Of a DNA stretch of 64,000 nt, positions 1 through 64,000 are shown in pieces. A program made the position numbers and the translations under genes. Numbering within the stretch: the first letter of the stretch is position 1; every line of letters starts with the position of its first letter. Source of the stretch: Macrostomum lignano. Taxonomy: Eukaryota. The notes under the pieces were generated by a model. It made no database searches. It was not told where the DNA came from and saw nothing but the letters and a program-made list of their open reading frames with translations. The stretch covers positions 62,001 to 126,000 of the forward strand of contig NIVC01000025.1 of the NCBI GenBank assembly GCA_002269645.1, given 5' to 3'.

Positions 1-461
1 CTACTCGGGAATTGCTTAGGTGTCAAGGCTTACTGGGGGAATGGCTTAGGTGTCAAGGCAAATAGGATTCACATAAATAATTTTCGTCGCTTGCCTATTA
101 TGGGCCTTCCGAAGGGGGCACTAGATCGCTAGTAGGATACCAATAGCGTCTGTGTACAAGGTCAAAAGCTACATGAATAGCTAGCTTATTCAAAAAATTA
201 TTCCTTCAATTCTTTATTGTTGCCTTCCCAGCGGGGCGCATATTGCTAGCCCACTATACTATATAAAATAAGTTGTCTCTATCTATGTACGAAAAAGTTC
301 TTGAATTGACTTGCAGGCACTCTAACCGATGAGAGGACTTAGCGATTCATCGACCGTCTGCTGGTTGAGACCGGCGCCCCCCGTCCCCCGGTCGGTGGAG
401 CGCGGCCTGCAATTGCGCCCAGCTAGGCTCAGAGGCGCACCCGGTGACGCTGCTCTCTTCT

Positions 462-945
462 CAGTGGCGTAGGCAAGAATTTTTACTGGAGGGGGTTGCA
501 ACCCTAAGGGGGGACAATACTAGGGTCTCTTTAGTTGGCATCCCTGTTTCTTGATGGGCGCCAGCCAGTGTCTCTTGGTGGACGCCCCTGGCCTGTCGCT
601 TGGTTAGCGACCTTGTCTCTTGGTGGAAGCCCCTGGCCTGTCTCTTGGTTAGCGACCTTGTCTCTTGGTGGACGCCCCTGGCCTGTCTCTTGGTTAGCAC
701 CCTTGTCTCTTGGTGGACGCCCCTGGCCTGTCTCTTGGTTAGCGCCCTTGTCTCTTGGTGGACGCCCCTGGCCTGTCTCTTGGTTAGCGCCCTTGTCTCT
801 TGGTGGACGCCCCTGGCCTGTCTCTTGGTTAGCGACCTTGTCTCTTGGTGGACGCCCCTGGCCTGTCTCTTGGTTAGCGACCTTGTCTCTTGGTGGACGC
901 CCCTGGCCTGTCTCTTGGTTAGCGCCCTTGTCTCTTGGTGGACGC
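462..945. mobile_element. Possible hAT-type MITE left end followed by an internal minisatellite; right end not found
   Basis: CAGTGGCGTAGG at 462 resembles the TIR of the intact hAT MITE at 34242 (CAGGGGCGTAGCC); no matching right TIR or TSD located. Confidence 0.35.
535..945. repeat. 45-bp minisatellite, about 9 copies
   Basis: Unit GTCTCTTGGTGGACGCCCCTGGCCTGTCTCTTGGTTAGCGACCTT, itself a dimer of GTCTCTTGGT-led subunits; explains ORFs 461..1013. Confidence 0.95.
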
Positions 946-1609
946 ATTTTTTATTTACCACATGCAATTTAACGGTAAAATATACAGAATTACCGTCGCG
1001 TGGGGGGATTTAATCCCATTAAGGGATGCAGGTCATTGAATCCAAAACTGAGCTTCTGGGAGACTTCCCGAGGCTTCTTACTCTGAGGATTCTGATTTAA
1101 AATCATCCTTGATTTGCTTCTCACTGTATTTACTGACTTTGAGGCCGGTTTATTTGCAGCATACAATGAACTACACAACATGGAAGGAGAATTACAGAGG
1201 CTGCATGAAATGCACATCAAAAAGGCTTATTCATTGCTGAGAAATTTGGTCGAACCTAGTTCAGTTTTAAACTGTCATTTCGTATTAATTCGTTTTCAAA
1301 ATACTGCGATTTAAGGCAAAGGATCAAAATACGTAAAGCAAAATGTGGGCATTATACTTGAAAGATGCCAATTAGTCCGATGCATACATATTGCATACAA
1401 GTATGGTCTGAATTTAGTGCAACAGAGTTTAAAAACTTTACGCTATAGAGTGTGGCTGCTGGCGCCCCTCATTGTGCTGGCGCCCCTGGTGCTGGCGCCC
1501 TTGATGCTGGCGCCCCTGGTGCTGGCACCCCTGGTGCTAAAGCTCCTAGTACTAATTAGCCTCTGGTGCTGTTCGCATTAAAATGACGCGACGCCCTAAA
1601 ATGATAGAA

Positions 1610-1980
1610 GAGGAGGGAAAGAGAGAAGGGAGGGGAGAGAGGAGAGGAGAGAATAGAATGAGAGGAGAGAGGAAAGTGGAGAGAGGAGAGGAGAGAATAG
1701 AATGAGAGGAGAGAGGAAAGTGGAGAGAGGAGATCGAGAAGAAAAGGAGAAGGATAGAACAGGAGATTAGGAAAGAAGAGAAGATCGAGGAGAGAGGAGA
1801 GAAGAAGGCGGAGAAGGGTGAGGAGATCAGAGAAGAAAAGAAAAGAAGGAGGGGAGGGGAAGAGAGAGGATAAGGGAAGAGAGAGGATAAGGGAAAGGAG
1901 AGTAGAAAAGAGGAGAGGAGAGAAGAGGAGATCGAGGAGAGAAAAGAGAAGTGCGAGAGGAGATTAGAAAGAAAGGAGCT
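1610..1980. repeat. GA-rich low-complexity polypurine tract
   Basis: Almost only A/G on + strand (GAGAGGAGAG...). Confidence 0.9.
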
Positions 1981-3037
1981 AAGTAGAGACATACATGCAA
2001 ACCCGAAGGACTAGCCTACTACTCAAATAAAAGGACGAGAAACTATCATATACTATGCGTACGTTCTTTGGAAAGTAATTTAGCAGACAGGTTTTACGCA
2101 ATAAAAAAATTAGAGATAGGTTTCCTATTTCCTAATTTTTATTGCTTTTGATAGATGGGGAGACCCAGTGTTCATCTTTTAATGTCTTTTCTATCTTATA
2201 CACTGTGCTACAGTACATGTGTAGCTCGATTTACTGATATTCATGCATAAAACATTTCTTTAAGAAAATTATAGGATTCTATGTTAGTTTTATAACCTTA
2301 AGTACATACTCCAATGCCTAAAATTCTTAAACAATGGCAAAACTCGACTCATTGGTTTTAGAACTTCATTTTATCTTTTCTTAGCTTAATGATAAAATTA
2401 ACAGAATGGTAAAATATAAGCTTTTCAGGTCGCCAACGCCTGTCTTAAATCTTAACATTACGAACTATTTTTCCGTTTTCAGTCTTGGGTTCTTAGCTAC
2501 TAGTAGCAGTACATGTAGGTCCCGGACTGTCAGTTTCTTAAACGTCCACTCTTTGCTCTTGAATACTAGACAGCTATAGGCATTGCAAAATCATTACGCA
2601 CAATATAAAACCAACTAGTCTGCGAATACAACATTACAATATATTTTCAAGGTTTTTTTCTAATAATTTTTGTGCAGTTGAGAAAAATAATGAAGAAATT
2701 CTATTCTTTTAGTATTAAATTGTTTAGTTTTATTATATCACGATTCTATCTTATAAAATTTAAAACAACGTTTCGTCAGGTTCGTTGAACAATTGAATCA
2801 ACTGAACTGGACTGGACTTAATTGAATCAATGATCGACATTCTTGTAGGGAGTACGAGTACTGGAGTAGTAATTAGCTGATAAAATTTTGAAAGCTACTT
2901 TTTATTTGAATTGACTATAAAGTAAACGCTAGCGTGTAGTTTTTTCTGCCTAGAATTTTTCCACAAATTATCACCTTTTCTATACTTGACTTGAATTTAA
3001 GACTAGTAATAATTTAATATTATTGCAGATCAGATTT

Positions 3038-6000
3038 ATGATCAATACTTTTCCTAAACTGCTGGTTGAATTTGGAAGCAAAAATCCTACGTTTTTATTG
3101 TCTAGTTCTAGATCTAAGTGTCTTCTTTCTTTTAAAAAACAATTACCATTCTCTTATTGCATTTCAAAGCAGTTTGTAACAACTACAAATAGCCATCATC
3201 CCAAAATATTTGGTAGCCACAACCAGCAAAATCAACGAAGAAAGAGAATGTCTCAAGTAAGTAGAAATTGGAGGTGCTATTAAGGGCTTTAGCTGTTACA
3301 AATCTTGATTAGGCCTACTATTAATACATTCATTATGTTACGTATAATATAATATTAGTTTATAATTTTTATTTGAAATATTCAATATCCTTGTAATGAT
3401 ATTCTAACTTGGCCTTGGTAACAAAATTAAATTATTGATCAAGGAGAGTGCCACTGTCTCTTGTTTAGTATGTCTTATGGACAGACAACAATTAAAAAAA
3501 TGGAAGTAATTATTCTTAACCTAAATTTAAATCTAGATTCTAGAACAAGATTTTAATATATAATTATAGTATAGTCTAGACTCTAAATTTTAAGGTGCAA
3601 TTCTAAAATAGATATGTGGTCATCTAGACTCCATAAGGTTATATGTACACCAGAAAAATTCTGGCCTACAAATGACTTCCTTCAAAGTTGGCATACAAAT
3701 TGATGCTAATTTTTCTGGCATACAAATTTTCTTTATTTCTTCAATTCTTTATTGCCCCAAAGGGGGGCACTAGATTACTAGTCTTATACACTAAAAAAGA
3801 AGTTGTCTGTTGATATATATGTGCCATAGTCAGGAAGGTAGCAAGTGCACGCGGGAATCAATTTATGGAAAAATCCTTGGTGCATGCCAATGTACGCCAA
3901 TTTCTTAAAACCCTTAACATGATGTTTCTGTTGCACGCCAAAAATCTTGAATACCAAAAATCATGTACGCCTCATGTACGTGTGATTTGAATATTAACCA
4001 TAATAGATACTATTTTTAAATAAATTTTCTACTTACGTTAAACAAAGTTTATATAAAAAAAGGAAATTCGCTACAAAGAACATAGTGAGTATCAAAAACT
4101 TTTTCTTCACATTTCAAGAAACAAATAAACTAAAAGTCTACAAGAGTCACAAAATAAGAGCATTTAAAAGTTATTGGATATTTTAATTTTAATGTAGGCT
4201 GTAGTGTAGGCCTGGCTGTAGGCTAGGCTGTAGCCTCAACTAGTTGGTTTAATCAATATTCAAATTCAATTGTTCACATTTAACTTTATATATTGTATAT
4301 ATATAGTGTATATACATCTATATCTGACTTGTTGATATACTGTCAGTTTTTTAATTGCACGCCAAGGTTACACGCCAAGTAAAAAACTTGTACACTGAAA
4401 ATTTAGGCATGGCTTGAGACCCCTATTTGCACGCCAACTTTGCACGCCAAAATTTTAGTGTGGCTTGTGCACGCGGGTAAATTCCCACGTGCAGGCCACC
4501 TTCCTGAGTATGGCAGACAACAATTAAAAAATGGAAGTAATTATTCTTAACCTAAATTTAAATCTAGATTCTAGAACAAGATTTCAATATATAATTATAG
4601 TATAGTCTAGACTCTAAATTTTAAGGTGCAATTCTAAAATAGATATGTGGTCATCTAGACTCCATAAGGTTATATATACACCAGAAAAATTCTGGCCTAC
4701 AAATGACTTCCTTCAAAGTTGGCATACAAATTGATGCCAATTTTTCTGGCATACAAATTTTCTTTATTTCTTCAATTCTTTATTGCCCCAAAGGGGGGCA
4801 CTAGATTACTAGTCTTATACACTAAAAAAGAAGTTGTCTGTTGATATATATATGATCAATTAGAGAAAAAATGGCTTAAGCAATTTTCTTTGAACTTGCA
4901 CCATTTAATCAAAAAAATTTCTATGACAGTATATACATTGTGGCTAAAAAATTACTCAATGCTTAAAAGATCAAATATTTGAAAAACATGCTTTTTTGCA
5001 AAGGTCAAATGAACTTTTTGACTTGATGCATTAGGCCCATTCCATATAAGATGGACATATTTGGAAAATAGAAAAAAGTCAATATTTTTGCTTGTCATTG
5101 CCTTATCAGCCATTTTTTTACCAAATCTTTTTTGTATGTAATGTATACAATCTAAGAATAAATAAATGATAAAATGTTGGATTAGTATGTTATCAGTTGG
5201 CAAAAAGTTATTTTTGTAAAAAATTTTACATTTTCTAAGCAAAAGACATCATTAAGTTTATGTACCTTTTAAAAACAAATAGAAAGCTTTAGAAGGTTAA
5301 AACAAACTATATATAAAATTATAGTGCTTGCATCATCAGATAAAAACATCAGCAACCATATAATCTATTATATTTTTAATATATTAGTACTTCAAAGTTA
5401 CTGAATTGATAGAAAAAAATATGCTATGACCATAATGTTACAACCATAAAGCTCCCTTTTCTTTTGTATCTTTGTTGCCTTTTGAGTTTATATATTCTAA
5501 TAAAAGAGTATGACTTCTAAAGATGTTTTTAGTCAAATTAAAAAAAAATTTTTGCAAAATATCAAAAATGAAAAATGTTATAAGACTTTTACCTTTTAGT
5601 TTCTATATGTCAAAAATCCTGTTGTTACGACCATAAGTGCCATTCAAGGTTTAATAGCATCTATACTAATGATGATATCTATATGAAACTTTATAAATAT
5701 ATTCTTGACAAAATAATCTTTCATTCAAAATATTGGTTTAGTATATTCTATTATTAGATTTCATTTTATAAGTAAAATAGTCTGTCATGTTATGACCATA
5801 ATTATATGAAATGGCCAATTATGCATTATAAGAATACTAAAGAAAAAACTGACTTATCTAACTAAATTTTGAGAATAAATTTAATTGCCCTATACTCATA
5901 GTATTAAAAGCACAGTGTGAAAGCATAGCACAAGACTTGATTCATATTGTGTAACCATATCGCTAACTTTAATAGAGATTGATACTGACTTACCTGAGAA

Positions 6001-9000
6001 ATTGATTATGTCATAACTACTTTGTGTGGCTTTTACTCTAACTGACTTGGTGAGTATTAAATTATAAGTGCTACAAATTCATTTTATAAATTTTATAAGA
6101 GCTAGCTTAGGCTCATTCCATATAAGCATGGTCGTAACATGACAGGCTATTTTTACTTATAAAATGAAATATAATAATAGAATTTACTAAACCAATATTT
6201 TAAATGAAAGATAATTTTGTCAAAAATATTTTTATAGAGTTTCATGTAGATATCATCATTAGTATAGATGCTATTAAACCTTGAATGGCACTTATGGTCG
6301 TAACAACAGGATTTTTGACATATAGAAACTAAAAGGTAAAAGTCTTATAACATTTTTATTTTTGATATTTTGCAATACATTTTTTTAAATTTGACTCAGA
6401 ACATCTTTAGAAATCATACTCTTTTTGTAGAATATATAAACTCAAAAAGGCAACAAAGATACAAAAGAAAAGGCAGCCTTATGGTCGTAACATTATGGTC
6501 GTAACATATTTTTTTCTGTCAATTCAGTAACTTTGAGGTACCAATATATTAAAAATATAATAGATTATTTGGTCACCAATACTTTTATCTGATGATGCAA
6601 GTATTATACTTTTATCTATAGTTTGTTTCAACCTTCCAAAGCTTTCTATTTGTTTTTAAAAGGTACACAAACTTAATGATGTCTTTTGCTTAGAAAAATG
6701 TCTATATTTTTACAAAAATGACTTTTTGCCACTTGATAGCATACTAATCTAACATTTTATCATTCATTTATTCTTAGATTGTAGATATTACACATAAAAA
6801 ACATTTGGTAAAAAAATTGGCTGATAAGGCAATGGCAAGCAAAAATATTGACTTTTTTCTATTTTCCAAAAATGTCCATCTTATATGGAATGAGCCCTTA
6901 GATATGATAGACTGAACTGCTAATGCTGTGACTTGGGTTCAAATCTTGGTAGCAAAAATATTTTTTTGTTGAAAGCTTTTATTAAAGGATTATTACACTA
7001 GCCAAGACAGATTATTGCACTGAATGAATAAATGATTATTACACTAGATGAGTAAATGATTATTGCACTTGCTAAGCCATTGATTATTACACTAGCTGAG
7101 ACAGATTATTGCACTTGATGAGTAAAGAATTATTGCTTGATAAGTAAAGGATTATTGCACTTGATGAAATGATGGTTTTTGCACTTGATAAGCCAAGGAT
7201 TATTGCACTTGATAAACTAGGAATTATTATACTTAATAAGCCAAAGATTATTGCACTAGCTTAGAAAAAGACTATTGCACTAGCTAAGACATCAGTTTTT
7301 GCACTTGATGAGTAAGGGATTATTACACTAGATGAGAAGAGGATTATTGTGCTAGCTGAGACATAGATTATTGTATTAGCTGAGATATGGATTATTACAC
7401 TTGATGAGTAAAGAATTATTGCACTTGATGAGTAAAGGATTATTGCACTTGATGAGATGATGGTTATTGCATATGATAAGCCAGGGATTATTGCACTTGA
7501 CAAGCCAAGGATTATTGAACTTAATAAACCAAGGATTATTGCACTTGATAAGCCAAGGATTATTGCACTTAATAAACCAAGGATTATTGCACTAGCTTAG
7601 AAAGGGACTATTGCACTAGCTAAAACATAGATTTTTGCACTTGATTAGTAAAGGATTATTGAATTTATTACAATAGATAAAAAGAAGATTATTGCACTGG
7701 CTTAGACGGATTATTGCTCTACTTGAGAAAGCAATTATTGTATTAGTAGAGGAATATTTGCACTAGCTACTTGCTGTCTGGTGGATGCTTGCTATCTGGA
7801 GGATGTTTGCTATTATATTGTACTAGGGGATACTTACTATTATATTTGGGGGGTGCTTACTATCAGGGGGGATGCTTATTATCGGGAGAGGGGTGCTTGC
7901 TCTTGAAGAGGGAGTACTTGCTATTTGAGAGGGGTACTAGCTACATGTATCTACATGTATAGGATTCTTTCTATCTAGGGATGCTTGCTATCTGGGGGAG
8001 GGGATGCTTGCTATCTGGGGGATGCTTGCTATCTAGGGGATGCTTGCTATCTGGGGGATGCTTGCTATCTGGGGGAGGGGATGCTTGCTATCTGGGGGAT
8101 GCTTGCTATCTGGGGGGATGCTTGCTATCTGGGGGGATGCTTGCTATCTGGGGGATGCTTGCTATCAGGGGATGCTTGCTATCTGCAGTTGCTTACTCTT
8201 AGAAGGGGGGGGTGCTTGCTATCTGGGGGGGATGCTGCTTTCTTGGGGATGTTTTTTATTTAAAGGGAATGTCTGTTATCTTTGTGAAAGCTTTTCAGCA
8301 ATTATGTATAAATTTTTTTGATAAAAAAATAAAATTGCAAATGGATCAAATATTCAAAAAACTAAGTTTTTAATGCTTTCAATGTTAGAATTTTTAATTT
8401 GAACACCCACTATCAGGGGCTTAGTGTCGTAGTTCCTATATGCTCATCAACATTGAAAAGTCACCATCACAGAAGATTCTGTCTATGGTTGCCACTTTTG
8501 AGAGTGCAGGTAAAGTCTCTCCATCTTTGCAAGTGACACAACTTGCTACACTGCAGCAGGCTTGAGTTGAAGAATGAAGTGAGGGGGGTGCAGTGTGTGA
8601 GGGTTTTGTTGGACAGATTAAAGCCACCCAATCAGTTTTCTTGTATCTTTTATTTCAGAATAGTTTAAGAGAAATTGCTCAGTGTCGCATAGAGTGGCAA
8701 CTTTTCAATATTGCTTTTCAATAATAGCAAAAAACTAAATAAAAGTTTATTATAAAAATATTCTCTAGGGGTCATTGCTTTGTGGTCATAAATAAAAGGT
8801 TAGGGATATGATTCTTGATCTATTTGGATCAATTTATATCCATGAACAAGAAATGTAACTCTTGCACTGCTTCAGTTCGAGCTATAAAATGTGTACCAGC
8901 ATTAGCTGAGCTGTCAGTTGCAGAACTATTGGTTTCTTTCCACATCACTATATTTGATAGTTGGCTATAAAATCAGTGGAATTAGGATTTTTCTCTAGGC

Positions 9001-12000
9001 ATAGATACTTAGATACTGTAAGTACCTATTTAGCATAGTTGCTGATAGTATTCAACAAATCAACAGCAATGGTTATACATGTAGTGGTACATTAATGCTT
9101 ACATTGAAAACCCTGCGCCATTGTTCAGCAGAAAAAAGCAGCTGGCAGCGGCGACAAGACGGCCTCTGGGCCCGCCAGATCTGAGCTGAATCCCTTGCCC
9201 GAGTACATTGCCGAACGGGAGAAGGTCTGGTCCAGATGCAAAGCTGCTTACGAAGAATTTGTTGCTAAGCAGCCGCGCGAATCGATTCGAATCACGCTGC
9301 CGGATGGCACCGTGAAGGAGGGCGTCAGCTGGGAGACTTCGCCGATGCAGATTGCCAAAAGCATCAGCCAGGGCCTGGCGGAGTCCGCTGTCATCGCCAA
9401 GGTTAACGGCACCCTGTGGGATCTGGACCGGCCGCTGGAGGGCGACTGCAATCTGGAGGTGCTCAAATTCGACTCCGACGATGGGCGCTACGTATTCTGG
9501 CACTCGTCAGCTCACATTCTCGGTGAGGGAGGGAATTGTATTGGCGAATATCCATTCATTTGCTCCTCAGTTGCCGGGCCAGCCTCCCAGATCCTCAGTT
9601 GCTGGGCTAGCCTCCTGGAGTGTCAGTTGTTGGGCCAGTCTCCCAGATCCTCAGTTGCTGTGCCAGCCTCCCAGATCCTCAGTTGCGGGGCCAGCCTCCC
9701 AGATCCTCAGTTGCTGTGCCAGCCTCCCAGATCCTCAGTTGCTGTGCCAGCCTCCCAGATCCTCAGTTGCTGGGCCAGTCTCCCAGATCCTCAGTTGCTG
9801 TGCCAGCCTCCCAGATCCTCAGTTGCTGGGCCAGCCTCCCAGATCCTCAGTTGCTGGGCCAGTCTCCCAGATCCTCAGTTGCTGTGCCAGCCTCCCAGAT
9901 CCTCAGTTGCGGGGCCAGCCTCCCAGATCCTCAGTTGCTGTGCCAGCCTCCCAGATCCTCAGTTGCTGGGCCAGTCTCCCAGATCCTCAATTGCGGGGCC
10001 AGCCTCCCAGATCCTCAGTTGCGGGGCCAGCCTTCCAGATCCTCAGTTGCGGGGCCAGCCTCCTGGAGTGTCAGTTGTTGGGCCAGCCTCCCAGATCCTC
10101 AGTTGCTGGGCCAGCCTCCCAGATCCTCAGTTGCTGGGCCAGCCTCCCAGATCCTCAGTTGCTGGGCCAGCCTCCCAGATCATCAGTTTCTGGGCCAGCC
10201 TCCCAGATCCTCAGTTGCTGGGCCAGCATCCCAGATTTTTAGTTGCGGGGCTAATAGTTTAGTTTTTAGCCAAATTGCAGAGAAAATTTTAAGCGATTCA
10301 GCCTCCCCGTCACTAGCGAATACAAACTCCATCGCAGGCGAGGCCATGGAGCGCACATTCGGCGGCTGCCTCTGCTACGGCCCGCCAGTCGATGACGGCT
10401 TCTATTACGACATGCACATCGCTGAGGGCACCGTGTCGCAGGAGGACTTCCCGCCGTTGGACAATCTGTGCAAAAAGATTGTCAAAGAGAAGCAGCCGTT
10501 CGAACGATTGGAGATGAGCAAAGCGGACCTGCTGGAGATGTTCAAATATAACGAGTTTAAGCAGCGGATTATCAATACTAAAATTGACACACCTACAACT
10601 ACGGTTTACAAGTGCGGCCCTTTGATTGACCTGTGCCGCGGCCCGCACGTGCCCCACACTGGCCGAATCAAAGCCATGATGGTCACTAGGAACTCGTCTG
10701 CCTATTGGGAGGGCAAGGTGAGGGAGCTATTAGTGCAGTATTCGTGCCCCAGCTACATTAGAGTTATTAGTGCATGGTAGTTTCCTTGTAGTCTCAGGGT
10801 GAGATTTATTGTATGAGATGCAGTCTTAGAGTGAGATTATTGCATTAGAAGCATTCTCAGGGTGAGATTTTTAGAGCTGATTATTATTCAATAATAATCT
10901 CACTAACAGGCGGATGCGGAGAGTTTGCAACGCGTCTACGGAATCTCCTTCCCGGACCCGAAGCAGCTGAAAGAATGGAAGACGATCCAGGAGGAAGCCG
11001 CTAAACGCGATCACAGGTATTTGATAACTAATTAGCAGACGAGGCTAAACATGCTATAGTTACTCTCGCCTTTTACCCCGTGTACTGTCTAATATTGCAG
11101 GCGTCTTGGCAAAGAGCAGCGTCTATTCTTCTTTCACGAGCTTAGTCCCGGCTCTTGCTTCTTTTATCCGCGCGGCGCCCACATTTACAACACTCTCGTT
11201 GCTTTCATTCGCGAAGAGTATTGGAAGCGCGGCTTCAGCGAAGTGATCACGCCAAATATTTACAATGCAAAGCTATGGGAGACGTCCGGCCACTGGCAGC
11301 ATTATTCCGACAATATGTTCAAGATTGAAATCGAGAAGGAGACTTACGGATTGAAGCCAATGAACTGTCCAGGCCACTGCGTCATGTTTAGCAGCGAATC
11401 GCGGAGCTACAAGGAACTGCCTATTCGGTGCGTTTGCTGAGGTTTCTTTTAATAAAAGTATTGTTTTGGCTGTCTTTATATTGGATTGCCCCAGCTATGG
11501 CAGCTACCCTACAGAATCGCCCCAGCTACCCTAAGAGAATCGCCCCAGATACTCTAAGAGAATCGCCCCAGCTACCCTAAGAGAATCGCCCCAGCTACCC
11601 TAAGAGAATCGCCCCATCTACTCAAACAGAATCGCCCCATCCACTCATACAGAATCGCCCCATCTACTCAAACAGAATCGCCCCAGCTACTTAAACAGAA
11701 TCGCCCCATCTACTCAAACAGAATCGCCCCATCTACTCAAACAGAATCGCCCCATCTACTCAAACAGAATCGCCCCATCTACTCAAACAGAATCGCCCCA
11801 TCTACTCAAACAGAATCGCCCATCTACTCAAACAGAATCGCCCCATCTACTCAAACAGAATCGCCCCATCTACTCAAACAGAATCGCCCCATCTACTCAA
11901 ACAGAATCGCCCCATCTACTCAAACAGAATCGCCCAGCTACTCAAACAAAATCGCCCAGCTACTCAAACAGAATCGCCCATCTACTCAAACAGAATCGCC

Positions 12001-14393
12001 CCATCTACTCAAACAGAATCGCCCATCTACTCAAACAGAATCGCCCCATCTACTCAAACAGAATCGCCCCAGCTACTCAAACAAAATTGCCCCAGCTACC
12101 CCAAGAAAATCGCCCCAGCTACCCTAAAAGAATCGCCCTGAAATCCTATAAACAATCGCCCTGAACTACCCATAGACAATCGCCCTGAACTACCCATAGA
12201 CAATCGCCCTGAACTACCCATAGACAATCGCCCTGAACTAGACAATCGCCCTGAACTACCCATAGACAATCGCCCTGAACTACCCATAGACAATCGCCCT
12301 GAACTACCCATAGACAATCGCCCTGAACTAGACAATCGCCCTGAACTACCCATAGACAATCGCCCTGAACTACCCATAGACAATCGCCCTGAACTACCCA
12401 TAGACAATCGCCCTGAAACCTCTGCATCACCTCGAATATTTTCCCTGAAGTTTTGATCGGCCCTCAAATCATAAATAATCTTTCCCCTCCCTTCCCCTTG
12501 ATCACGTGACCCCGTTCAGCTACGCGGACTTTGGCGTCCTGCACCGCAACGAGCTGTCCGGCGCACTCAGCGGCCTCACCCGGGTGCGCCGGTTTCAACA
12601 GGACGATGCGCACATCTTCTGCCGCGAAGACCAGATCCGCGACGAGATTGGCGGCTGTCTGGACTTCCTGCGACACGTCTATGGAATATTCGGCTTCACC
12701 TTCAAACTGGAGCTGAGCACCCGGCCTGAGCAGTATCTTGGCGAAGTTGAACTCTGGGATCGGGCTGAGAAACAGCTGTCTGAATCGCTAAACGCATCCG
12801 GTCTGGAATGGAAGCTCAACCCGGGCGATGGCGCTTTCTATGGGCCCAAGATTGACATCGGCATTCAGGACGCGTTGAAACGCTGGCACCAGTGCGCCAC
12901 CATACAGCTGGACTTCCAGCTGCCGCAGCGGTTCGATCTGCACTATCAGTCAGAGTCTGATGATACTGACGCTGTGAGTGCTATAATGCTGTATAGGTGT
13001 GTGCAGACAGTGGTTCTAGCATTGCTAACTCACTGTGTATATCCTCTACCCCTTCTATCTTCTACTTTTTACCCTTAGACCCTTTTTACCCTTACTTTCT
13101 ACCCTCTCCTACCCTCTGTCTTCTACCCTCTCCCACCCTCTGTCTTCTACCCTCTCCCACCCTCTGTCTTCTACCCTCTGTCTTCTACCCTCTCCCACCC
13201 TCTGTCTTCTACCCTCTCCCACCCTCTGTCTTCTACCCTCTGTCTTCTACCCTCTCCCACCCTCTGTCTTCTACCCTCTGTCTTCTACCCTCTCCCACCC
13301 TCTCTCTTCTACCCTCTCCCCCACCCTGTCTTCTACCCTTTCATCGATCCTCTGCCTTCTACCATCTTCCCCACCCTAAGCTGCTTACCAGTGCCAACCA
13401 GTTGTCAACGCCGATTTCTTCTCCGCAGTCGCGCCCCCGCCCGGTGATCATTCACCGAGCCGTGTTGGGCTCAGTTGAGCGCATGATGGCCATCCTCACC
13501 GAGAACTACGCCGGCAAGTGGCCTTTCTGGCTGTCCCCTCTCCAAGCCTTCGTCATTCCCGTTGTGTCCGCCTGCGACGATTACGCTACGGGAGTGCGAG
13601 ACCGGCTTAAGGAGGCAGGGTTTATGGCCGATATGGATCTGGATCCTGGTTGGTGGCCTAAGTTACTGCTTGGGATTAGAAAATGACTATTGCGCTTGAA
13701 TTTAATTGATTTGGGGATTCTTCAGATTATCGGATTTATGGATTATCTTCAGATTATCGGATTTATGGATTACCGGGATTCTTCAGATTATCAGATTTAT
13801 GGATTATCGGGAATTCTTCAGATTATCGGATTTATGGATTGTCGGGGGATTCTTCAGATTATCAGATTTATGGATTATCGGGAATTCTTCAGATTATCGG
13901 ATTTATGGATTGTCGGGGGATTCTTCAGATTATCGGATTTATGGATTTTCGGGGATTCTTCAGATTATCGGATTTATCGATTTTCGGGGATTCTTCAGAT
14001 TATCGGATTTATGGATTATCGGGGATTTTTCAGATTATCGGATTTATGGATTATCGGGGATTTTTCAGATTATCGGATTTATGGATTATTTGGATAGGGA
14101 TTTTAGGAACTTTCTAACTGACGGATATTGCTATCACCGGCCATCAGATTAAGAGATTTGTTATAATCTGTTTCCCGTTCTCAGGCAAGTCGCTCAACAA
14201 GAAAATCCGGAACGCGCAACTGGCACACTACAACTTCATCTTAGTTCTGGGAGCTGAGGAGCAGAAGAACGGCACGGTGAATGTTCGCACGCGCGACAAC
14301 CGGGTCCACGGCGAGCACAGCTTGGATCACGTGATTAAGAGATTCACCGAGTTCGCGCGTACTCGCACCCGAGACGCGGAGGAGTCGTTTTGA
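3038..14393 (+). CDS. TARS1: Threonyl-tRNA synthetase, 8 exons: 3038(or 3248)-3256, 9129-9522, 10338-10717, 10910-11016, 11101-11427, 12520-12973, 13429-13648, 14185-14393; 699 aa from ATG 3248, 769 aa from ATG 3038
   Basis: TGS domain (ITLPDG..WETSP), [69 protein letters not shown] anticodon domain; all introns GT-AG with matching phases. Exon 1 assignment (ATGTCTCAA|GTAAGT) is less certain than exons 2-8. Confidence 0.95.
3482..4852. repeat. Direct duplication of about 340 bp (3482-3822 and 4514-4852) flanking a TIR element
   Basis: CAGACAACAATTAAAAAAATGGAAG...GAAGTTGTCTGTTGATATATAT appears twice, near identical. Confidence 0.9.
3824..4514. mobile_element. Non-autonomous TIR element (MITE), about 690 bp
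   Basis: Ends GCCATAGTCAGGAAGGTAGC..GCACGCGGGAAT and ATTCCCACGTGCAGGCCACCTTCCTGAGTATGGC are inverted; repeated GCACGCCA subterminal motifs; no TSD seen. Confidence 0.7.
5034..5816. mobile_element. AT-rich MITE copy 1, about 780 bp, possibly PIF/Harbinger-like
   Basis: Ends GGCCCATTCCATATAA / TTATATGAAATGGCC, preceded by TTA; reverse complement of 6110-6896. Confidence 0.75.
6110..6896. mobile_element. AT-rich MITE copy 2, inverted relative to copy 1
   Basis: Ends GGCTCATTCCATATAA / TTATATGGAATGAGCC; aligns along its length to the reverse complement of 5034-5816. Confidence 0.75.
7020..7750. repeat. Degenerate 24-bp minisatellite in TARS intron 1
   Basis: Unit about GATTATTGCACTTGATAAGCCAAG. 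Confidence 0.9.
7770..8250. repeat. About 19-bp minisatellite in TARS intron 1
   Basis: Unit GGATGCTTGCTATCTGGGG with variable G-run. Confidence 0.9.
9565..10240. repeat. 28-bp satellite family A, array 1 (TARS intron 2)
   Basis: Unit CCAGCCTCCCAGATCCTCAGTTGCTGGG. Confidence 0.95.
11500..12420. repeat. Composite 23-bp and 24-bp minisatellite (TARS intron 5)
   Basis: CAGAATCGCCCCATCTACTCAAA units grade into ATCGCCCTGAACTACCCATAGACA units sharing an AATCGCCC core. Confidence 0.95.
13080..13350. repeat. Pyrimidine-rich minisatellite (TARS intron 6)
   Basis: TCTTCTACCCTCTCCCACCCTCTG units. Confidence 0.9.
13715..14090. repeat. 35-bp minisatellite (TARS intron 7)
   Basis: TTCTTCAGATTATCGGATTTATGGATTATCGGGGA units. 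Confidence 0.93.
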
Positions 14394-14714
14394 TGGAGCG
14401 CAGAGTCTGGTTTAACAATTGATATTTGACTCGTTCGTTTCCGATTAGCTTCACGACTTAAAATATTTATCTTCTTCTCACTGTCTGTTTTGTTTTCAAG
14501 CTGGAATACGGTACGGACTCAAGGCTGGTACTGAAAAGCGTTAAAAATGCAAATTTGCGGGTCTTTAGAGACCAAAACGACTTGATTTTTGCCGTGTTTT
14601 GCACTTTTCTCTTTCTTTATTTCCTTGGTTATCTGCGCAGCTACTCTATTGATAAATGCGCTTATACTTAAAATTTGGAGGTGGTTTTATCTTTGAGTTA
14701 GTTAGATACATTCT

Positions 14715-15390
14715 GTCACCTGTTAGACAGTCAGGTGTCACCTGTTAGACAGTCAGGTGTCACCTGTTAGACAGTCAGGTGTCACCTGTTAGTCAGTCAG
14801 GTGTCACCTGTTAGACAGTCAGTTGTCACCTGTTAGACAGTCAGGTGTCACCTGTTAGACAGTCAGGTGTCACCTGTTAGACAGTCAGGGGTCACCTGTT
14901 AGTCAGTCAGGTGTCACCTGTTAGACAGTCAGTTGTCACCTGTTAGACAGTCAGGTGTCACCTGTTAGACAGTCAGGTGTCACCTGTTAGACAGTCAGAT
15001 GTCACCTGTTAGACAGTCAGGTGTCACCTGTTAGACAGTCAGTTGTCAACTGTTAGACAGTCAGTTGTCAACTGTTAGACAGTCAGGTGTCACCTGTTAG
15101 ACAGTCAGTTGTCAACTGTTAGACAGTCAGGTGTCACCTGTTAGACAGTCAGGTGTCACCTGTTAGACAGTCAGGTGTCACCTGTTAGACAGTCAGTTGT
15201 CACCTGTTAGACAGTCAGGTGTCACCTGTTAGACAGTCAGTTGTCACCTGTTAGACAGTCAGGTGTCACCTGTTAGACAGTCAGGTGTCACCTGTTAGAC
15301 AGTCAGGTGTCACCTGTTAGACAGTAGGTGTCACCTGTTAGACAGTAGGTGTCACCTGTTAGTCAGTGTCAGGTGTCACCTGTTAGACAG
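14715..15390. repeat. 22-bp minisatellite between TARS and eIF3L, about 30 copies
   Basis: GTCACCTGTTAGACAGTCAGGT; unit junction forms the palindrome CAGGTG-T-CACCTG. Confidence 0.95.
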
Positions 15391-15939
15391 TTGGCAATCA
15401 AAAATGCGTTTGACTTCAACTTAATGCTATATGGTTAGGTGGTTTAACTTATTTAATTATGCTTATATGCGTAAGATTGATATTAGTATGCGGTTGTGTT
15501 GCTGCAATCGGGTTATTATCAACTGTAACCTTGAAATAATGTTTATGCTTATATTGACAACCGGTGGCTGCTTAGAGTTTAGTTTGATTGGCAGTTTGTT
15601 AAAGATAAAAAAAATTAAATACAATGAAATTCAAGCTCATCTAATAGTAAAAGTCCATCCTTATCACTTTCCTTACTTCCGTCTCCAGCCCTGGATTGCA
15701 AATCTGATTTTTGTGTTTTTGTGCACCGCTTTACAATTTCTATTGCACTTTAATCAGCCTATCTTCACTGCGTGTTGCTTAGGGACATTTCAGCTACTCT
15801 TGTTCTTTTACCTGTCACCTACCATCCGTGCGCGAACCAGGATCTTGGGAATTGTTGGCAGAATACAGTTTAAAATAGAATATGAGCACTGCGGCTCCTG
15901 ACTTGCTTTTATTTCATTTTTATGGTTACTTTAGCTTGA

Positions 15940-16640
15940 CTACCAGCCTTCCAGATCTTCAGTTGCTGGGCCAGCCTCCCAGATCCTCAGTTGCTGGGCC
16001 AGCCTCCCAGATCCTCAGTTGCTGGGCCAGCCTCCCAGATCCTCAGTTGCTGGGCCAGCCTCCCAGATCCTCAGTTGCTGGGCCAGCCTCCCAGATCCTC
16101 AGTTGCTGGGTCAGCCTTCCAGATCCTCAGTTGCTGGGCCAGCCTCCCAGATCCTCAGTTGCTGGGCCAGCCTCCCAGATCCTCAGTTGCTGGGCCAGCC
16201 TCCCAGATCCTCAGTTGCTGGGCCAGCCTCCCAGATCCTCAGTTGCTGGGTCAGCCTTCCAGATCCTCAGTTGCTGGGCCAGCCTCCCAGATCCTCAGTT
16301 GCTGGGCCAGCCTCCCAGATCCTCAGTTGCTGGGTCAGCCTTCCAGATCCTCAGTTGCTGGGCCAGCCTCCCAGATCCTCAGTTGCTGGGCCAGCCTCCC
16401 AGATCCTCAGTTGCTGGGTCAGCCTTCCAGATCCTCAGTTGCTGGGCCAGCCTCCCAGATCCTCAGTTGCTGGGCCAGTCTCTCAGATCCTCAGTTGCTG
16501 GGCCAGCCTCCCAGATCCTCAGTTGCTGGGCCAGTCTCTCAGATCCTCAGTTGCTGGGCCAGCCTTCCAGATCCTCAGTTGCTGGGCCAGCCTCCCAGAT
16601 CCTCAGTTGCTGGGCCAGCCTCCCAGATCCTCAGTTGCAG
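15940..16640. repeat. 28-bp satellite family A, array 2 (just upstream of eIF3L ATG)
   Basis: Same unit and orientation as 9565-10240. Confidence 0.95.
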
Positions 16641-16765
16641 AATCAGCCTCTCGGATCCCCAGTTGCTCGGCTAACACCTCCCAGGTCCTCAATTCCGCCT
16701 TACCATTCTCCTTGCATGCTAATCGGTTTTCCGCATTTGTCGTCGTCAAGCATCTAAAAATAGCA

Positions 16766-18820
16766 ATGACGTCATGGGATGAAAAGGTGGGTGGCGAGCC
16801 GGCCGACTACGGCAACGCGGTGCTGAGCGCCAACGGCAGCTACACGATCCTGCCGGAGCCCGTCAAGACTTTCCTCTGCAATTTCGAAGCAGCCATCCGC
16901 AATCGCAACGTGTATGACATCATACAGTGCTACGAGGCCCAGTTTCCAAAGCTCACCGAGCGGTTCTTCGCCAAGTACAACTGGCCGGCAACCCAGGTGG
17001 TGACGGAGATTGTCAGCCGGAGTCTGGGCGGCAAGGAGCCGGACCAGCTGTTCGTCATCCTGTACACGGAGATGTACTACAAGCACATCTACGCCCACAT
17101 TGCCGGCGGGCCGAGCTTCGAAGATCGGGAGGCCTCCTATTTTAACTATTGCGACTTCTTCAATTTCGTGTTAGGCACGGATACTCCGGTGACTCACGAG
17201 CTGCCCTACCAGCTGCTTTGGGACATCATTGACGAGTTCATCTATCAGTTCCAGAACTTCACCCAGTACCGGGCCAAGCTCAAGAATAAGAAAGATGAAG
17301 AGATCAGCACGCTGAGGGACAGTGTCACCACCTGGAACATTCATTCCGTGCTGAATGTGCTGCACTCACTAGTTGAGAAGTCCTGCATCAATGAGCAGCT
17401 GAGAGAGCTCGCCTCTGGCGGCGATATATCCGCTGTGGCTGGGGAGTTTGGCGAGCGGCAGCTGTACAAGATGCTGGGCTTCTTCAGTCTGATTGGCCTG
17501 TGCAGGCTGCACTGCATTCTGGGCGATTTCTTTCAGGCGTTGAAGGTAATTTTGCAGTTGTTTAAATCTGGGCTCAGGTTCGGGATTCGAACCATTTCCT
17601 TCGATTCTCATTTAGTAGGATTCGAACCCCTTTCTTTGATCCTCGTTTTTATTGGGATTCGAACCCCTTTCTTTAATTCTCATTTAGTGGGATTCGAACC
17701 CCTTTCCTTGATCCTCATTTAGTGGGATTCGAACCCCTTTCTTTAATTTTCATTTAGTGGGATTCGAACCCCTTTCTTTAATTTTCATTTAGTCGGATTC
17801 GAACCCCCTTCTTAGATTCTCATTAAGTGGGATTCGAACCCTTTCTTTGATCCTCATTAAGTGGGATCGAACTCCTTTCTTTAATCCTCATTTAGTGGGA
17901 TTCGAACCTCTTGCTTCAATCCTCAACCGTATACCCGCCGCCTGAAGGTCCTTGAGAACATCGACGTGAGCCGTCTGGACCTGTACTGCAACGTGCCCAC
18001 CTGCAACATCACCACCTCCTATTACGTGGGCTTCTCATTCATGATGATGCGCCGCTACGAGGACGCGATTCGAACTTTGAACGACGCTCTGGCCTATCAC
18101 AACCGGGTGAAGTCCTCTCTGGCCGGCCGGCCGGACGTGGCCGACTATGTTGCTAAGCAGACGGACCAGATGTGCCACCTGCTGTGCCTGTGCCTCAGCC
18201 TGCACCCGATGCGCGTTGACGAGATCGTGCACGCCCAGATCAAGGAGAAGTACAACGAGAAGAATCTGAAACTGTCTCGCATGGATCTGGACGAGATCGC
18301 CAACACGTTTCAGTACGCCTGTCCGAAATTTCTGTCCCCTGTGCCGCCGAACTTCGACCTGCCCGAGAATTACCAGATGAACCCGATGCGCCAGATCAAG
18401 GAGGAGTTCATCAGCGAGATCAAGCAGCAGGCTCGCATCCCGGATATCCGCTCCTACCTGAAGCTGTACACCACACTTAGCATAGAGAAACTGGCCGGCC
18501 TGATGAACACGGAGCCGCAGGTCCTGCACCGGGAGCTGATGTGCTACAAGCACAAGATGCAGAATATTGTCACAGCCGATGCGGCCGCAGCCGCCGCCGC
18601 GGAGGCCCCGACAGCCAGCTCCTCAGAGTTGGATTTCTACATCGACGGCGACATGATCCACGTGGCCGACACCAAAGTGGCTAGAAAGTTTGGCGAGCTG
18701 TTCATCCGGAATATTCTCAAATTGGAGGATGTGAACCGGGCTCTGACCCGGCTGGACCAGTTCATCTATGGCGTGGCCGCTGGCGAGGCCGGGCCGCAGG
18801 CTGGGTCAGCCCGCTCCTAA
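16766..18820 (+). CDS. EIF3L: Eukaryotic translation initiation factor 3 subunit L, 2 exons (16766-17545, 17948-18820), 550 aa
   Basis: FPKLTERFF, LYTEMYYKHIYA, LWDIIDEFIYQFQ, WNIHSVLNVLHSLV, YKMLGFFSLIGLCRLHCILGDF, GFSFMMMRRYEDAIR, IRSYLKLYTT, LDFYIDGDMIHVADTKVAR; phase-0 GT-AG intron joins ALK|VLENID. Confidence 0.96.
17575..17925. repeat. About 35-bp minisatellite, about 10 copies, each with a tRNA T-arm/B-box motif on the minus strand (eIF3L intron)
   Basis: GGGATTCGAACCC in each unit; reverse complement GGGTTCGAATCCC. Confidence 0.9.
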
Positions 18821-19194
18821 GAGAGTTGACCTACAATCACCTGGCCTGAGCTACAGTGGATGTGTTAAAGAAGCAGATTTCATTACTTAGTTCATGTGGG
18901 GTGTAGAGAAACGTTTGTTTTGGCAATTTCATTGATCAACAAAAGCGAAAGCTGTTTGGACAGTTGACGTATGGTTTAAAGCAAATACAAATTCAGCATT
19001 GTTGTTAAACATTCAATTGCGTATGGTAATTCTGGTGCATAATCGGTATTCGAGTTCTTTTATTTTCGTCCAAATCCTATGTATGTCTTCAATTGACTTT
19101 AGTAGCCTACATTCAGCTGCATGCTAACCGCGGCCATCACTGCTTAACTTGCTGCGGTGCTGAGCACATGGCTACAGAGTAGTAATAAAAAAGT

Positions 19195-19630
19195 AGTTGC
19201 TGGGCCAGCCTCTTAAATCCCCAGTTGCTGAGCCAGCCTCCCAGATCCTCAGTTTCTGGGCCAGAATCAGAGACTGTCAGTTGCTGGGCCAGCCTCCCAG
19301 AATTTCAGTTGCTGAGCCAGCCTCCCAGATCCCCAGTTGCTGGGCCAGCCTCCCAGATCCTCATTTGCTGGGCCAGCCTCCCAGATCCTCAGTTGCTGGG
19401 CCAGCCTCCCAGATCCTCAGTTGCTGGGCCAGCCTACCAGATCCTCAGTTGCTGGGCCAGCCTCCCAGATCCTCAGTTGCTGTGCCAGCCTCTCAGATAC
19501 TCAGTTGCTGGGCCAGCCTCCCAGATCCTCAGTTGCTGGGCCAGCCTCCCAGATCCTCAGTTGCTGGGCCAGCCTACCAGATCCTCAGTTGCTGGGCCAG
19601 CCTCCCAGATCCTCAGTTGCTGGGCCAGTT
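19195..19630. repeat. 28-bp satellite family A, array 3 (downstream of eIF3L)
   Basis: Same unit and orientation as arrays 1 and 2. Confidence 0.95.
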
Positions 19631-20463
19631 TCCCAGAATGCCGGTTATGTGGGGTCTGTCAAACTATGTATTATCGAGAAATCTACATACATAAGGACAT
19701 AAGTGTTGTAGACAGGCCACAGAAACAAACGCTTCAACAATTCACTGTGATAATGGATAGCCCTTTGTGGAAAATATATATCCTAAAAAATTCTTATCGT
19801 TTATTGGTTTTATAGAATCGAAGAAATCAGAGTTATTAACAAGCTTTTAATGCATATTTATAACAATAATATGCATTTTTATGTTAAATTACAGTTTAAA
19901 AGATAAGGAATTCATACTTTAAAGCTTAAAGCTGAAGTACGTGCATCTTAGACTGGGAAATTGTCACTTCTTAGCAAAAGTTGGTTCAAAATATTAATTG
20001 TTATAATGATTACAATAATTTAGATTAACAAAGTTCAAGATCAAAGATAAAATGTGTGGAGCCGACAACATTGAAAATAGACTTAACAAAAGGTTTTGTA
20101 AATGTGTAGTGTGTACGTGTACCCTAAAATATGTTGTACGTGTAAATCAAAAGCAATTCACGTCTTGAAAAACACGTCAAGCTACTTTAAATTCAGTAGT
20201 ATTGTAGTATATGACTGCCCTGTTTTTGTACCCGGTTTTATTTCCTTCAACTGCAGCGAAGTTTGAAGGAAAGTTCAGAGGTAAAAGCTGTCTCATCTTT
20301 CGAATTTCGTTCGATGTACTGCATGCACTCTCGCAACTTTGTCAAGAAAAGGTTTGAAAAAGTACATGTTCTTAGAGAGGGAGCTGCGCTTTCTAAAACC
20401 AAGGAGTTCTAATTAGCAACCTGGAGTGGGAACGAGTTTTTCAGTTTTACCTCATGAGGCCAG

Positions 20464-21227
20464 GGGGGTGTTTCATAGATTTGACAAGCTACAAGTGAAA
20501 AGTGACAAGTTAAAAAATTACAAGTGTTACAGATTTTTGTTTCATAGACTGATTTGTAAATCTAGTTACAAGTTACAAGCTGACTGAGTAGTGAACTAAA
20601 TATCTATGGGCCAAACATCAAGTCCGTCCCAGGCGCAGCCACAGCCGACTCCCGTTGAACCCTGGATATGATCTAGTTCTGTATAGAGGAAAGACAATGT
20701 TTATCAATATTTAAATATAATCTTTGGCATAGAAGTCTATCTTACACGTTTGGCCCACTAGCAAGCGTAAGAATGTCTCTCACGGTTGAAAACAAGAACG
20801 CCATACTGCTTCTGCTTAACGAGAGAAGGCCGAGTTGTTTGGAGAATTTTACTTTATAATTACGAAGGAATTGAATCAATTCGATCCTCAAATTGAAAGT
20901 TTATTCGTGGTTTAAAATTTCTGGGTCTCTTTGCCAATGCAACGTGGCCAATAGCTTCGTCCAAAGAGTCCGAATCAGAATCGAACATGTTGCCATGCAA
21001 AGCGAAATCTGATAGTTACAAGTTTGTCAAATCTCGCGGGACTACTCAAGTTTGTCGAAAATCAAACGCTGCTCACTCTTCAAGAAGCGATGTCTATGAA
21101 ACAAACCGCTTGTAACTAGCACTTGTCACTACTCACTTGTCACTTATAATTCTATGAAACGGAAATCGCTACTCACTGCTCACTTGTCGCACTTGTAACT
21201 CTGACAAGTGGTCTATGAAACACCCCT
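20464..21227. mobile_element. Non-autonomous PIF/Harbinger element, 764 bp
   Basis: TIR GGGGTGTTTCATAGA / TCTATGAAACACCCC; CAG on both flanks (20461-63, 21228-30); ACAAG/CTTGT subterminal repeats; minus-strand remnant MFDSDSDSLDEAIGHVALAKRPRNFKPRINF resembles a Harbinger transposase N-terminus by eye. Confidence 0.8.
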
Positions 21228-21646
21228 CAGACTAGCATAGACAGAGTCAGACAGAGCCATAGACATTCAGTGCTGGCTCCTTATTCTTTACAATTGGCGT
21301 GGCCTCATTAGGTAAAACTCGTTTCCGCTCCAGATTGCTAATTGTAGAACTCCTTGTCTAAAACGGATGTCACAAAGCTAATTTGCACAGCGCAGAATGG
21401 GGTTTTGCCATAGACAAATTTGTCGATAAAAACCCATCTACAGAGACAGAGAATTTGCTTGCTTGCCCGGTCTCGGTGAACACACTTGCTACATTTGAAA
21501 TTCGCAAGGCTGTAGTCGGTGAAATATTGGGAATCTAGTGATAAACAACTGAAAACTTTCCAATCTCGCTAATTGCAGGATTTTTGAGTGTTAAGCGTCC
21601 TTCTGCTTGATTTGTTCCTGTGTTTAGCCACGCAGATCAAAGCCAA

Positions 21647-22651
21647 TCAAGCGACGAGGTCGAAGAACTCGCGAATCTCAACCTCAGACATGCTCGAGTT
21701 GGCAATCGCCAGAGCTCTCAGGGTGCCGCTGAAATAATCATTCGGTGCTGGTGCAGTCCTGATCCGCAATCCGACGTACAGACAGGCGTTGGCGTTGATG
21801 ACTGAGCAAGGACTCGAATCACTTAAAGTCGGCAGGCTGCTTCTCAGAAGGAAGGAATCCTTCATGAAGACGTCGTACTCGCTTCCACTGACGGTTAATC
21901 CAAAGTTGATCCAGTCCTCCGAGCTGGCCGGGAGAGCGTCAGCTGGCGAGTAGATAAAAGGCAGAAGTGTTCCAGTGATTTGATTTGTTCGGGCGAACAA
22001 TTGTCTCGGAGAGCCGTACTCCCACAGGTGAACTCCGTGTCTCGTGGGGGCGTTCATGTTGTTGCAGTCGGTGAATTCAATGAACGGCTGCAATTTCGGC
22101 TGCCTCTTGATCTTGAGCAGCCAGGTAAGCCCGGTAGAGAAGTTGAGGCTCGACTTTTGCAGCATCGCATAGGCGGTTGTGCCATCGAACTTGGCGCCTT
22201 CGCTGCTCCACTCGACGTTCATCAGGTGGAGCCGGTTGGTGTCTTCATCAGCCTGGCACACCAGGTTCTCCAGTCTGCTCACGCTGTCGCCCAGCCACAC
22301 GCTGTTGAGCTTGGAGTTGATGGCTCTGTGATCGATCGGAAATCGGTAGAACACCTCGCAGTTGGCAGTTTTGCCAGGAATCAGACTGCGGCAGATCGAC
22401 TGGAAGTTGAAGATGGCACACGTGCCGGTGTCGGAGTTGAACTGGATCAGCAGAGCTCCGGTCAGGCCTGTCAGGAAGTCGCTCATGGCGCAGTGGGTCT
22501 CCGTGACGGCTCTGACGTGAGCCACCGCCACGGGGGAGCCATCGGGCACGCATTGGACTTTGGCGGCTTGGTACACGGACTGCTGCTGCTGGCAGTTGGC
22601 AAGGGTGGCAGCCAGCAGCAGCAGGTTGAGTGCGGCAGCAACGATTGACAT
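21647..22651 (-). CDS. Intronless secreted protein, 334 aa: signal peptide, PAN/apple-like cysteine domain, LamG/concanavalin A-like domain
   Basis: Hydrophobic N-terminus MSIVAAALNLLLLAATLANC; C-x20-C..FN..TGTC pattern; AKFDG..., W..FGLT, YFSGTLRALAI...MSEVEI pattern typical of Laminin_G_3; GC-rich coding-like composition. Domain calls made by eye. Confidence 0.75.
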   Translation of the reverse strand: MSIVAAALNLLLLAATLANCQQQQSVYQAAKVQCVPDGSPVAVAHVRAVTETHCAMSDFLTGLTGALLIQFNSDTGTCAIFNFQSICRSLIPGKTANCEVFYRFPIDHRAINSKLNSVWLGDSVSRLENLVCQADEDTNRLHLMNVEWSSEGAKFDGTTAYAMLQKSSLNFSTGLTWLLKIKRQPKLQPFIEFTDCNNMNAPTRHGVHLWEYGSPRQLFARTNQITGTLLPFIYSPADALPASSEDWINFGLTVSGSEYDVFMKDSFLLRSSLPTLSDSSPCSVINANACLYVGLRIRTAPAPNDYFSGTLRALAIANSSMSEVEIREFFDLVA

Positions 22652-23336
22652 CGGGTGCAGTCAGCTCATTTCTGGTGTACAGTGTAAAAAAGTGTATAAC
22701 AAGTCTTGAGTCGTAGAAAGGATCTCACTGGAATTCATATTACAGCAACCAGGTAAGTATAGGGCTTAGTTGCAGAAGCTTACCTGGAATTTCGCGACAC
22801 AACGGTTGAAGCCAATAGTAGTGGCTGATTAAAAAATTATTTTTTTAAAGATAGCAAATTTAAGCAAAAAAAGTTTAGAGACCTCATCTCATCACCATGG
22901 GAATTAATCGATAGAATGCTCATCTATCATGCCTGCCAATGTTGGAGTCATCAAGCCCCATGTATTTTAGTGACGCCCGCTCATTAAAGTTGTGGACCGG
23001 AGCCTCAATAATTTTTTCTATATTGAAGCTGGGTAGATGGGGTTTTGTCTAGTAAAACAGAGAATCATTAAATTGCTTGCAAGCTTTGGCTTCAGCTGTT
23101 TTACTGCGCTCTCCCGACACTCCCTGCGGCTCCGTGTTTAGATGACTTATTTTATTAAATTATGCATGCATTTCCAAAGTCTTGCTATACCCACTTGACA
23201 GGAACGCGCGCTTTTTGTAGCCCTATGCTGCAAGTTAAATGGCCTGATATGCCATCCTCTCTCTCTGCTCATGTGCTGCCATTGGAAGGCTCATCTCGCA
23301 TGAAGGTTTTTTGCATTTCCATTTGACAGCAATGCC

Positions 23337-24068
23337 TCACTCACTCACTGTGCCATTTACTGTCTCACTCGCTGTCTCACTCACTGTCTCACTCGCTGTC
23401 TCACTCACTGTCTCACTCGCTGTCTCACTCACTGTCTCACTCACTGTCTCACTCACTGTCTGACTCAATGTCTCACTCACTGTCTGACTCACTGTCTCAC
23501 TCACTGTCTCACTCACTGTCTGACTCACTGTCTCACTCACTGTCTCACTCACTGTCTCACTCACTGTCTGACTCAATGTCTCACTCACTGTCTGACTCAC
23601 TGTCTCACTCACTGTCTCACTCACTGTCTGACTCACTGTCTCACTCACTGTCTCACTCACTGTCTCACTCACTGTCTCACTCACTGTCTCACTCACTGTC
23701 TCACTCACTGTCTCACTCACTGTCTCACTCACTGTCTGACTCACTGTCTCACTCACTGTCTTACTCACTGTCTCACTCACTGTCTCACTCACTGTCTCAC
23801 TCACTGTCTCACTCACTGTCTCACTCACTGTCTGACTCACTGTCTCACTCACTGTCTTACTCACTGTCTCACTCACTGTCTCACTCACTGTCTCACTCAC
23901 TGTCTCACTCACTGTCTTATTCACTGTCTCACTCACTGTCTCACTCACTGTCTGACTCAATGTCTCACTCACTGTCTCACTCACTGTTTGACTCAATGTC
24001 TCACTCACTGTCTGACTCACTGTCTCATTCACTGTCTCACTCACTGTATCACTCGCTGTCTCACTCTC
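23337..24068. repeat. 12-bp minisatellite, about 60 copies
   Basis: TCTCACTCACTG. Confidence 0.95.
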
Positions 24069-24445
24069 TGACCCTAACTATTTTATCAGATTTTTTGCAT
24101 CAGACGCAGCCGCCCGTTATGCAGTTAAACAGAAAAAAACTTTACGCGTAGAAATTTGTCAGCCAGCATCCCAGCTGACTCCCGCGATTCGCAAGTTGTT
24201 TTGCACTGAAATCTGCGGGCAATGCGGAGACAAACTCCAGTGGCCGCACACACTGCGGCTGTGTGACAGGAAATGCCTGCACAGATGATTGAACTGACTG
24301 ATTACAACCAGAGCTGTTTACACAAACATGCTTGATGAACTGGACATGCATAAATACAGGGTTTAAAAACACGCGCAAGCTAGCTAGAATAAATTGCTAG
24401 TTTTGAAGTTTTGAAGGCTAATAGCAGTAAGCTAATCTTAGAGTC

Positions 24446-27400
24446 ATGCTGCGAATGTTGACATTGGCTGTGCTGCTGTTGCAGTTCTTGCGGCTGCTGC
24501 GCTTCACTGAGGCGTCAATTAACATCCTAGATGACGTGAGTTCGATATTGAAATTTTTCGATTAGAGTAACTCTGTAGAGACTGCGTGTCATGCTAGTAA
24601 CTGCGCTATTTTCATTCCTATCGTTCAGGGGTCAACTAGATTTTTAACCCCCCCCCCCCAGATAGAGAACCTAGCACATGGCCTGCAAGAGGAGGGGAGA
24701 GAAGAGAGGAGAGGAGAGAAGAGAGGAGAGGAGAGAAGTAGATAAGGGGAGGGAGACGAGAGGAGAGCAGACAGGAGTGAGAGAAGAGAAGGGCCGAGAG
24801 AGTAGAGAGGAGAGAGTCGAGAGCTGAAAAAAGCACCAACCATCCCTAAGTTGTCATAAATTTGTGATTGCAATTCAGAACTGAATTAATAGAAGCCAAA
24901 ATAATTTCTCAGGCTCAGACCCAGCCCGGCCGCGGAATCATAACTCTATCGCTGGCGAATCTCTCCAATCCCATTGGAGTTTCGTCTTTCACTGGCCTTC
25001 GGTGCGACCAGCGGACTGACTGCGACCCCTACTTCACCGTCACTCTTACCGATGACAGCAGAGAGTGAGCAGTTTTGAACTCTTAATAAGTTTAGTCTGT
25101 GAGGGAGGAATGCATTTGTTGGGCCAGGTACTTCAGTACTAAATCAAGTGAGGCTGATGGATACACTTTTTCAATCATAGTGGATATCCAGGTGGGGACA
25201 TCTAGGTTAGGGCAGGTGGGGATATCAGGTTGTAGGGACAGGTGGGGATATCAGGTTGTAGGGACAGGTGGGGATATCCAGGTAGAAGGGACAGGTGGGG
25301 ATATCCAGGTAGTATGGACAGGTAGGGATATCCAGGTAGTAGGGACAGGTGGGGATATCCAGGTAGAAGGGACAGGTGGGGATATCCAGGTAGAAGGGAC
25401 AGGTGGGGATATCCAGGTAGAAGGGACAGGTGGGGATATCCAGGTAGAAGGGACAGGTGGGGATATCCAGGTAGAAGGGACAGGTGGGGATATCCAGGTA
25501 GAAGGGACAGGTGGGGATATCCAGGTAGAAGGGACAGGTGGGGATATCCAGGTAGAAGGGACAGGTGGGGATATCCAGGTTGTAGGGACAGGTGGGGATA
25601 TCCAGGTAGAAGGGACAGGTGGGGATATCCAGGTAGAAGGGACAGGTGGGGATATCCAGGTAGAAGGGACAGGTGGGGATATCCAGGTAGAAGGGACAGG
25701 TGGGGATATCCAGGTAGTAGGGACAGGTGGGGATAGCCAGGTAGTAGGGACAGGTGGGGATATCCAGGTAGAAGGGACAGGTGGGGATATCCAGGTAGAA
25801 GGGACAGGTGGGGATATCCAGGTAGTAGGGACAGGTGGGGATATCCAGGTAGAAGGGACAGGTGGGGATATCCAGGTAGAAGGGACAGGTGGGGATATCC
25901 AGGTAGAAGGGACAGGTGGGGATATCCAGGTAGAAGGGACAGGTGGGGATATCCAGGTAGAAGGGACAGGTGGGGATATCCAGGTAGAAGGGACAGGTGG
26001 GGATATCCAGGTAGAAGGGACAGGTGGGGATATCCAGGTAGAAGGGACAGGTGGGGATATCCAGGTTGTAGGGACAGGTGGGGATATCCAGGTAGAAGGG
26101 ACAGGTGGGGATATCCAGGTAGAAGGGACAGGTGGGGATATCCAGGTAGAAGGGACAGGTGGGGATATCCAGGTAGAAGGGACAGGTGGGGATATCCAGG
26201 TAGTAGGGACAGGTGGGGATAGCCAGGTAGTAGGGACAGGTGGGGATATCCAGGTAGAAGGGACAGGTGGGGATATCCAGGTAGAAGGGACAGGTGGGGA
26301 TATCCAGGTAGAAGGGACAGGTGGGGATATCCAGGTAGAAGGGACAGGTGGGGATATCAGGTTGTAGGGACAGGTGGGGATATCCAGGTAGTAGGGACAG
26401 GTGGGGATAGCCAGGTAGTAGGGACAGGTGGGGATATCCAGGTAGAAGGGACAGGTGGGGATATCCAGGTAGAAGGGACAGGTGGGGATATCAGGTTGTA
26501 GGGACAGGTGGGGATATCCAGGTAGAAGGGACAGGTGGGGATAGCCAGGTAGAAGGGACAGGTGGGGATATCCAGGTAGAAGGGACAGGTGGGGATATCC
26601 AGGTAGAAGGGACAGGTGGGGATATCCAGGTGGATGGGGCAGGTGGGGGGGCAGTTGGGTTTGTCGTTCAGAATCTCTTGATTACCTTAATTAACCCAGT
26701 AATAAAAATCCCTTTGCCCGCACCCCAGAGAGCTAATCTACGCTCGAACCGGGGTGTGGCGAAATCAGAACAGCCTGATGTTTGAGGTGTTCCGTCAGTC
26801 AGTTTCGCTAAACGGATCTCTGCCTGTAAGCGGAACGTTTAGGTTTTTTTATTGGTAAAAATTTTCCCTAGAAGTTTCACAAGTAGATTTCATAAATCAG
26901 CGGTTTTTTTTAAATTTTAAATTTCAGTCGAAAGTGTACCTGAAAGTTTATACCATGGACAAGCACATGCCTGACGATCAGATCATCGCAGAGTTCGATG
27001 CTAAGTTTCAGTTGAACCAACCCGACAGGCCCGACAAGGTGCAACTGTTCAGCACTCCAAGAAATAAATACGTCAGGTGATGGACTGCTGGACTCATTTT
27101 GGGATGCTTATTCATGGATGCTTGCGATCTGACACACTTGTGATCTGACACACTTGCGATCTGACACACTTGCGATCTGACACACTTGCGATCTGACACA
27201 CTTGTGATCTGACACGCTTGTGATCTGACACACTTGTGATCTGACACACTTGTGATCTGACACACTTGTGATCTCACACACTTGTGATCTGACATACTTG
27301 TGACTTGTGATCTGACACACTTGTGATCTGACACACTTGCGATCTGACACACTTGTGATCTGACATACTTGTGACTTGTGATCTGACACGCTTGTGATCT

Positions 27401-30400
27401 GACACACTTGTGATCTGACACGCTTGTGATCTGACACACTTGTGATCTGACACGCTTGTGATCTGACATACTTGTGATCTGACACGCTTGTGATCTGACA
27501 CACTTGTGATCTGACACACTTGTGATCTGACACACTTGTGATCTGACACACTTGTGATCTGACACACTTGTGATCTGACACGCTTGTGATCTGACACACT
27601 TGTGATCTGACACGCTTGTGATCTGACATACTTGTGATCTGACACACTTGCGATCTCACACACTTGTGATCTCACACACTTGTGATCTGACATACTTGTG
27701 ACTTGTGATCTGACACACTTGTGATCTGACACACTTGTGATCTGACACACTTGTGATCTGACACACTTGTGATCTGACACACTTGCGATCTGACACACTT
27801 GCGATCTGACACACTTGTGATCTCACACACTTCTGATCTCACACACTTGCGATCTGACACACTTGTGATCTGACACACTTGTGATCTGACACACTTGTGA
27901 TCTGACACACTTGTGATCTCACACACTTCCGATCTGACACACTTGCGATCTGACACACTTGTGATCTGACACACTTGTGATCTGACACACTTGTGATCTC
28001 ACACACTTCCGATCTGACATACTTGCGATCTGACACACTTGTGATCTGACACACTTGTGATCTGACACACTTGTGATCTCACACACTTGTGATCTGACAC
28101 ACTTGTGATCTGACATACTTGTGACTTGTGATCTGACACACTTGTGATCTGACACACTTGTGATCTGACACACTTGTGATCTGACACACTTGTGATCTGA
28201 CACACTTGCGATCTGACACACTTGCGATCTGACACACTTGTGATCTCACACACTTCTGATCTCACACACTTGCGATCTGACACACTTGTGATCTGACACA
28301 CTTCCGATCTGACACACTTGTGATCTGACACACTTGTGATCTCACACACTTCCGATCTGACACACTTGCGATCTGACACACTTGTGATCTGACACACTTG
28401 TGATCTGACACACTTGTGATCTCACACACTTCCGATCTGACACACTTGCGATCTGACACACTTGTGATCTGACACACTTGTGATCTGACACACTTGTGAT
28501 CTCACACACTTCCGATCTGACATACTTGCGATCTGACACACTTGTGATCTGACACACTTGTGATCTGACACACTTGCGATCTGACACACTTGCGATCTGA
28601 CAGTTTAGTCACAGTTACAGTTGCAGACTTGTTCAATTTTGTTCACTTTTTGGTTTCGTTAACATTTCAGTTTGATAGCAAAGGTGGCGGTCACTTGCTC
28701 GCAGTTCTATTATGGGCCCACCTGCTCAGAGTTCTGTCGCAACGCCTCCATCCTGACTACCTGCCGGCCTGACGGCAGCCTGGTCTGTCTGGACGGTGAG
28801 TCAGGGACCGCGGATGAGTGTCACTGTGACACCCCAATTCTGGTCTCTGTGACAGCCCAATTCTGGTCTCTGTGACACCCCAATTCTGGTCTCTGTGACA
28901 CCCCAATCTGGTCACTCTGACAGCCCAATTCTGGTCTCTGTGACACCCCAATTCTGGTCACTCTGACAGCCCAATTCTGGTCACTGTGACACCCCAATTC
29001 TGGTCACTCTGACAGCCCAATTCTGGTCACTGTGACACCCCAATTCTGGTCACTGTGACACTCCAATTCTGGTCACTGTGACACCCCAATTCTGGTCTCT
29101 GTGACACCCCAATTCTGGTCTCTGTGACAGCCCAATTCTGGTCACAGTGACAGCCCAATTCTGGTCACTGTGACACCCCAATCTGGTCACTGTGACACCC
29201 CAATTCTGGTCTCTGTGACAGCCCAATTCTGGTCTCTGTGACACCCCAATTCTGGTCTCTGTGACAGCCCAATTCTGGTCACAGTGACAGCCCAATTCTG
29301 GTCACTGTGACACCCCAATCTGGTCACTGTGACACCCCAATTCTGGTCTCTGTGACACCCCAATTCTGGTCTCTGTGACACCCCAATTCTGGTCTCTGTG
29401 ACAGCCCAATTCTGGTCACTGTGACACCCCAATTCTGGTCACTGTGACACCCCAATTCTGGTCACTGTGACACCCCAATGCTGGTCACATTAACACTGAC
29501 TTAACCTCCCTTATCTTATCAGAAGACCTAATTAGCCTAGCGCACCATAGCGGAGCAGCTTTGCATCACATGATATTTATTTCAGTTAAGAAATTCACAG
29601 CAAAAATATTGTTATGAAGGGCAGCACTTGAAACATGCAGAGAGTCAACACCGGAAGCATAAATTGCTAGCATTTGTTTAAAATAGGCACCCAGTTTAGT
29701 TCGAGTCTGACAATAACAGCTAGGGGGGGGGGTAGCGGTGTCATGTGGCTTCTTGCTTTTGCGTGTAAATACGGGCCTATTTTTCCCCAGCGGCCCCTGG
29801 ATATCTAGGGGTCTCATGAGGCACAGATCGAGCCTGCTGGCACCTTGATAGACAGATTTGCAGCTGACCTTAGAAACCATAATCAATTGTCTGTCAGTGA
29901 CGTGCAGGTAAACTGATATTCTGTTGCAATTGAGCGTGCAGTATAGATGCAGGAGACCACTCTCTGTTATTGGTTACAGGCTCCATGGACTGCCTGCGAA
30001 CGCCTGTACGGGAGGCCAAATCTGTGTCAACCACTGCTGAACGAATTGAAGTGCCCGTAAGCCTTTGAGTCTTCTCCTTGCTCGGGATTTCTGTCTGTTC
30101 TTCTTTCTGCTTTCATCTCTTGTCTCTCATCTCTTTTGCCTTTCAAGTCTCTTAAACCAACTCTTAAACAAGTCTCTCGAATCTCATCTCTCATGTCTCT
30201 CTTGAATCTCATCTCTCATGTCTCTCTTGAATCTCATCTCTCATGTCTCTCTTGAATCTCATCTCTCATGTCTCTCTCAAATCTCATCTCTCATGTCTCT
30301 CTTGAATCTCATCTCTCATGTCTCTCTTGAATCTCATCTCTCATGTCTCTCTTGAATCTCGTCTCTCTTGAATCTCATCTCTCATGTCTCTCTTGAATCT

Positions 30401-33400
30401 CATCTCTCATGTCTCTCTTGAATCTCATCTCTCATGTCTCTCTCGAATCTCATCTCTCATGTATCTCTCAAATCTCATCTCTCATGTCTCTCTTGAATCT
30501 CATCTCTCATGTCTCTCTTGAATCTCATCTCTCATGTCTCTCTTGAATCTCATCTCTCATGTCTCTCTCGAATCTCATCTCTCATGTCTCTCTTGAATCT
30601 CATCTCTCATGTCTCTCTTGAATCTCATCTCTCATGTCTCTCTCAAATCTCATTTATCATGTCTCTCTCGAATCTCATCTCTCATGTCTCTCTTGAATCT
30701 CATCTCTCATGTCTCTCTTGAATCTCATCTCTCATGTCTCTCTTGAATCTCATCTCTCATGTATCTCTCAAATCTCATCTCTCATGTCTCTCTTGAATCT
30801 CATCTCTCATGTCTCTCTTGAATCTCATCTCTCATGTCTCTCTTGAATCTCATCTCTCATGTCTCTCTTGAATCTCATCTCTCATGTCTCTCTCGAATCT
30901 CATCTCTCATGTCTCTCTTGAATCTCATCTCTCATGTCTCTCTTGAATCTCATCTCTCATGTCTCTCTCAAATCTCATTTATCATGTCTCTCTCGAATCT
31001 CATCTCTCATGTCTCTCTTGAATCTCATCTCTCATGTCTCTCTTGAATCTCATCTCTCATGTCTCTCTTGAATCTCATCTCTCATGTATCTCTCAAATCT
31101 CATCTCTCATGTCTCTCTTGAATCTCATCTCTCATGTCTCTCTTGAATCTCATCTCTCATGTCTCTCTTGAATCTCATCTCTCATGTCTCTCTTGAATCT
31201 CATCTCTCATGTCTCTCTTGAATCTCATCTCTCATGTCTCTCTTGAATCTCATCTCTCATGTCTCTCTTGAATCTCATCTCTCATGTCTCTCTTGAATCT
31301 CATCTCTCATGTCTCTCTCAAATCTCATCTCTCATGTTTCTCTTGAATCTCATCTCTCATGTCTCTCTTGAATCTCATCTCTCATGTCTCTCTTGAATCT
31401 CGTCTCTCTTGAATCTCATCTCTCATGTCTCTCTTGAATCTCATCTCTCATGTCTCTCTTGAATCTCATCTCTCATGTCTCTCTCGAATCTCATCTCTCA
31501 TGTATCTCTCAAATCTCATCTCTCATGTCTCTCTTGAATCTCATCTCTCATGTCTCTCTTGAATCTCATCTCTCATGTCTCTCTTGAATCTCATCTCTCA
31601 TGTCTCTCTCGAATCTCATCTCTCATGTCTCTCTTGAATCTCATCTCTCATGTCTCTCTTGAATCTCATCTCTCATGTCTCTCTCAAATCTCATTTATCA
31701 TGTCTCTCTCGAATCTCATCTCTCATGTCTCTCTTGAATCTCATCTCTCATGTCTCTCTTGAATCTCATCTCTCATGTCTCTCTTGAATCTCATCTCTCA
31801 TGTCTCTCTCAAATCTCATTTATCATGTCTCTCTCGAATCTCATCTCTCATGTCTCTCTTGAATCTCATCTCTCATGTCTCTCTCGAATCTCATCTCTCA
31901 AATCTCATCTCTCATGTCTCTCGAATCTCATCTCTCAATTCTCTCGAATCTCATCTCTCTTGTCGCTTGAATCTCGTCGCTCATGTCTTTCAAATCTCAT
32001 GTTGTTTCTCCTGAATCTCATTTATTAACTTTTTTCTTTATTATCTTTGATAATCTTACAGAAATTATTAATGATGAACCCATTGCCCATTCGCGCAGAG
32101 AACTCTGGTCTACTGGGTCATCCCTGGCGTGTGTTTCGGCCTGCTGCTCATAGTGCTGATGGGGCTGTTAGTGAGGCTGCTCAGAGCTCAATCGGACAAG
32201 ATTATTGTGTGAGTTGTGGCGGCATTGGCAAATTCTGTGATCAGCAGATTACTAAAGGGCAAAGGCTTTTCTTCCATCGAGTGCCGAGAGTAGAGAATAG
32301 AGCTGAGAGTAGAGAGTAGAGAATATAGCTGAGAGTAGAGGATAGAGAACAGAGCTGAGAGTAGAGGATAGAGAACAGAGCTGAGAGTAGAGAGTAGAGA
32401 ATAGAGCTGAGAGTAGAGGATAGAGAATAGAGCTGAGAGTAGAGAGTAGAGAATAGAGCTGAGAGTAGAGAGTAGAGAATAGAGCTGAGAGTAGAGAGTA
32501 GAGAATAGAGCTGAGAGTAGAGAGTAGAGAATAGAGCTGAGAGTAGAGGAGAGAGAATAGAGCTGAGAGTAGAGGATAGAGAATAGAGCTGAGAATAGAG
32601 AGTAGAGAATAGAGCTGAGAATAGAGGAGAGAGAATAGAGCTGAGAATAGAGGATAGAGAATAGAGCTGAGAGTAGAGGAGAGAGAATAGAGCTGAGAGT
32701 AGAGAGTAGAGAATAGAGCTGAGAGTAGAGAGTAGAGAATATAGCTGAGAGTAGAGAGTAGAGAACAGAGCTGAGAGTAGAGGATAGAGAATAGAGCTGA
32801 GAGTAGAGGATAGAGAATAGAGCTGAGAGTAGAGAGCAGAGAATAGAGCTGAGAGTAGAGAGTAGAGAATAGAGCTGAGAGTAGAGGATAGAGAATAGAG
32901 CTGAGAGTAGAGGATAGAGAATAGAGCTGAGAGTAGAGAACAGAGAATAGAGCTGAGAGTAGAGAACAGAGAATAGAGCTGAGAGTAGAGAATAGAGAAT
33001 AGAGCTGAGAGTAGAGGATAGAGAACAGAGCTGAGAGTAGAGGATAGAGAATAGAGCTGAGAGTAGAGGATAGAGAATAGAGCTGAGAGTAGAGGATAGA
33101 GAATAGAGCTGAGAGTAGAGGATAGAGAATAGAGCTGAGAGTAGAGAGTAGAGAATAGAGCTGAGAGTAGAGAATAGAGAATAGAGCTGAGAGTAGAGGA
33201 TAGAGAATAGAGCTGAGAGTAGAGAACAGAGAATAGAGCTGAGAGTAGAGAACAGAGAATAGAGCTGAGAGTAGAGAGTAGAGAATAGAGCTGAGAGTAG
33301 AGAACAGAGAATAGAGCTGAGAGTAGAGAGTAGAGAATAGAGCTGAGAGTAGAGTAGAGATATAGAATAGATCTGAGAATAGAAAATGGAGAATGGAGCT

Positions 33401-34032
33401 CGGAGTAGAGATCGAGTAAATAATAGAGTAGAATAGAGAATAGAGTAGAGTAGATAATTGAATAGAGAGTAGAGAGTAGAGAATAGAGAATAGAGTAGAG
33501 TACAGTAGTGAATAAAGAATAGCTCGTAGAGTATAGAGAGTAGAGAGTAGAGAATGGAGGGTAGAGAGTAGAGAATGGAGAGTAGAGAGTAGAGAGGAAG
33601 AATAGAGAATAGAGTAGAGAATGGAAACCCTTTCTGATCTGAATCCGCAGCACCTCCCCGGAGGCCGCTCTTGAGAGCGGCGCCGGCGACCCAGACGTCT
33701 TCGAGTCGTTCGAGCACCGCCAGCTGCCCGACAACATCGACGTCCTTCGCTCGCCGACTCTCCTGCTGGCTCCGGCGGACAACCAGCGCTTCCGCAACCC
33801 GGTCTACTCGGCTCTGCGCTCAAACGAAGCCGGCCGCTCAGCGTCGGTGACCACCCAATCCACCGCGGTGTCAACTTCGGTGGCCGCGTGCAGCAGCTCG
33901 GAGCTGGATCACGATGCTGCCGCTGGTGCAGCCGTCAGCGACACCGCGGAAGACGACGACGCCTATGACGAGCTGGAAGAGGTGCTGCACGGCCCAGCCC
34001 AGGTGCCTCGCCCGCTGCCTCCGACGCCGTGA
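24446..34032 (+). CDS. Delta/DSL-like type I membrane protein, 393 aa, 8 exons: 24446-24535, 24913-25064, 26729-26825, 26928-27076, 28671-28795, 29980-30056, 32099-32208, 33651-34032
   Basis: Signal peptide MLRMLTLAVLLLQFL; C2/MNNL-like region (LSNPIG...CD...CDPYF); DSL-like VTCSQFYYGPTCSEFCR...TCRPDGSLVCLDG; TM VYWVIPGVCFGLLLIVLMGLLV; tail with NPVY, YDEL, PRPLPPTP; all phases consistent (1182 nt). Confidence 0.8.
25190..26640. repeat. 27-bp G-rich minisatellite, about 50 copies (DSL gene intron 2)
   Basis: GGGACAGGTGGGGATATCCAGGTAGAA; source of the spurious GTGGDIQVE ORF. Confidence 0.96.
27115..28602. repeat. 16-bp minisatellite, about 90 copies (DSL gene intron 4)
   Basis: CTTGTGATCTGACACA. 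Confidence 0.96.
28815..29480. repeat. 23-bp minisatellite (DSL gene intron 5)
   Basis: GTGACACCCCAATTCTGGTCTCT. Confidence 0.95.
30170..31960. repeat. 25-bp pyrimidine-rich minisatellite with a 1041-bp higher-order duplication (DSL gene intron 6)
   Basis: GAATCTCATCTCTCATGTCTCTCTT; variant units recur 1041 bp apart. Confidence 0.95.
32290..33620. repeat. 26-bp purine-rich minisatellite (DSL gene intron 7)
   Basis: AGAGAATAGAGCTGAGAGTAGAGAGT; source of three spurious 500-aa minus-strand ORFs. Confidence 0.95.
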
Positions 34033-34241
34033 TCAGCTGAGAGATGGGAAGCTACATGCGCTGCACGCAATCGCCATCGCGGAAAACTGAATGCACATTG
34101 TGGTAACATGGGTTACCCTATGCCTGTACATTTGCTGTACATGTAAATGTACCTGTACCCATTAAAATCCGCACTTAATTACGTACATGTAGCAATAACT
34201 CTTTAGATCGTATATGTCACTAATTAAGAGTTGCAGGCTAG

Positions 34242-34914
34242 CAGGGGCGTAGCCAGAGGGGGGGCAAGGGGGGCCGTGGCCCCCCCCCAATCACCAACTC
34301 TGGCCTTCGCGCCCCCCCCCTAAAAGAAACTGGCGCCCCTATAAGAAACTGGCGCCTCCCACTAAAAGAAACTGGCGCCCACCTCCTAAAAGAAACTGGC
34401 GCCCCCCACTAAAAGAAACTGGCGCCCCCCCACTAAAAGAAACTGGCGCCCTCCTCCTATAAGAAACTGGCGCCCCCCTCCTAAAACTGGCGCCCCCCCC
34501 TCCTAAAACTGGCGCCCCCTAAAAAAACTGCCGCCCCCTAAAAAAACTGGCGCCCCCTAAAAAAACTGCCGCCCCCTAAAAAAAACTGGCGCCCCCCCTA
34601 AAAGAAACTGGCGCCCCCCTCCTAAAACTGGCGCCCTCCCCTCCTAAAACTGGCGCCCCCCCTCCTAAAACTGGCGCCCCCTAAAAAGCTGGCGCCCCCT
34701 AAAAAATCTGGCGCCATCCCCTCCTAAAAATTGCGCCCCCTAAAAGAAACTGGCGCCCCCCTAAAAGAAACTGGCGCCCTCCCTAAAAGAAACTGGCGCT
34801 CCCCCTATAAAAGAAGCTGGCGCCCCCCTATAAGAAGCTGGCGCCCCCCCTATAAGAAGCTGGCGCCCCCTAACTCACGGCCCCCCCCAATCAAAATTCC
34901 TGGCTACGCCCCTG
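34242..34914. mobile_element. hAT-family MITE, 673 bp, with an internal minisatellite
   Basis: Perfect TIR CAGGGGCGTAGCCAG / CTGGCTACGCCCCTG; perfect 8-bp TSD CAGGCTAG (34234-41, 34915-22); interior made of AAAAGAAACTGGCGCCCCCC units. Confidence 0.92.
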
Positions 34915-35843
34915 CAGGCTAGGTACATGTAAATAGATGCATGAAGTACATGTACATGTAGTACTAATTGTAAAACACATGCAGATCATGCAAAAAACGT
35001 TTGATAAGCATGCAGTCTATTCGTATTTTTGATTTTATAAATTTTCACATTTACATGTAAAAACTTCAACATTAAATTAGATAAGCTGAGTTGTAATTTC
35101 TCCTAGTCCTAGCGAACCTGAAGATGTTGCATTAAATCTCAACGACTTTCTCAATAACCTATGCGCCGCCTGCACACATGTACATTTAATGACGTCAAGA
35201 TAGACTTTTAAATAACTTTTTCCCCATAGAAATGTTACCGCAATTTTACTCAAATACAGTAAGACTTCATTTTCACATCGCTTGAGTAAAATATTACACT
35301 GCCCTATTTTATTGGAACTGACCCTCAATAGCACTTTTACAAAGCAAGCTAAATGGTAAATACACTGGTTGAATTGTCTTACTTGGAAAAAAAGATTTCA
35401 ACTATAAGTTGTGAAAGATTACCGTATTTTGTAGAATGAAAATTTCAGTTTATTTGTAGGGGAATTCATATGATTATGGCATGATTATTTCATATTACAT
35501 AGTTAGCTAAAGCAATTACTTAGTAACTTTGTGACAAACAATGATGACAAAAAGACAGATTAAAATCTTTTACAGTGGCAATAATTGGCTATGAGCGGTT
35601 TTCGTTATGAAAAAAATAGGTTCTTAACTTGTTCTTACTCGCCTACTGTTAGTAGGGAACTTAACATTTTGTTATATATTTTAGAAAATAGCCCTAAAAG
35701 TGACGTCATCATACAGCATATTAGCCGCAATCGCAGCCCAGACCGCCTAGCGCCAGCCTCTTTAAAGCGAATTGACTAGAAAACCGTTAGGCGTGCACAT
35801 CGCCACAGGCGGTTTCAGCCAACACAATCGGCTGCGTGCCACA

Positions 35844-35896
35844 GGCGCCATCATTGAAACGGCAAACCCTTTGCTGGCAGCGGCGTCATCAGCGCT
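35844..35896 (-). promoter_or_regulatory. Candidate SECIS element in the GPx 3' UTR (motif spacing only)
   Basis: Minus strand GCGCUG-AUGA-N13-AAA-N17-GAU-GGCGC: AUGA/AA/GA spacing and helix I fit, but helix II pairing could not be confirmed by eye. Confidence 0.3.
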
Positions 35897-36084
35897 TCAT
35901 ACAGAATGGCTTGGCGAGTAGGCGGCGGCGGAACTGCAAGAGCTGCTAGCTAACAATTTACTGCGTATGTTACATACTCGCGATTTACGATGTACACTAC
36001 TTATTTATCCAACAAATAGTTGCATAATAGGGAAATAGATTTAGAGGCTCAGAGACGGGAGGCTGGAGGTTGGGAAAGCCTTCT

Positions 36085-39000
36085 TCACTTGCCGATCTCA
36101 TCAAGCAGTTTCACAACGTCGGCCTCCATGTCCTGAGGAGAGAGTGATTGGCGATGTTTGTCTTTGTGTGTCTTCGTTGGCTAAGTAAAATGGCTTTTTG
36201 TATTAAAAAAATTTGACATATGAACTGCTAGTTTGATATTCGAAACCAAAAATACAAAACGAATACAAATAAGTGTCCTAGTCACCTGTCTTGTGTGTCT
36301 TAGTTACCTGTCGTGTGTCCTACTAACCTGTCTCAGTGTGGCTTAGTCACCTGTCTTAGTGAGGCTTAATTACCTGTCTTTGTGAGACTTAGTTACCTGA
36401 CTTAGTGTGTCTTAGTTACCTGTCTTGTGTGTCTTAGTCACCTGTCTTAGCGTGTCTTAGTCCCCTGTCTTGTGTGTCCTAGTCACCTGTCTCAGTGTGT
36501 CTCAGTCACCTGTCTTAGCGTGTCTTTATCTGTCTTGTGTGTCTTAGTTACCTGTCTTGTGTGCCTTAGTCACCTGTCTTGTGTGTCTTAGTCACCTGTC
36601 TTAGCGTGTCTTAGTAACCTGACTTAGTATGTCTTAGTCACCTGTCTTGTGTGTCTTAGTCACCTGTCTTGTGTGTCTTAGTCACCTGACTTTGTGTGTC
36701 TTGGTCACCTGTCTTGTGTGTCTTAGTCACCTGTCTTGTGTGTCTTAGTAACCTGACTTAGTATGTCTTAGTCACCTGACTTAGTATGTCTTAGTCACCT
36801 GTCTTGTGTGTCTTAGTCACCTGTCTTGTGTGTCTTAGTCACCTGACTTTGTGTGTCTTAGTCACCTGACTTTGTGTGTCTTAGTCACCTGTCTTGTGTG
36901 TCTTAGTCAGCTGACTTTGTGTGTCTTGGTCACCTGACTTGTGTGTCTTAGTAACCTGACTTAGTATGTCTTAGTCACCTGTCTTGTGTGTCTTAGTCAC
37001 CTGTCTTGTGTGTCTTAGTCACCTGACTTTGTGTGTCTTAGTCACCTGACTTTGTGTGTCTTAGTCACCTGTCTTGTGTGTCTTAGTCAGCTGACTTTGT
37101 GTGTCTTGGTCACCTGACTTGTGTGTCTTAGTAACCTGACTTAGTATGTCTTAGTCACCTGTCTTGTGTGTCTTAGTCACCTGTCTTGTGTGTCTTAGTC
37201 ACCTGACTTTGTGTGTCTTAGTCACCTGACTTTGTGTGTCTTAGTCACCTGTCTTGTGTGTCTTAGTCACCTGTCTTGTGTGTCTTAGTCACCTGTCTTG
37301 TGTGTCTTAGTCACCTGTCTTGTGTGTCTTAGTCACCTGACTTTGTGTGTCTTAGTCACCTGTCTTGTGTGTCTTAGTCACCTGACTTTGTGTGTCTTGG
37401 TCACCTGACTTTGTGTGTCTTTGTCACCTGTCTTGTGTGTCTTAGTCACCTGTCTTGTGTGTCTTAGTCACCTGTCTTGTGTGTCTCAGCCCCTTTAGTG
37501 TGCATTAGTAACCCGTCTTAGTGCATCTTAGTCACCCTACTGTGTGTTAGTATAGTAGTATATAGTACTGTGTGTCTTAGTGGCTGTCTTTATTGTGCCT
37601 TAGCACATACATGAATGTACGTTTCTTAGTGTCTTTCATAAATGTGTATCCATGGCAGCTTAGATTCCGAGAAAGTTAGTGCATTTGTTGCTTAGTGTGC
37701 GTGTGTCCAAGTCAGTCTTAATAATAAAGTAGATCTCATGTGTATGCAAGCCAGGGTTTACGGGTAGAGCTGGAGACTTGCGCGAATGCATACGTTTCGC
37801 AAACGCCAACTGTGAAAACCATAGATAAGCAACCCGAGCTACACACGTGACATTTTGAGGTATCAGGTAACTGGGGGTCAGAGCTAATGTACGCGTAAAT
37901 ACTCGGGTAATTAATAACATTCTTATCTATCAGATTGGCCAGCAGAGCAGACAAAAGCTCAAGTAAGCTAATAAGAATCTCAGCTAAGGTCTGATAGAGC
38001 ACGGTAGACATTGAAAAAAACCATGAAGCAGGTTGGAAGGCAGATTTCTAGTATCGAGGGTCGAATAAAGATTCTTCAGCATAGTCCTGCAGGGCACTGA
38101 GGGCACCAACAACAGCGGCTTAAGCTTGTTAGAAAAGTAAAGATTGCATTCTTTAAAATTTAGATTAAAATTAAATCGATTATCTCACTGGTGTAACAAA
38201 CACTTTCTGAAATTCTATCTGGGTGTGACAGACACGTTCTGAAATTCTATTTGGGTGTGACAGACACTTTCTGATATTCTATCTGGGTGTGACAGACACG
38301 TTCTGAAATTCTATTTGGGTGTGACAGACACTTTCTGATATTCTATTTGTGTGTGACAGACACTTTCTGATATTCTATTTGTGTGTGACAGACACTTTCT
38401 GATATTCTATTTGTGTGTGACAGACACTTTCTGATATTCTATTTGTGTGTGACAGACACTTTCTGATATTCTATCCGGCTGTGACAGACACTTTCTGAAA
38501 TTCTATCCGGCTGTGACAGACACTTTCTGAAATTCTATCTGGGTGTGACAGACACTTTCTGAAATTCTATTTGGGTGTGACAGACACTTTCTGAAATTCT
38601 ATCTGGGTGTGACAGACACTTTCTGAAATTCTATTTGGGTGTGACAGACACTTTCTGAAATTCTATCTGGGTGTGACAGACACCTGAAAATCCATCTAGG
38701 TGGGACAGGCACTTTCTGAAAGTCTAACTGTGACAGACACTTTATGGAGTTCCATTCGGGTGTGACAGACAGTTTCTGAAATTCTATGAGGGTAACAGAC
38801 ACGACACTGAAATTCTATCTGAGTGTGACTGACACACTCTGACATACGAACCAGATGTGACAGACACTGTGAAACTATATCCAGATGTGACAGACCCTGT
38901 TAAATTCTAATCAGATGTGACAGACAATGTTAAATTCTAACCAGATGTGACAGACACTGTTAAATTCTAACCAGATGTGACAGACAATGTTAAATTCTAA

Positions 39001-40135
39001 CCAGATGTGACAGACACTGTTAAATTCTAACCAGATGTGACAGACACTGTTAAATTCTAACCAGATGTGACAGACACTGTTAAATTCTAACCAGATGTGA
39101 CAGACACTGTTAAATTCTAACCAGATGTGACAGACACTGTTAAATTCTAACCAGATGTGACAGACACTGTGAAATTCTAACCAGATGTGACAGACTTTTT
39201 GAAATAAATTCTATCCAGATGTGACAGACATTCCGAAAATGAGCCGCTTTGCTGAAACCCAGTGAAACTCACCTTCGGCGCCGTGGTCGGGGAGAACCGC
39301 TTAACCGGGACACCTTTGGAGTCCACCAGGAACTTGGTGAAGTTCCACTTGATGAAGTCGCCAAAGGTGCCAGACAGACGGTTCTTCAGGAACACGAACA
39401 GAGGATGGGTGGCGCTGCCGTTCACGTTGATCTTGGAGTACATGTCGAAGGCGACGTTCCAGCGAGCGATGTAGGCCTTGATCTCAGCCTCCGGCCAGGG
39501 CTCCTGGGAGCCGAACTGGTTGCAGGGGAAGGCGGCGATGGCCAGGCCGCGGTCAGCCAGTCGATTGTGCATCTCAACTAGCTGGGTGTAGTTCTTCTCG
39601 GTTGCGCCTCATTTGCAAGCCACGTTCACCACGATGAGAACGCGGCCCCTGGGGTTAGGAGGGAAAATATCAAAGTGCTATAGCTTAGGTCTATTTAATA
39701 ATATAACTAGCTATTATAACTAAAACTTGAGTACTCGAAAACTTACTTGTACTTGTCCATCGACACATTGTTGCCATCGATGTCGACAGCTTCGAAGTCG
39801 TAGACAGTGGATGGCTCCGCACTTGAAGCCTAAAAAAAATTAAAATGTCATTTACTTAGCTTGGAAAGTTATTTAGTTGTAGTAAAAATAGCAATTTTAA
39901 CACTAACACTAAACTAATATAAGTCCGGATAACAGTAACAAACTATTATTTAAGTTCAAATACAAAAACGCAGGGGAATAGTTAACGCTCTTTATTTGGC
40001 CCCTCTATAAACTTTTAAGTTTTACTAGCCAAAAACTGCAGTCAGCAAATCGCAAAAATCCGCGAGTCGGGAACCATTCCTAATCTTAGTTCACTATCAA
40101 ATAGCGCAAAAAATTAAGAAATACTTATGTACCAT
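36085..40135 (-). CDS. GPX4: Selenium-dependent phospholipid-hydroperoxide glutathione peroxidase (GPX4-type), 169 aa; exons 40135-40133 (ATG only), 39829-39747, 39648-39273, 36132-36085
   Basis: VYDFEAVDIDG, VVNVACK-U-GAT, FPCNQFGSQEP, IKWNFTKFLVD, RFSPTTAPK|DMEADVVKLL; phases consistent; length matches cytosolic PHGPx; ATG-only first exon is less certain. Confidence 0.92.
36280..37500. repeat. 22-bp minisatellite (GPx last intron)
   Basis: TTAGTCACCTGTCTTGTGTGTC. Confidence 0.95.
38195..39230. repeat. 32-bp to 30-bp graded minisatellite (GPx last intron)
   Basis: TGTGACAGACACTTTCTGAAATTCTATCTGGG grading to TGTGACAGACACTGTTAAATTCTAACCAGA. Confidence 0.93.
39609..39611 (-). other. In-frame TGA selenocysteine codon at the GPx active site
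   Basis: Minus strand GCT TGC AAA TGA GGC GCA ACC, the conserved GPx catalytic position; frame stays open on both sides. Confidence 0.92.
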
Positions 40136-41008
40136 AGTTAAAACGGAAGATTGACAGCAGAAAACGTAATTAACTTCGCGCTGTGTAGAAGAAATTAACT
40201 CCTGTAGACGGAGTGGATTCAGGTATGTTTCGAGCTTAGAATAATCTTATTTGTTCCCAATTTAAAAAAGTTATAACAAGCTTACATAACGTTTTAACAA
40301 CAAAAAATTAAATTAAATTATAAATAAGGAGATAAGTAAATTAGCCGTGAAAAATCACTCAGCAGCATCCATTGCTTTTTAATCTGATTTTTTATTTAAG
40401 CATATCCTTTGTAGCATATCCCAGTTACGCACGCACTCCAGGTTAAAAAATTTCCACGAAACGGGTAATTGCCAAGGCAAATGGCAAATGGAAAAGTGGA
40501 AAATCTACATAATTTTCCAGTCGTTAGACAGTATGTTAATGCCACATAAAACTAGTGCGATTCTTTATCGGCTTATATTTTATTTGTTTTTTGACACTTT
40601 TTGCTTTACAGTACGAAACGCTGTCTCAATCTCTGGACTGGATGGTGTGATGTAAATTAGGGTAGGCCTAATTAATTAAATACTGTATCAATTCAGAAGT
40701 CTTCCTTATTGCCCATTATTGGACGATTACCATAATACCATTAAACTAAGTTAGCTCAATGATACCTTCTTTTTTGGTTTTGTCACGACATGTTAATGAT
40801 GTAGTTTTTAATGACTATCTATAAAGTGCTCTGTGTCACTCTGACAAGTGAAGTGACAACTCATTTTTATAATGATAGCTTTGTTAATTTTTAGGCTGTA
40901 CCCTAGTGTAGTTGTTTATGATAATAATATTATAGCTACCAGCCTCCAGGCATAACAGCTGATTATGATTAAGACTGGATAACCTTTTACAAATCAAATA
41001 TTTCGGTT

Positions 41009-41111
41009 ATCTTCAAGTTTCGTTCGTTTAATTCCAACACCCACCCCCCACCACCCTTGAATAGAGGGCGAAATAATTCCGGAAATAATTAAACGAACGA
41101 AACTTGAAGAT
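41009..41111. repeat. Perfect 25-bp inverted repeat around a short spacer (miniature foldback element)
   Basis: ATCTTCAAGTTTCGTTCGTTTAATT ... AATTAAACGAACGAAACTTGAAGAT. Confidence 0.85.
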
Positions 41112-41654
41112 TGCCAATATTTCTTATTCACAAAACTTAGACTTAAAAGTTAGAGTCAGATATAGCTATCAACTTTTTAGTCATTTTAGATAGGTTCTAA
41201 TATGATATCATATTTACTTTAATCAATTTAATGGCATCTAGTAGATATAGGAGGTTATAGATATATTGATTTTGGCCTCTAAGTTATAGATTTGGTTATG
41301 GCCATATGGGAACAGAAATTTTCTATATTTTTCTTATATACTAGGCCCATATAGTCATAGAACCTAGTTTTTATAACTAGGACAAAAATTTGGTACAAAT
41401 ATATATATGTATCATAGATAAAAATGTAGCAAATCCTTTTGCATACATTTTTTAATTAGCTATACCTATATAATCTATAGACTATATTGTTATAATATTT
41501 ATAGTTAAAAATATCTATATTACTTAACTTGTAATATATAATATACATGTATACTATAGATTATAGCTTCATAATATATGTAAATAGTGCTTGCATAACT
41601 TAAATGTTAATTGAAAAAAATGTTTGAAGACACTGCATGAGATGAGGTTAAGAC

Positions 41655-42053
41655 TAGAGGTCGGACGGGATCCCAATCCCGATCCCGAAATCTCGGGATC
41701 CCGAGGAAAATTGAATTCCCGCGGGACCAGAATCCCAACCCTAAAAAACTCGAGATTCGGGAACAGGTCTTTCAATTAATAATTTATAGAATTAGTGATT
41801 ACTTGAAGGTATTTTGCTTTAACTTGTACTCGTTACATTATTTACTTTGTTGGTTACAAAACTTCATATCAATTTCATTGTGTTTTGCTTCTTGATCTTG
41901 ACAATCTTTTCTCAATTTTGTTCAACTTTACATGGACAATACACTAAAAGACCTGATCCCGATTCCCGAATCCCGATCCGGATCCCGATCCCGAGAAAAA
42001 AATTTTTCCTGATCCCAATCCCGCCCGAAGATTTCAATCCCGTCCAACCTCTA
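41655..42053. mobile_element. hAT-family MITE, 399 bp
   Basis: TIR TAGAGGTCGGACGGGAT / ATCCCGTCCAACCTCTA; perfect 8-bp TSD GTTAAGAC (41647-54, 42054-61); ATCCCG subterminal repeats. Confidence 0.92.
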
Positions 42054-43114
42054 GTTAAGACATATGTCCCTAGGAAATCTTAATTCGTTAAACATTATAG
42101 ATTCTAAAGACAATGCATTCTAATATGTATTAACCTAGCTATGTATACCACCCCAACTATCTTACCCATGCATCCATGATAGCTTCCTATGAGATTAATT
42201 CCTTAAGACTAAGCATCTAGCTTTATTATTAGCTTCTTACATATAGTTTTTACCAGCTAGCCATCATGTATATTTTCATATATGAATGTATATTGTGACC
42301 CTTTAGTGATTTTTCAATAACTATATATATGCCACATTTCAGTGAAATTGTGTTTACTTTTTATAATAGTTGTCTATAACTATATCACAAGAAACTAAAA
42401 ATCTCTAAAGAAGTAAATATTTATATAGAAATAATAGTAAATGGCATAATAAAATTGAACTTATAACATTGTATAAAAAGGCATACAAGGCAAGAAGCAC
42501 TATAATTTACCCCCTATCCATGACATGGAATTGTTAAATAGGCATAATTAAGCCATATATTTCAATAGGGTAAAGGTTTAAATAGGAAATAGAGAAATCA
42601 ATCCTATGATCCCAAAAGCCTAGAATTTAGTCTCTTTAGTCATTTTGGATTTTTGGAATTATTTATTTATTTTTTTGATCTTTTGATTACAAGTAGGCCT
42701 AATGGTATTTTGAGCTCTTAAGAATATGATTTAATAACTATTTTATATACATTTTGCTTTGGTATTTTAAAGGACATCTGCAATTTTAAACTCCTATATT
42801 TTATCTAGTGCAGTTTAACATTGACCTTTTGGCAATAGTTTTAAACATGGCCAGTTTATTTTGCTTTACAAACTGTGTTGCCAATAGAAATAGCTGGGTG
42901 AATCCCAATGTTGCACCCAAGCATGTTTTATATGCTAATCAAGTTAGAAGCTAAAGTTCATTCAAAATAATAAAGGTCCTAATAGATCTAGAATCAGTTT
43001 ATGGAAAAGGTTTTGCTTTTTATTCTAGTTCACCTAGTTCTATTTGCATGATTTCATAATCATATTAATGAATTAATAATTATATCAGCAACCCTACTGC
43101 ATTCATGTACAAAA

Positions 43115-46100
43115 ATGTTAAGTCAACTTCGTCACAGTTGCTTCAAGTTCAAAGCAAGTTTTCAAGGTCTGACCCGACCACCCCTTCGCTGGGCACGCCC
43201 ATCCTCATCAGCATTGCTGCAGCTTCCTGGCCATCAGACGCCAAGTCTGCAGTTGCAGCGTCAGCTACACGATAAGCTGGTGCACAATCGGTCTCTGCGC
43301 TATCGTTTGGTGATATTTGACAAGGATGGCACCTTGGTGTGCTTTCACTCCATGTGGGCGCCTTGGGCTCGAGGCTTGGCAAATCGGCTGGTGAAGGCTA
43401 GCGGCCTTGATGTGGCTGCCAAGGTGGGTTTCTGGGTGAGGGTGAGGTAGAGTGCCAGTTACAGGTGAGGGAGAGTGCCAGTTACAGGTGAGGGAGAGTG
43501 CCAGTTGCAGGTGAGGTAGAGTGCCAGTTACAGGTGAGGGAGAGTGCCAGTTACAGGTGAGAGAGAGTGCCAGTTACAGGTGAGGGAGAGTGCCAGTTAC
43601 AGGTGAGGTAGAGTGCCAGTTACAGGTGAGGAGAGTGCCAGTTACAGGTGAGGGAGAGTGCCAGTTACAGGTGAGGGAGAGTGCCAGTTACAGGTGAGGG
43701 AGAGTGCCAGTTACAGGTGAGGGAGAGTGCCAGTTACAGGTGAGGAGAGTGCCAGTTACAGGTGAGGGAGAGTGCCAGTTACAGGTGAGGTAGAGTGCCA
43801 GTTACAGGTGAGGTAGAGTGCCAGTTACAGGTGAGGGAGAGTGCCAGTTACAAGTACCGGACACCCAATTCCTTCCACTGATCCGGCAGGTTTACGGCAT
43901 CCTGGGAGTCTGCGAGCAGACCCAGCGTGCGGGTCCGGGCCTGCTGGCCGAGGGCACCAAAGCCCAGATGCGGGTAGCACTGGCGCAGATGCTGGCTCAC
44001 GAAGGCATGGACAAGGCCAAGGCCACCGCCATTGTTGAGGCCTGCGTGCCGGAGCCCGCTACGGATGCTGAGCACGTTAAGGAGCTGCACGATCTCAGCC
44101 AGCTGTTCGAGGTGCTGAGGCAGCACGGAGTGAAGATCGCCGTGTGCACCAGCGACCAGCGGGAGAGCACCATTGAGTCGCTTCGCCGGCTGGGGGTGAG
44201 GCGGGTGATGGTGTCTCAGGGAGGGTGGGGCAGGTGATGGTGTCTCAGGGTGAGGCGGGTGATGGTGTCTCAGGGAGGGTGGGGCAGGTGATGGTGTCTC
44301 AGGGTGGGGCGGGTGATGGTGTCTCAGGGAGGGTGGGGCGGGTGATGGTGTCTCAGGGTGGGCGGGTGATCTTGTCTCAGGGTGGGGTGGGTGATGGTGT
44401 CTCAGGGTGGGGCGGGTGATGGTGTCTCAGGGTGGGGCGGGTGATGGTGTCTCAGGGAGGGTGGGGCGGGTGATGGTGTCTCAGGGTGGGCGGGTGATCT
44501 TGTCTCAGGGTGGGGTGGGTGATGGTGTCTCAGGGTGGGGCGGGTGATGGTGTCTCAGGGTGGGGCGGGTGATGGTGTCTCAGGGTGGGGCGGGTGATGG
44601 TGTCTCAGGGTGGGGCGGGTGACTTAAAAATGTGTCTCAGCCTGACTCAAACAGATATTTCAGCATGCCTCAAACAGGTGTCTCAGCATGACTCAAACAT
44701 GTCTCAGCATGACTCAAACAGAAATTTCAGCATGCCTCAAACAGGTGTCTCAGCATGACTCAAACAGATATTTCAGCATGACTCAATCAAGAACCTCAGC
44801 ATGACTCAAACAAGAACCTCAGCATGACTCAAACAGATTTTTCAGCATGACTCAAACAGATATTTCAGCATGACTCAAACAGGAACCTCAGCGTGACTCA
44901 AACAGGTGTCTCAGCATGACCCTGATGCGCCTCCTCCCAGGTGTCCCACCTAGTTGACAAAGTGGTGTGCGCGGACGATCCAACCAGCCTGCCGAAGCCG
45001 GACCCGCACAACGCCCTGATGATCTGTGACGCTTTGAGCGTGCATCCAAAGGACACCGTGATGGTCGGGGACACGGCCACCGACATGCAGTTCGCTAAGC
45101 AGGCTGGTCTCGGCCTGGGGGTCGGCGTTCTGAGCGGCATTGGGAGGTGCGTTTTGTTGAATTCGGTAGCCCGTAAATTGGTCAGATCAATTTATAAATA
45201 TTGGTCAAACCAGTTTGTAAATTTGTTTGATTGATTCGTAAATTGGTGAAATCATTTTAGAAGTCTATAAGATAATTGTTTTAAATTGGTCAGATTAATT
45301 TGCTAATTGGTCAGAGTAATTAAAAAATGGTCTAAACAGTTCATAAGTTTGGTAGCGTAATTTGGTAGCAACACATAAGTTGATAAAATAAATTTACAAA
45401 TTGTTCAAATCAATTTGCAGGTTTTTTTAAACCAATTTACAGATTAGTCAATCCAATTTGCAGATTAGTCAAACCAATTTGCAGTTTAGTCAAACCAATT
45501 TGCAGTTTATTCAAACCAATTTGCAGATTAGTCAAACCAATTTGCAGTTTATTCAAACCAATTTGCAGATTAGTCAATCCAATTTGCAGATTAGTCAAAC
45601 CAATTTGCAGTTTAGTCAAACCAATTTGCAGATTATTCAAACCAATTTGCAGATTAGTCAATCCAATTTTCAGATTGGTCAAATCGATTTGCACATTGTT
45701 TATAATAAATTTAAAATGAACTATTTATTTTCGCTCTGTATTCTAGGAAAGCCGACTTGGAAGCTGCAGGCGCCAGCACAGTAGTAAACACTGTGGGCGA
45801 TGTGCTGCCAAATTTCTTCCCAGACCAGCCGATCAGCTTGACGGAGTCTGCGCGCCTCATCGCCGAGCGCGACTGGCGGCTGATCATCTGCGACAAGGAC
45901 GGCAGTCTGGCCGACGTGCGCACCCGCTGGTCGGAATGGGCGCTGCGGGTTGGCAACCGCCTGGCCGAAGCTACCTCCGAATCGGTGGCCGAAAATTTCT
46001 ACGATCTCATCGGATTCGACCCGGACACTGGCCGGATTCTGGGCGGTCCGTTGGCCGAGAGTCCGCTGTCCGATTTGCGCGATATGCTTGAGAGTCTGCT

Positions 46101-49100
46101 GCTGTTGAAGTGGCGGGTGGACGACAAGCAGCTGAGGGGAATTCTGGACCAGGTGAAATTCCATTGTCTACCTGGTTACCTTGAATTATGATGAGAAAGC
46201 CAATCATTTCTGCTCCATGGTGAAAATTGCGATTCTCTTCAGTCAAGTTCGGGATTTCCCTTAACCACTGTAATCTCGGATTTCTCTCACGTGAGTGCGG
46301 GATTCCCTTCGTTCCAATCGGGATTCCCCCCAATCCAACTCGGGATTCCCTTCAATCTAACTCGGGATTCCCCTCAATCCAACTCGAGATTCCCCTCCAT
46401 CTGATCGCGATTCCCCTCAATCCAACTCTGGATTCCCCCCAATCCAACTCGGGATTCCCCTCAATCCAATCGGAATTTCCCTTCAATCTAACTCGGGATT
46501 TCCCGAAATCCAACTCAGGATTTCCTTCAATCCAACTCGGGATTCCCATCAATCTAACTTGGGATTTCCCGAAATCCAACTCGGGATTTCCCTCAATCTA
46601 ACTCAGCTGATTCCCCTCAATCCAACTCGGGATTCCCTTCAGTCCAACTCGTGATTCCCCAACTCAGGATTCCCCTCAATCAAGCTGGCTACTCCGCCCC
46701 CCTCTGCAACCAATCCAAGGTGTGGGACGACGGCAGCTCGGTCAGCAACCGCGCCGCCGACTCGCTGGCCGCCGATGGCATCCCGGAGGCTCTGGCCGAC
46801 CTTCGCTCGCTCGGCTGCCGCGTCGCCGTGGTGACGTCGGACTCCCGAGCCAGCCTGAACCAGTTCCTCACCGACTTCAGCCTGGCCAGCCTGGTGGATT
46901 ACAGCCTGACCCCGGCCGAGCACCAGCCCTGGAGCGGCGCCTGCAAGTCGCAGCCGCTGCTGGCCGCCTGCCGCCTCGCCGGCGTCTCCCCAGCCGACGC
47001 CGTCGTTGTTGGCGACACTCGCGCCGATTTGTCCGGCGGCCGGCGCGCCCGTCTCGGCGCCACCGTCGGCGTCCTGAGCGGCATGTCGGGACCGGAGGCG
47101 CTGATGCCGCACGCCGATTTGCTGGTGCCGAACCTGCCAGGCTTGACCGGCCTGCTCAAGCGGCGGCCTGCAGCTGAGCTCGGCCGGAGGTCCTACTCCA
47201 CCTCCGCGGCGTCTGCCGAATACGATTACGTCATCGTTGGGGCGGGCAGCGCCGGCTGCGTATTGGCTAACCGATTGACCGAAGATTCCAATGTTCGCGT
47301 GCTGCTGGTGAGTAGCCTGTCTGGGTTATTTTTAGATCCTGGATGGGTTTGAATCTCAGCTGAACTTCAGGATCCTGAATGAGTTTGAAACTCAGGTGAA
47401 CTTCAGGATCCTGAATGAGTTTGAAACTCAGGTGAACTTCAGGATCCTGAATAAGTTTGAACCTCAGGGAAACTTTAGGATCCTGGATGAATTTAAGCTT
47501 CAGGTAAACTTCAGGATTCTGAATGAATTTGAGCTTTAGGTAAGCTTCAGGATTCTACTAGCAATCTACGCCCCCCGTTGGGGAGCCAAAGAAATGCAAT
47601 ACACGTTTTTTTAATAAGCTACATGTATCCTTGAAATATTAAAAAATCTCCTGTCAAACCTTGTAAGCCTTGACATGTCAGTAATTCCCCCCCACAAGCT
47701 TTAACATATCAACTTCCCCCCTTGACATCTCAGCAATGCCCCCAATAAGCCTCAGGTAAACTTCAGGATCCTGAATGAGATTCAGCTTAATCTTAACTTC
47801 ATGATTCTGAATGAGTTCGAGCTTGAGCTAAAGTTTTGTATCTTTAATACCCAGAGTAAAAATGAATATTCTTCCAGATCGAAGCCGGCCCCACCGACCG
47901 TCGCAACCTGTTCATCCACATGCCCGCCGCTCTCATGTACAACCTGTGCCACGACAAGTACAACTGGTACTATCACACTCTGCCGCAGAAGCACATGGAC
48001 TCCAGGGTGATGTACTGGCCGAGAGGTCGCGTCCTTGGTGGCAGCAGTTCGCTAAACGCTATGGTTTACGTTCGGGGTCATGCATTTGACTATGACAGGT
48101 AAATATAGGGGCAATTCATGTGTCTCACTCCTGCTATAATTTTTAACGCTCTTGCGATATCGAGAGCTGATTCAGAATATCCCATTTATCAATTATGAAT
48201 CTTGTGTATATATGAGGTGGGTTGCGCGGGACTGTAGATACAAGACGTCACGAGTCTGGGATGCACGGGTCATAAGCTTTCTGTTAAGTGTCATAGGCTG
48301 TATCAGGGGTCCGTTATGAAAGGGTCATATGCCTTTTGTTAAGGGGTCATAAGCATTTTGTTAAGGGGTCATTGGCCTTTTTCAGGGTCATAGACCTTGT
48401 TTTAAGGGGCCATAGGCCCGGAAGCACAGGTCATAAGCCCTGTACCAAGAGATCATGGGCCTCGGAGCAAGGGGTCATAATCTTCGTGTCAAGGAGTCAA
48501 TCTTCGTGTCAAGGGGTCATAATCTTGGTGTCAAGGAGTCATAATATTCGTGTCAAGGAGTCTTAATCTTCGTGTCAAGGAGTCAATCTTCGTGTCAAGG
48601 AGTCAATCTTCGTGTCAAGGAGTCAATCTTCGTGTCAAGGGGTCATAATCTTGGTGTCAAGGAGTCATAATATTCGTGTCAAGGAGTCTTAATCTTCGTG
48701 TCAAGGAGTCAATCTTCGTGTCAAGGAGTCTTAATCTTCGTGTCAAGGAGTCAATCTTCGTGTCAAGGGGTCATAATCTTGGTGTCAAGGAGTCATAATA
48801 TTCGTCTCAAGGAGTCAATCTTCGTGTCAAGGAGTCAATCTTCGTGTCAATGAGTCAATCTTCGTGTCAAGGAGTCAATCTTCGTGTCAAGGAGTCAATC
48901 TTGGTGTCAAGGGGTCATAGCCTGGTATTAAGGGGTCATAGCCTGGTGTTAAGGGGTCATAGCCTGGTGTTAAGGGGTCATAGCCTGGTGTTAAGGGGTC
49001 ATAGCCTGGTGTTAAGGGCTCATAGCCTGGTGTTAAGGGGTCATAGCCTGGTGTTAAGGGGTCATGTTTGTAGCAGAGGGGTCACAGAGTCAGCAATCTC

Positions 49101-52100
49101 GGCAGCTGATTGTCACCCCTCGGCCACCCCCAGGTGGGCCAAAGAAGGCGCCGCAGGCTGGTCCTACGCGGACTGTCTGCCCTACTTTCGCAAAGCTCAG
49201 CATCACGACGACCTGCCGGCTGACGATTACGTCGGCGGCGACGGGCCGCTGCACGTGTCGCGAGGTCGCACGGCGCATCCGCTGCACAGCGCCTGGCTAG
49301 CGGCCGGTCAGGAGGCCGGATATCCGCTTAGCGACAACTTGTACGGCTATCAGCAGGAGGGAGTTGGCTGGCTAGACATGACCGTGCACAATGGCAGGCG
49401 GTGGTCAACCGCTACAGCTTATCTTTGGCCGGCTGCCAAGAGGCCAAACTTGACTGTGGTTACCGACAAGCTGGTGACGAGGTAAAGGGTTGGATGAGTT
49501 GACTGCAAAAGTTTTGTTTGTTTGACTGCTCAAGTTGGGGATGTTTTTGGGAAGACTGCTCAAGTTGGGGATGTTTTTGGGAAGACTGCTCAAGTTGGGG
49601 ATGTTTTTGGGATAACTGCTCAAGTTGTGGATGTTTTTGGGATGACTGCTCAAGTTGTGGATGTTTTTGGGATGACTGCTCAAGTTGTGGATGTTTTTGG
49701 GATAACTGCTCAAGTTGGGGATGTTTTTGGGATGACTGCTCAAGTTGGGGATGTTTTTAGGATGAACGCTCAGGATAACTGCTTGAAGTTCAAGGATCAG
49801 AGTGATTTAGATCCTTGCTTGTGCTTGGGATCGGAGTGGTTGGGATTCAGATCACTGGCAGTCTGAGCAGTGCAAGCCCCACCCTCTCCCCTCCCCAGCC
49901 TGATGTTCGACGGTCTCCGTGCTACCGGCCTGCAGATGCAGGGCAGGCGTGGCGGCGGCGGCGACAGCCAGACGGTCCGCGCCAATCGCGAGGTCATTCT
50001 CAGCGGCGGCGCCATCAACTCGCCCCAGCTGCTCATGCTGTCCGGCATTGGGGACGCTGACCAGCTGCGCAATCTGGGCATCCCGCTGGTGCACCACCTG
50101 CCCGGAGTTGGTGCCAACCTCCAGGTGAGAGCCCATAGCACACACTACCCCGTAGCACCCACCACCCCATAGCACCCACCACCCCATAGCACCCACCACC
50201 CCATAGCAAACACTACCCCACAGCACCCACCACCCCATAGCACCCACCACCCCACAGCACTCACCAACCCGTACCACCCACCACCCTATAGCACCCACCA
50301 CCCCATAGCACCCACCACCCCATAGCACTTACTACCCCACAGCACCCACCAACCCGTACCACCCACCACCCCACAGCACCCACCACCCCATAGCATCCAC
50401 CACCCCACAGCACCCACCACCCTATAGCACCCACCACCCCATAGCACCTACCACCCCACAGCACCCACCAACCCGTACCACCCACCACCCCACAGCACCC
50501 ACCACCCCACAGCACCCACCACCACAAACGTATCTCACTGTCTACCTCACCGCTCCCACCGCCGTCAGGACCACCTGGAGCTCTACGTGCAGCAGCGGTG
50601 CACTCAGCCAATCACACTGTACAGCGCCCAGTGGAAATTCCCCTGGAACATGGTGGGCATCGGACTGCGCTGGCTGACCACCCAGACAGGCTGGGGCGCC
50701 ACGTCTCACCTAGAGACTGGCGGCTTCATCCGCACGGAGGCTGGCGTGCCTCATCCGGACGTGCAGTTTCACTTCCTGCCGTCTGTGGTCACGGATCACG
50801 GTCGGAAGTCGGGCAATTGTCACGCGTTTCAGGTAGGCATTGTTCATTAGGTGCTGGCATTATTGATTTTTTCTAATATTTCACATTGTTTTTCACTCCA
50901 CTTAATCCGCTTCACAAATATTATAATCCTACAATCTCCCAATGATCCAGTCCTAATCCGCTTCCCAAAGATCTTCCCATAATTTACTTTTAATAATCCA
51001 CTCACGATGATCCACCTCCGATAATCTACTCAATTATTACTTCTGATGATCTACTTCCAACAATCTACTTCCGATAATAAATTTCTGATAATCCACCTCC
51101 GATAATCCACTTCCCACAACCCACCTCCGATAATCCACTTCCCACAACTCACCTCCGATAATCCACTTCCCACAACCCACCTCCGATAATCCACTTCCCA
51201 CAACCCACCTCCGATAATCCACTTCCCACAACCCACCTCTGATAATCCACTTCCGATAGTCTACCTTCGGTAATCCATTTCCAAGAAATATTTTATCTTC
51301 GATAATTCATCTCTAATAATATCCTCCCGATAATCTACTCCCGATGATCCAATTCCAATAATGTACTTTCGATAATCCATTACAGATAATACACTTCTAC
51401 ATTCCACCTCCGATAATTCATCTCTGAACATCTATTTCAACTGGATAAGTTATTTCGACAATTAACTTCCGATAATCCACTCCCGATTATTTACCTCCAA
51501 TTAATATTATTAGATCAAACTATAGTCAGAGTTTATCCCAGACCGTTAATAATCATATCCAAACGAATCCTCCAGGTGCACGTGGGCCCCATGCGGCCGG
51601 AGAGCCGCGGCACGCTTCGGCTTGCCTCGGCGGACCCGCGCCAGGCGCCCCTGCTGGATCCAAACTACATGGCCACCGAGCGGGACAGGTGGGAGATGCG
51701 GCAGTGCATCCGGCTGGCTAGGGAGATTTTCGCCCAGCCCGCGTTCGACCAGTACAGAGGTGAGATAATAGTAAATCCCCATAGCAACTGTCATTCCTAT
51801 ACTAACAGCATCTATTGCCAAATAAAAAATCATCACAATAGCAACGATTTGGCTAGCTCCATAGCAACGGTTAGGCTCCCTCCATAGCAACGATTTGCCC
51901 CCCCCATAGCAACAATTTGCCCCCATAGCAACGATTTGCCCCCATAGCAGCGATTAGCCCCCATAGCAACGGTTAGGCCCCCATAGCAACGGTTAGGCCC
52001 CCATAGCAACGGTTAGGTCCCCCATTGCAACGGTTAGGCCCCATAGCAACAATTTGCCCCCATATCAACGGTTAATATGGCCCCCCATATCAAGGGGGCC

Positions 52101-52597
52101 TAATAGCAACGTTTAGTCCGCCATAGCAAGGGTTAGAACTAATACCAATCATTAGCCCTCTTAGCAACGATTAGCCTCCCTAGCAACGATTGATCCCCAT
52201 GGTAACAACCATTCGATCTCCAGGCTCCGAGCTGCAGCCGGGCTCCGAGGCCCGCACCGACGCCCAGCTGGACGCATTCGTCCGGGCCGCCTCCGACTCG
52301 GCCTACCACCCGTCCTGCACCTGCCGCATGGGCCCGGCCGCCGACCCCACGTCCGTGCTGGACGAGAACCTCCGGGTTCGCGGACTCGACGGCTTGCGCG
52401 TCGTCGACGCCTCGGCGATGCCCTCGATTGTGTCAGGAAATTTGAACGGGCCAACCATCATGCTGGCCGAGAAGGCCGCCGACATCATCAGGGGCCGCCA
52501 GCCGCTGCCACCAGCCACCGAGGTCCCCGTGTGGCAGCCGGCCCAGCCGGAAAGGCAGCGAGACGGGGAGCCGGTCAGGCGATTGGAGCAGGTTTAA
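43115..52597 (+). CDS. CHDH: Mitochondrial-type fusion protein, 1143 aa: presequence, two HAD-like phosphatase domains, choline dehydrogenase (GMC oxidoreductase). Exons 43115-43423, 43890-44195, 44941-45146, 45747-46152, 46720-47307, 47878-48098, 49134-49481, 49899-50124, 50569-50832, 51576-51759, 52224-52597
   Basis: HAD1: [25 protein letters not shown]; HAD2: [25 protein letters not shown]; CHDH: [105 protein letters not shown]; 3432 nt with all phases consistent. Confidence 0.9.
43435..43855. repeat. 23-bp minisatellite filling HAD-CHDH intron 1
   Basis: GAGTGCCAGTTACAGGTGAGGGA; each unit contains CAG|GTGAG. Confidence 0.95.
44196..44920. repeat. Two adjacent minisatellites filling HAD-CHDH intron 2
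   Basis: G-rich 25-mer GGTGATGGTGTCTCAGGGTGGGGCG starting at the donor site, then TCAGCATGACTCAAACAG-type units. Confidence 0.92.
45430..45680. repeat. 21-bp minisatellite (HAD-CHDH intron 3)
   Basis: TTTGCAGATTAGTCAAACCAA. Confidence 0.92.
46240..46680. repeat. About 22-bp degenerate minisatellite (HAD-CHDH intron 4)
   Basis: CCCTCAATCCAACTCGGGATT units. Confidence 0.9.
47350..47825. repeat. 36-bp minisatellite interrupted by a 190-bp insert (HAD-CHDH intron 5)
   Basis: AACTTCAGGATCCTGAATGAGTTTGAAACTCAGGTG units at 47360-47560, resuming at about 47750. Confidence 0.8.
48330..49065. repeat. Composite 20/21-bp minisatellites (HAD-CHDH intron 6)
   Basis: TCTTCGTGTCAAGGAGTCAA and GGGGTCATAGCCTGGTGTTAA units. 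Confidence 0.92.
49530..49780. repeat. 30-bp minisatellite (HAD-CHDH intron 7)
   Basis: CAAGTTGGGGATGTTTTTGGGATGACTGCT. Confidence 0.93.
50130..50525. repeat. 17-bp CA-rich minisatellite (HAD-CHDH intron 8)
   Basis: CACCCACCACCCCATAG. Confidence 0.92.
51000..51500. repeat. Degenerate minisatellite (HAD-CHDH intron 9)
   Basis: CCACCTCCGATAATCCACTTCCCACAAC-type units. Confidence 0.88.
51860..52205. repeat. About 20-bp minisatellite (HAD-CHDH intron 10)
   Basis: CCCCCATAGCAACG plus ATTTG or GTTAGG units. Confidence 0.9.
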
Positions 52598-53589
52598 GGA
52601 GGCTTGAAGTACTGCGGTTGCATTGCGGTAACTATGCGGTTGCTATGCGGTAACTATGCGGTTGCTACGGCCTCGTTTTCCAAGTTTTTTACTATCTAGT
52701 TTCCATGGTTGCAACTATTCAGTTGCTATGGACGCAATGTGGTTACTATGGACTCTTTGACCGTTTAACTTGCCATAGTTACAGCATCACGATTGGTTGC
52801 TAGGGCCTATTTTTACTGTCCCATATGTAACCCACTTAGTTTATCTGGTTACCATAGTTACGACTCTATCAGTGGTTGCTAAAAACAGTTTTCATAGAGA
52901 TTCGGGCTTGTTCTGAAAATTTCTGGCTAATTTTGCATCCCATCCGTTACCATAGCAACCAAAGTTCTATTGTGAATTGAAACGCCTTCTTTCTAGTTGT
53001 CATTAAATTATAGTAACTAGACTCAGTCTCTCTGCTCCATCATGTTGATTCTATCACTTGCCTACCTACCAACTTTGCCAATATGCTTTAACCAATCTCG
53101 TTTGTTGATTGCCTGTGTGAAATTCTGATTTCTTTTTTATAGATGGTAGCTTAGTGAGTTATATAGTTCTATAGATAATAATTTCAATTCTAGCTCATAA
53201 AATACTATCAGGCATTGTGTGCGCATTTTGTTTAACTGATCTGTTAGCAATTATATTTTTTTGCATTACTCTGTGTTAATCCAGAGTTGATTGTAGATGG
53301 TTTCATCTCATGCTTGATCGAAATCTGCCACACCAAAAAGTTTATAAATGAATTTATTTCCGTCTAGCAGTGGAGCTTGTGATTTTCTGCTCTTTGCTGC
53401 TTCAGGCCAAAAAAATTGGGAATCAATACAAAACTACTGCTTTTAATTTTATAAATTTAAACAAATGTTGCACATTAATAACGCAAATTTGCTGACGTGA
53501 ATGCCGAAATTTGTAATGAATTTGCCTATGGACTTGTCCATTATTTCTTGTAGGCTGCCGGAGTCCTCAGCGATATAAGAACATTAAAG

Positions 53590-53668
53590 TAGATGAGCAG
53601 ACAGACGGACGGACAGACAGACAGACACGCAGACAGACAAATAGACAGACAGACAGACAGACAGACAA

Positions 53669-53727
<59 letters not shown>

Positions 53728-53730
53728 GGC

Positions 53731-53767
<37 letters not shown>

Positions 53768-53790
53768 GCCAGGCAGACAGACAGGCAGGC
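53590..53790. repeat. (AGAC)n microsatellite
   Basis: Direct reading. Confidence 0.95.
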
Positions 53791-54920
53791 ACCCAACGTA
53801 CTGTCGGTCAATTGTCTGACCAAGTATTGCACTGAAAGCTAAGTATTGCTGAGCGTATGCATTATGGCCACAATCCGCTACTCGCGAGTAGGCACATGCA
53901 GATGCAGCTACCAGTACAATAAGAAGAAGCGCACAGGGCTGCAGGTACGGGTTTGCATAAACAGTGCTGTAGTTGATTAAAGAGGGTAAAAGAAAAGCAC
54001 CTGAAAAACTGGGTGAATCCGGTGGCTGTGTACACTGGCAACGGGTGAACAGCTGTTTGGCCGAATACCAGCTCATTTTTCGTCTCTGACTCTTATATCA
54101 ACCCCGTTAGCTAGCTGAAAGCCAAATACCTGCTAGTTTTATCTGTCTATCGTGACAGCGAGTGGCCCAAAGAGAATGAGCGAGAGTGCCTGCTCGCATT
54201 TCATTATGTTAGGAGACTTGGAGGAAAAAAACTGCTGTGTTGAATTTAGTCTCAAGAACGTACGGGTAAGGCTGGAGAGATGAAGACAAACAAGAGACGG
54301 CGACCTCACAAAGGCGATGCTGGGAGAGAGGGAGAGGCTGGAGAAGCGAGGAGGTGGCTGCGGACAGACCTGGAGAACTCAAAGGAACCGAATTTGGATT
54401 GGCAGCTTTTTACTGTAACGCTCGTTTGCAGACACAAGATTTATTGTACAATATAGTATACGAGAATAATATCACGATCTGGTAAATTACATGTCAGAGA
54501 ACATCCGCGAGGTTTAATTTGAGCTAGTTATATTTTCATAGTTGTGTCATATTGACGAATCCGGTTGAAAAAATAATGCATATAACAGAGACAGAATTAG
54601 CAGGTGAAATTTTGCTGGAACTTTTCTCGCTTGCTTATTATGGTGTCCGGTAGGATTTCATAAGTAAATTAACTTGATAAATCTGCTACTCATATGACCT
54701 TGTAGCGTCCGTAGAGGGAGGGGTGAGCGTTAGCGCTCCAGATTCTTGTCTTTAGGTCTCCTGGGGTGCAGAAATCTAATCGAAAACACACGCCGCCCCA
54801 CCTCCACCTGCACTGGTCTGGGTTAAGCGCTGGTTTCTAAACCATTATAGGCACAGGTAAGTCCGATAAACTCGAGAGTGGAATTCTCGCCTCTTTCATT
54901 ATCTACTTGCCCAACTTCTG

Positions 54921-57884
54921 ATGAGCATGAGACCGCCGAAGCCGCAGGGTCCGCTGCAGGTGGACAAGGCTACTCACCACTCGCTGGAGCTGAACTGGGA
55001 GGCGCAGCTGCAGCAGTCGGCCGCAGAGCAGAGCGGCGAGGACGGCCGACTTCGAGTAGAGGTCCAGTGGTGCCGATTTGAGAACACCTGGGAGGTGGCC
55101 TACAAAGGATTCGATGTGCGCTGCGTCTGCGCAGGCCTGGAGCCCAACCAGGAGTACCAGGTGGGCAGTTGAGCTCTGCGAAATTCGAAATCTTGATGGC
55201 TGTTTAATTTAACTCTGAGGGACATTGCTAATACAGATGACGCCAATTCCGTTAGAAACGTTACCGTGACAAGAATTGCTATAGAGAGTCATTGCAAACA
55301 ACTCACTCTAGCGACTATGGGGCGACTCTTGTGACTTTTTAGCGACTGGTGCGATGGAGAAGCGGTTTTTGAGTCTGGAGCGCATCACGTAAGCTGCAGA
55401 ATCGTAAAAGAGTCGTGAAAAAGTCGTCCAAGACTCGTTGTGTTAGCGCTTAACTTTCTACTGACTCAAGTAGACTAAAGAGAGTTGTTATAACTGCGAA
55501 ATGCGATTCTAGCTCGTATAATTCGTAAAGTGACGCAAATGCGCTTTAGACTCACACTCAGTGATTCTACAGAAACTCTGGCACGCCTCAGATGCGACTG
55601 ACTCTACGGCCTCAGAGTATCATTGAAGCGCCCCGTGGTTTCTTCAGAGTCGCAGACATAAAACGCCTCAAAATGACTTTGTCAATTCTTTTCCATTTTA
55701 CCTGTGTTATCTGTAACGACTCTGAGGAGATGCAATTGACTCTGGGACCGCTTCTTAGCCTACATGTAGGTACCGTTTTTAGCGGAATGGTACAATACAT
55801 TCTTGCAGAAGCCTTGAAAATCGTGTCTCGTTGCGTCTAAACTCAATGTGAGCGATGGTTTACTAGCGAGGAGGAGCACTGATACGTACACAGGCATGGC
55901 ACAGGCTCACAGGATGTCCCTTCCCTCTACGTGATTACAGTTGAGCTACTCCAGCCCGACAGCAAGAATTCGTTTGTTTTTTAGATTTGTGGATTGAGTG
56001 CCCGCAGCCCCTGGATGTAAGAGCAACTGCAGCACCCCCCCCCCCTCGTCAAAACCCAGGTGCGAATCCGGTTCGGCAACGGGCACGGCTGGGGCGACTT
56101 CAGCGAGCCGGTGACATCGAAGACCGCCGCCAAGCCGTTCAGCGGCGAGGATCTGCACCGGTGTATTCGTCGACGAAATTTGGACGCTCTGGTGAATGCG
56201 CTGGAGACCGGGGAGGCCAACCCCAATGCGCCGGATGACAAAGGTTTTACGCCTCTGGCTGAAGCGGCTCTGGAAGGCTTGCTGGACTATTGTCAGGCGC
56301 TGCTGGACCATCGGGCTGATGTCAACTGGTCTGGAGACAATGGTGCGTCGAAGGGTTGAGGCTGGATTAGTTTACATATTACCGTTGTGGTGTACATGCC
56401 AAATGAATTTTACTTCCTGATAGAGTGTACCCTCAGGGAGAAATAAATATTTTTTCATCACCAAGACAATGATTGCATTTGATCTGTGGTAGTAAAGATT
56501 ACCATTATTGTACAATAATTTAGCATGCACAGCACGTTACTCTGTTGATTTTATGTAGTTCTGTAGTAAAATGATTTTTTCTTATCAGAATTCTTATCTT
56601 AAATTGGCGTCCAAAAATTACACAATGTTTGAGTTTTTTCGCCGTGTTATTCGACAGTACAGTGGTGATTTTTTAAATTAATGTGTTAGTACATGGATTC
56701 TAGAGTGTGTGGCAGAAGGAGGACTTAAGTGGGACGGGAAACCTCGTTTCTTAGAAAATTTTTGAAGGCGGCTTTTCCCGAAAAAATACACTACGGAGAT
56801 AGGAAGTTTTTATTTTTTCAGCAAAAAATTGCTATTGCTTTTGATAGGAGGCAGATCCAGTGTTCATTTTTTGATATGTTGTGCCTTTCTTATTGCTCTA
56901 TCGATATTCATAGCTTTTCGTTCAGAAAATTAGGATTCTATGTTAATTTTTTTTCTACGTACATTTCCTTTACCTAAACAATAATAAAAATGCATGGCAC
57001 AGCTTCAATCTTTGGTTTTATGAATCTATTTTGTCATCTCTGTTACAAATATTTGTTACTCAGTCAGCTAAGGATGATAAAATAGACTCATAAAACCAAA
57101 GAGCCGAGCTGTGCCATTTTAATGGTTTTTAGGCACAAGACAAGTGCAGATGTACGTAGAATAAAAATAACGTATTTTTAAAGTAATAAAGTATTTTTCG
57201 GAAAATCCGGCCTTCAAAACTTTTCCAAGAAACGAGGTTTCCCGTCCTTCTACTTAAGTCGTCCTTGGTGTTGCATTGCTGACAAAATAAACATTGCTGA
57301 TCAAAGTCGTTTGTCTAATGTTTAATTTTCAAAGAACTTCCCGATCCTGCACCGCCGCAGGCAAGACCTGCCTGATGCTGGTGGCCTACAAAGGCAAGCC
57401 GGAGGTGCTTCAGTGGCTGCTGGAGTCGGCCAACGCCAGTTTGCATCCGCGCGATCGCAACGGGCTCAGCGCGCTGCACTACGCGGTGGACGGCGAACAG
57501 CTGGACAATGTCCGACTCCTGCTGGACGCCGGAGCCGACCTGCACGCCAAGGACAACGCGGGCTGCACGCCGCTGCTCCGCTGCGCCCAGCACCGCAATA
57601 ACGGCAACTCAGCATTGGCAGTCGAGCTGCTCAACCGTGGAGCTCTAGTCGACGAGACCGACTCCAGCGGGCAGACGGCGCTGTTTTACTGCGTGATGAA
57701 CCGGCACGAGAAGCTGGCCGCTGTGCTGCTGCATCACGGAGCCGACATCCGGGCCACCAACAGCCGCGGCCTGTCCGTGCTGAAGGCCACAGACGGCCAG
57801 CAACCGGACCGCAAGGCGATGCGGGAGCTGCTGCTTGAGCACGAGGAGAAACGCCGGTCAGAGCAGCAGCAGAAATCCGCTTAA
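54921..57884 (+). CDS. FANK1: Fibronectin type III and ankyrin repeat protein 1, 348 aa; exons 54921-55160, 56060-56342, 57361-57884
   Basis: N-terminal FN3 (PPKP..V.K.THHSLELNW, GLEPNQEYQVRIR), EDLHRC, then ankyrin repeats (GFTPL, GKTCLMLVAYKG, GLSALHYAVDG, GCTPLLRC, GQTALFYC); architecture and length match FANK1. Confidence 0.88.
56716..57266. mobile_element. Palindromic MITE with about 75-bp TIRs and a second internal inverted pair (FANK1 intron 2)
   Basis: AAGGAGGACTTAAGT..GGACGGGAAACCTCGTTTCTT.. vs ..AAGAAACGAGGTTTCCCGTCC..ACTTAAGTCGTCCTT; inner pair near 56991-57040 and 57072-57120. Confidence 0.8.
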
Positions 57885-58184
57885 GTTAGGTGTTCATGAA
57901 CCGCAGATTCTCAGAATAAACTTACATTTTTATTGTTTTAATACCGTACAAAATGAACATTCTACACGTTGAATTCTGAGCATTCTGTTGTTGCGACCCG
58001 CTTATGCTATAACATCAAATTTTTATTCAAAGTATTTGTATTATCAAGCTCAAATTTTGAAATTGATTTAGTCATTCGTTAAAAACCATAAAAATAATTA
58101 TATTTGAAAACTTTTCAAGTCAACCTGACTACCTATCGTCTCTTTGGCGTCTAAAGACATTGAAAATATGCATTTGAGTGTCCT

Positions 58185-60467
58185 TTCTGACGTCATGGAA
58201 CATCTGTGTCCTTTCTGACATCATGTAGCATCTGTGTCCTTTCTGACGTCATGGAACATCTGTGTCCTTTCTGACGTCATGGAACATCTGTGTCCTTTCT
58301 GACGTCATGTAGCATCTGTGTCCTTTCTGACGTCATGTAGCATCTGTGTCCTTTCTGACATCATGTAGCATCTGTGTCCTTTCTGACGTCATGTAGCATC
58401 TGTGTCCTTTCTGACGTAATGTTGTATCTGTGTTTTTTTAGACATCATGTAGCATCTGTGTCCTTTCTGACGTCATGTAGCATCTGTGTCCTTTCTGACG
58501 TCATGTAGCATCTGTGTCCTTTCTGACGTCATGTAGCATCTGTGTCCTTTCTGACGTCATGTAGCATCTGTGTCCTTTCTGACGTCATGTAGCATCTGTG
58601 TCCTTTCTGACGTCATGTAGCATCTGTGTCCTTTCTGACGTCATGTAGCATCTGTGTCCTTCCTGACGTCATGTAGCATCTGTGTCCTTTCTGACGTCAT
58701 GTAGCATCTGTGTCCTTTCTGACGTCATGTAGCATCTGTGTCCTTTCTGACGTCATGTAGCATCTGTGTCCTTTCTGACGTCATGTAGCATCTGTGTCCT
58801 TTCTGACGTCATGTAGCATCTGTGTCCTTTCTGACGTCATGTAGCATCTGTGTCCTTTCTGACGTCATGTAGCATCTGTGTCCTTTCTGACGTCATGTAG
58901 CATCTGTGTCCTTTCTGACGTCATGTAGCATCTGTGTCCTTTCTGACGTCATGTAGCATCTGTGTCCTTTCTGACGTCATGTAGCATCTGTGTCCTTTCT
59001 GACGTCATGTAGCATCTGTGTCCTTTCTGACGTCATGTAGCATCTGTGTCCTTTCTGACGTCATGTAGCATCTGTGTCCTTTCTGACGTCATGTAGCATC
59101 TGTGTCCTTTCTGACGTAATGTTGTATCTGTGTTTTTTTAGACATCATGTAGCATCTGTGTCCTTTCTGACGTCATGTAGCATCTGTGTCCTTTCTGACG
59201 TCATGTAGCATCTGTGTCCTTTCTGACGTCATGTAGCATCTGTGTCCTTTCTGACGTCATGTAGCATCTGTGTCCTTTCTGACGTCATGTAGCATCTGTG
59301 TCCTTTCTGACGTCATGTAGCATCTGTGTCCTTTCTGACGTCATGTAGCATCTGTGTCCTTCCTGACGTCATGTAGCATCTGTGTCCTTTCTGACGTCAT
59401 GTAGCATCTGTGTCCTTTCTGACGTCATGTAGCATCTGTGTCCTTTCTGACGTCATGTAGCATCTGTGTCCTTTCTGACGTCATGTAGCATCTGTGTCCT
59501 TTCTGACGTCATGTAGCATCTGTGTCCTTTCTGACGTCATGTAGCATCTGTGTCCTTTCTGACGTCATGTAGCATCTGTGTCCTTTCTGACGTCATGTAG
59601 CATCTGTGTCCTTTCTGACGTCATGTAGCATCTGTGTCCTTTCTGACGTCATGTAGCATCTGTGTCCTTTCTGACGTCATGTAGCATCTGTGTCCTTTCT
59701 GACGTCATGTAGCATCTGTGTCCTTTCTGACGTCATGTAGCATCTGTGTCCTTTCTGACGTCATGTAGCATCTGTGTCCTTTCTGACGTCATGTAGCATC
59801 TGTGTCCTTTCTGACGTCATGTAGCATCTGTGTCCTTTCTGACGTCATGTAGCATCTGTGTCCTTTCTGACGTCATGTAGCATCTGTGTCCTTTCTGACG
59901 TCATGTAGCATCTGTGTCCTTTCTGACGTCATGTAGCATCTGTGTCCTTTCTGACGTCATGTAGCATCTGTGTCCTTTCTGACGTCATGTAGCATCTGTG
60001 TCCTTTCTGACGTCATGTAGCATCTGTGTCCTTTCTGACGTCATGTAGCATCTGTGTCCTTCCTGACGTCATGTAGCATCTGTGTCCTTTCTGACGTCAT
60101 GTAGCATCTGTGTCCTTTCTGACGTCATGTAGCATCTGTGTCCTTTCTGACGTCATGTAGCATCTGTGTCCTTTCTGACGTCATGTAGCATCTGTGTCCT
60201 TTCTGACGTCATGTAGCATCTGTGTCCTTTCTGACGTCATGTAGCATCTGTGTCCTTTCTGACGTCATGTAGCATCTGTGTCCTTTCTGACGTCATGTAG
60301 CATCTGTGTCCTTTCTGACGTCATGTAGCATCTGTGTCCTTTCTGACGTCATGGAACATCTGTGTCCTTCCTGACGTCATGTAGCATCTGTGTCCTTTCT
60401 GACGTCATGTAGCATCTGTGTCCTTTCTGACGTCATGTAGCATCTGTGTCCTTTCTGACGTCATGTA
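58185..60467. repeat. Homogeneous 28-bp satellite, about 80 copies, with a 700-bp higher-order period
   Basis: GTCATGTAGCATCTGTGTCCTTTCTGAC; unit junction creates TGACGTCA. Confidence 0.97.
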
Positions 60468-61279
60468 GTCATGTCCATGTAGTTATGTCATGTCCCTTCG
60501 CTCGCTCACCCGGGTCCTTTGTTACGCACTCGTATGCATCTTTAAGTGCTGGCGCCCCTTCCGGTGCCCTATGCCGACAGACGCTTCCTCATCTGTGGCT
60601 AATTAATATCAGCAAAAAGCCACAACTGCGGAACCTTTTGATTAGACTGACAAAGCATCTTTTTGACTCACCCAATCCGACTATCCTTGTCATCGATGCA
60701 ACTACTCAAGTGTCTAATAGTTCCCAAATGATTTCCAAAGCCAACTGTGAGTTTTAAGCTGCAGGAGTCCTCGAGTCAAAGCATGGGATAACCGGATCGG
60801 TAAATCCGACAACCATGGATAGGCGTCGACAAGAGCAGCCAGTCAGCAGCGGACATCGCTGCATCAACAGCCCGCATCAATTTGCATCCAAGCTGGACTC
60901 GACTCGGAGAAATTCGATTCCGTATCGGCGGCAGGCGAATCAGCGGGGGGAGGCAGTGAGGGGGCAGCCAGCGCCGGTAAATACGGGTCGTTAGGGAGGC
61001 GAGCTTATTTAACAGGTAAAAATCTGCCTCCGTTTTCGATACTTTTCTCAGAAGCTCTGACGTTGGTATCGAGTATTTGAGCTCATTAAAAACACAAACT
61101 TGCTTTGCAAAATGTCAAATAATTCTGTTGAAAGTGTTACTGGTAAGTTTAATTGATAATAAGTGAATCTGGGTATAGAAACGGTGTAAAAATTCATTGA
61201 GTATACCCAAAAGTCTGTTCCAATCAGAGTTTACAGCAGATGTTTCAATATACTTTCCATATACTGATATACCTGAATA

Positions 61280-61690
61280 GCAGCAGAGCTCCTTATTGGT
61301 AAGGTATCGCGTCAGATCAAGGGTCGACAAACTCCGGACGGCGAGTCACTTGCGGCCTGCAATGGGCCCTCGGGTCCTTTGAAACTTCAAAATAGCAATC
61401 CGGCCGATCAGGGTTGCTGTCGCTCCTCAGCTCCCTTTACTCTCCTCTCCTCTCCTCTCATGTCTAATCTTTAATCTCTTCTCATCTCCTCTGGTGCCCT
61501 ATTTTCTCCTTTACTACATCGCCTCTGGTTTATCCTATCTTTCTTCTCTATTCCCTCTCTTCTCTTTCCTCCTCTTGCCCGCAGTCTTGCGCTAGGTTCA
61601 CCATCTGGCCCTTGAGTAAAAAAATTTGCCGACCATTGTGCCAGACTCTCGCGCGAAAGTCCCTGGTTCGATTCCGGGTGCAATCACATT
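61280..61690 (+). mobile_element. tRNA-derived (SINE-like) head split by a hAT MITE
   Basis: Removing 61318-61638 joins GAGCTCCTTATTGGTAAGGTATCGCGTCAGA to CTCTCGCGCGAAAGTCCCTGGTTCGATTCCGGG (B box GGTTCGATTCC). Confidence 0.5.
61318..61638. mobile_element. Older hAT-type MITE, 321 bp
   Basis: Imperfect TIR CAAGGGTCGACAAACT / reverse complement CAATGGTCGGCAAATT; diverged 8-bp flanks CGTCAGAT / TGCCAGAC. Confidence 0.65.
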
Positions 61691-61835
61691 AACGTGGGTC
61701 CGACAGCGCAAAAGTTCCCACCTGAGGCTTTTTGTACGATTCACGGCCATGAGAAATAACCTTTATTGTGTATATTCCCCAAGTCAGGGTCTCCAAATAC
61801 CCTGCACGTCTAGATTGTTGCTTTGATTAGCGGCA

Positions 61836-63692
61836 ATGCCCAACTCCGTCCAATTAAAAGCCAACAAAATCCACAGAATGCACACAGGAAACACAGGTAG
61901 AGTTGAGGTTTTATCTAGTTTAGTCAAACAGAAGATCTGATAGAAGTAAAAAAACGCAAGGGTAAGTGAGTAGACTGTTGCTGGACGCAGCCAATTCCCC
62001 GCAGACATGAGGATAGAGCGAAAGGGTCAGAGAGGAGACGCCGGCTAGCCACAACCAATCAGCGCAGAGATCAGGATAGAGCGAAAGGGTCAGAGAGGAG
62101 ACACCGGCTAGCCACAACCAACCAGCGCAGAGATTAGGATAGAGCGAAAGGGTCAGAGAGGTGACGCCGGCTGGCCGCAACCAATCAGCACAGAGGTGAG
62201 GATAGAGCGAAAGGGTCAGAGAGGTGACGCCGGCTGGCCGCAACCAATCAGCACAGAGGTGAGAATAGAGCGAAAGGGTCAGAGAGGAGACGCCGGCTGG
62301 CCGCAACCAATCAGCGCGGAGATAAGAAGAGAGCATCAGAATTAAACTAAGACACCAACCGGTTTATAGTGAATCTCCACTAATATTTTCTTCAAGTTGC
62401 AGATGAGCCCTACTCATCTCTTTGGATCGTCAAGAAAACTACGGATGAGATTCTAGCGAACTTAAGGCTCTTCGTGGCTCCAACCGCATCTGCGGTGAGC
62501 ATAGTGGGCCTTCTTCTATCCGTATGGGCGTTCGCTAGAACCTGGCGCGTCCTCAAAGGCAAGGACCTGCTGCTGTGCGCCAATATCGCGGCCGACTTCG
62601 TCACCGTTGTTACCACGTAATTTTCAATCGTTTGATTATCAAATGGCCAAGCCGCACACGTTACCAGGCACAAAAATAATTAGGCAAGTTAGCAAAAAGT
62701 GAAGTATAAGAGATAGTCTACTATGAGTAGTAATAGCAGGAGGGCTGCGGGCACCCTTCGGCGACATCGTCCTAGAAGCAGCGCCGAAGTAATTCTGCTC
62801 ATTACGCTGCTCGGCACGCACTCATACACACGCTCACACAGGGTCGTCAGTCATGTACACTCTCACCTAGCAGTCCTTGCCAATGTCCCTTCCTGGTGTC
62901 CGCAGGCTGACTGCCCGCGAGTTTCTCAACGGCGGCCTCGGTAGTCGAATGTCGCTAGCGCTGCCCCACCTGGCTCTGAACTGGGCCTGCAAGCTGTGGG
63001 CCTTCTTCTGGGTGCTCAGCAACAGCCTGTCGTCCAATTTGATTTGTCTGATGGCCGCGGACCAGATCTACGCCCTGTGCTGGCCGCTGCGCCACCGAAC
63101 TCGCATGACAAAGCGGAAATACTGCCTGACGCTCTTCTTGTTCGTCTTTCTCTTTGCCTGCGCAGCAGCTCAGGGCGTCCTGTACGAGACTTACGACTAC
63201 TATGGGCAGAGGTACTGCTACCTGCCACTCATGCTGATCAAAGTCGTCTCCGAGCTCACCCAGGCCTACGCCTCGCTGCTACTTAACGGCGTTGTTAGCA
63301 GCATAGCTCTGGCCGTTAGCAACGTCTTCATCTGCGCCAAGATCTTGTCGATTCGAGCAGCCAGTGCGAAGCTGCAGCAGCAGGCGGACCAGCAGGCGGT
63401 GGACCTGCGCGGCGCCAGAAGCCTGCTGGTCACTGCCGCCGTCTACCTACTGGTCTCGCTGCCCCGAGTGGCGACGTACTTTTTAGCCTATCTCAACATC
63501 CGCTACAACATGTGGGATAACGGGGACATCATGAACCCACTGCTGCTGGCGCTGGCTAACGTTTTCAACTACCTGTTCTACGTGTACTGCTCGGTTAACT
63601 GGCTGCTCTGCGGTCTGCGAATTAGGCTGTTTCGCCACCAGTTCAACCAGCTCCTGGGCCGCCTCAGGCAGCGCGCCACTGGGCCTGCGTAG
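61836..63692 (+). CDS. Divergent rhodopsin-like (class A) GPCR, about 353 aa; exons 61836-61896 (tentative), 62403-62616, 62906-63692
   Basis: Seven hydrophobic helices; TM3 Cys (ACKLW), DRY-like AADQIYALCWPLR, ECL2 Cys (YCY), TM6 LLVSLPR, TM7 SVNWLLC, helix 8 RLFRHQF; phases consistent. Confidence 0.82.
61990..62320. repeat. About 63-bp minisatellite, about 5 copies (GPCR intron 1)
   Basis: ..CGCCGGCTGGCCGCAACCAATCAGCACAGAGGTGAGGATAGAGCGAAAGGGTCAGAGAGG..; one CCAAT per unit. Confidence 0.9.
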
Positions 63693-63764
63693 GCTGCTAA
63701 AGTTTGAGGACATTTGGCACCAACTCTAAGCTCCCAATGTGACGTCACACAATTACACATCTGG

Positions 63765-64000
63765 CGCCAACCCTAGCTCTCAGATCGGTTCCAATTAACC
63801 CTAGCTCTCAGAATGGGCGATTAACCCTGGCTTCCTAGATCGGCGCCAATTAACCCTAGCTTTTAGATCGCGCCAATTATCCTTAGCTTTCAGATCGGCG
63901 CCAATCAACCCTAGCTCGATCAGATTGGCGCCAAATAAACCTAGCTCTCAGATCGGCGCCAATTAACCGTGGCTCTCAGATCAGCGCCAATTAACCGTGG
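63765..64000. repeat. About 28-bp degenerate minisatellite running off the window end
   Basis: GATCGGCGCCAATTAACCCTAGCTCTCA. Confidence 0.88.

What the first reader, a model, noticed from the sequence alone, without database searches (positions are those of the whole stretch)
43115..52597. Two tandem HAD phosphatase domains fused in frame to choline dehydrogenase
Seen: the 1143-aa model has an N-terminal presequence-like stretch, two complete HAD domains (DKDGTL and DKDGSL motif I, TSD, Lys, GDxxxD all retained) and a full GMC choline dehydrogenase. The HAD2 C-terminus and the CHDH Rossmann motif lie in one uninterrupted exon (46720-47307), so the fusion is not a gene-prediction merge across an intron. 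Known: vertebrate CHDH is a stand-alone mitochondrial enzyme making betaine aldehyde, and a HAD-family phosphorylcholine phosphatase (PchP) exists in Pseudomonas. Inference: a Rosetta-stone fusion channelling phosphocholine to choline to betaine aldehyde for glycine betaine osmolyte or methyl-donor synthesis, which would assign a function to an uncharacterised DKDG-type HAD family. I do not know of a characterised animal enzyme with this architecture but cannot exclude database entries.
Basis: partly seen in the sequence, partly recalled or inferred. Interest (0 to 1): 0.85.

Follow-up and report, generated by a model that had tools for sequence, protein, structure and literature searches.

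The report
Conserved HAD phosphatase–choline dehydrogenase fusion gene
This flatworm gene really does join two phosphatase-type domains to choline dehydrogenase in one protein. The same fusion is already present, unstudied, in the databases for molluscs, ribbon worms, acorn worms, copepods and others, so it is an old, conserved and uncharacterised enzyme rather than a one-off oddity.

Summary
An 11-exon, all GT-AG gene (43115-52597, + strand) gives a 1143-aa protein with these parts:
- a presequence-like N-terminus;
- a canonical HAD-IA domain (DKDGT);
- a divergent second HAD domain (DKDGS);
- a disordered linker;
- a complete choline dehydrogenase (CHDH).

Exon 5 carries the end of HAD2 and the CHDH Rossmann motif in one frame.

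The window is Macrostomum lignano. Two transcript-derived GenBank proteins (PAA78948.1, PAA93511.1) match at 99%. A paralogous locus has identical exon boundaries, with 20 synonymous and 7 non-synonymous codon differences.

The fusion is not new to the databases. At least 57 fused proteins were retrieved from Mollusca, Nemertea, Annelida, Hemichordata, crinoids, amphioxus, copepods and acoels. They are named "uncharacterized" or "choline dehydrogenase-like". I found no paper describing them.

The HAD domain also exists alone in nematodes (C. elegans F45E1.4).

Its substrate is unknown. Phosphocholine is plausible but only circumstantially supported.

One new point: the HAD–CHDH linker carries a conserved R-x-(F/Y)-S-T motif, like the end of a mitochondrial presequence. 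The precursor may therefore be cut into separate enzymes after import.

Interest is moderate.

The parts
43115..52597 (+). Whole coding region of the HAD-HAD-CHDH gene. Exons: 43115-43423, 43890-44195, 44941-45146, 45747-46152, 46720-47307, 47878-48098, 49134-49481, 49899-50124, 50569-50832, 51576-51759, 52224-52597. Product 1143 aa.
   Evidence: all GT-AG, no internal stop; 99% identity and 100% coverage to M. lignano PAA78948.1; identical exon boundaries in paralogous locus L004.
43115..43270 (+). N-terminal presequence-like stretch (aa 1-52), probably a mitochondrial targeting signal.
   Evidence: no Asp or Glu before D53; 5 Arg and 2 Lys in the first 50 residues; pLDDT below 50 over residues 1-61. 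Targeting itself is inferred.
43301..45801 (+). HAD1 (aa 63-292, exons 1-4), the canonical member of the F45E1.4-type HAD-IA family. Motif I DKDGT at 43319-43333; motif II CTSD at 44142-44156; Lys motif at 44989-45006; GDTATD at 45064-45084.
   Evidence: Pfam Hydrolase 1.2e-24, HAD_2 5.9e-23; 41-47% identity to orthologous domains. AF2 pLDDT 89.9. C1-capped HAD fold.
45883..47142 (+). HAD2 (aa 320-550, exons 4-5), a divergent second HAD domain. Motif I DKDGS at 45892-45906; VTSD at 46828-46842; ACKSQP at 46939-46956; GDTRAD at 47008-47028.
   Evidence: Hydrolase 1.8e-15; 24-32% identity to other HAD domains; 27 of 38 family-invariant residues kept; predicted folded, pLDDT about 80-90.
47143..47214 (+). 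Disordered HAD2-CHDH linker (aa 551-574) with the conserved presequence-end motif RRSYSTS (aa 565-571, 47185-47205). In-frame Met codons M531 (47083) and M538 lie just upstream.
   Evidence: the R-x-[FYL]-[SAC]-T motif occurs in 50 of 57 fused orthologues, against a shuffle mean of 0.6 and maximum of 4; a similar motif ends the presequence of stand-alone CHDHs; pLDDT below 50 at residues 559-575 (P0001 numbering).
47215..52594 (+). Choline dehydrogenase (aa 575-1143, exons 5-11). FAD Rossmann motif GAGSAG at 47239-47256; active-site segment [11 protein letters not shown] at 52301-52333.
   Evidence: GMC_oxred_N 1.2e-56, GMC_oxred_C 6.4e-41. PRK02106 804.5 bits (cutoff 605); the motifs are invariant across 27 orthologues.
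46720..47307 (+). Exon 5, a single exon spanning HAD2 motifs II-IV, the linker and the start of CHDH.
   Evidence: one ORF, 46651-47352; 98.98% identical with no gaps in the paralogous locus.

Best explanation
This is the Macrostomum lignano orthologue of an old bilaterian gene. In that gene, a HAD-IA phosphatase of the family represented by C. elegans F45E1.4 was fused upstream of mitochondrial choline dehydrogenase. In the spiralian phyla sampled here, including this flatworm, the HAD module is present twice.

Shown:
- The gene, its exon structure and its three folded modules.
- Its conservation under purifying selection.
- Its wide phylogenetic spread.
- Fused mRNAs in oyster.

Inferred from homology: the C-terminal module oxidises choline to betaine aldehyde at the mitochondrial inner membrane.

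Inferred, with my probability for each step:
1. The N-terminal presequence imports the whole precursor into mitochondria (about 0.8).
2. HAD1 is an active Mg-dependent phosphomonoesterase (about 0.8). Its substrate is a phosphorylated amino-alcohol, most likely phosphocholine, so that it supplies choline for glycine betaine synthesis (about 0.35).
3. HAD2 is either a second activity of altered specificity or a non-catalytic partner (about even).
4. The linker motif RRS-Y-STS is the retained end of the ancestral CHDH presequence and still works as a processing site. After import the precursor would then be cut into a HAD-HAD protein and a mature CHDH made in 1:1 amounts, not a channelling enzyme (about 0.4).
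For: Gene and domains.

The fusion is real:
- Transcript-derived M. lignano models PAA78948.1 and PAA93511.1 match at 99%. The annotation method is described in PMC5730564.
- The paralogue L004 has the same exons, with 20 synonymous and 7 non-synonymous changes.
- The oyster 1191-aa ORF is uninterrupted on two RNA contigs.
- On L087 the HAD2-CHDH junction lies in one genomic ORF.

Spread. Two HADs plus CHDH occur in molluscs, nemerteans, Owenia and Macrostomum. One HAD plus CHDH occurs in Ptychodera, Glandiceps, Anneissia, Antedon, Branchiostoma belcheri, copepods and acoels.

Rosetta-stone partner: stand-alone about 300-aa orthologues at 44-50% identity in nematodes, including C. elegans F45E1.4, which itself has a presequence-like N-terminus.

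Phosphatase chemistry: Asp-x-Asp with Asp+2 retained in both domains, and a C1-capped HAD fold.

Circumstantial links to choline or osmolytes:
- The Litoditis marina F45E1.4 orthologue rises at high salinity, 1.8-2.2x in mRNA and 2.2-2.9x in protein (PMC9025465 Table 2).
- The closest bacterial relatives (38-41% identity) end an operon for a PhnS/PhnT2-like ABC importer, a type that takes up 2-aminoethylphosphonate-like compounds. In 12 of 74 loci they sit with a dimethylglycine-oxidase-like DAO+GcvT gene.
- One locus has a betA-like gene 1 kb away.

Linker: motif in 50 of 57 orthologues against 0.6 expected, a similar motif at the end of stand-alone CHDH presequences, and a disordered linker.
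Against: - No enzymatic data exist for any member of this HAD family, as far as I could find.
- The domain is not a member of PHOSPHO1-type (PF06888) or PchP-type phosphocholine phosphatases.
- Bacterial bet-gene linkage is nearly absent, 1 of 80 loci. More distant bacterial relatives sit in sugar-type operons with SBP_bac_1 and RpiR genes.
- Phosphocholine is known as a cytosolic intermediate. No mitochondrial pool is established (own knowledge).
- Vertebrates and starfish have CHDH without the HAD.
- The L. marina study lists no choline dehydrogenase among salinity-induced genes.
- Cleavage at the linker is inferred from a short motif only.
- The deep HAD1/HAD2 phylogeny is unresolved.
Confidence: 0.6

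Rival explanations
1. The HAD module has a substrate unrelated to choline. Candidates include a general mitochondrial sugar-phosphate or metabolite-repair phosphatase, or a flavin-nucleotide hydrolase serving the FAD enzyme. On this reading the fusion reflects only shared targeting or co-expression.
For: - All family and structure matches are generic HAD-IA phosphatases: phosphoglycolate, sugar-phosphate and NANP types, with E-values from about 1e-16 in sequence and TM 0.6-0.7.
- Distant bacterial relatives lie in sugar-type transporter operons.
- bet genes are almost never nearby.
- Plant riboflavin kinase/FMN hydrolase is a precedent for a HAD fused to flavin metabolism (own knowledge).
Against: - The fusion with CHDH specifically has been kept across many phyla for several hundred million years.
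- The family signature FDKDGTLxCFHxMWxPW is invariant and aromatic-rich, which points to a specific small-molecule pocket.
- The closest bacterial relatives associate with an aminophosphonate-type importer and an N-methyl-amine oxidase.
- The nematode orthologue is salt-induced.
Confidence: 0.3
2. The locus mainly yields separate products. A CHDH-only mRNA or protein would start inside exon 5 (M531 or M538) and use the linker as its own presequence, with a HAD-HAD product made separately. The 1143-aa fusion would be a minor isoform.
For: - An older UniRef model of M. lignano CHDH is 613 aa, which is the length from M531 to the C-terminus.
- B. floridae and B. lanceolatum CHDH models of 640-648 aa lack the HAD core.
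- The linker resembles the end of a presequence.
Against: - There is no stop codon or splice site between HAD2 and CHDH.
- The transcript-based annotation, which cuts at trans-splice and poly(A) signals, kept one 1145-aa product at both loci.
- Full-length fused ORFs sit on oyster RNA contigs.
- The stretch from M531 has acidic residues at positions 5 and 11, which is poor for a presequence start.
Confidence: 0.12
3. HAD2 of this protein is a catalytically dead or regulatory pseudo-phosphatase, for example a dimerisation partner or substrate-binding module for HAD1. It would not be a second enzyme.
For: - In molluscs the second copy has DLHGT, DLNGT or DFHGT, and in Owenia the first copy has DKNGT, so Asp+2 is lost in one copy.
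- M. lignano HAD2 is the most divergent domain (24-32% identity). It has lost 11 of 38 family-invariant residues, including F16 and the D157/K163-P164/N168 region.
Against: - M. lignano HAD2 keeps both Asp of motif I, the motif II Thr, a nearby Lys and GDxxxD.
- It is predicted to be well folded.
- It shows 1 non-synonymous against 4 synonymous changes between paralogues.
- Nemerteans keep DKDG in both copies.
Confidence: 0.4
4. The architecture is an artefact: an assembly chimera or a gene-prediction read-through.
For: None found.
Against: - Single-exon junction.
- Two M. lignano loci with the same structure.
- Dozens of independent genomes and RNA assemblies.
Confidence: 0.01

Closest known systems
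Mitochondrial choline dehydrogenase (CHDH; bacterial BetA), GMC oxidoreductase family
   Same: The C-terminal 569 aa have GMC_oxred_N and GMC_oxred_C, the GAGSAG FAD motif and the AYHPSCTC(R/K)MG active-site segment. They score 804 bits against PRK02106. One search found about 70% identity between the related B. belcheri protein and vertebrate CHDH.
   Different: It is preceded by about 570 aa carrying two HAD domains. Vertebrate, starfish and bacterial enzymes have only a presequence or nothing there.
C. elegans F45E1.4 and other stand-alone nematode/copepod HAD-IA proteins (uncharacterised; auto-named 'phosphoglycolate phosphatase')
   Same: They belong to the same HAD family, at 44-50% identity over the whole domain. 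They share the signature FDKDGTLxCFHxMWxPW and a presequence-like N-terminus.
   Different: They are separate genes and are not linked to a GMC gene. F45E1.4 lies on chromosome X with histone and FCH/SH3 neighbours.
MtlD of Acinetobacter baumannii, a bifunctional mannitol-1-phosphate dehydrogenase/phosphatase (PDB 7OCN and related entries)
   Same: An N-terminal HAD-IA phosphatase is fused to a dehydrogenase. It is a structural match to HAD1 (TM about 0.62) and an NCBIfam hit. From my own knowledge, it makes a compatible solute under salt stress, so the logic is the same.
   Different: The dehydrogenase fold is different (NAD(P)-dependent, not a GMC flavoenzyme), and the order of reactions is dehydrogenase first, then phosphatase. 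It has one HAD, not two. It is bacterial and cytosolic. There is no specific sequence relationship beyond the superfamily (about 20% identity).
Known phosphocholine phosphatases: PHOSPHO1/PHOSPHO2 (Pfam PF06888) and Pseudomonas PchP
   Same: They belong to the HAD superfamily and have an Asp nucleophile.
   Different: There was no PF06888 hit, and no PchP-like hit in Pfam, NCBIfam or PDB sequence searches. They are different HAD subfamilies, with cytosolic/matrix-vesicle or periplasmic locations (own knowledge).
Mitochondrial polyprotein precursors cut by the processing peptidase (yeast Arg5,6; S. pombe Rsm22-Cox11) – own knowledge
   Same: There is an N-terminal presequence, two enzymes of one pathway in one ORF, and an internal R-x-(F/Y)-(S/A) motif in a disordered linker.
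   Different: Cleavage has not been shown for any HAD-CHDH protein. The resemblance rests on a motif and its conservation.

Membership tests
HAD superfamily phosphatase, subfamily IA (C1 cap) | Motif I DxDx(T/V) with the nucleophile Asp and the Asp+2 acid/base | tested here: met
   HAD1 has DKDGT (aa 69-73) and HAD2 has DKDGS (aa 323-327).
HAD superfamily phosphatase, subfamily IA (C1 cap) | Motif II Ser/Thr, motif III Lys, motif IV (G/S)Dxxx(D/E) | tested here: met
   HAD1: CTSD, LPKPDP, GDTATD. HAD2: VTSD, GDTRAD. The HAD2 Lys is offset by 2 residues in the alignment (ACKSQP), so motif III of HAD2 is only probable.
HAD superfamily phosphatase, subfamily IA (C1 cap) | Pfam HAD models above the gathering score; helical cap inserted between motifs I and II | tested here: met
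   PF00702 scores 88.2 and 58.3 bits (cutoff 26.4); PF13419 scores 82.3 and 41.7 bits (cutoff 23.8). The AF2 model has helices at 16-120 between strand 1 and motif II. Foldseek top hits are C1-capped HAD-IA enzymes.
HAD superfamily phosphatase, subfamily IA (C1 cap) | Mg-dependent phosphoryl-transfer activity | not testable with these tools
   Needs an enzyme assay.
Choline dehydrogenase (GMC oxidoreductase) | GMC_oxred_N and GMC_oxred_C domains with an N-terminal GxGxxG FAD motif | tested here: met
   (192.4 and 140.6 bits); GAGSAG at aa 583-588.
Choline dehydrogenase (GMC oxidoreductase) | Score above the curated family cut-off for choline dehydrogenase | tested here: met
   PRK02106 subfamily: 804.5 bits against a cutoff of 605. 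The bacterial equivalog TIGR01810 (betA) scores 721.0, just under its cutoff of 732.1.
Choline dehydrogenase (GMC oxidoreductase) | Conserved active-site His segment, and orthology to animal CHDH | tested here: met
   [11 protein letters not shown] is present and invariant in 27 orthologues. In one search, stand-alone CHDHs of vertebrates, starfish and Branchiostoma were the highest-scoring proteins lacking a HAD domain, found with an orthologous fused query.
Known phosphocholine phosphatases (PHOSPHO1-type PF06888; PchP) | Sequence membership of the family model | tested here: not met
   No PF06888 hit at E<=0.01 for either HAD domain. None of the families listed by NCBIfam (best 25 of 39 for HAD1; all 16 for HAD2) is a phosphocholine phosphatase. 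No such hit among the best 60 of 94 PDB matches.
Phosphonoacetaldehyde hydrolase (PhnX) and PhnX-like TIGR03351 | Score above the family cut-off; Asp+2 replaced, and a Schiff-base Lys in the cap (own knowledge) | tested here: not met
   TIGR03351 scores 70.7 bits against a cutoff of 218.9; TIGR01422 scores 45.8 against 220. Asp+2 is present in both domains.
Mitochondrial polyprotein precursor processed by MPP | N-terminal presequence plus an internal R-2/R-3 type cleavage motif in an exposed linker | tested here: inconclusive
   Presequence-like composition. The motif is RRSYSTS here and occurs in 50 of 57 orthologues, against 0.6 expected. The linker has pLDDT below 50. The motif definition comes from my own knowledge.
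Mitochondrial polyprotein precursor processed by MPP | Demonstrated cleavage into two mature proteins | not testable with these tools
   Needs immunoblot or N-terminal proteomics.

The most novel reading that the evidence does not exclude
The F45E1.4-type HAD family would be the missing mitochondrial phosphocholine (or phospho-amino-alcohol) phosphatase of invertebrates. Together with phosphoethanolamine methylation, it would give them a diet-independent route to the osmolyte glycine betaine. The HAD-CHDH gene would encode a mitochondrial polyprotein that the processing peptidase cuts at the conserved R-x-(F/Y)-S-T linker motif into stoichiometric phosphatase and dehydrogenase.
Probability: 0.2. 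Interest if true: 0.65.

Novelty: new variant of a known kind. Interest (0 to 1): 0.42.

Why it matters
Glycine betaine is a major osmolyte and methyl donor in marine invertebrates, and choline dehydrogenase is its entry enzyme.

In at least eight phyla that enzyme is encoded behind one or two phosphatase domains of an uncharacterised family. This points to an unrecognised step that is physically or stoichiometrically coupled to choline oxidation.

The same phosphatase is a stand-alone, apparently mitochondrial gene in C. elegans (F45E1.4). The hypothesis can therefore be tested cheaply by genetics and enzymology in a standard model, which would assign a function to a family now auto-annotated as 'phosphoglycolate phosphatase' or 'uncharacterized'.

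The conserved presequence-like motif in the linker would, if it is used, add an animal example of a mitochondrial polyprotein.

The value is moderate. The parts are ordinary enzyme families, the sequences are already public, and nothing here overturns known biochemistry.

Tried and rejected
1. Bacterial bet-gene neighbourhood. I fetched 80 loci encoding the closest bacterial relatives. The recurrent context is instead a PhnS/PhnT2-like ABC importer, with or without a DAO+GcvT oxidase.

2. The PDB match of that importer's binding protein (5T1P) has no named ligand, so it is uninformative.

3. The representative-library search collapsed essentially all fused proteins into one or two 50% clusters. 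It gave no taxonomic detail.

4. A neighbour-joining tree of HAD domains (one search timed out) recovers molluscan HAD2 as a clade (75%). It does not resolve whether the flatworm duplication is shared with other spiralians.

6. About 800-aa 'single-HAD' ENA/Logan proteins. At least the one inspected (P0373 on L087) is a truncated gene call of a two-HAD gene, so I did not count them as a separate architecture. Some about 330-aa 'stand-alone' metatranscriptome HADs (P0038, P0066) are likewise fragments of fusions.

7. Literature. Six searches on the fusion and its betaine context found no description of it. The oyster betaine-gene paper (PMC11849188) and the Pyropia betaine paper (PMC6356786) do not mention a HAD domain.

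8. Phosphonatase (PhnX) identity is rejected on scores and on the retained Asp+2.

Full report
**What is in the sequence**

Translating the region in three frames and joining the open segments at canonical splice sites gives 11 exons on the + strand: 43115-43423, 43890-44195, 44941-45146, 45747-46152, 46720-47307, 47878-48098, 49134-49481, 49899-50124, 50569-50832, 51576-51759 and 52224-52597. All introns are GT-AG.

- Pfam finds two HAD domains (aa 63-292 and about 320-550), followed by GMC_oxred_N and GMC_oxred_C.
- NCBIfam places the last 569 aa in choline dehydrogenase: PRK02106 at 804.5 bits against a cutoff of 605. The bacterial betA equivalog scores 721, just under its cutoff of 732.
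- Both HAD domains carry the catalytic motifs. HAD1 has DKDGT, CTSD, KPDP and GDTATD. HAD2 has DKDGS, VTSD, a Lys in ACKSQP and GDTRAD.
- Exon 5 lies inside one open frame, 46651-47352. It encodes HAD2 motifs II-IV, the linker and the GAGSAG Rossmann motif.

**Whether it is a real gene product**

The window is Macrostomum lignano. PAA78948.1 (BOX15_Mlig009934g2) is 99% identical over the full length, and a second locus encodes PAA93511.1. The GenBank annotation of that assembly was made from RNA-seq-based transcripts, cut at experimentally mapped trans-splice and poly(A) sites (PMC5730564). A transcript spanning all three modules therefore exists.

The paralogous locus L004 has the same 11 exon boundaries with no indels in exons. 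Its intron lengths differ up to about 2.7-fold. It shows 20 synonymous against 7 non-synonymous codon differences, none of them in HAD1 and one in HAD2.

Independent evidence from other species:
- The oyster orthologue (Magallana gigas XP_011440921.3, 1191 aa) is an uninterrupted ORF on RNA contigs from two runs.
- In an unrelated 6.5-Mb genomic contig, the C-terminal part of HAD2, the linker and all of CHDH form one 2451-nt ORF.

An artefact is excluded.

**How common it is**

Searches with the full protein and with the amphioxus orthologue retrieved at least 57 fused proteins.
- Two HADs plus CHDH (about 1150-1235 aa): bivalves, including freshwater Sinanodonta and Dreissena; gastropods; cephalopods; nemerteans; the annelid Owenia; and Macrostomum.
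- One HAD plus CHDH (about 860-1120 aa): the hemichordates Ptychodera and Glandiceps; the crinoids Anneissia and Antedon; Branchiostoma belcheri; copepods; and acoels.
- Stand-alone CHDH: vertebrates and starfish.

The sources name these proteins 'uncharacterized protein', 'choline dehydrogenase, mitochondrial-like' or 'Choline dehydrogenase'. Six full-text searches on the fusion and its betaine context found no paper describing it. Two betaine-pathway papers I opened do not mention a HAD domain. The architecture is therefore common but, as far as I can tell, uncharacterised.

**The HAD family**

A profile of the canonical domain (A1; invariant signature I-F-D-K-D-G-T-L-x-x-F-x-x-x-W, consensus FDKDGTLICFHSMWxPW) finds stand-alone proteins of about 300 aa at 44-50% identity in many nematodes. 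They include C. elegans F45E1.4. Others occur in the copepods Eurytemora and Neocalanus and in Lingula.

F45E1.4 lies on chromosome X, away from any GMC gene. It has its own presequence-like N-terminus.

There is no close solved structure. The best sequence match has E about 1e-16. An AlphaFold model of HAD1 (pLDDT 89.9) matches generic C1-capped HAD-IA phosphatases at TM 0.6-0.72. Among them is the phosphatase domain of the bifunctional mannitol-1-phosphate dehydrogenase/phosphatase MtlD.

The domain is not a member of the PHOSPHO1 (PF06888), PchP or PhnX families. Retention of Asp+2 argues for phosphomonoester chemistry rather than phosphonatase chemistry.

**The two copies**

- M. lignano HAD1 is canonical (41-47% identity to orthologues).
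- HAD2 is the most divergent domain in the set (24-32%). It keeps 27 of 38 family-invariant residues, including both motif I Asp, the motif II Thr and GDxxxD. It is predicted to be folded.
- In molluscs the second copy reads DLHGT, DLNGT or DFHGT, and in Owenia the first copy reads DKNGT, so one copy has lost the acid/base Asp. Nemerteans keep DKDG twice.
- A neighbour-joining tree supports a molluscan HAD2 clade but leaves the deeper history open.

**Clues to function**

1. Rosetta-stone logic. The HAD is fused to CHDH in many phyla and separate in nematodes, and both forms have presequence-like N-termini.
2. In the marine nematode Litoditis marina, the F45E1.4 orthologue is among 69 genes raised at high salinity at both mRNA (1.8-2.2x) and protein (2.2-2.9x) level (PMC9025465 Table 2). 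Choline dehydrogenase is not listed there.
3. The closest bacterial relatives are mostly Chloroflexota, at 38-41% identity. Of 74 loci with a HAD ORF, 39 have a PotA/PhnT2-like ATPase (434 bits against a cutoff of 458) and 28 have a PhnS-like binding protein. The usual gene order is binding protein, two permeases, ATPase, then HAD. Twelve loci, including three Deltaproteobacteria genomes, also carry a dimethylglycine-oxidase-like DAO+GcvT gene. This fits a phosphorylated or phosphonylated, possibly N-methylated, amino-alcohol. It does not prove one.

I rate phosphocholine or a close analogue as the single most likely substrate, at about 0.35. An unrelated substrate is about 0.3, and the rest is open.

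The HAD-CHDH linker is variable in length and sequence. Even so, it carries R-x-[FYL]-[SAC]-T within 60 residues of the Rossmann motif in 50 of 57 fused proteins. Shuffled linkers give a mean of 0.6 and a maximum of 4. In M. lignano the motif is RRSYSTS (aa 565-571).

Stand-alone CHDHs end their presequences with similar strings at about the same distance from the Rossmann motif. The full-length AlphaFold model has pLDDT below 50 in exactly three stretches: the N-terminal 61 residues, the HAD1-HAD2 junction and this linker. Its pTM is 0.52, so there is no confident packing between domains.

From my own knowledge, R-x-(F/Y/L)-(S/A) is the classical R-3 processing motif (MPP cleavage followed by Icp55 trimming). 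Mitochondrial polyproteins such as yeast Arg5,6 are cut at internal sites of this kind.

The conserved motif therefore suggests one of two things. The imported precursor may be cleaved into HAD-HAD and CHDH proteins, or a CHDH-only isoform may use the linker as its presequence. An older 613-aa M. lignano model has exactly the length from M531 to the C-terminus. Either would weaken the 'substrate channelling' reading while keeping the idea of co-regulated, stoichiometric partners.

**Verdict**

The finding is real and correctly described, and its interpretation is reasonable but unproven. Its novelty was overstated, because the architecture is widespread in public data. What remains of interest is:
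- an uncharacterised, conserved phosphatase family tied to choline oxidation;
- a recurrent degenerate second copy;
- a possible polyprotein processing site.

All three can be tested with ordinary experiments.

Noticed in passing
window 43424-52223 (all 10 introns of the gene): Each intron consists largely of a different minisatellite (period 17-36 nt, about 6-29 copies). Examples are 43441-43852 (23-mer x18), 44194-44622 (25-mer x17), 45391-45697 (21-mer), 46298-46660 (22-mer), 48468-49065, 49523-49772 (30-mer) and 50132-50523 (17-mer x23). Several arrays start at or within 20 nt of the 5' splice site, and their units carry GGTGAG-like and CAG-like ends. Intron lengths differ up to about 2.7-fold in the paralogous locus while the exons are unchanged.
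   Followed up: partly
window 46651-47352; protein aa 531: An older UniRef model of M. lignano 'Choline dehydrogenase' (A0A1I8FV72, 613 aa) has exactly the length from the in-frame Met531 inside exon 5 to the C-terminus. That is a CHDH-only reading of the same locus.
   Followed up: partly
L087 725-4451 (ENA ERZ25069866, 6.5-Mb contig): A mollusc-like two-HAD CHDH gene was split by a prokaryote-style gene caller into a 273-aa ORF ending in VIFDLHGTL and an 816-aa ORF. The roughly 800-aa ENA and Logan proteins listed probably include more such truncated calls, and not only true single-HAD forms.
   Followed up: yes
proteins P0358, P0364 (Branchiostoma lanceolatum / B. floridae CHDH, 640-648 aa): These amphioxus CHDH models lack the HAD core. 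Upstream of the linker they keep a stretch resembling the last strands of the B. belcheri HAD domain (GVLRGLGSHKD...ADFLSG). This could reflect exon skipping, a degraded HAD or model differences.
   Followed up: no
bacterial loci L009, L011, L017, L022, L030, L034, L041, L045, L055, L061, L075, L076 and others: There is a recurrent operon in Chloroflexota. Its order is a PhnS-like binding protein, two permeases, a PhnT2-like ATPase and then the HAD gene. It is sometimes preceded by a dimethylglycine-oxidase-like DAO+GcvT gene and often followed by a GGDEF/EAL protein of about 1360 aa. The same HAD-DAO/GcvT pairing occurs in three Deltaproteobacteria genomes. The transported substrate is unknown.
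   Followed up: partly
window 9195-13686, 16700-18820, 21647-22651, 39177-39572, 57294-57884, 62877-63692: Other genes in the window are a class II aminoacyl-tRNA synthetase (ThrRS-like), eIF3L/Paf67, a 334-aa ORF on the minus strand with no Pfam hit, a glutathione peroxidase, an ankyrin-repeat protein and a rhodopsin-type GPCR. The GSHPx and ankyrin neighbours are the same at the paralogous locus.
   Followed up: partly
PMC9025465 Table 2 (Litoditis marina): The orthologue of the stand-alone HAD (F45E1.4) is up-regulated at high salinity at both mRNA and protein level. The aldehyde dehydrogenases alh-9 and alh-11 rise with it. Choline dehydrogenase itself is not listed.
   Followed up: partly

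What the first reader, a model, noticed from the sequence alone, without database searches (positions are those of the whole stretch)
47140..47260. Internal mitochondrial-peptidase-like site at the HAD/CHDH junction: possible mitochondrial polyprotein
Seen: the linker reads [22 protein letters not shown] directly before [14 protein letters not shown]|STS matches the R-2/R-3 MPP cleavage pattern and looks like the end of a retained CHDH presequence. Known: fungal Arg5,6 is imported as one precursor and cut into two enzymes. Inference: the fusion is co-imported and cleaved into a HAD-HAD phosphatase and free CHDH, or an internal ATG ([10 protein letters not shown]) gives a CHDH-only isoform.
Basis: inference. 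Interest (0 to 1): 0.7.

Follow-up and report, generated by a model that had tools for sequence, protein, structure and literature searches.

The report
Conserved internal cleavage site in HAD–choline dehydrogenase precursor
A flatworm gene joins two phosphatase-like domains to mitochondrial choline dehydrogenase, and the short linker carries a mitochondrial-peptidase cutting motif kept in almost every animal with this fusion, so the protein is probably imported whole and then cut into two enzymes.

Summary
The window is Macrostomum lignano DNA. Positions 47140-47260 lie inside exon 5 of an 11-exon gene (43115-52597, + strand). The gene encodes a 1143-aa protein: N-terminal presequence, HAD, HAD, a 20-aa linker ([20 protein letters not shown]), then choline dehydrogenase. 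My exon model is 100% identical to the RNA-seq-based GenBank model PAA93511.1.

The fusion is old and widespread. HAD-HAD-CHDH occurs in flatworm, nemerteans, an annelid and molluscs. HAD-CHDH occurs in amphioxus, hemichordates, copepods and an acoel.

The linker cannot be aligned between phyla, with about 19% pairwise identity. Even so, R-x-[F/Y]-S-[S/T] is present in 62 of 71 non-redundant fused linkers. It is present in only 4 of 72 presequences of stand-alone CHDH and nowhere in 30,046 aa of folded domains. Shuffled linkers never come close to the observed count.

The motif is the MPP R-2/R-3 consensus, and in Macrostomum it also fits R-10. The linker is predicted to be disordered, and the N-termini look like matrix presequences. 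About half of the orthologues have no internal Met, so a CHDH-only isoform is not the general explanation.

My best reading, at confidence 0.65, is a composite mitochondrial precursor cut internally by MPP, as in yeast Arg5,6 and mammalian ACAD10. Cleavage itself has not been tested. This would be a new member of a known kind.

The parts
43115..52597 (+). Whole CDS of the HAD-HAD-CHDH gene. The 11 exons are 43115-43423, 43890-44195, 44941-45146, 45747-46152, 46720-47307, 47878-48098, 49134-49481, 49899-50124, 50569-50832, 51576-51759 and 52224-52597 (stop included). The product is 1143 aa, 124.7 kDa.
   Evidence: Built by hand; all introns are GT-AG. It is 100% identical to PAA93511.1 / BOX15_Mlig009934g1. 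Pfam finds Hydrolase/HAD_2 twice plus GMC_oxred_N and GMC_oxred_C. NCBIfam choline dehydrogenase scores 803.8 bits against a cut-off of 605.
43115..43300 (+). N-terminal presequence-like region (aa 1-62). It has 10 K+R and 1 D+E, and the first acidic residue is at position 53.
   Evidence: Composition. AF2 pLDDT is below 50 for residues 1-61.
43301..45819 (+). HAD domain 1 (aa 63-298; motif I is FDKDGT). It spans exons 1-4.
   Evidence: Pfam PF00702/PF13419; motif reading.
45877..47157 (+). HAD domain 2 (aa 318-555; motif I is CDKDGS, motif IV is VGDTRAD). It spans exons 4-5.
   Evidence: Pfam second HAD stretch; NCBIfam generic HAD hits, all below cut-offs; motif reading.
47083..47085 (+). 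Internal in-frame ATG (Met531, [10 protein letters not shown]), inside the C-terminal part of HAD2. It is the start of the 613-aa UniProt model A0A1I8FV72.
   Evidence: The Met is not conserved in orthologues.
47158..47217 (+). HAD2-CHDH linker [20 protein letters not shown] (aa 556-575). It is basic, predicted disordered, and the shortest linker in the family.
   Evidence: AF2 gives pLDDT below 50 for P0001 residues 560-575 (model 558-573), between the last HAD2 helix and the first CHDH strand. Net charge is +4 over aa 551-575, which includes this linker.
47185..47205 (+). Predicted processing motif R565-R-S-Y-S-T-S571. The predicted MPP scissile bond is S567|Y568 (between nt 47193 and 47194). 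After that, either one residue (Y568) is removed by an Icp55-type peptidase, or the octapeptide YSTSAASA (47194-47217) is removed by a MIP/Oct1-type peptidase, leaving E576.
   Evidence: Read directly from the sequence. Conservation statistics. Consensus definitions come from PMC8734313, PMC12670562 and PMC7996597.
47218..52594 (+). Choline dehydrogenase part (aa 576-1143). It starts with the FAD-binding strand and GxGxxG ([13 protein letters not shown], 47218-47256).
   Evidence: Pfam GMC_oxred_N at aa 577-873 and GMC_oxred_C at aa 966-1101. NCBIfam PRK02106 E=7.6e-242. It is 62-67% identical to animal CHDH.

Best explanation
The gene encodes a composite mitochondrial precursor.

Shown:
- One mRNA and one ORF carry an N-terminal presequence-like region, two HAD-type phosphatase-like domains, a short disordered basic linker and choline dehydrogenase.
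- The linker carries an R-x-[F/Y]-S-[S/T] motif that is under strong purifying selection wherever HAD and CHDH are fused.

Inferred:
- The precursor is imported into the matrix through its N-terminal presequence.
- The mitochondrial processing peptidase (MPP) removes that presequence.
- MPP also cuts the linker two residues after the conserved arginine (RRS|YSTS, between S567 and Y568).
- The destabilising aromatic N-terminus is then trimmed. Either an Icp55-type aminopeptidase removes Y568, or a MIP/Oct1-type peptidase removes the octapeptide YSTSAASA, which would leave E576 directly before the FAD-binding strand.

The products would be a soluble HAD-HAD protein of about 55-61 kDa and a free CHDH of about 63 kDa. 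Orthologues with two copies of the motif would also release a short spacer, as happens in ACAD10. The fusion would ensure co-expression and co-import of two enzymes that then work apart. The substrate of the HAD part is unknown.
For: 1. Real single gene and mRNA.
- The junction lies in one exon in Macrostomum, amphioxus and Aplysia.
- My model equals the RNA-seq-derived annotation (method in PMC5730564).
- Oyster transcript contigs of 4.0-4.3 kb carry the whole 1191-aa ORF uninterrupted.

2. Motif conservation.
- 26 of 30 species have the motif, against 0.3 of 30 in shuffles.
- There are 17.8 sites per 1000 aa in linkers, against 0 in 30,046 aa of folded parts.
- 62 of 71 non-redundant fused linkers have the motif, against 4 of 72 stand-alone CHDH presequences (Fisher p=1.7e-25).
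- The aligned sites give a consensus of [R/K]-R-x-[F/Y]-S-T-S-[S/A].
- Linker pairwise identity is only 0.19, against 0.68 for CHDH.

3. Match to known peptidase consensus.
- The motif is the MPP consensus: R at -2, a bulky or aromatic residue at +1, hydrophilic residues at +2 and +3 (PMC12670562).
- Yeast Arg5,6 is cut at an internal RSY and then trimmed by Icp55 (PMC8734313).
- The Macrostomum site also fits R-X|(F/L/I)-X-X-(S/T/G)-X-X-X-X| (PMC7996597).

4. Animal precedent. ACAD10 is cut at two MPP-consensus sites in an interdomain linker (PMC11342911), and 20 of 71 fusions have two sites.

5. Accessibility and controls.
- AF2 places the motif in a low-confidence coil between the domains.
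- The internal maximum of a presequence-composition score falls in this linker in 26 of 29 fusions.
- The HAD1-HAD2 linker has no such site.

6. N-termini. The first 30 residues of 27 full-length fusions have a median of 5 K+R and 0 D+E.

7. HAD can work alone. HAD exists as a stand-alone protein with its own N-terminal extension in ascarid nematodes.
Against: - There is no direct evidence of cleavage: no N-terminome, blot or import assay.
- No dedicated predictor (MitoFates, TargetP, iMLP) was available. My presequence score is a crude composition log-odds.
- In Macrostomum itself the linker window ranks only 5th of 1061 internal windows on that score.
- The Macrostomum linker is the shortest of all, at 20 aa, and contains Pro and Glu.
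- The sequences are related by descent, and the stand-alone comparison set is mostly vertebrates, so the Fisher p-value overstates independence.
- Cleavage is not structurally required for CHDH. GMC enzymes tolerate N-terminal extensions (this rests on my own knowledge).
Confidence: 0.65

Rival explanations
1. The protein stays as one uncut bifunctional or trifunctional enzyme. The linker motif would be conserved because it acts as an internal targeting or import-assisting element (an iMTS-like receptor or chaperone binding site), or for some structural reason, and not as a cleavage site.
For: Internal MTS-like stretches that are not cleaved are known (discussed in PMC8734313). The linker has presequence-like composition. 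Nothing here shows cleavage.
Against: Import-assisting iMTS-like stretches are defined by general charge and amphiphilicity, not by an exact R-x-[F/Y]-S-T string. Here the exact protease consensus is what is kept, while the rest of the linker drifts. Real N-terminal presequences of stand-alone CHDH target the protein well with the strict motif present in only 6% of them.
Confidence: 0.15
2. The motif serves a CHDH-only isoform made from an internal start. The start could be the ATG at 47083, an internal promoter, or spliced-leader trans-splicing inside exon 5. The linker would then be that isoform's ordinary N-terminal presequence.
For: Macrostomum has an in-frame Met 37 residues upstream of the site, and an older automated model (A0A1I8FV72, 613 aa) starts there. 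Trans-splicing is common in this species (PMC5730564).
Against: 30 of 65 orthologues have no Met between the HAD 'GVLSG' strand and the first site. No intron interrupts the junction in three phyla. The resulting N-terminus, [12 protein letters not shown]..., is part of the folded HAD2 C-terminus and carries acidic residues. The transcript-based annotation, which cuts at observed trans-splice sites, kept the gene whole. Ordinary CHDH presequences do not need this strict motif.
Confidence: 0.1
3. The motif is a regulatory phosphorylation or docking site. R-x-x-S is a basophilic-kinase pattern, and R-x-[Y/F]-x-[S/T] resembles a 14-3-3 mode-II pattern. It would act in the cytosol before import, or in the matrix.
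For: The only support is pattern resemblance, which rests on my own knowledge. The site is Ser/Thr-rich and disordered.
Against: The conserved positions (aromatic residue directly before S-T, a second basic residue upstream, S/T at the following positions) are those of MPP substrates. The Pro expected at +2 of 14-3-3 motifs is absent. The protein has a matrix-type presequence, and its orthologues are annotated as mitochondrial.
Confidence: 0.05
4. The fusion is an annotation artefact: two neighbouring genes read as one.
For: None found. Some database entries are split or truncated models.
Against: The HAD2 C-terminus, the linker and the CHDH FAD motif share one stop-free exon. Oyster cDNA contigs carry the whole ORF. 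The same architecture appears in eight phyla.
Confidence: 0.02

Closest known systems
Yeast and fungal Arg5,6 composite precursor (Friedl et al. 2020, PMC8734313)
   Same: Two enzymes sit in one precursor with an N-terminal presequence. An internal MPP site of the R-2 type lies at the junction, literally R-S-Y in both proteins. The new N-terminus is expected to be trimmed by Icp55. The site is conserved among orthologous fusions.
   Different: The enzymes are different (HAD phosphatase-like plus a GMC flavoenzyme), and the lineage is animal, not fungal. The Macrostomum linker is very short, and its MTS-like character is weak on my crude score. The two parts are not known to catalyse consecutive steps. 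Cleavage is shown for Arg5,6 and only inferred here.
Mammalian ACAD10 (HAD-kinase-ACAD) internal processing (PMC11342911, 2024)
   Same: It is an animal mitochondrial multidomain protein that starts with a HAD domain. It is cut in a disordered interdomain linker at two MPP-consensus sites, releasing a C-terminal flavoenzyme. Many HAD-CHDH orthologues likewise have two sites 15-30 aa apart.
   Different: The two proteins are not homologous beyond the HAD superfamily. The ACAD10 HAD lacks the full DxD motif, whereas Macrostomum HAD1 and HAD2 keep it. Cleavage of ACAD10 was shown by blots and proteomics.
Atp25, Rsm22-Cox11 and rice RPS14-SDHB type mitochondrial fusion precursors (PMC5063612, PMC8734313)
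   Same: They are composite precursors with MPP motifs at the junctions. Atp25 is cut three times.
   Different: The proteins are unrelated and come from fungi and plants.
Stand-alone animal CHDH (vertebrates, echinoderms, tunicate, Lingula)
   Same: The CHDH part is orthologous, at 62-67% identity. The presequence of the stand-alone enzymes ends at the position that the linker occupies in the fusions.
   Different: They have no HAD part. Their presequences carry the strict R-x-[F/Y]-S-[S/T] motif in only 4 of 72 cases.
Two-step MPP + MIP/Oct1 (R-10) precursors such as Prx V (PMC7996597)
   Same: The Macrostomum sequence R566-S|Y-S-T-S-A-A-S-A|E576 has Arg at -10, an aromatic residue at -8 and Ser at -5 relative to the residue before the Rossmann strand.
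   Different: Position -8 is Tyr here, whereas the listed substrates have F, L or I. In other species the distance from the site to the fold is 8-42 aa, so an octapeptide reading is not general.

Membership tests
Composite mitochondrial precursor cut internally by MPP (Arg5,6 / Atp25 / ACAD10 kind) | Two or more independently folding proteins encoded in one ORF and one mRNA | tested here: met
   Single exon across the junction. Pfam domains. Model identical to the RNA-seq-based annotation. Full-length oyster cDNA contigs.
Composite mitochondrial precursor cut internally by MPP (Arg5,6 / Atp25 / ACAD10 kind) | N-terminal matrix-targeting presequence | tested here: met
   In Macrostomum the first 62 aa have 10 K+R and 1 D+E. 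Across 27 orthologues the first 30 aa have a median of 5 K+R and 0 D+E, against 3.2 and 3.7 in background windows. AF2 predicts the region disordered. No dedicated predictor was run.
Composite mitochondrial precursor cut internally by MPP (Arg5,6 / Atp25 / ACAD10 kind) | Internal MTS-like stretch at the junction | tested here: inconclusive
   This rests on a crude composition log-odds trained on stand-alone CHDH presequences. The internal maximum falls in the linker in 26 of 29 fusions. In Macrostomum the linker window ranks only 5th of 1061. TargetP and iMLP were not available.
Composite mitochondrial precursor cut internally by MPP (Arg5,6 / Atp25 / ACAD10 kind) | MPP recognition motif (R-2/R-3) at the junction, conserved among orthologous fusions | tested here: met
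   RRS|YSTS at aa 565-571. 62 of 71 fused linkers carry R-x-[FY]-S-[ST]; shuffles and folded parts give approximately 0.
Composite mitochondrial precursor cut internally by MPP (Arg5,6 / Atp25 / ACAD10 kind) | Actual separation into two polypeptides inside mitochondria, dependent on MPP | not testable with these tools
   This needs blots, import assays or N-terminomics.
Choline dehydrogenase (GMC oxidoreductase, BetA/CHDH) | GMC_oxred_N and GMC_oxred_C domains, N-terminal GxGxxG FAD motif, score above the curated family cut-off | tested here: met
   PF00732 E=5e-56 and PF05199 E=1.5e-40. NF002550 scores 803.8 bits against a cut-off of 605. TIGR01810 scores 721, just under its cut-off of 732. 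Identity to animal CHDH is 62-67%.
HAD-superfamily phosphatase (subfamily IA-like) | Motifs I (DxDxT/S), II (S/T), III (K) and IV (GDxxxD) present | tested here: met
   HAD1 has FDKDGT, CTSD, KPDP and VGDTATD. HAD2 has CDKDGS, VTSD, a CKSQP Lys and VGDTRAD. Pfam PF00702/PF13419 hit twice.
Named HAD subfamilies (phosphoglycolate phosphatase, PhnX-like, PpaX and others) | Score above the curated NCBIfam cut-off | tested here: not met
   The best hit is TIGR03351 at 70.7 bits against a cut-off of 218.9, and all others are far below their cut-offs. The closest PDB chain is at only E=2.8e-11. Substrate unknown.
Two-step MPP + MIP/Oct1 (R-10) presequence | Arg at -10, F/L/I at -8 and S/T/G at -5 relative to the mature N-terminus | tested here: inconclusive
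   R566, Y568 and S571 fit relative to E576 (consensus from PMC7996597). However, Tyr is not among the listed -8 residues, and the mature N-terminus is unknown.

The most novel reading that the evidence does not exclude
HAD-CHDH is an ancient bilaterian mitochondrial polyprotein. The stand-alone CHDH of vertebrates, echinoderms and tunicates arose by gene fission at the internal presequence-like linker, so today's vertebrate CHDH presequence would descend from an internal MPP site.

The contrast between 87% strict motif in internal sites and 6% in N-terminal presequences of the same enzyme would then be a natural experiment. It would show that MPP needs a much stricter consensus to cut internally than to cut at a free N-terminus.

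The HAD part might supply or regulate the CHDH substrate, for example as a phosphocholine-type phosphatase, which would make the fusion a pathway 'Rosetta stone'.
Probability: 0.3. Interest if true: 0.7.

Novelty: new member of a known kind. Interest (0 to 1): 0.6.

Why it matters
Only a handful of mitochondrial polyproteins are known, mostly in fungi, and ACAD10 (2024) is the clearest animal case. A second animal example would show that internal MPP processing is a regular, ancient way to deliver enzyme pairs to mitochondria. This one is conserved across at least eight phyla, with dozens of natural sequence variants of the site.

The sharp difference between internal sites and ordinary presequences of the same enzyme gives a testable rule for what MPP needs in order to cut inside a protein.

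The finding also bears on annotation and physiology. The 'choline dehydrogenase' of molluscs and other marine invertebrates, which is studied for betaine osmolyte synthesis, is made as a precursor of about 130 kDa with one or two uncharacterised phosphatase-like domains. That should change how its gene, protein size and regulation are interpreted.

Tried and rejected
1. Internal-ATG CHDH-only isoform as the general explanation. Rejected because the Met is absent in 30 of 65 orthologues, there is no intron in the junction in three phyla, and the 613-aa UniProt entry is just an older automated model.

2. Merged-gene artefact. Rejected because of the single exon and the full-length cDNA contigs.

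3. Identifying the HAD substrate. NCBIfam, PDB and homologue names give only generic 'phosphoglycolate phosphatase-like' labels, far below family cut-offs. No vertebrate orthologue appeared among the hits.

4. Apparent stand-alone HAD proteins of 370-405 aa from metatranscriptomes. These turned out to be truncated HAD-CHDH fusions ending in ...GAGSAG, and they again carry the motif. True stand-alone HADs were seen only in ascarid nematodes.

5. Composition-based internal-presequence score. It supports the linker in 26 of 29 orthologues but is not decisive for Macrostomum itself, where the linker window ranks 5th.

6. Literature searches for a described HAD-CHDH fusion or for oyster CHDH protein size. 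Nothing relevant was found.

7. R-10/MIP reading. It fits Macrostomum exactly but does not generalise, because the site lies 8-42 aa from the fold in other species.
Full report
**What is there**

It is not an isolated ORF. It lies in exon 5 (46720-47307) of an 11-exon gene that I assembled by hand from stop-free stretches and GT-AG boundaries. The exons are:
- 43115-43423
- 43890-44195
- 44941-45146
- 45747-46152
- 46720-47307
- 47878-48098
- 49134-49481
- 49899-50124
- 50569-50832
- 51576-51759
- 52224-52597

The product is 1143 aa (124.7 kDa). Pfam finds two HAD-type hydrolase domains, followed by GMC_oxred_N (aa 577-873) and GMC_oxred_C (aa 966-1101). The C-terminal 568 aa score 803.8 bits on NCBIfam 'choline dehydrogenase' (cut-off 605). 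The HAD parts match only generic HAD families, far below any curated cut-off.

Both HAD domains keep the catalytic motifs. HAD1 has FDKDGT, CTSD, KPDP and GDTATD. HAD2 has CDKDGS, VTSD, a conserved Lys and GDTRAD.

**Source and reality of the fusion**

The best database hit is Macrostomum lignano at 99% identity. My model is 100% identical over all 1143 residues to PAA93511.1 (BOX15_Mlig009934g1), and differs at 7 residues from the second genomic copy, g2. That annotation comes from a genome-guided RNA-seq transcriptome in which transcripts were cut at experimentally observed trans-splice sites (PMC5730564). A full-length fused mRNA is therefore supported in this species.

Other species give independent support:
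- In the Pacific oyster, two assembled transcript contigs of 4.3 and 4.0 kb carry the whole 1191-aa orthologous ORF without interruption.
- In amphioxus, one exon encodes residues 267-573, which cover the HAD C-terminus, the linker and the CHDH N-terminus.
- In Aplysia, one exon encodes residues 553-1200.

A merged-gene artefact is excluded.

**Distribution**

HAD-HAD-CHDH proteins of 1160-1235 aa occur in nemerteans, the annelid Owenia, and many bivalves, gastropods and cephalopods. Single-HAD-CHDH proteins of 860-1005 aa occur in amphioxus, two hemichordates, copepods and the acoel Symsagittifera. Vertebrates, echinoderms, a tunicate and Lingula have stand-alone CHDH of about 600 aa with an ordinary N-terminal presequence. 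HAD alone, with its own N-terminal extension, occurs in ascarid nematodes.

**The linker**

Between phyla the HAD-CHDH linker is 19-116 aa long (median 56) and essentially unalignable. Mean pairwise identity is 0.19, against 0.50 for HAD1, 0.38 for HAD2 and 0.68 for CHDH. One element survives: R-x-[F/Y]-S-[S/T].
- In 30 species it is present in 26 linkers (32 sites, 17.8 per 1000 aa).
- Composition-preserving shuffles of the same linkers give a mean of 0.3 species, and none of 2000 shuffles reached the observed count.
- The folded HAD and CHDH parts of the same proteins (30,046 aa) contain no site at all.
- The HAD1-HAD2 linker never has one.

I then pooled all sequences gathered and removed near-duplicates:
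- 62 of 71 fused linkers carry the strict motif, and 65 of 71 carry R-x-[FYL]-[SA]-[ST].
- Only 4 of 72 N-terminal presequences of stand-alone CHDH carry the strict motif (Fisher p=1.7e-25). The sets are phylogenetically structured, so this p-value overstates independence.
- The six exceptions still carry near-motifs such as R-T-F-V-T, R-L-F-S-P and R-R-M-S-T.
- Twenty of the 71 have two sites, 15-30 aa apart.
- The 87 aligned sites give a consensus of [R/K]-R-x-[F/Y]-S-T-S-[S/A].

**Why this points to MPP**

The pattern is the textbook MPP site: Arg at -2, a bulky or aromatic residue at +1, and hydrophilic residues at +2 and +3 (PMC12670562). With removal of the aromatic residue by Icp55 it becomes the 'R-3' form.

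Two precedents are close:
- Yeast Arg5,6 is separated into two enzymes by MPP at an internal R-S-Y, followed by Icp55 trimming (PMC8734313). This is the same tripeptide as in Macrostomum.
- Mammalian ACAD10, which also begins with a HAD domain, is cut at two MPP-consensus sites in a disordered interdomain linker (PMC11342911). This parallels the two-site orthologues here.

In Macrostomum the sequence R566-S|Y-S-T-S-A-A-S-A|E576 also fits the R-10 rule for MPP followed by MIP/Oct1 (PMC7996597). That would place the mature N-terminus right before the FAD-binding strand [10 protein letters not shown]. Tyr is not among the listed -8 residues, however, and the spacing does not generalise, so the trimming step is left open.

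**Context that fits**

- The N-termini of 27 full-length fusions have a median of 5 basic and 0 acidic residues in the first 30 aa. Macrostomum has 10 K+R and 1 D+E in its first 62 aa.
- An AlphaFold2 model built on a 28-sequence alignment has mean pLDDT 74. It gives pLDDT below 50 for residues 1-61 and for residues 558-573 of my model. The second stretch is the coil between the last HAD2 helix and the first CHDH strand that contains the motif.
- A crude presequence-composition score, trained on stand-alone CHDH presequences, has its internal maximum in this linker in 26 of 29 fusions. In Macrostomum, whose linker is the shortest, the window [21 protein letters not shown] ranks 5th of 1061.

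**Rivals**

It cannot explain the conservation:
- 30 of 65 orthologues have no Met between the HAD 'GVLSG' strand and the first site.
- No intron is available in the junction for an alternative first exon in three phyla.
- The Met lies within the folded HAD2 C-terminus.
- Ordinary CHDH presequences do not need the strict motif.
- The 613-aa UniProt entry that starts there is an older automated model.

An isoform could still coexist in Macrostomum. An uncut protein with an import-assisting internal signal would not need an exact protease consensus. A kinase or 14-3-3 site fits the conserved positions less well, and this protein is matrix-targeted.

**Verdict**

The motif is under strong selection specifically where HAD and CHDH are fused. 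The most likely mechanism is co-import followed by internal MPP processing into a HAD(-HAD) protein and free CHDH of about 63 kDa (confidence 0.65).

What is shown: the gene structure, the single mRNA, the domain content, the motif conservation and its match to MPP consensus, and the predicted disorder. What is inferred: import, the cut itself, the trimming enzyme, and the functional reason for the fusion.

I found no paper describing this fusion. It would be a new member of the known class of composite mitochondrial precursors.

Noticed in passing
window 43441-52188 (all 10 introns of the gene): Every intron is mostly filled by its own unrelated minisatellite, with periods of 17-36 bp and 6-23 copies. 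Examples are 23 bp x18 at 43441-43852 (the unit begins with a donor-like GGTGAG), 17 bp x23 at 50132-50523, and 20/42 bp x21 at 48468-49065. Tandem repeats are reported to make up a large share of this genome (PMC5730564). Similar arrays fill much of the rest of the window.
   Followed up: partly
P0007, P0008, P0012, P0016, P0019, P0020 (mollusc orthologues); P0004 (Owenia): In molluscs the second HAD domain has lost the second Asp of motif I (FDLHGT or FDLNGT in place of FDKDGT), so it is probably not a working phosphatase. In Owenia it is the first HAD that is degenerate (FDKNGT). Macrostomum and the nemerteans keep DxD in both. This recalls the non-catalytic, regulatory HAD of ACAD10.
   Followed up: partly
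window 47083 onward; UniProt A0A1I8FV72 (P0242): A 613-aa 'choline dehydrogenase' entry for M. lignano starts exactly at the internal Met ([10 protein letters not shown]). It is an older gene model that misses the HAD-HAD half.
   Followed up: yes
L004 16625-18568 (Aplysia californica): In Aplysia, a single exon encodes the end of HAD2, the linker and the entire CHDH part (aa 553-1200). The CHDH part of the Macrostomum gene has six introns.
   Followed up: no
Oyster cluster members P0246 (229 aa, on 71 contigs) and P0252 (814 aa): Many oyster transcript contigs carry the ORF split into a 229-aa piece ending ...FCSR and an 814-aa piece starting MTGLDL.... This suggests frequent intron retention, or a variant within HAD2.
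   Followed up: no
P0157, P0159, P0160, P0162, P0164, P0170 (metatranscriptome proteins); P0155, P0158 (ascarid nematodes): The apparent stand-alone HAD proteins of 370-405 aa are truncated copepod-like HAD-CHDH fusions, and each again has an R-x-F-S-T site. Genuine stand-alone HADs of about 300 aa, with an N-terminal extension, occur in Parascaris and Anisakis.
   Followed up: partly
N-terminal regions of the 30 fusions: The N-terminal presequences of the fusions themselves rarely use the strict motif (2 of 30). The internal site is therefore much more stereotyped than the N-terminal one in the same proteins.
   Followed up: partly
window 9108-13600 (+), 17885-18817 (+), 39180-39608 (-), 57291-57881 (+), 62871-63689 (+): Other stop-free stretches look like exons of a threonyl-tRNA-synthetase-like gene, a translation-factor-like protein, a glutathione-peroxidase-like protein, an ankyrin-repeat protein and a possible membrane receptor. 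I judged this by eye from the translations only.
   Followed up: no
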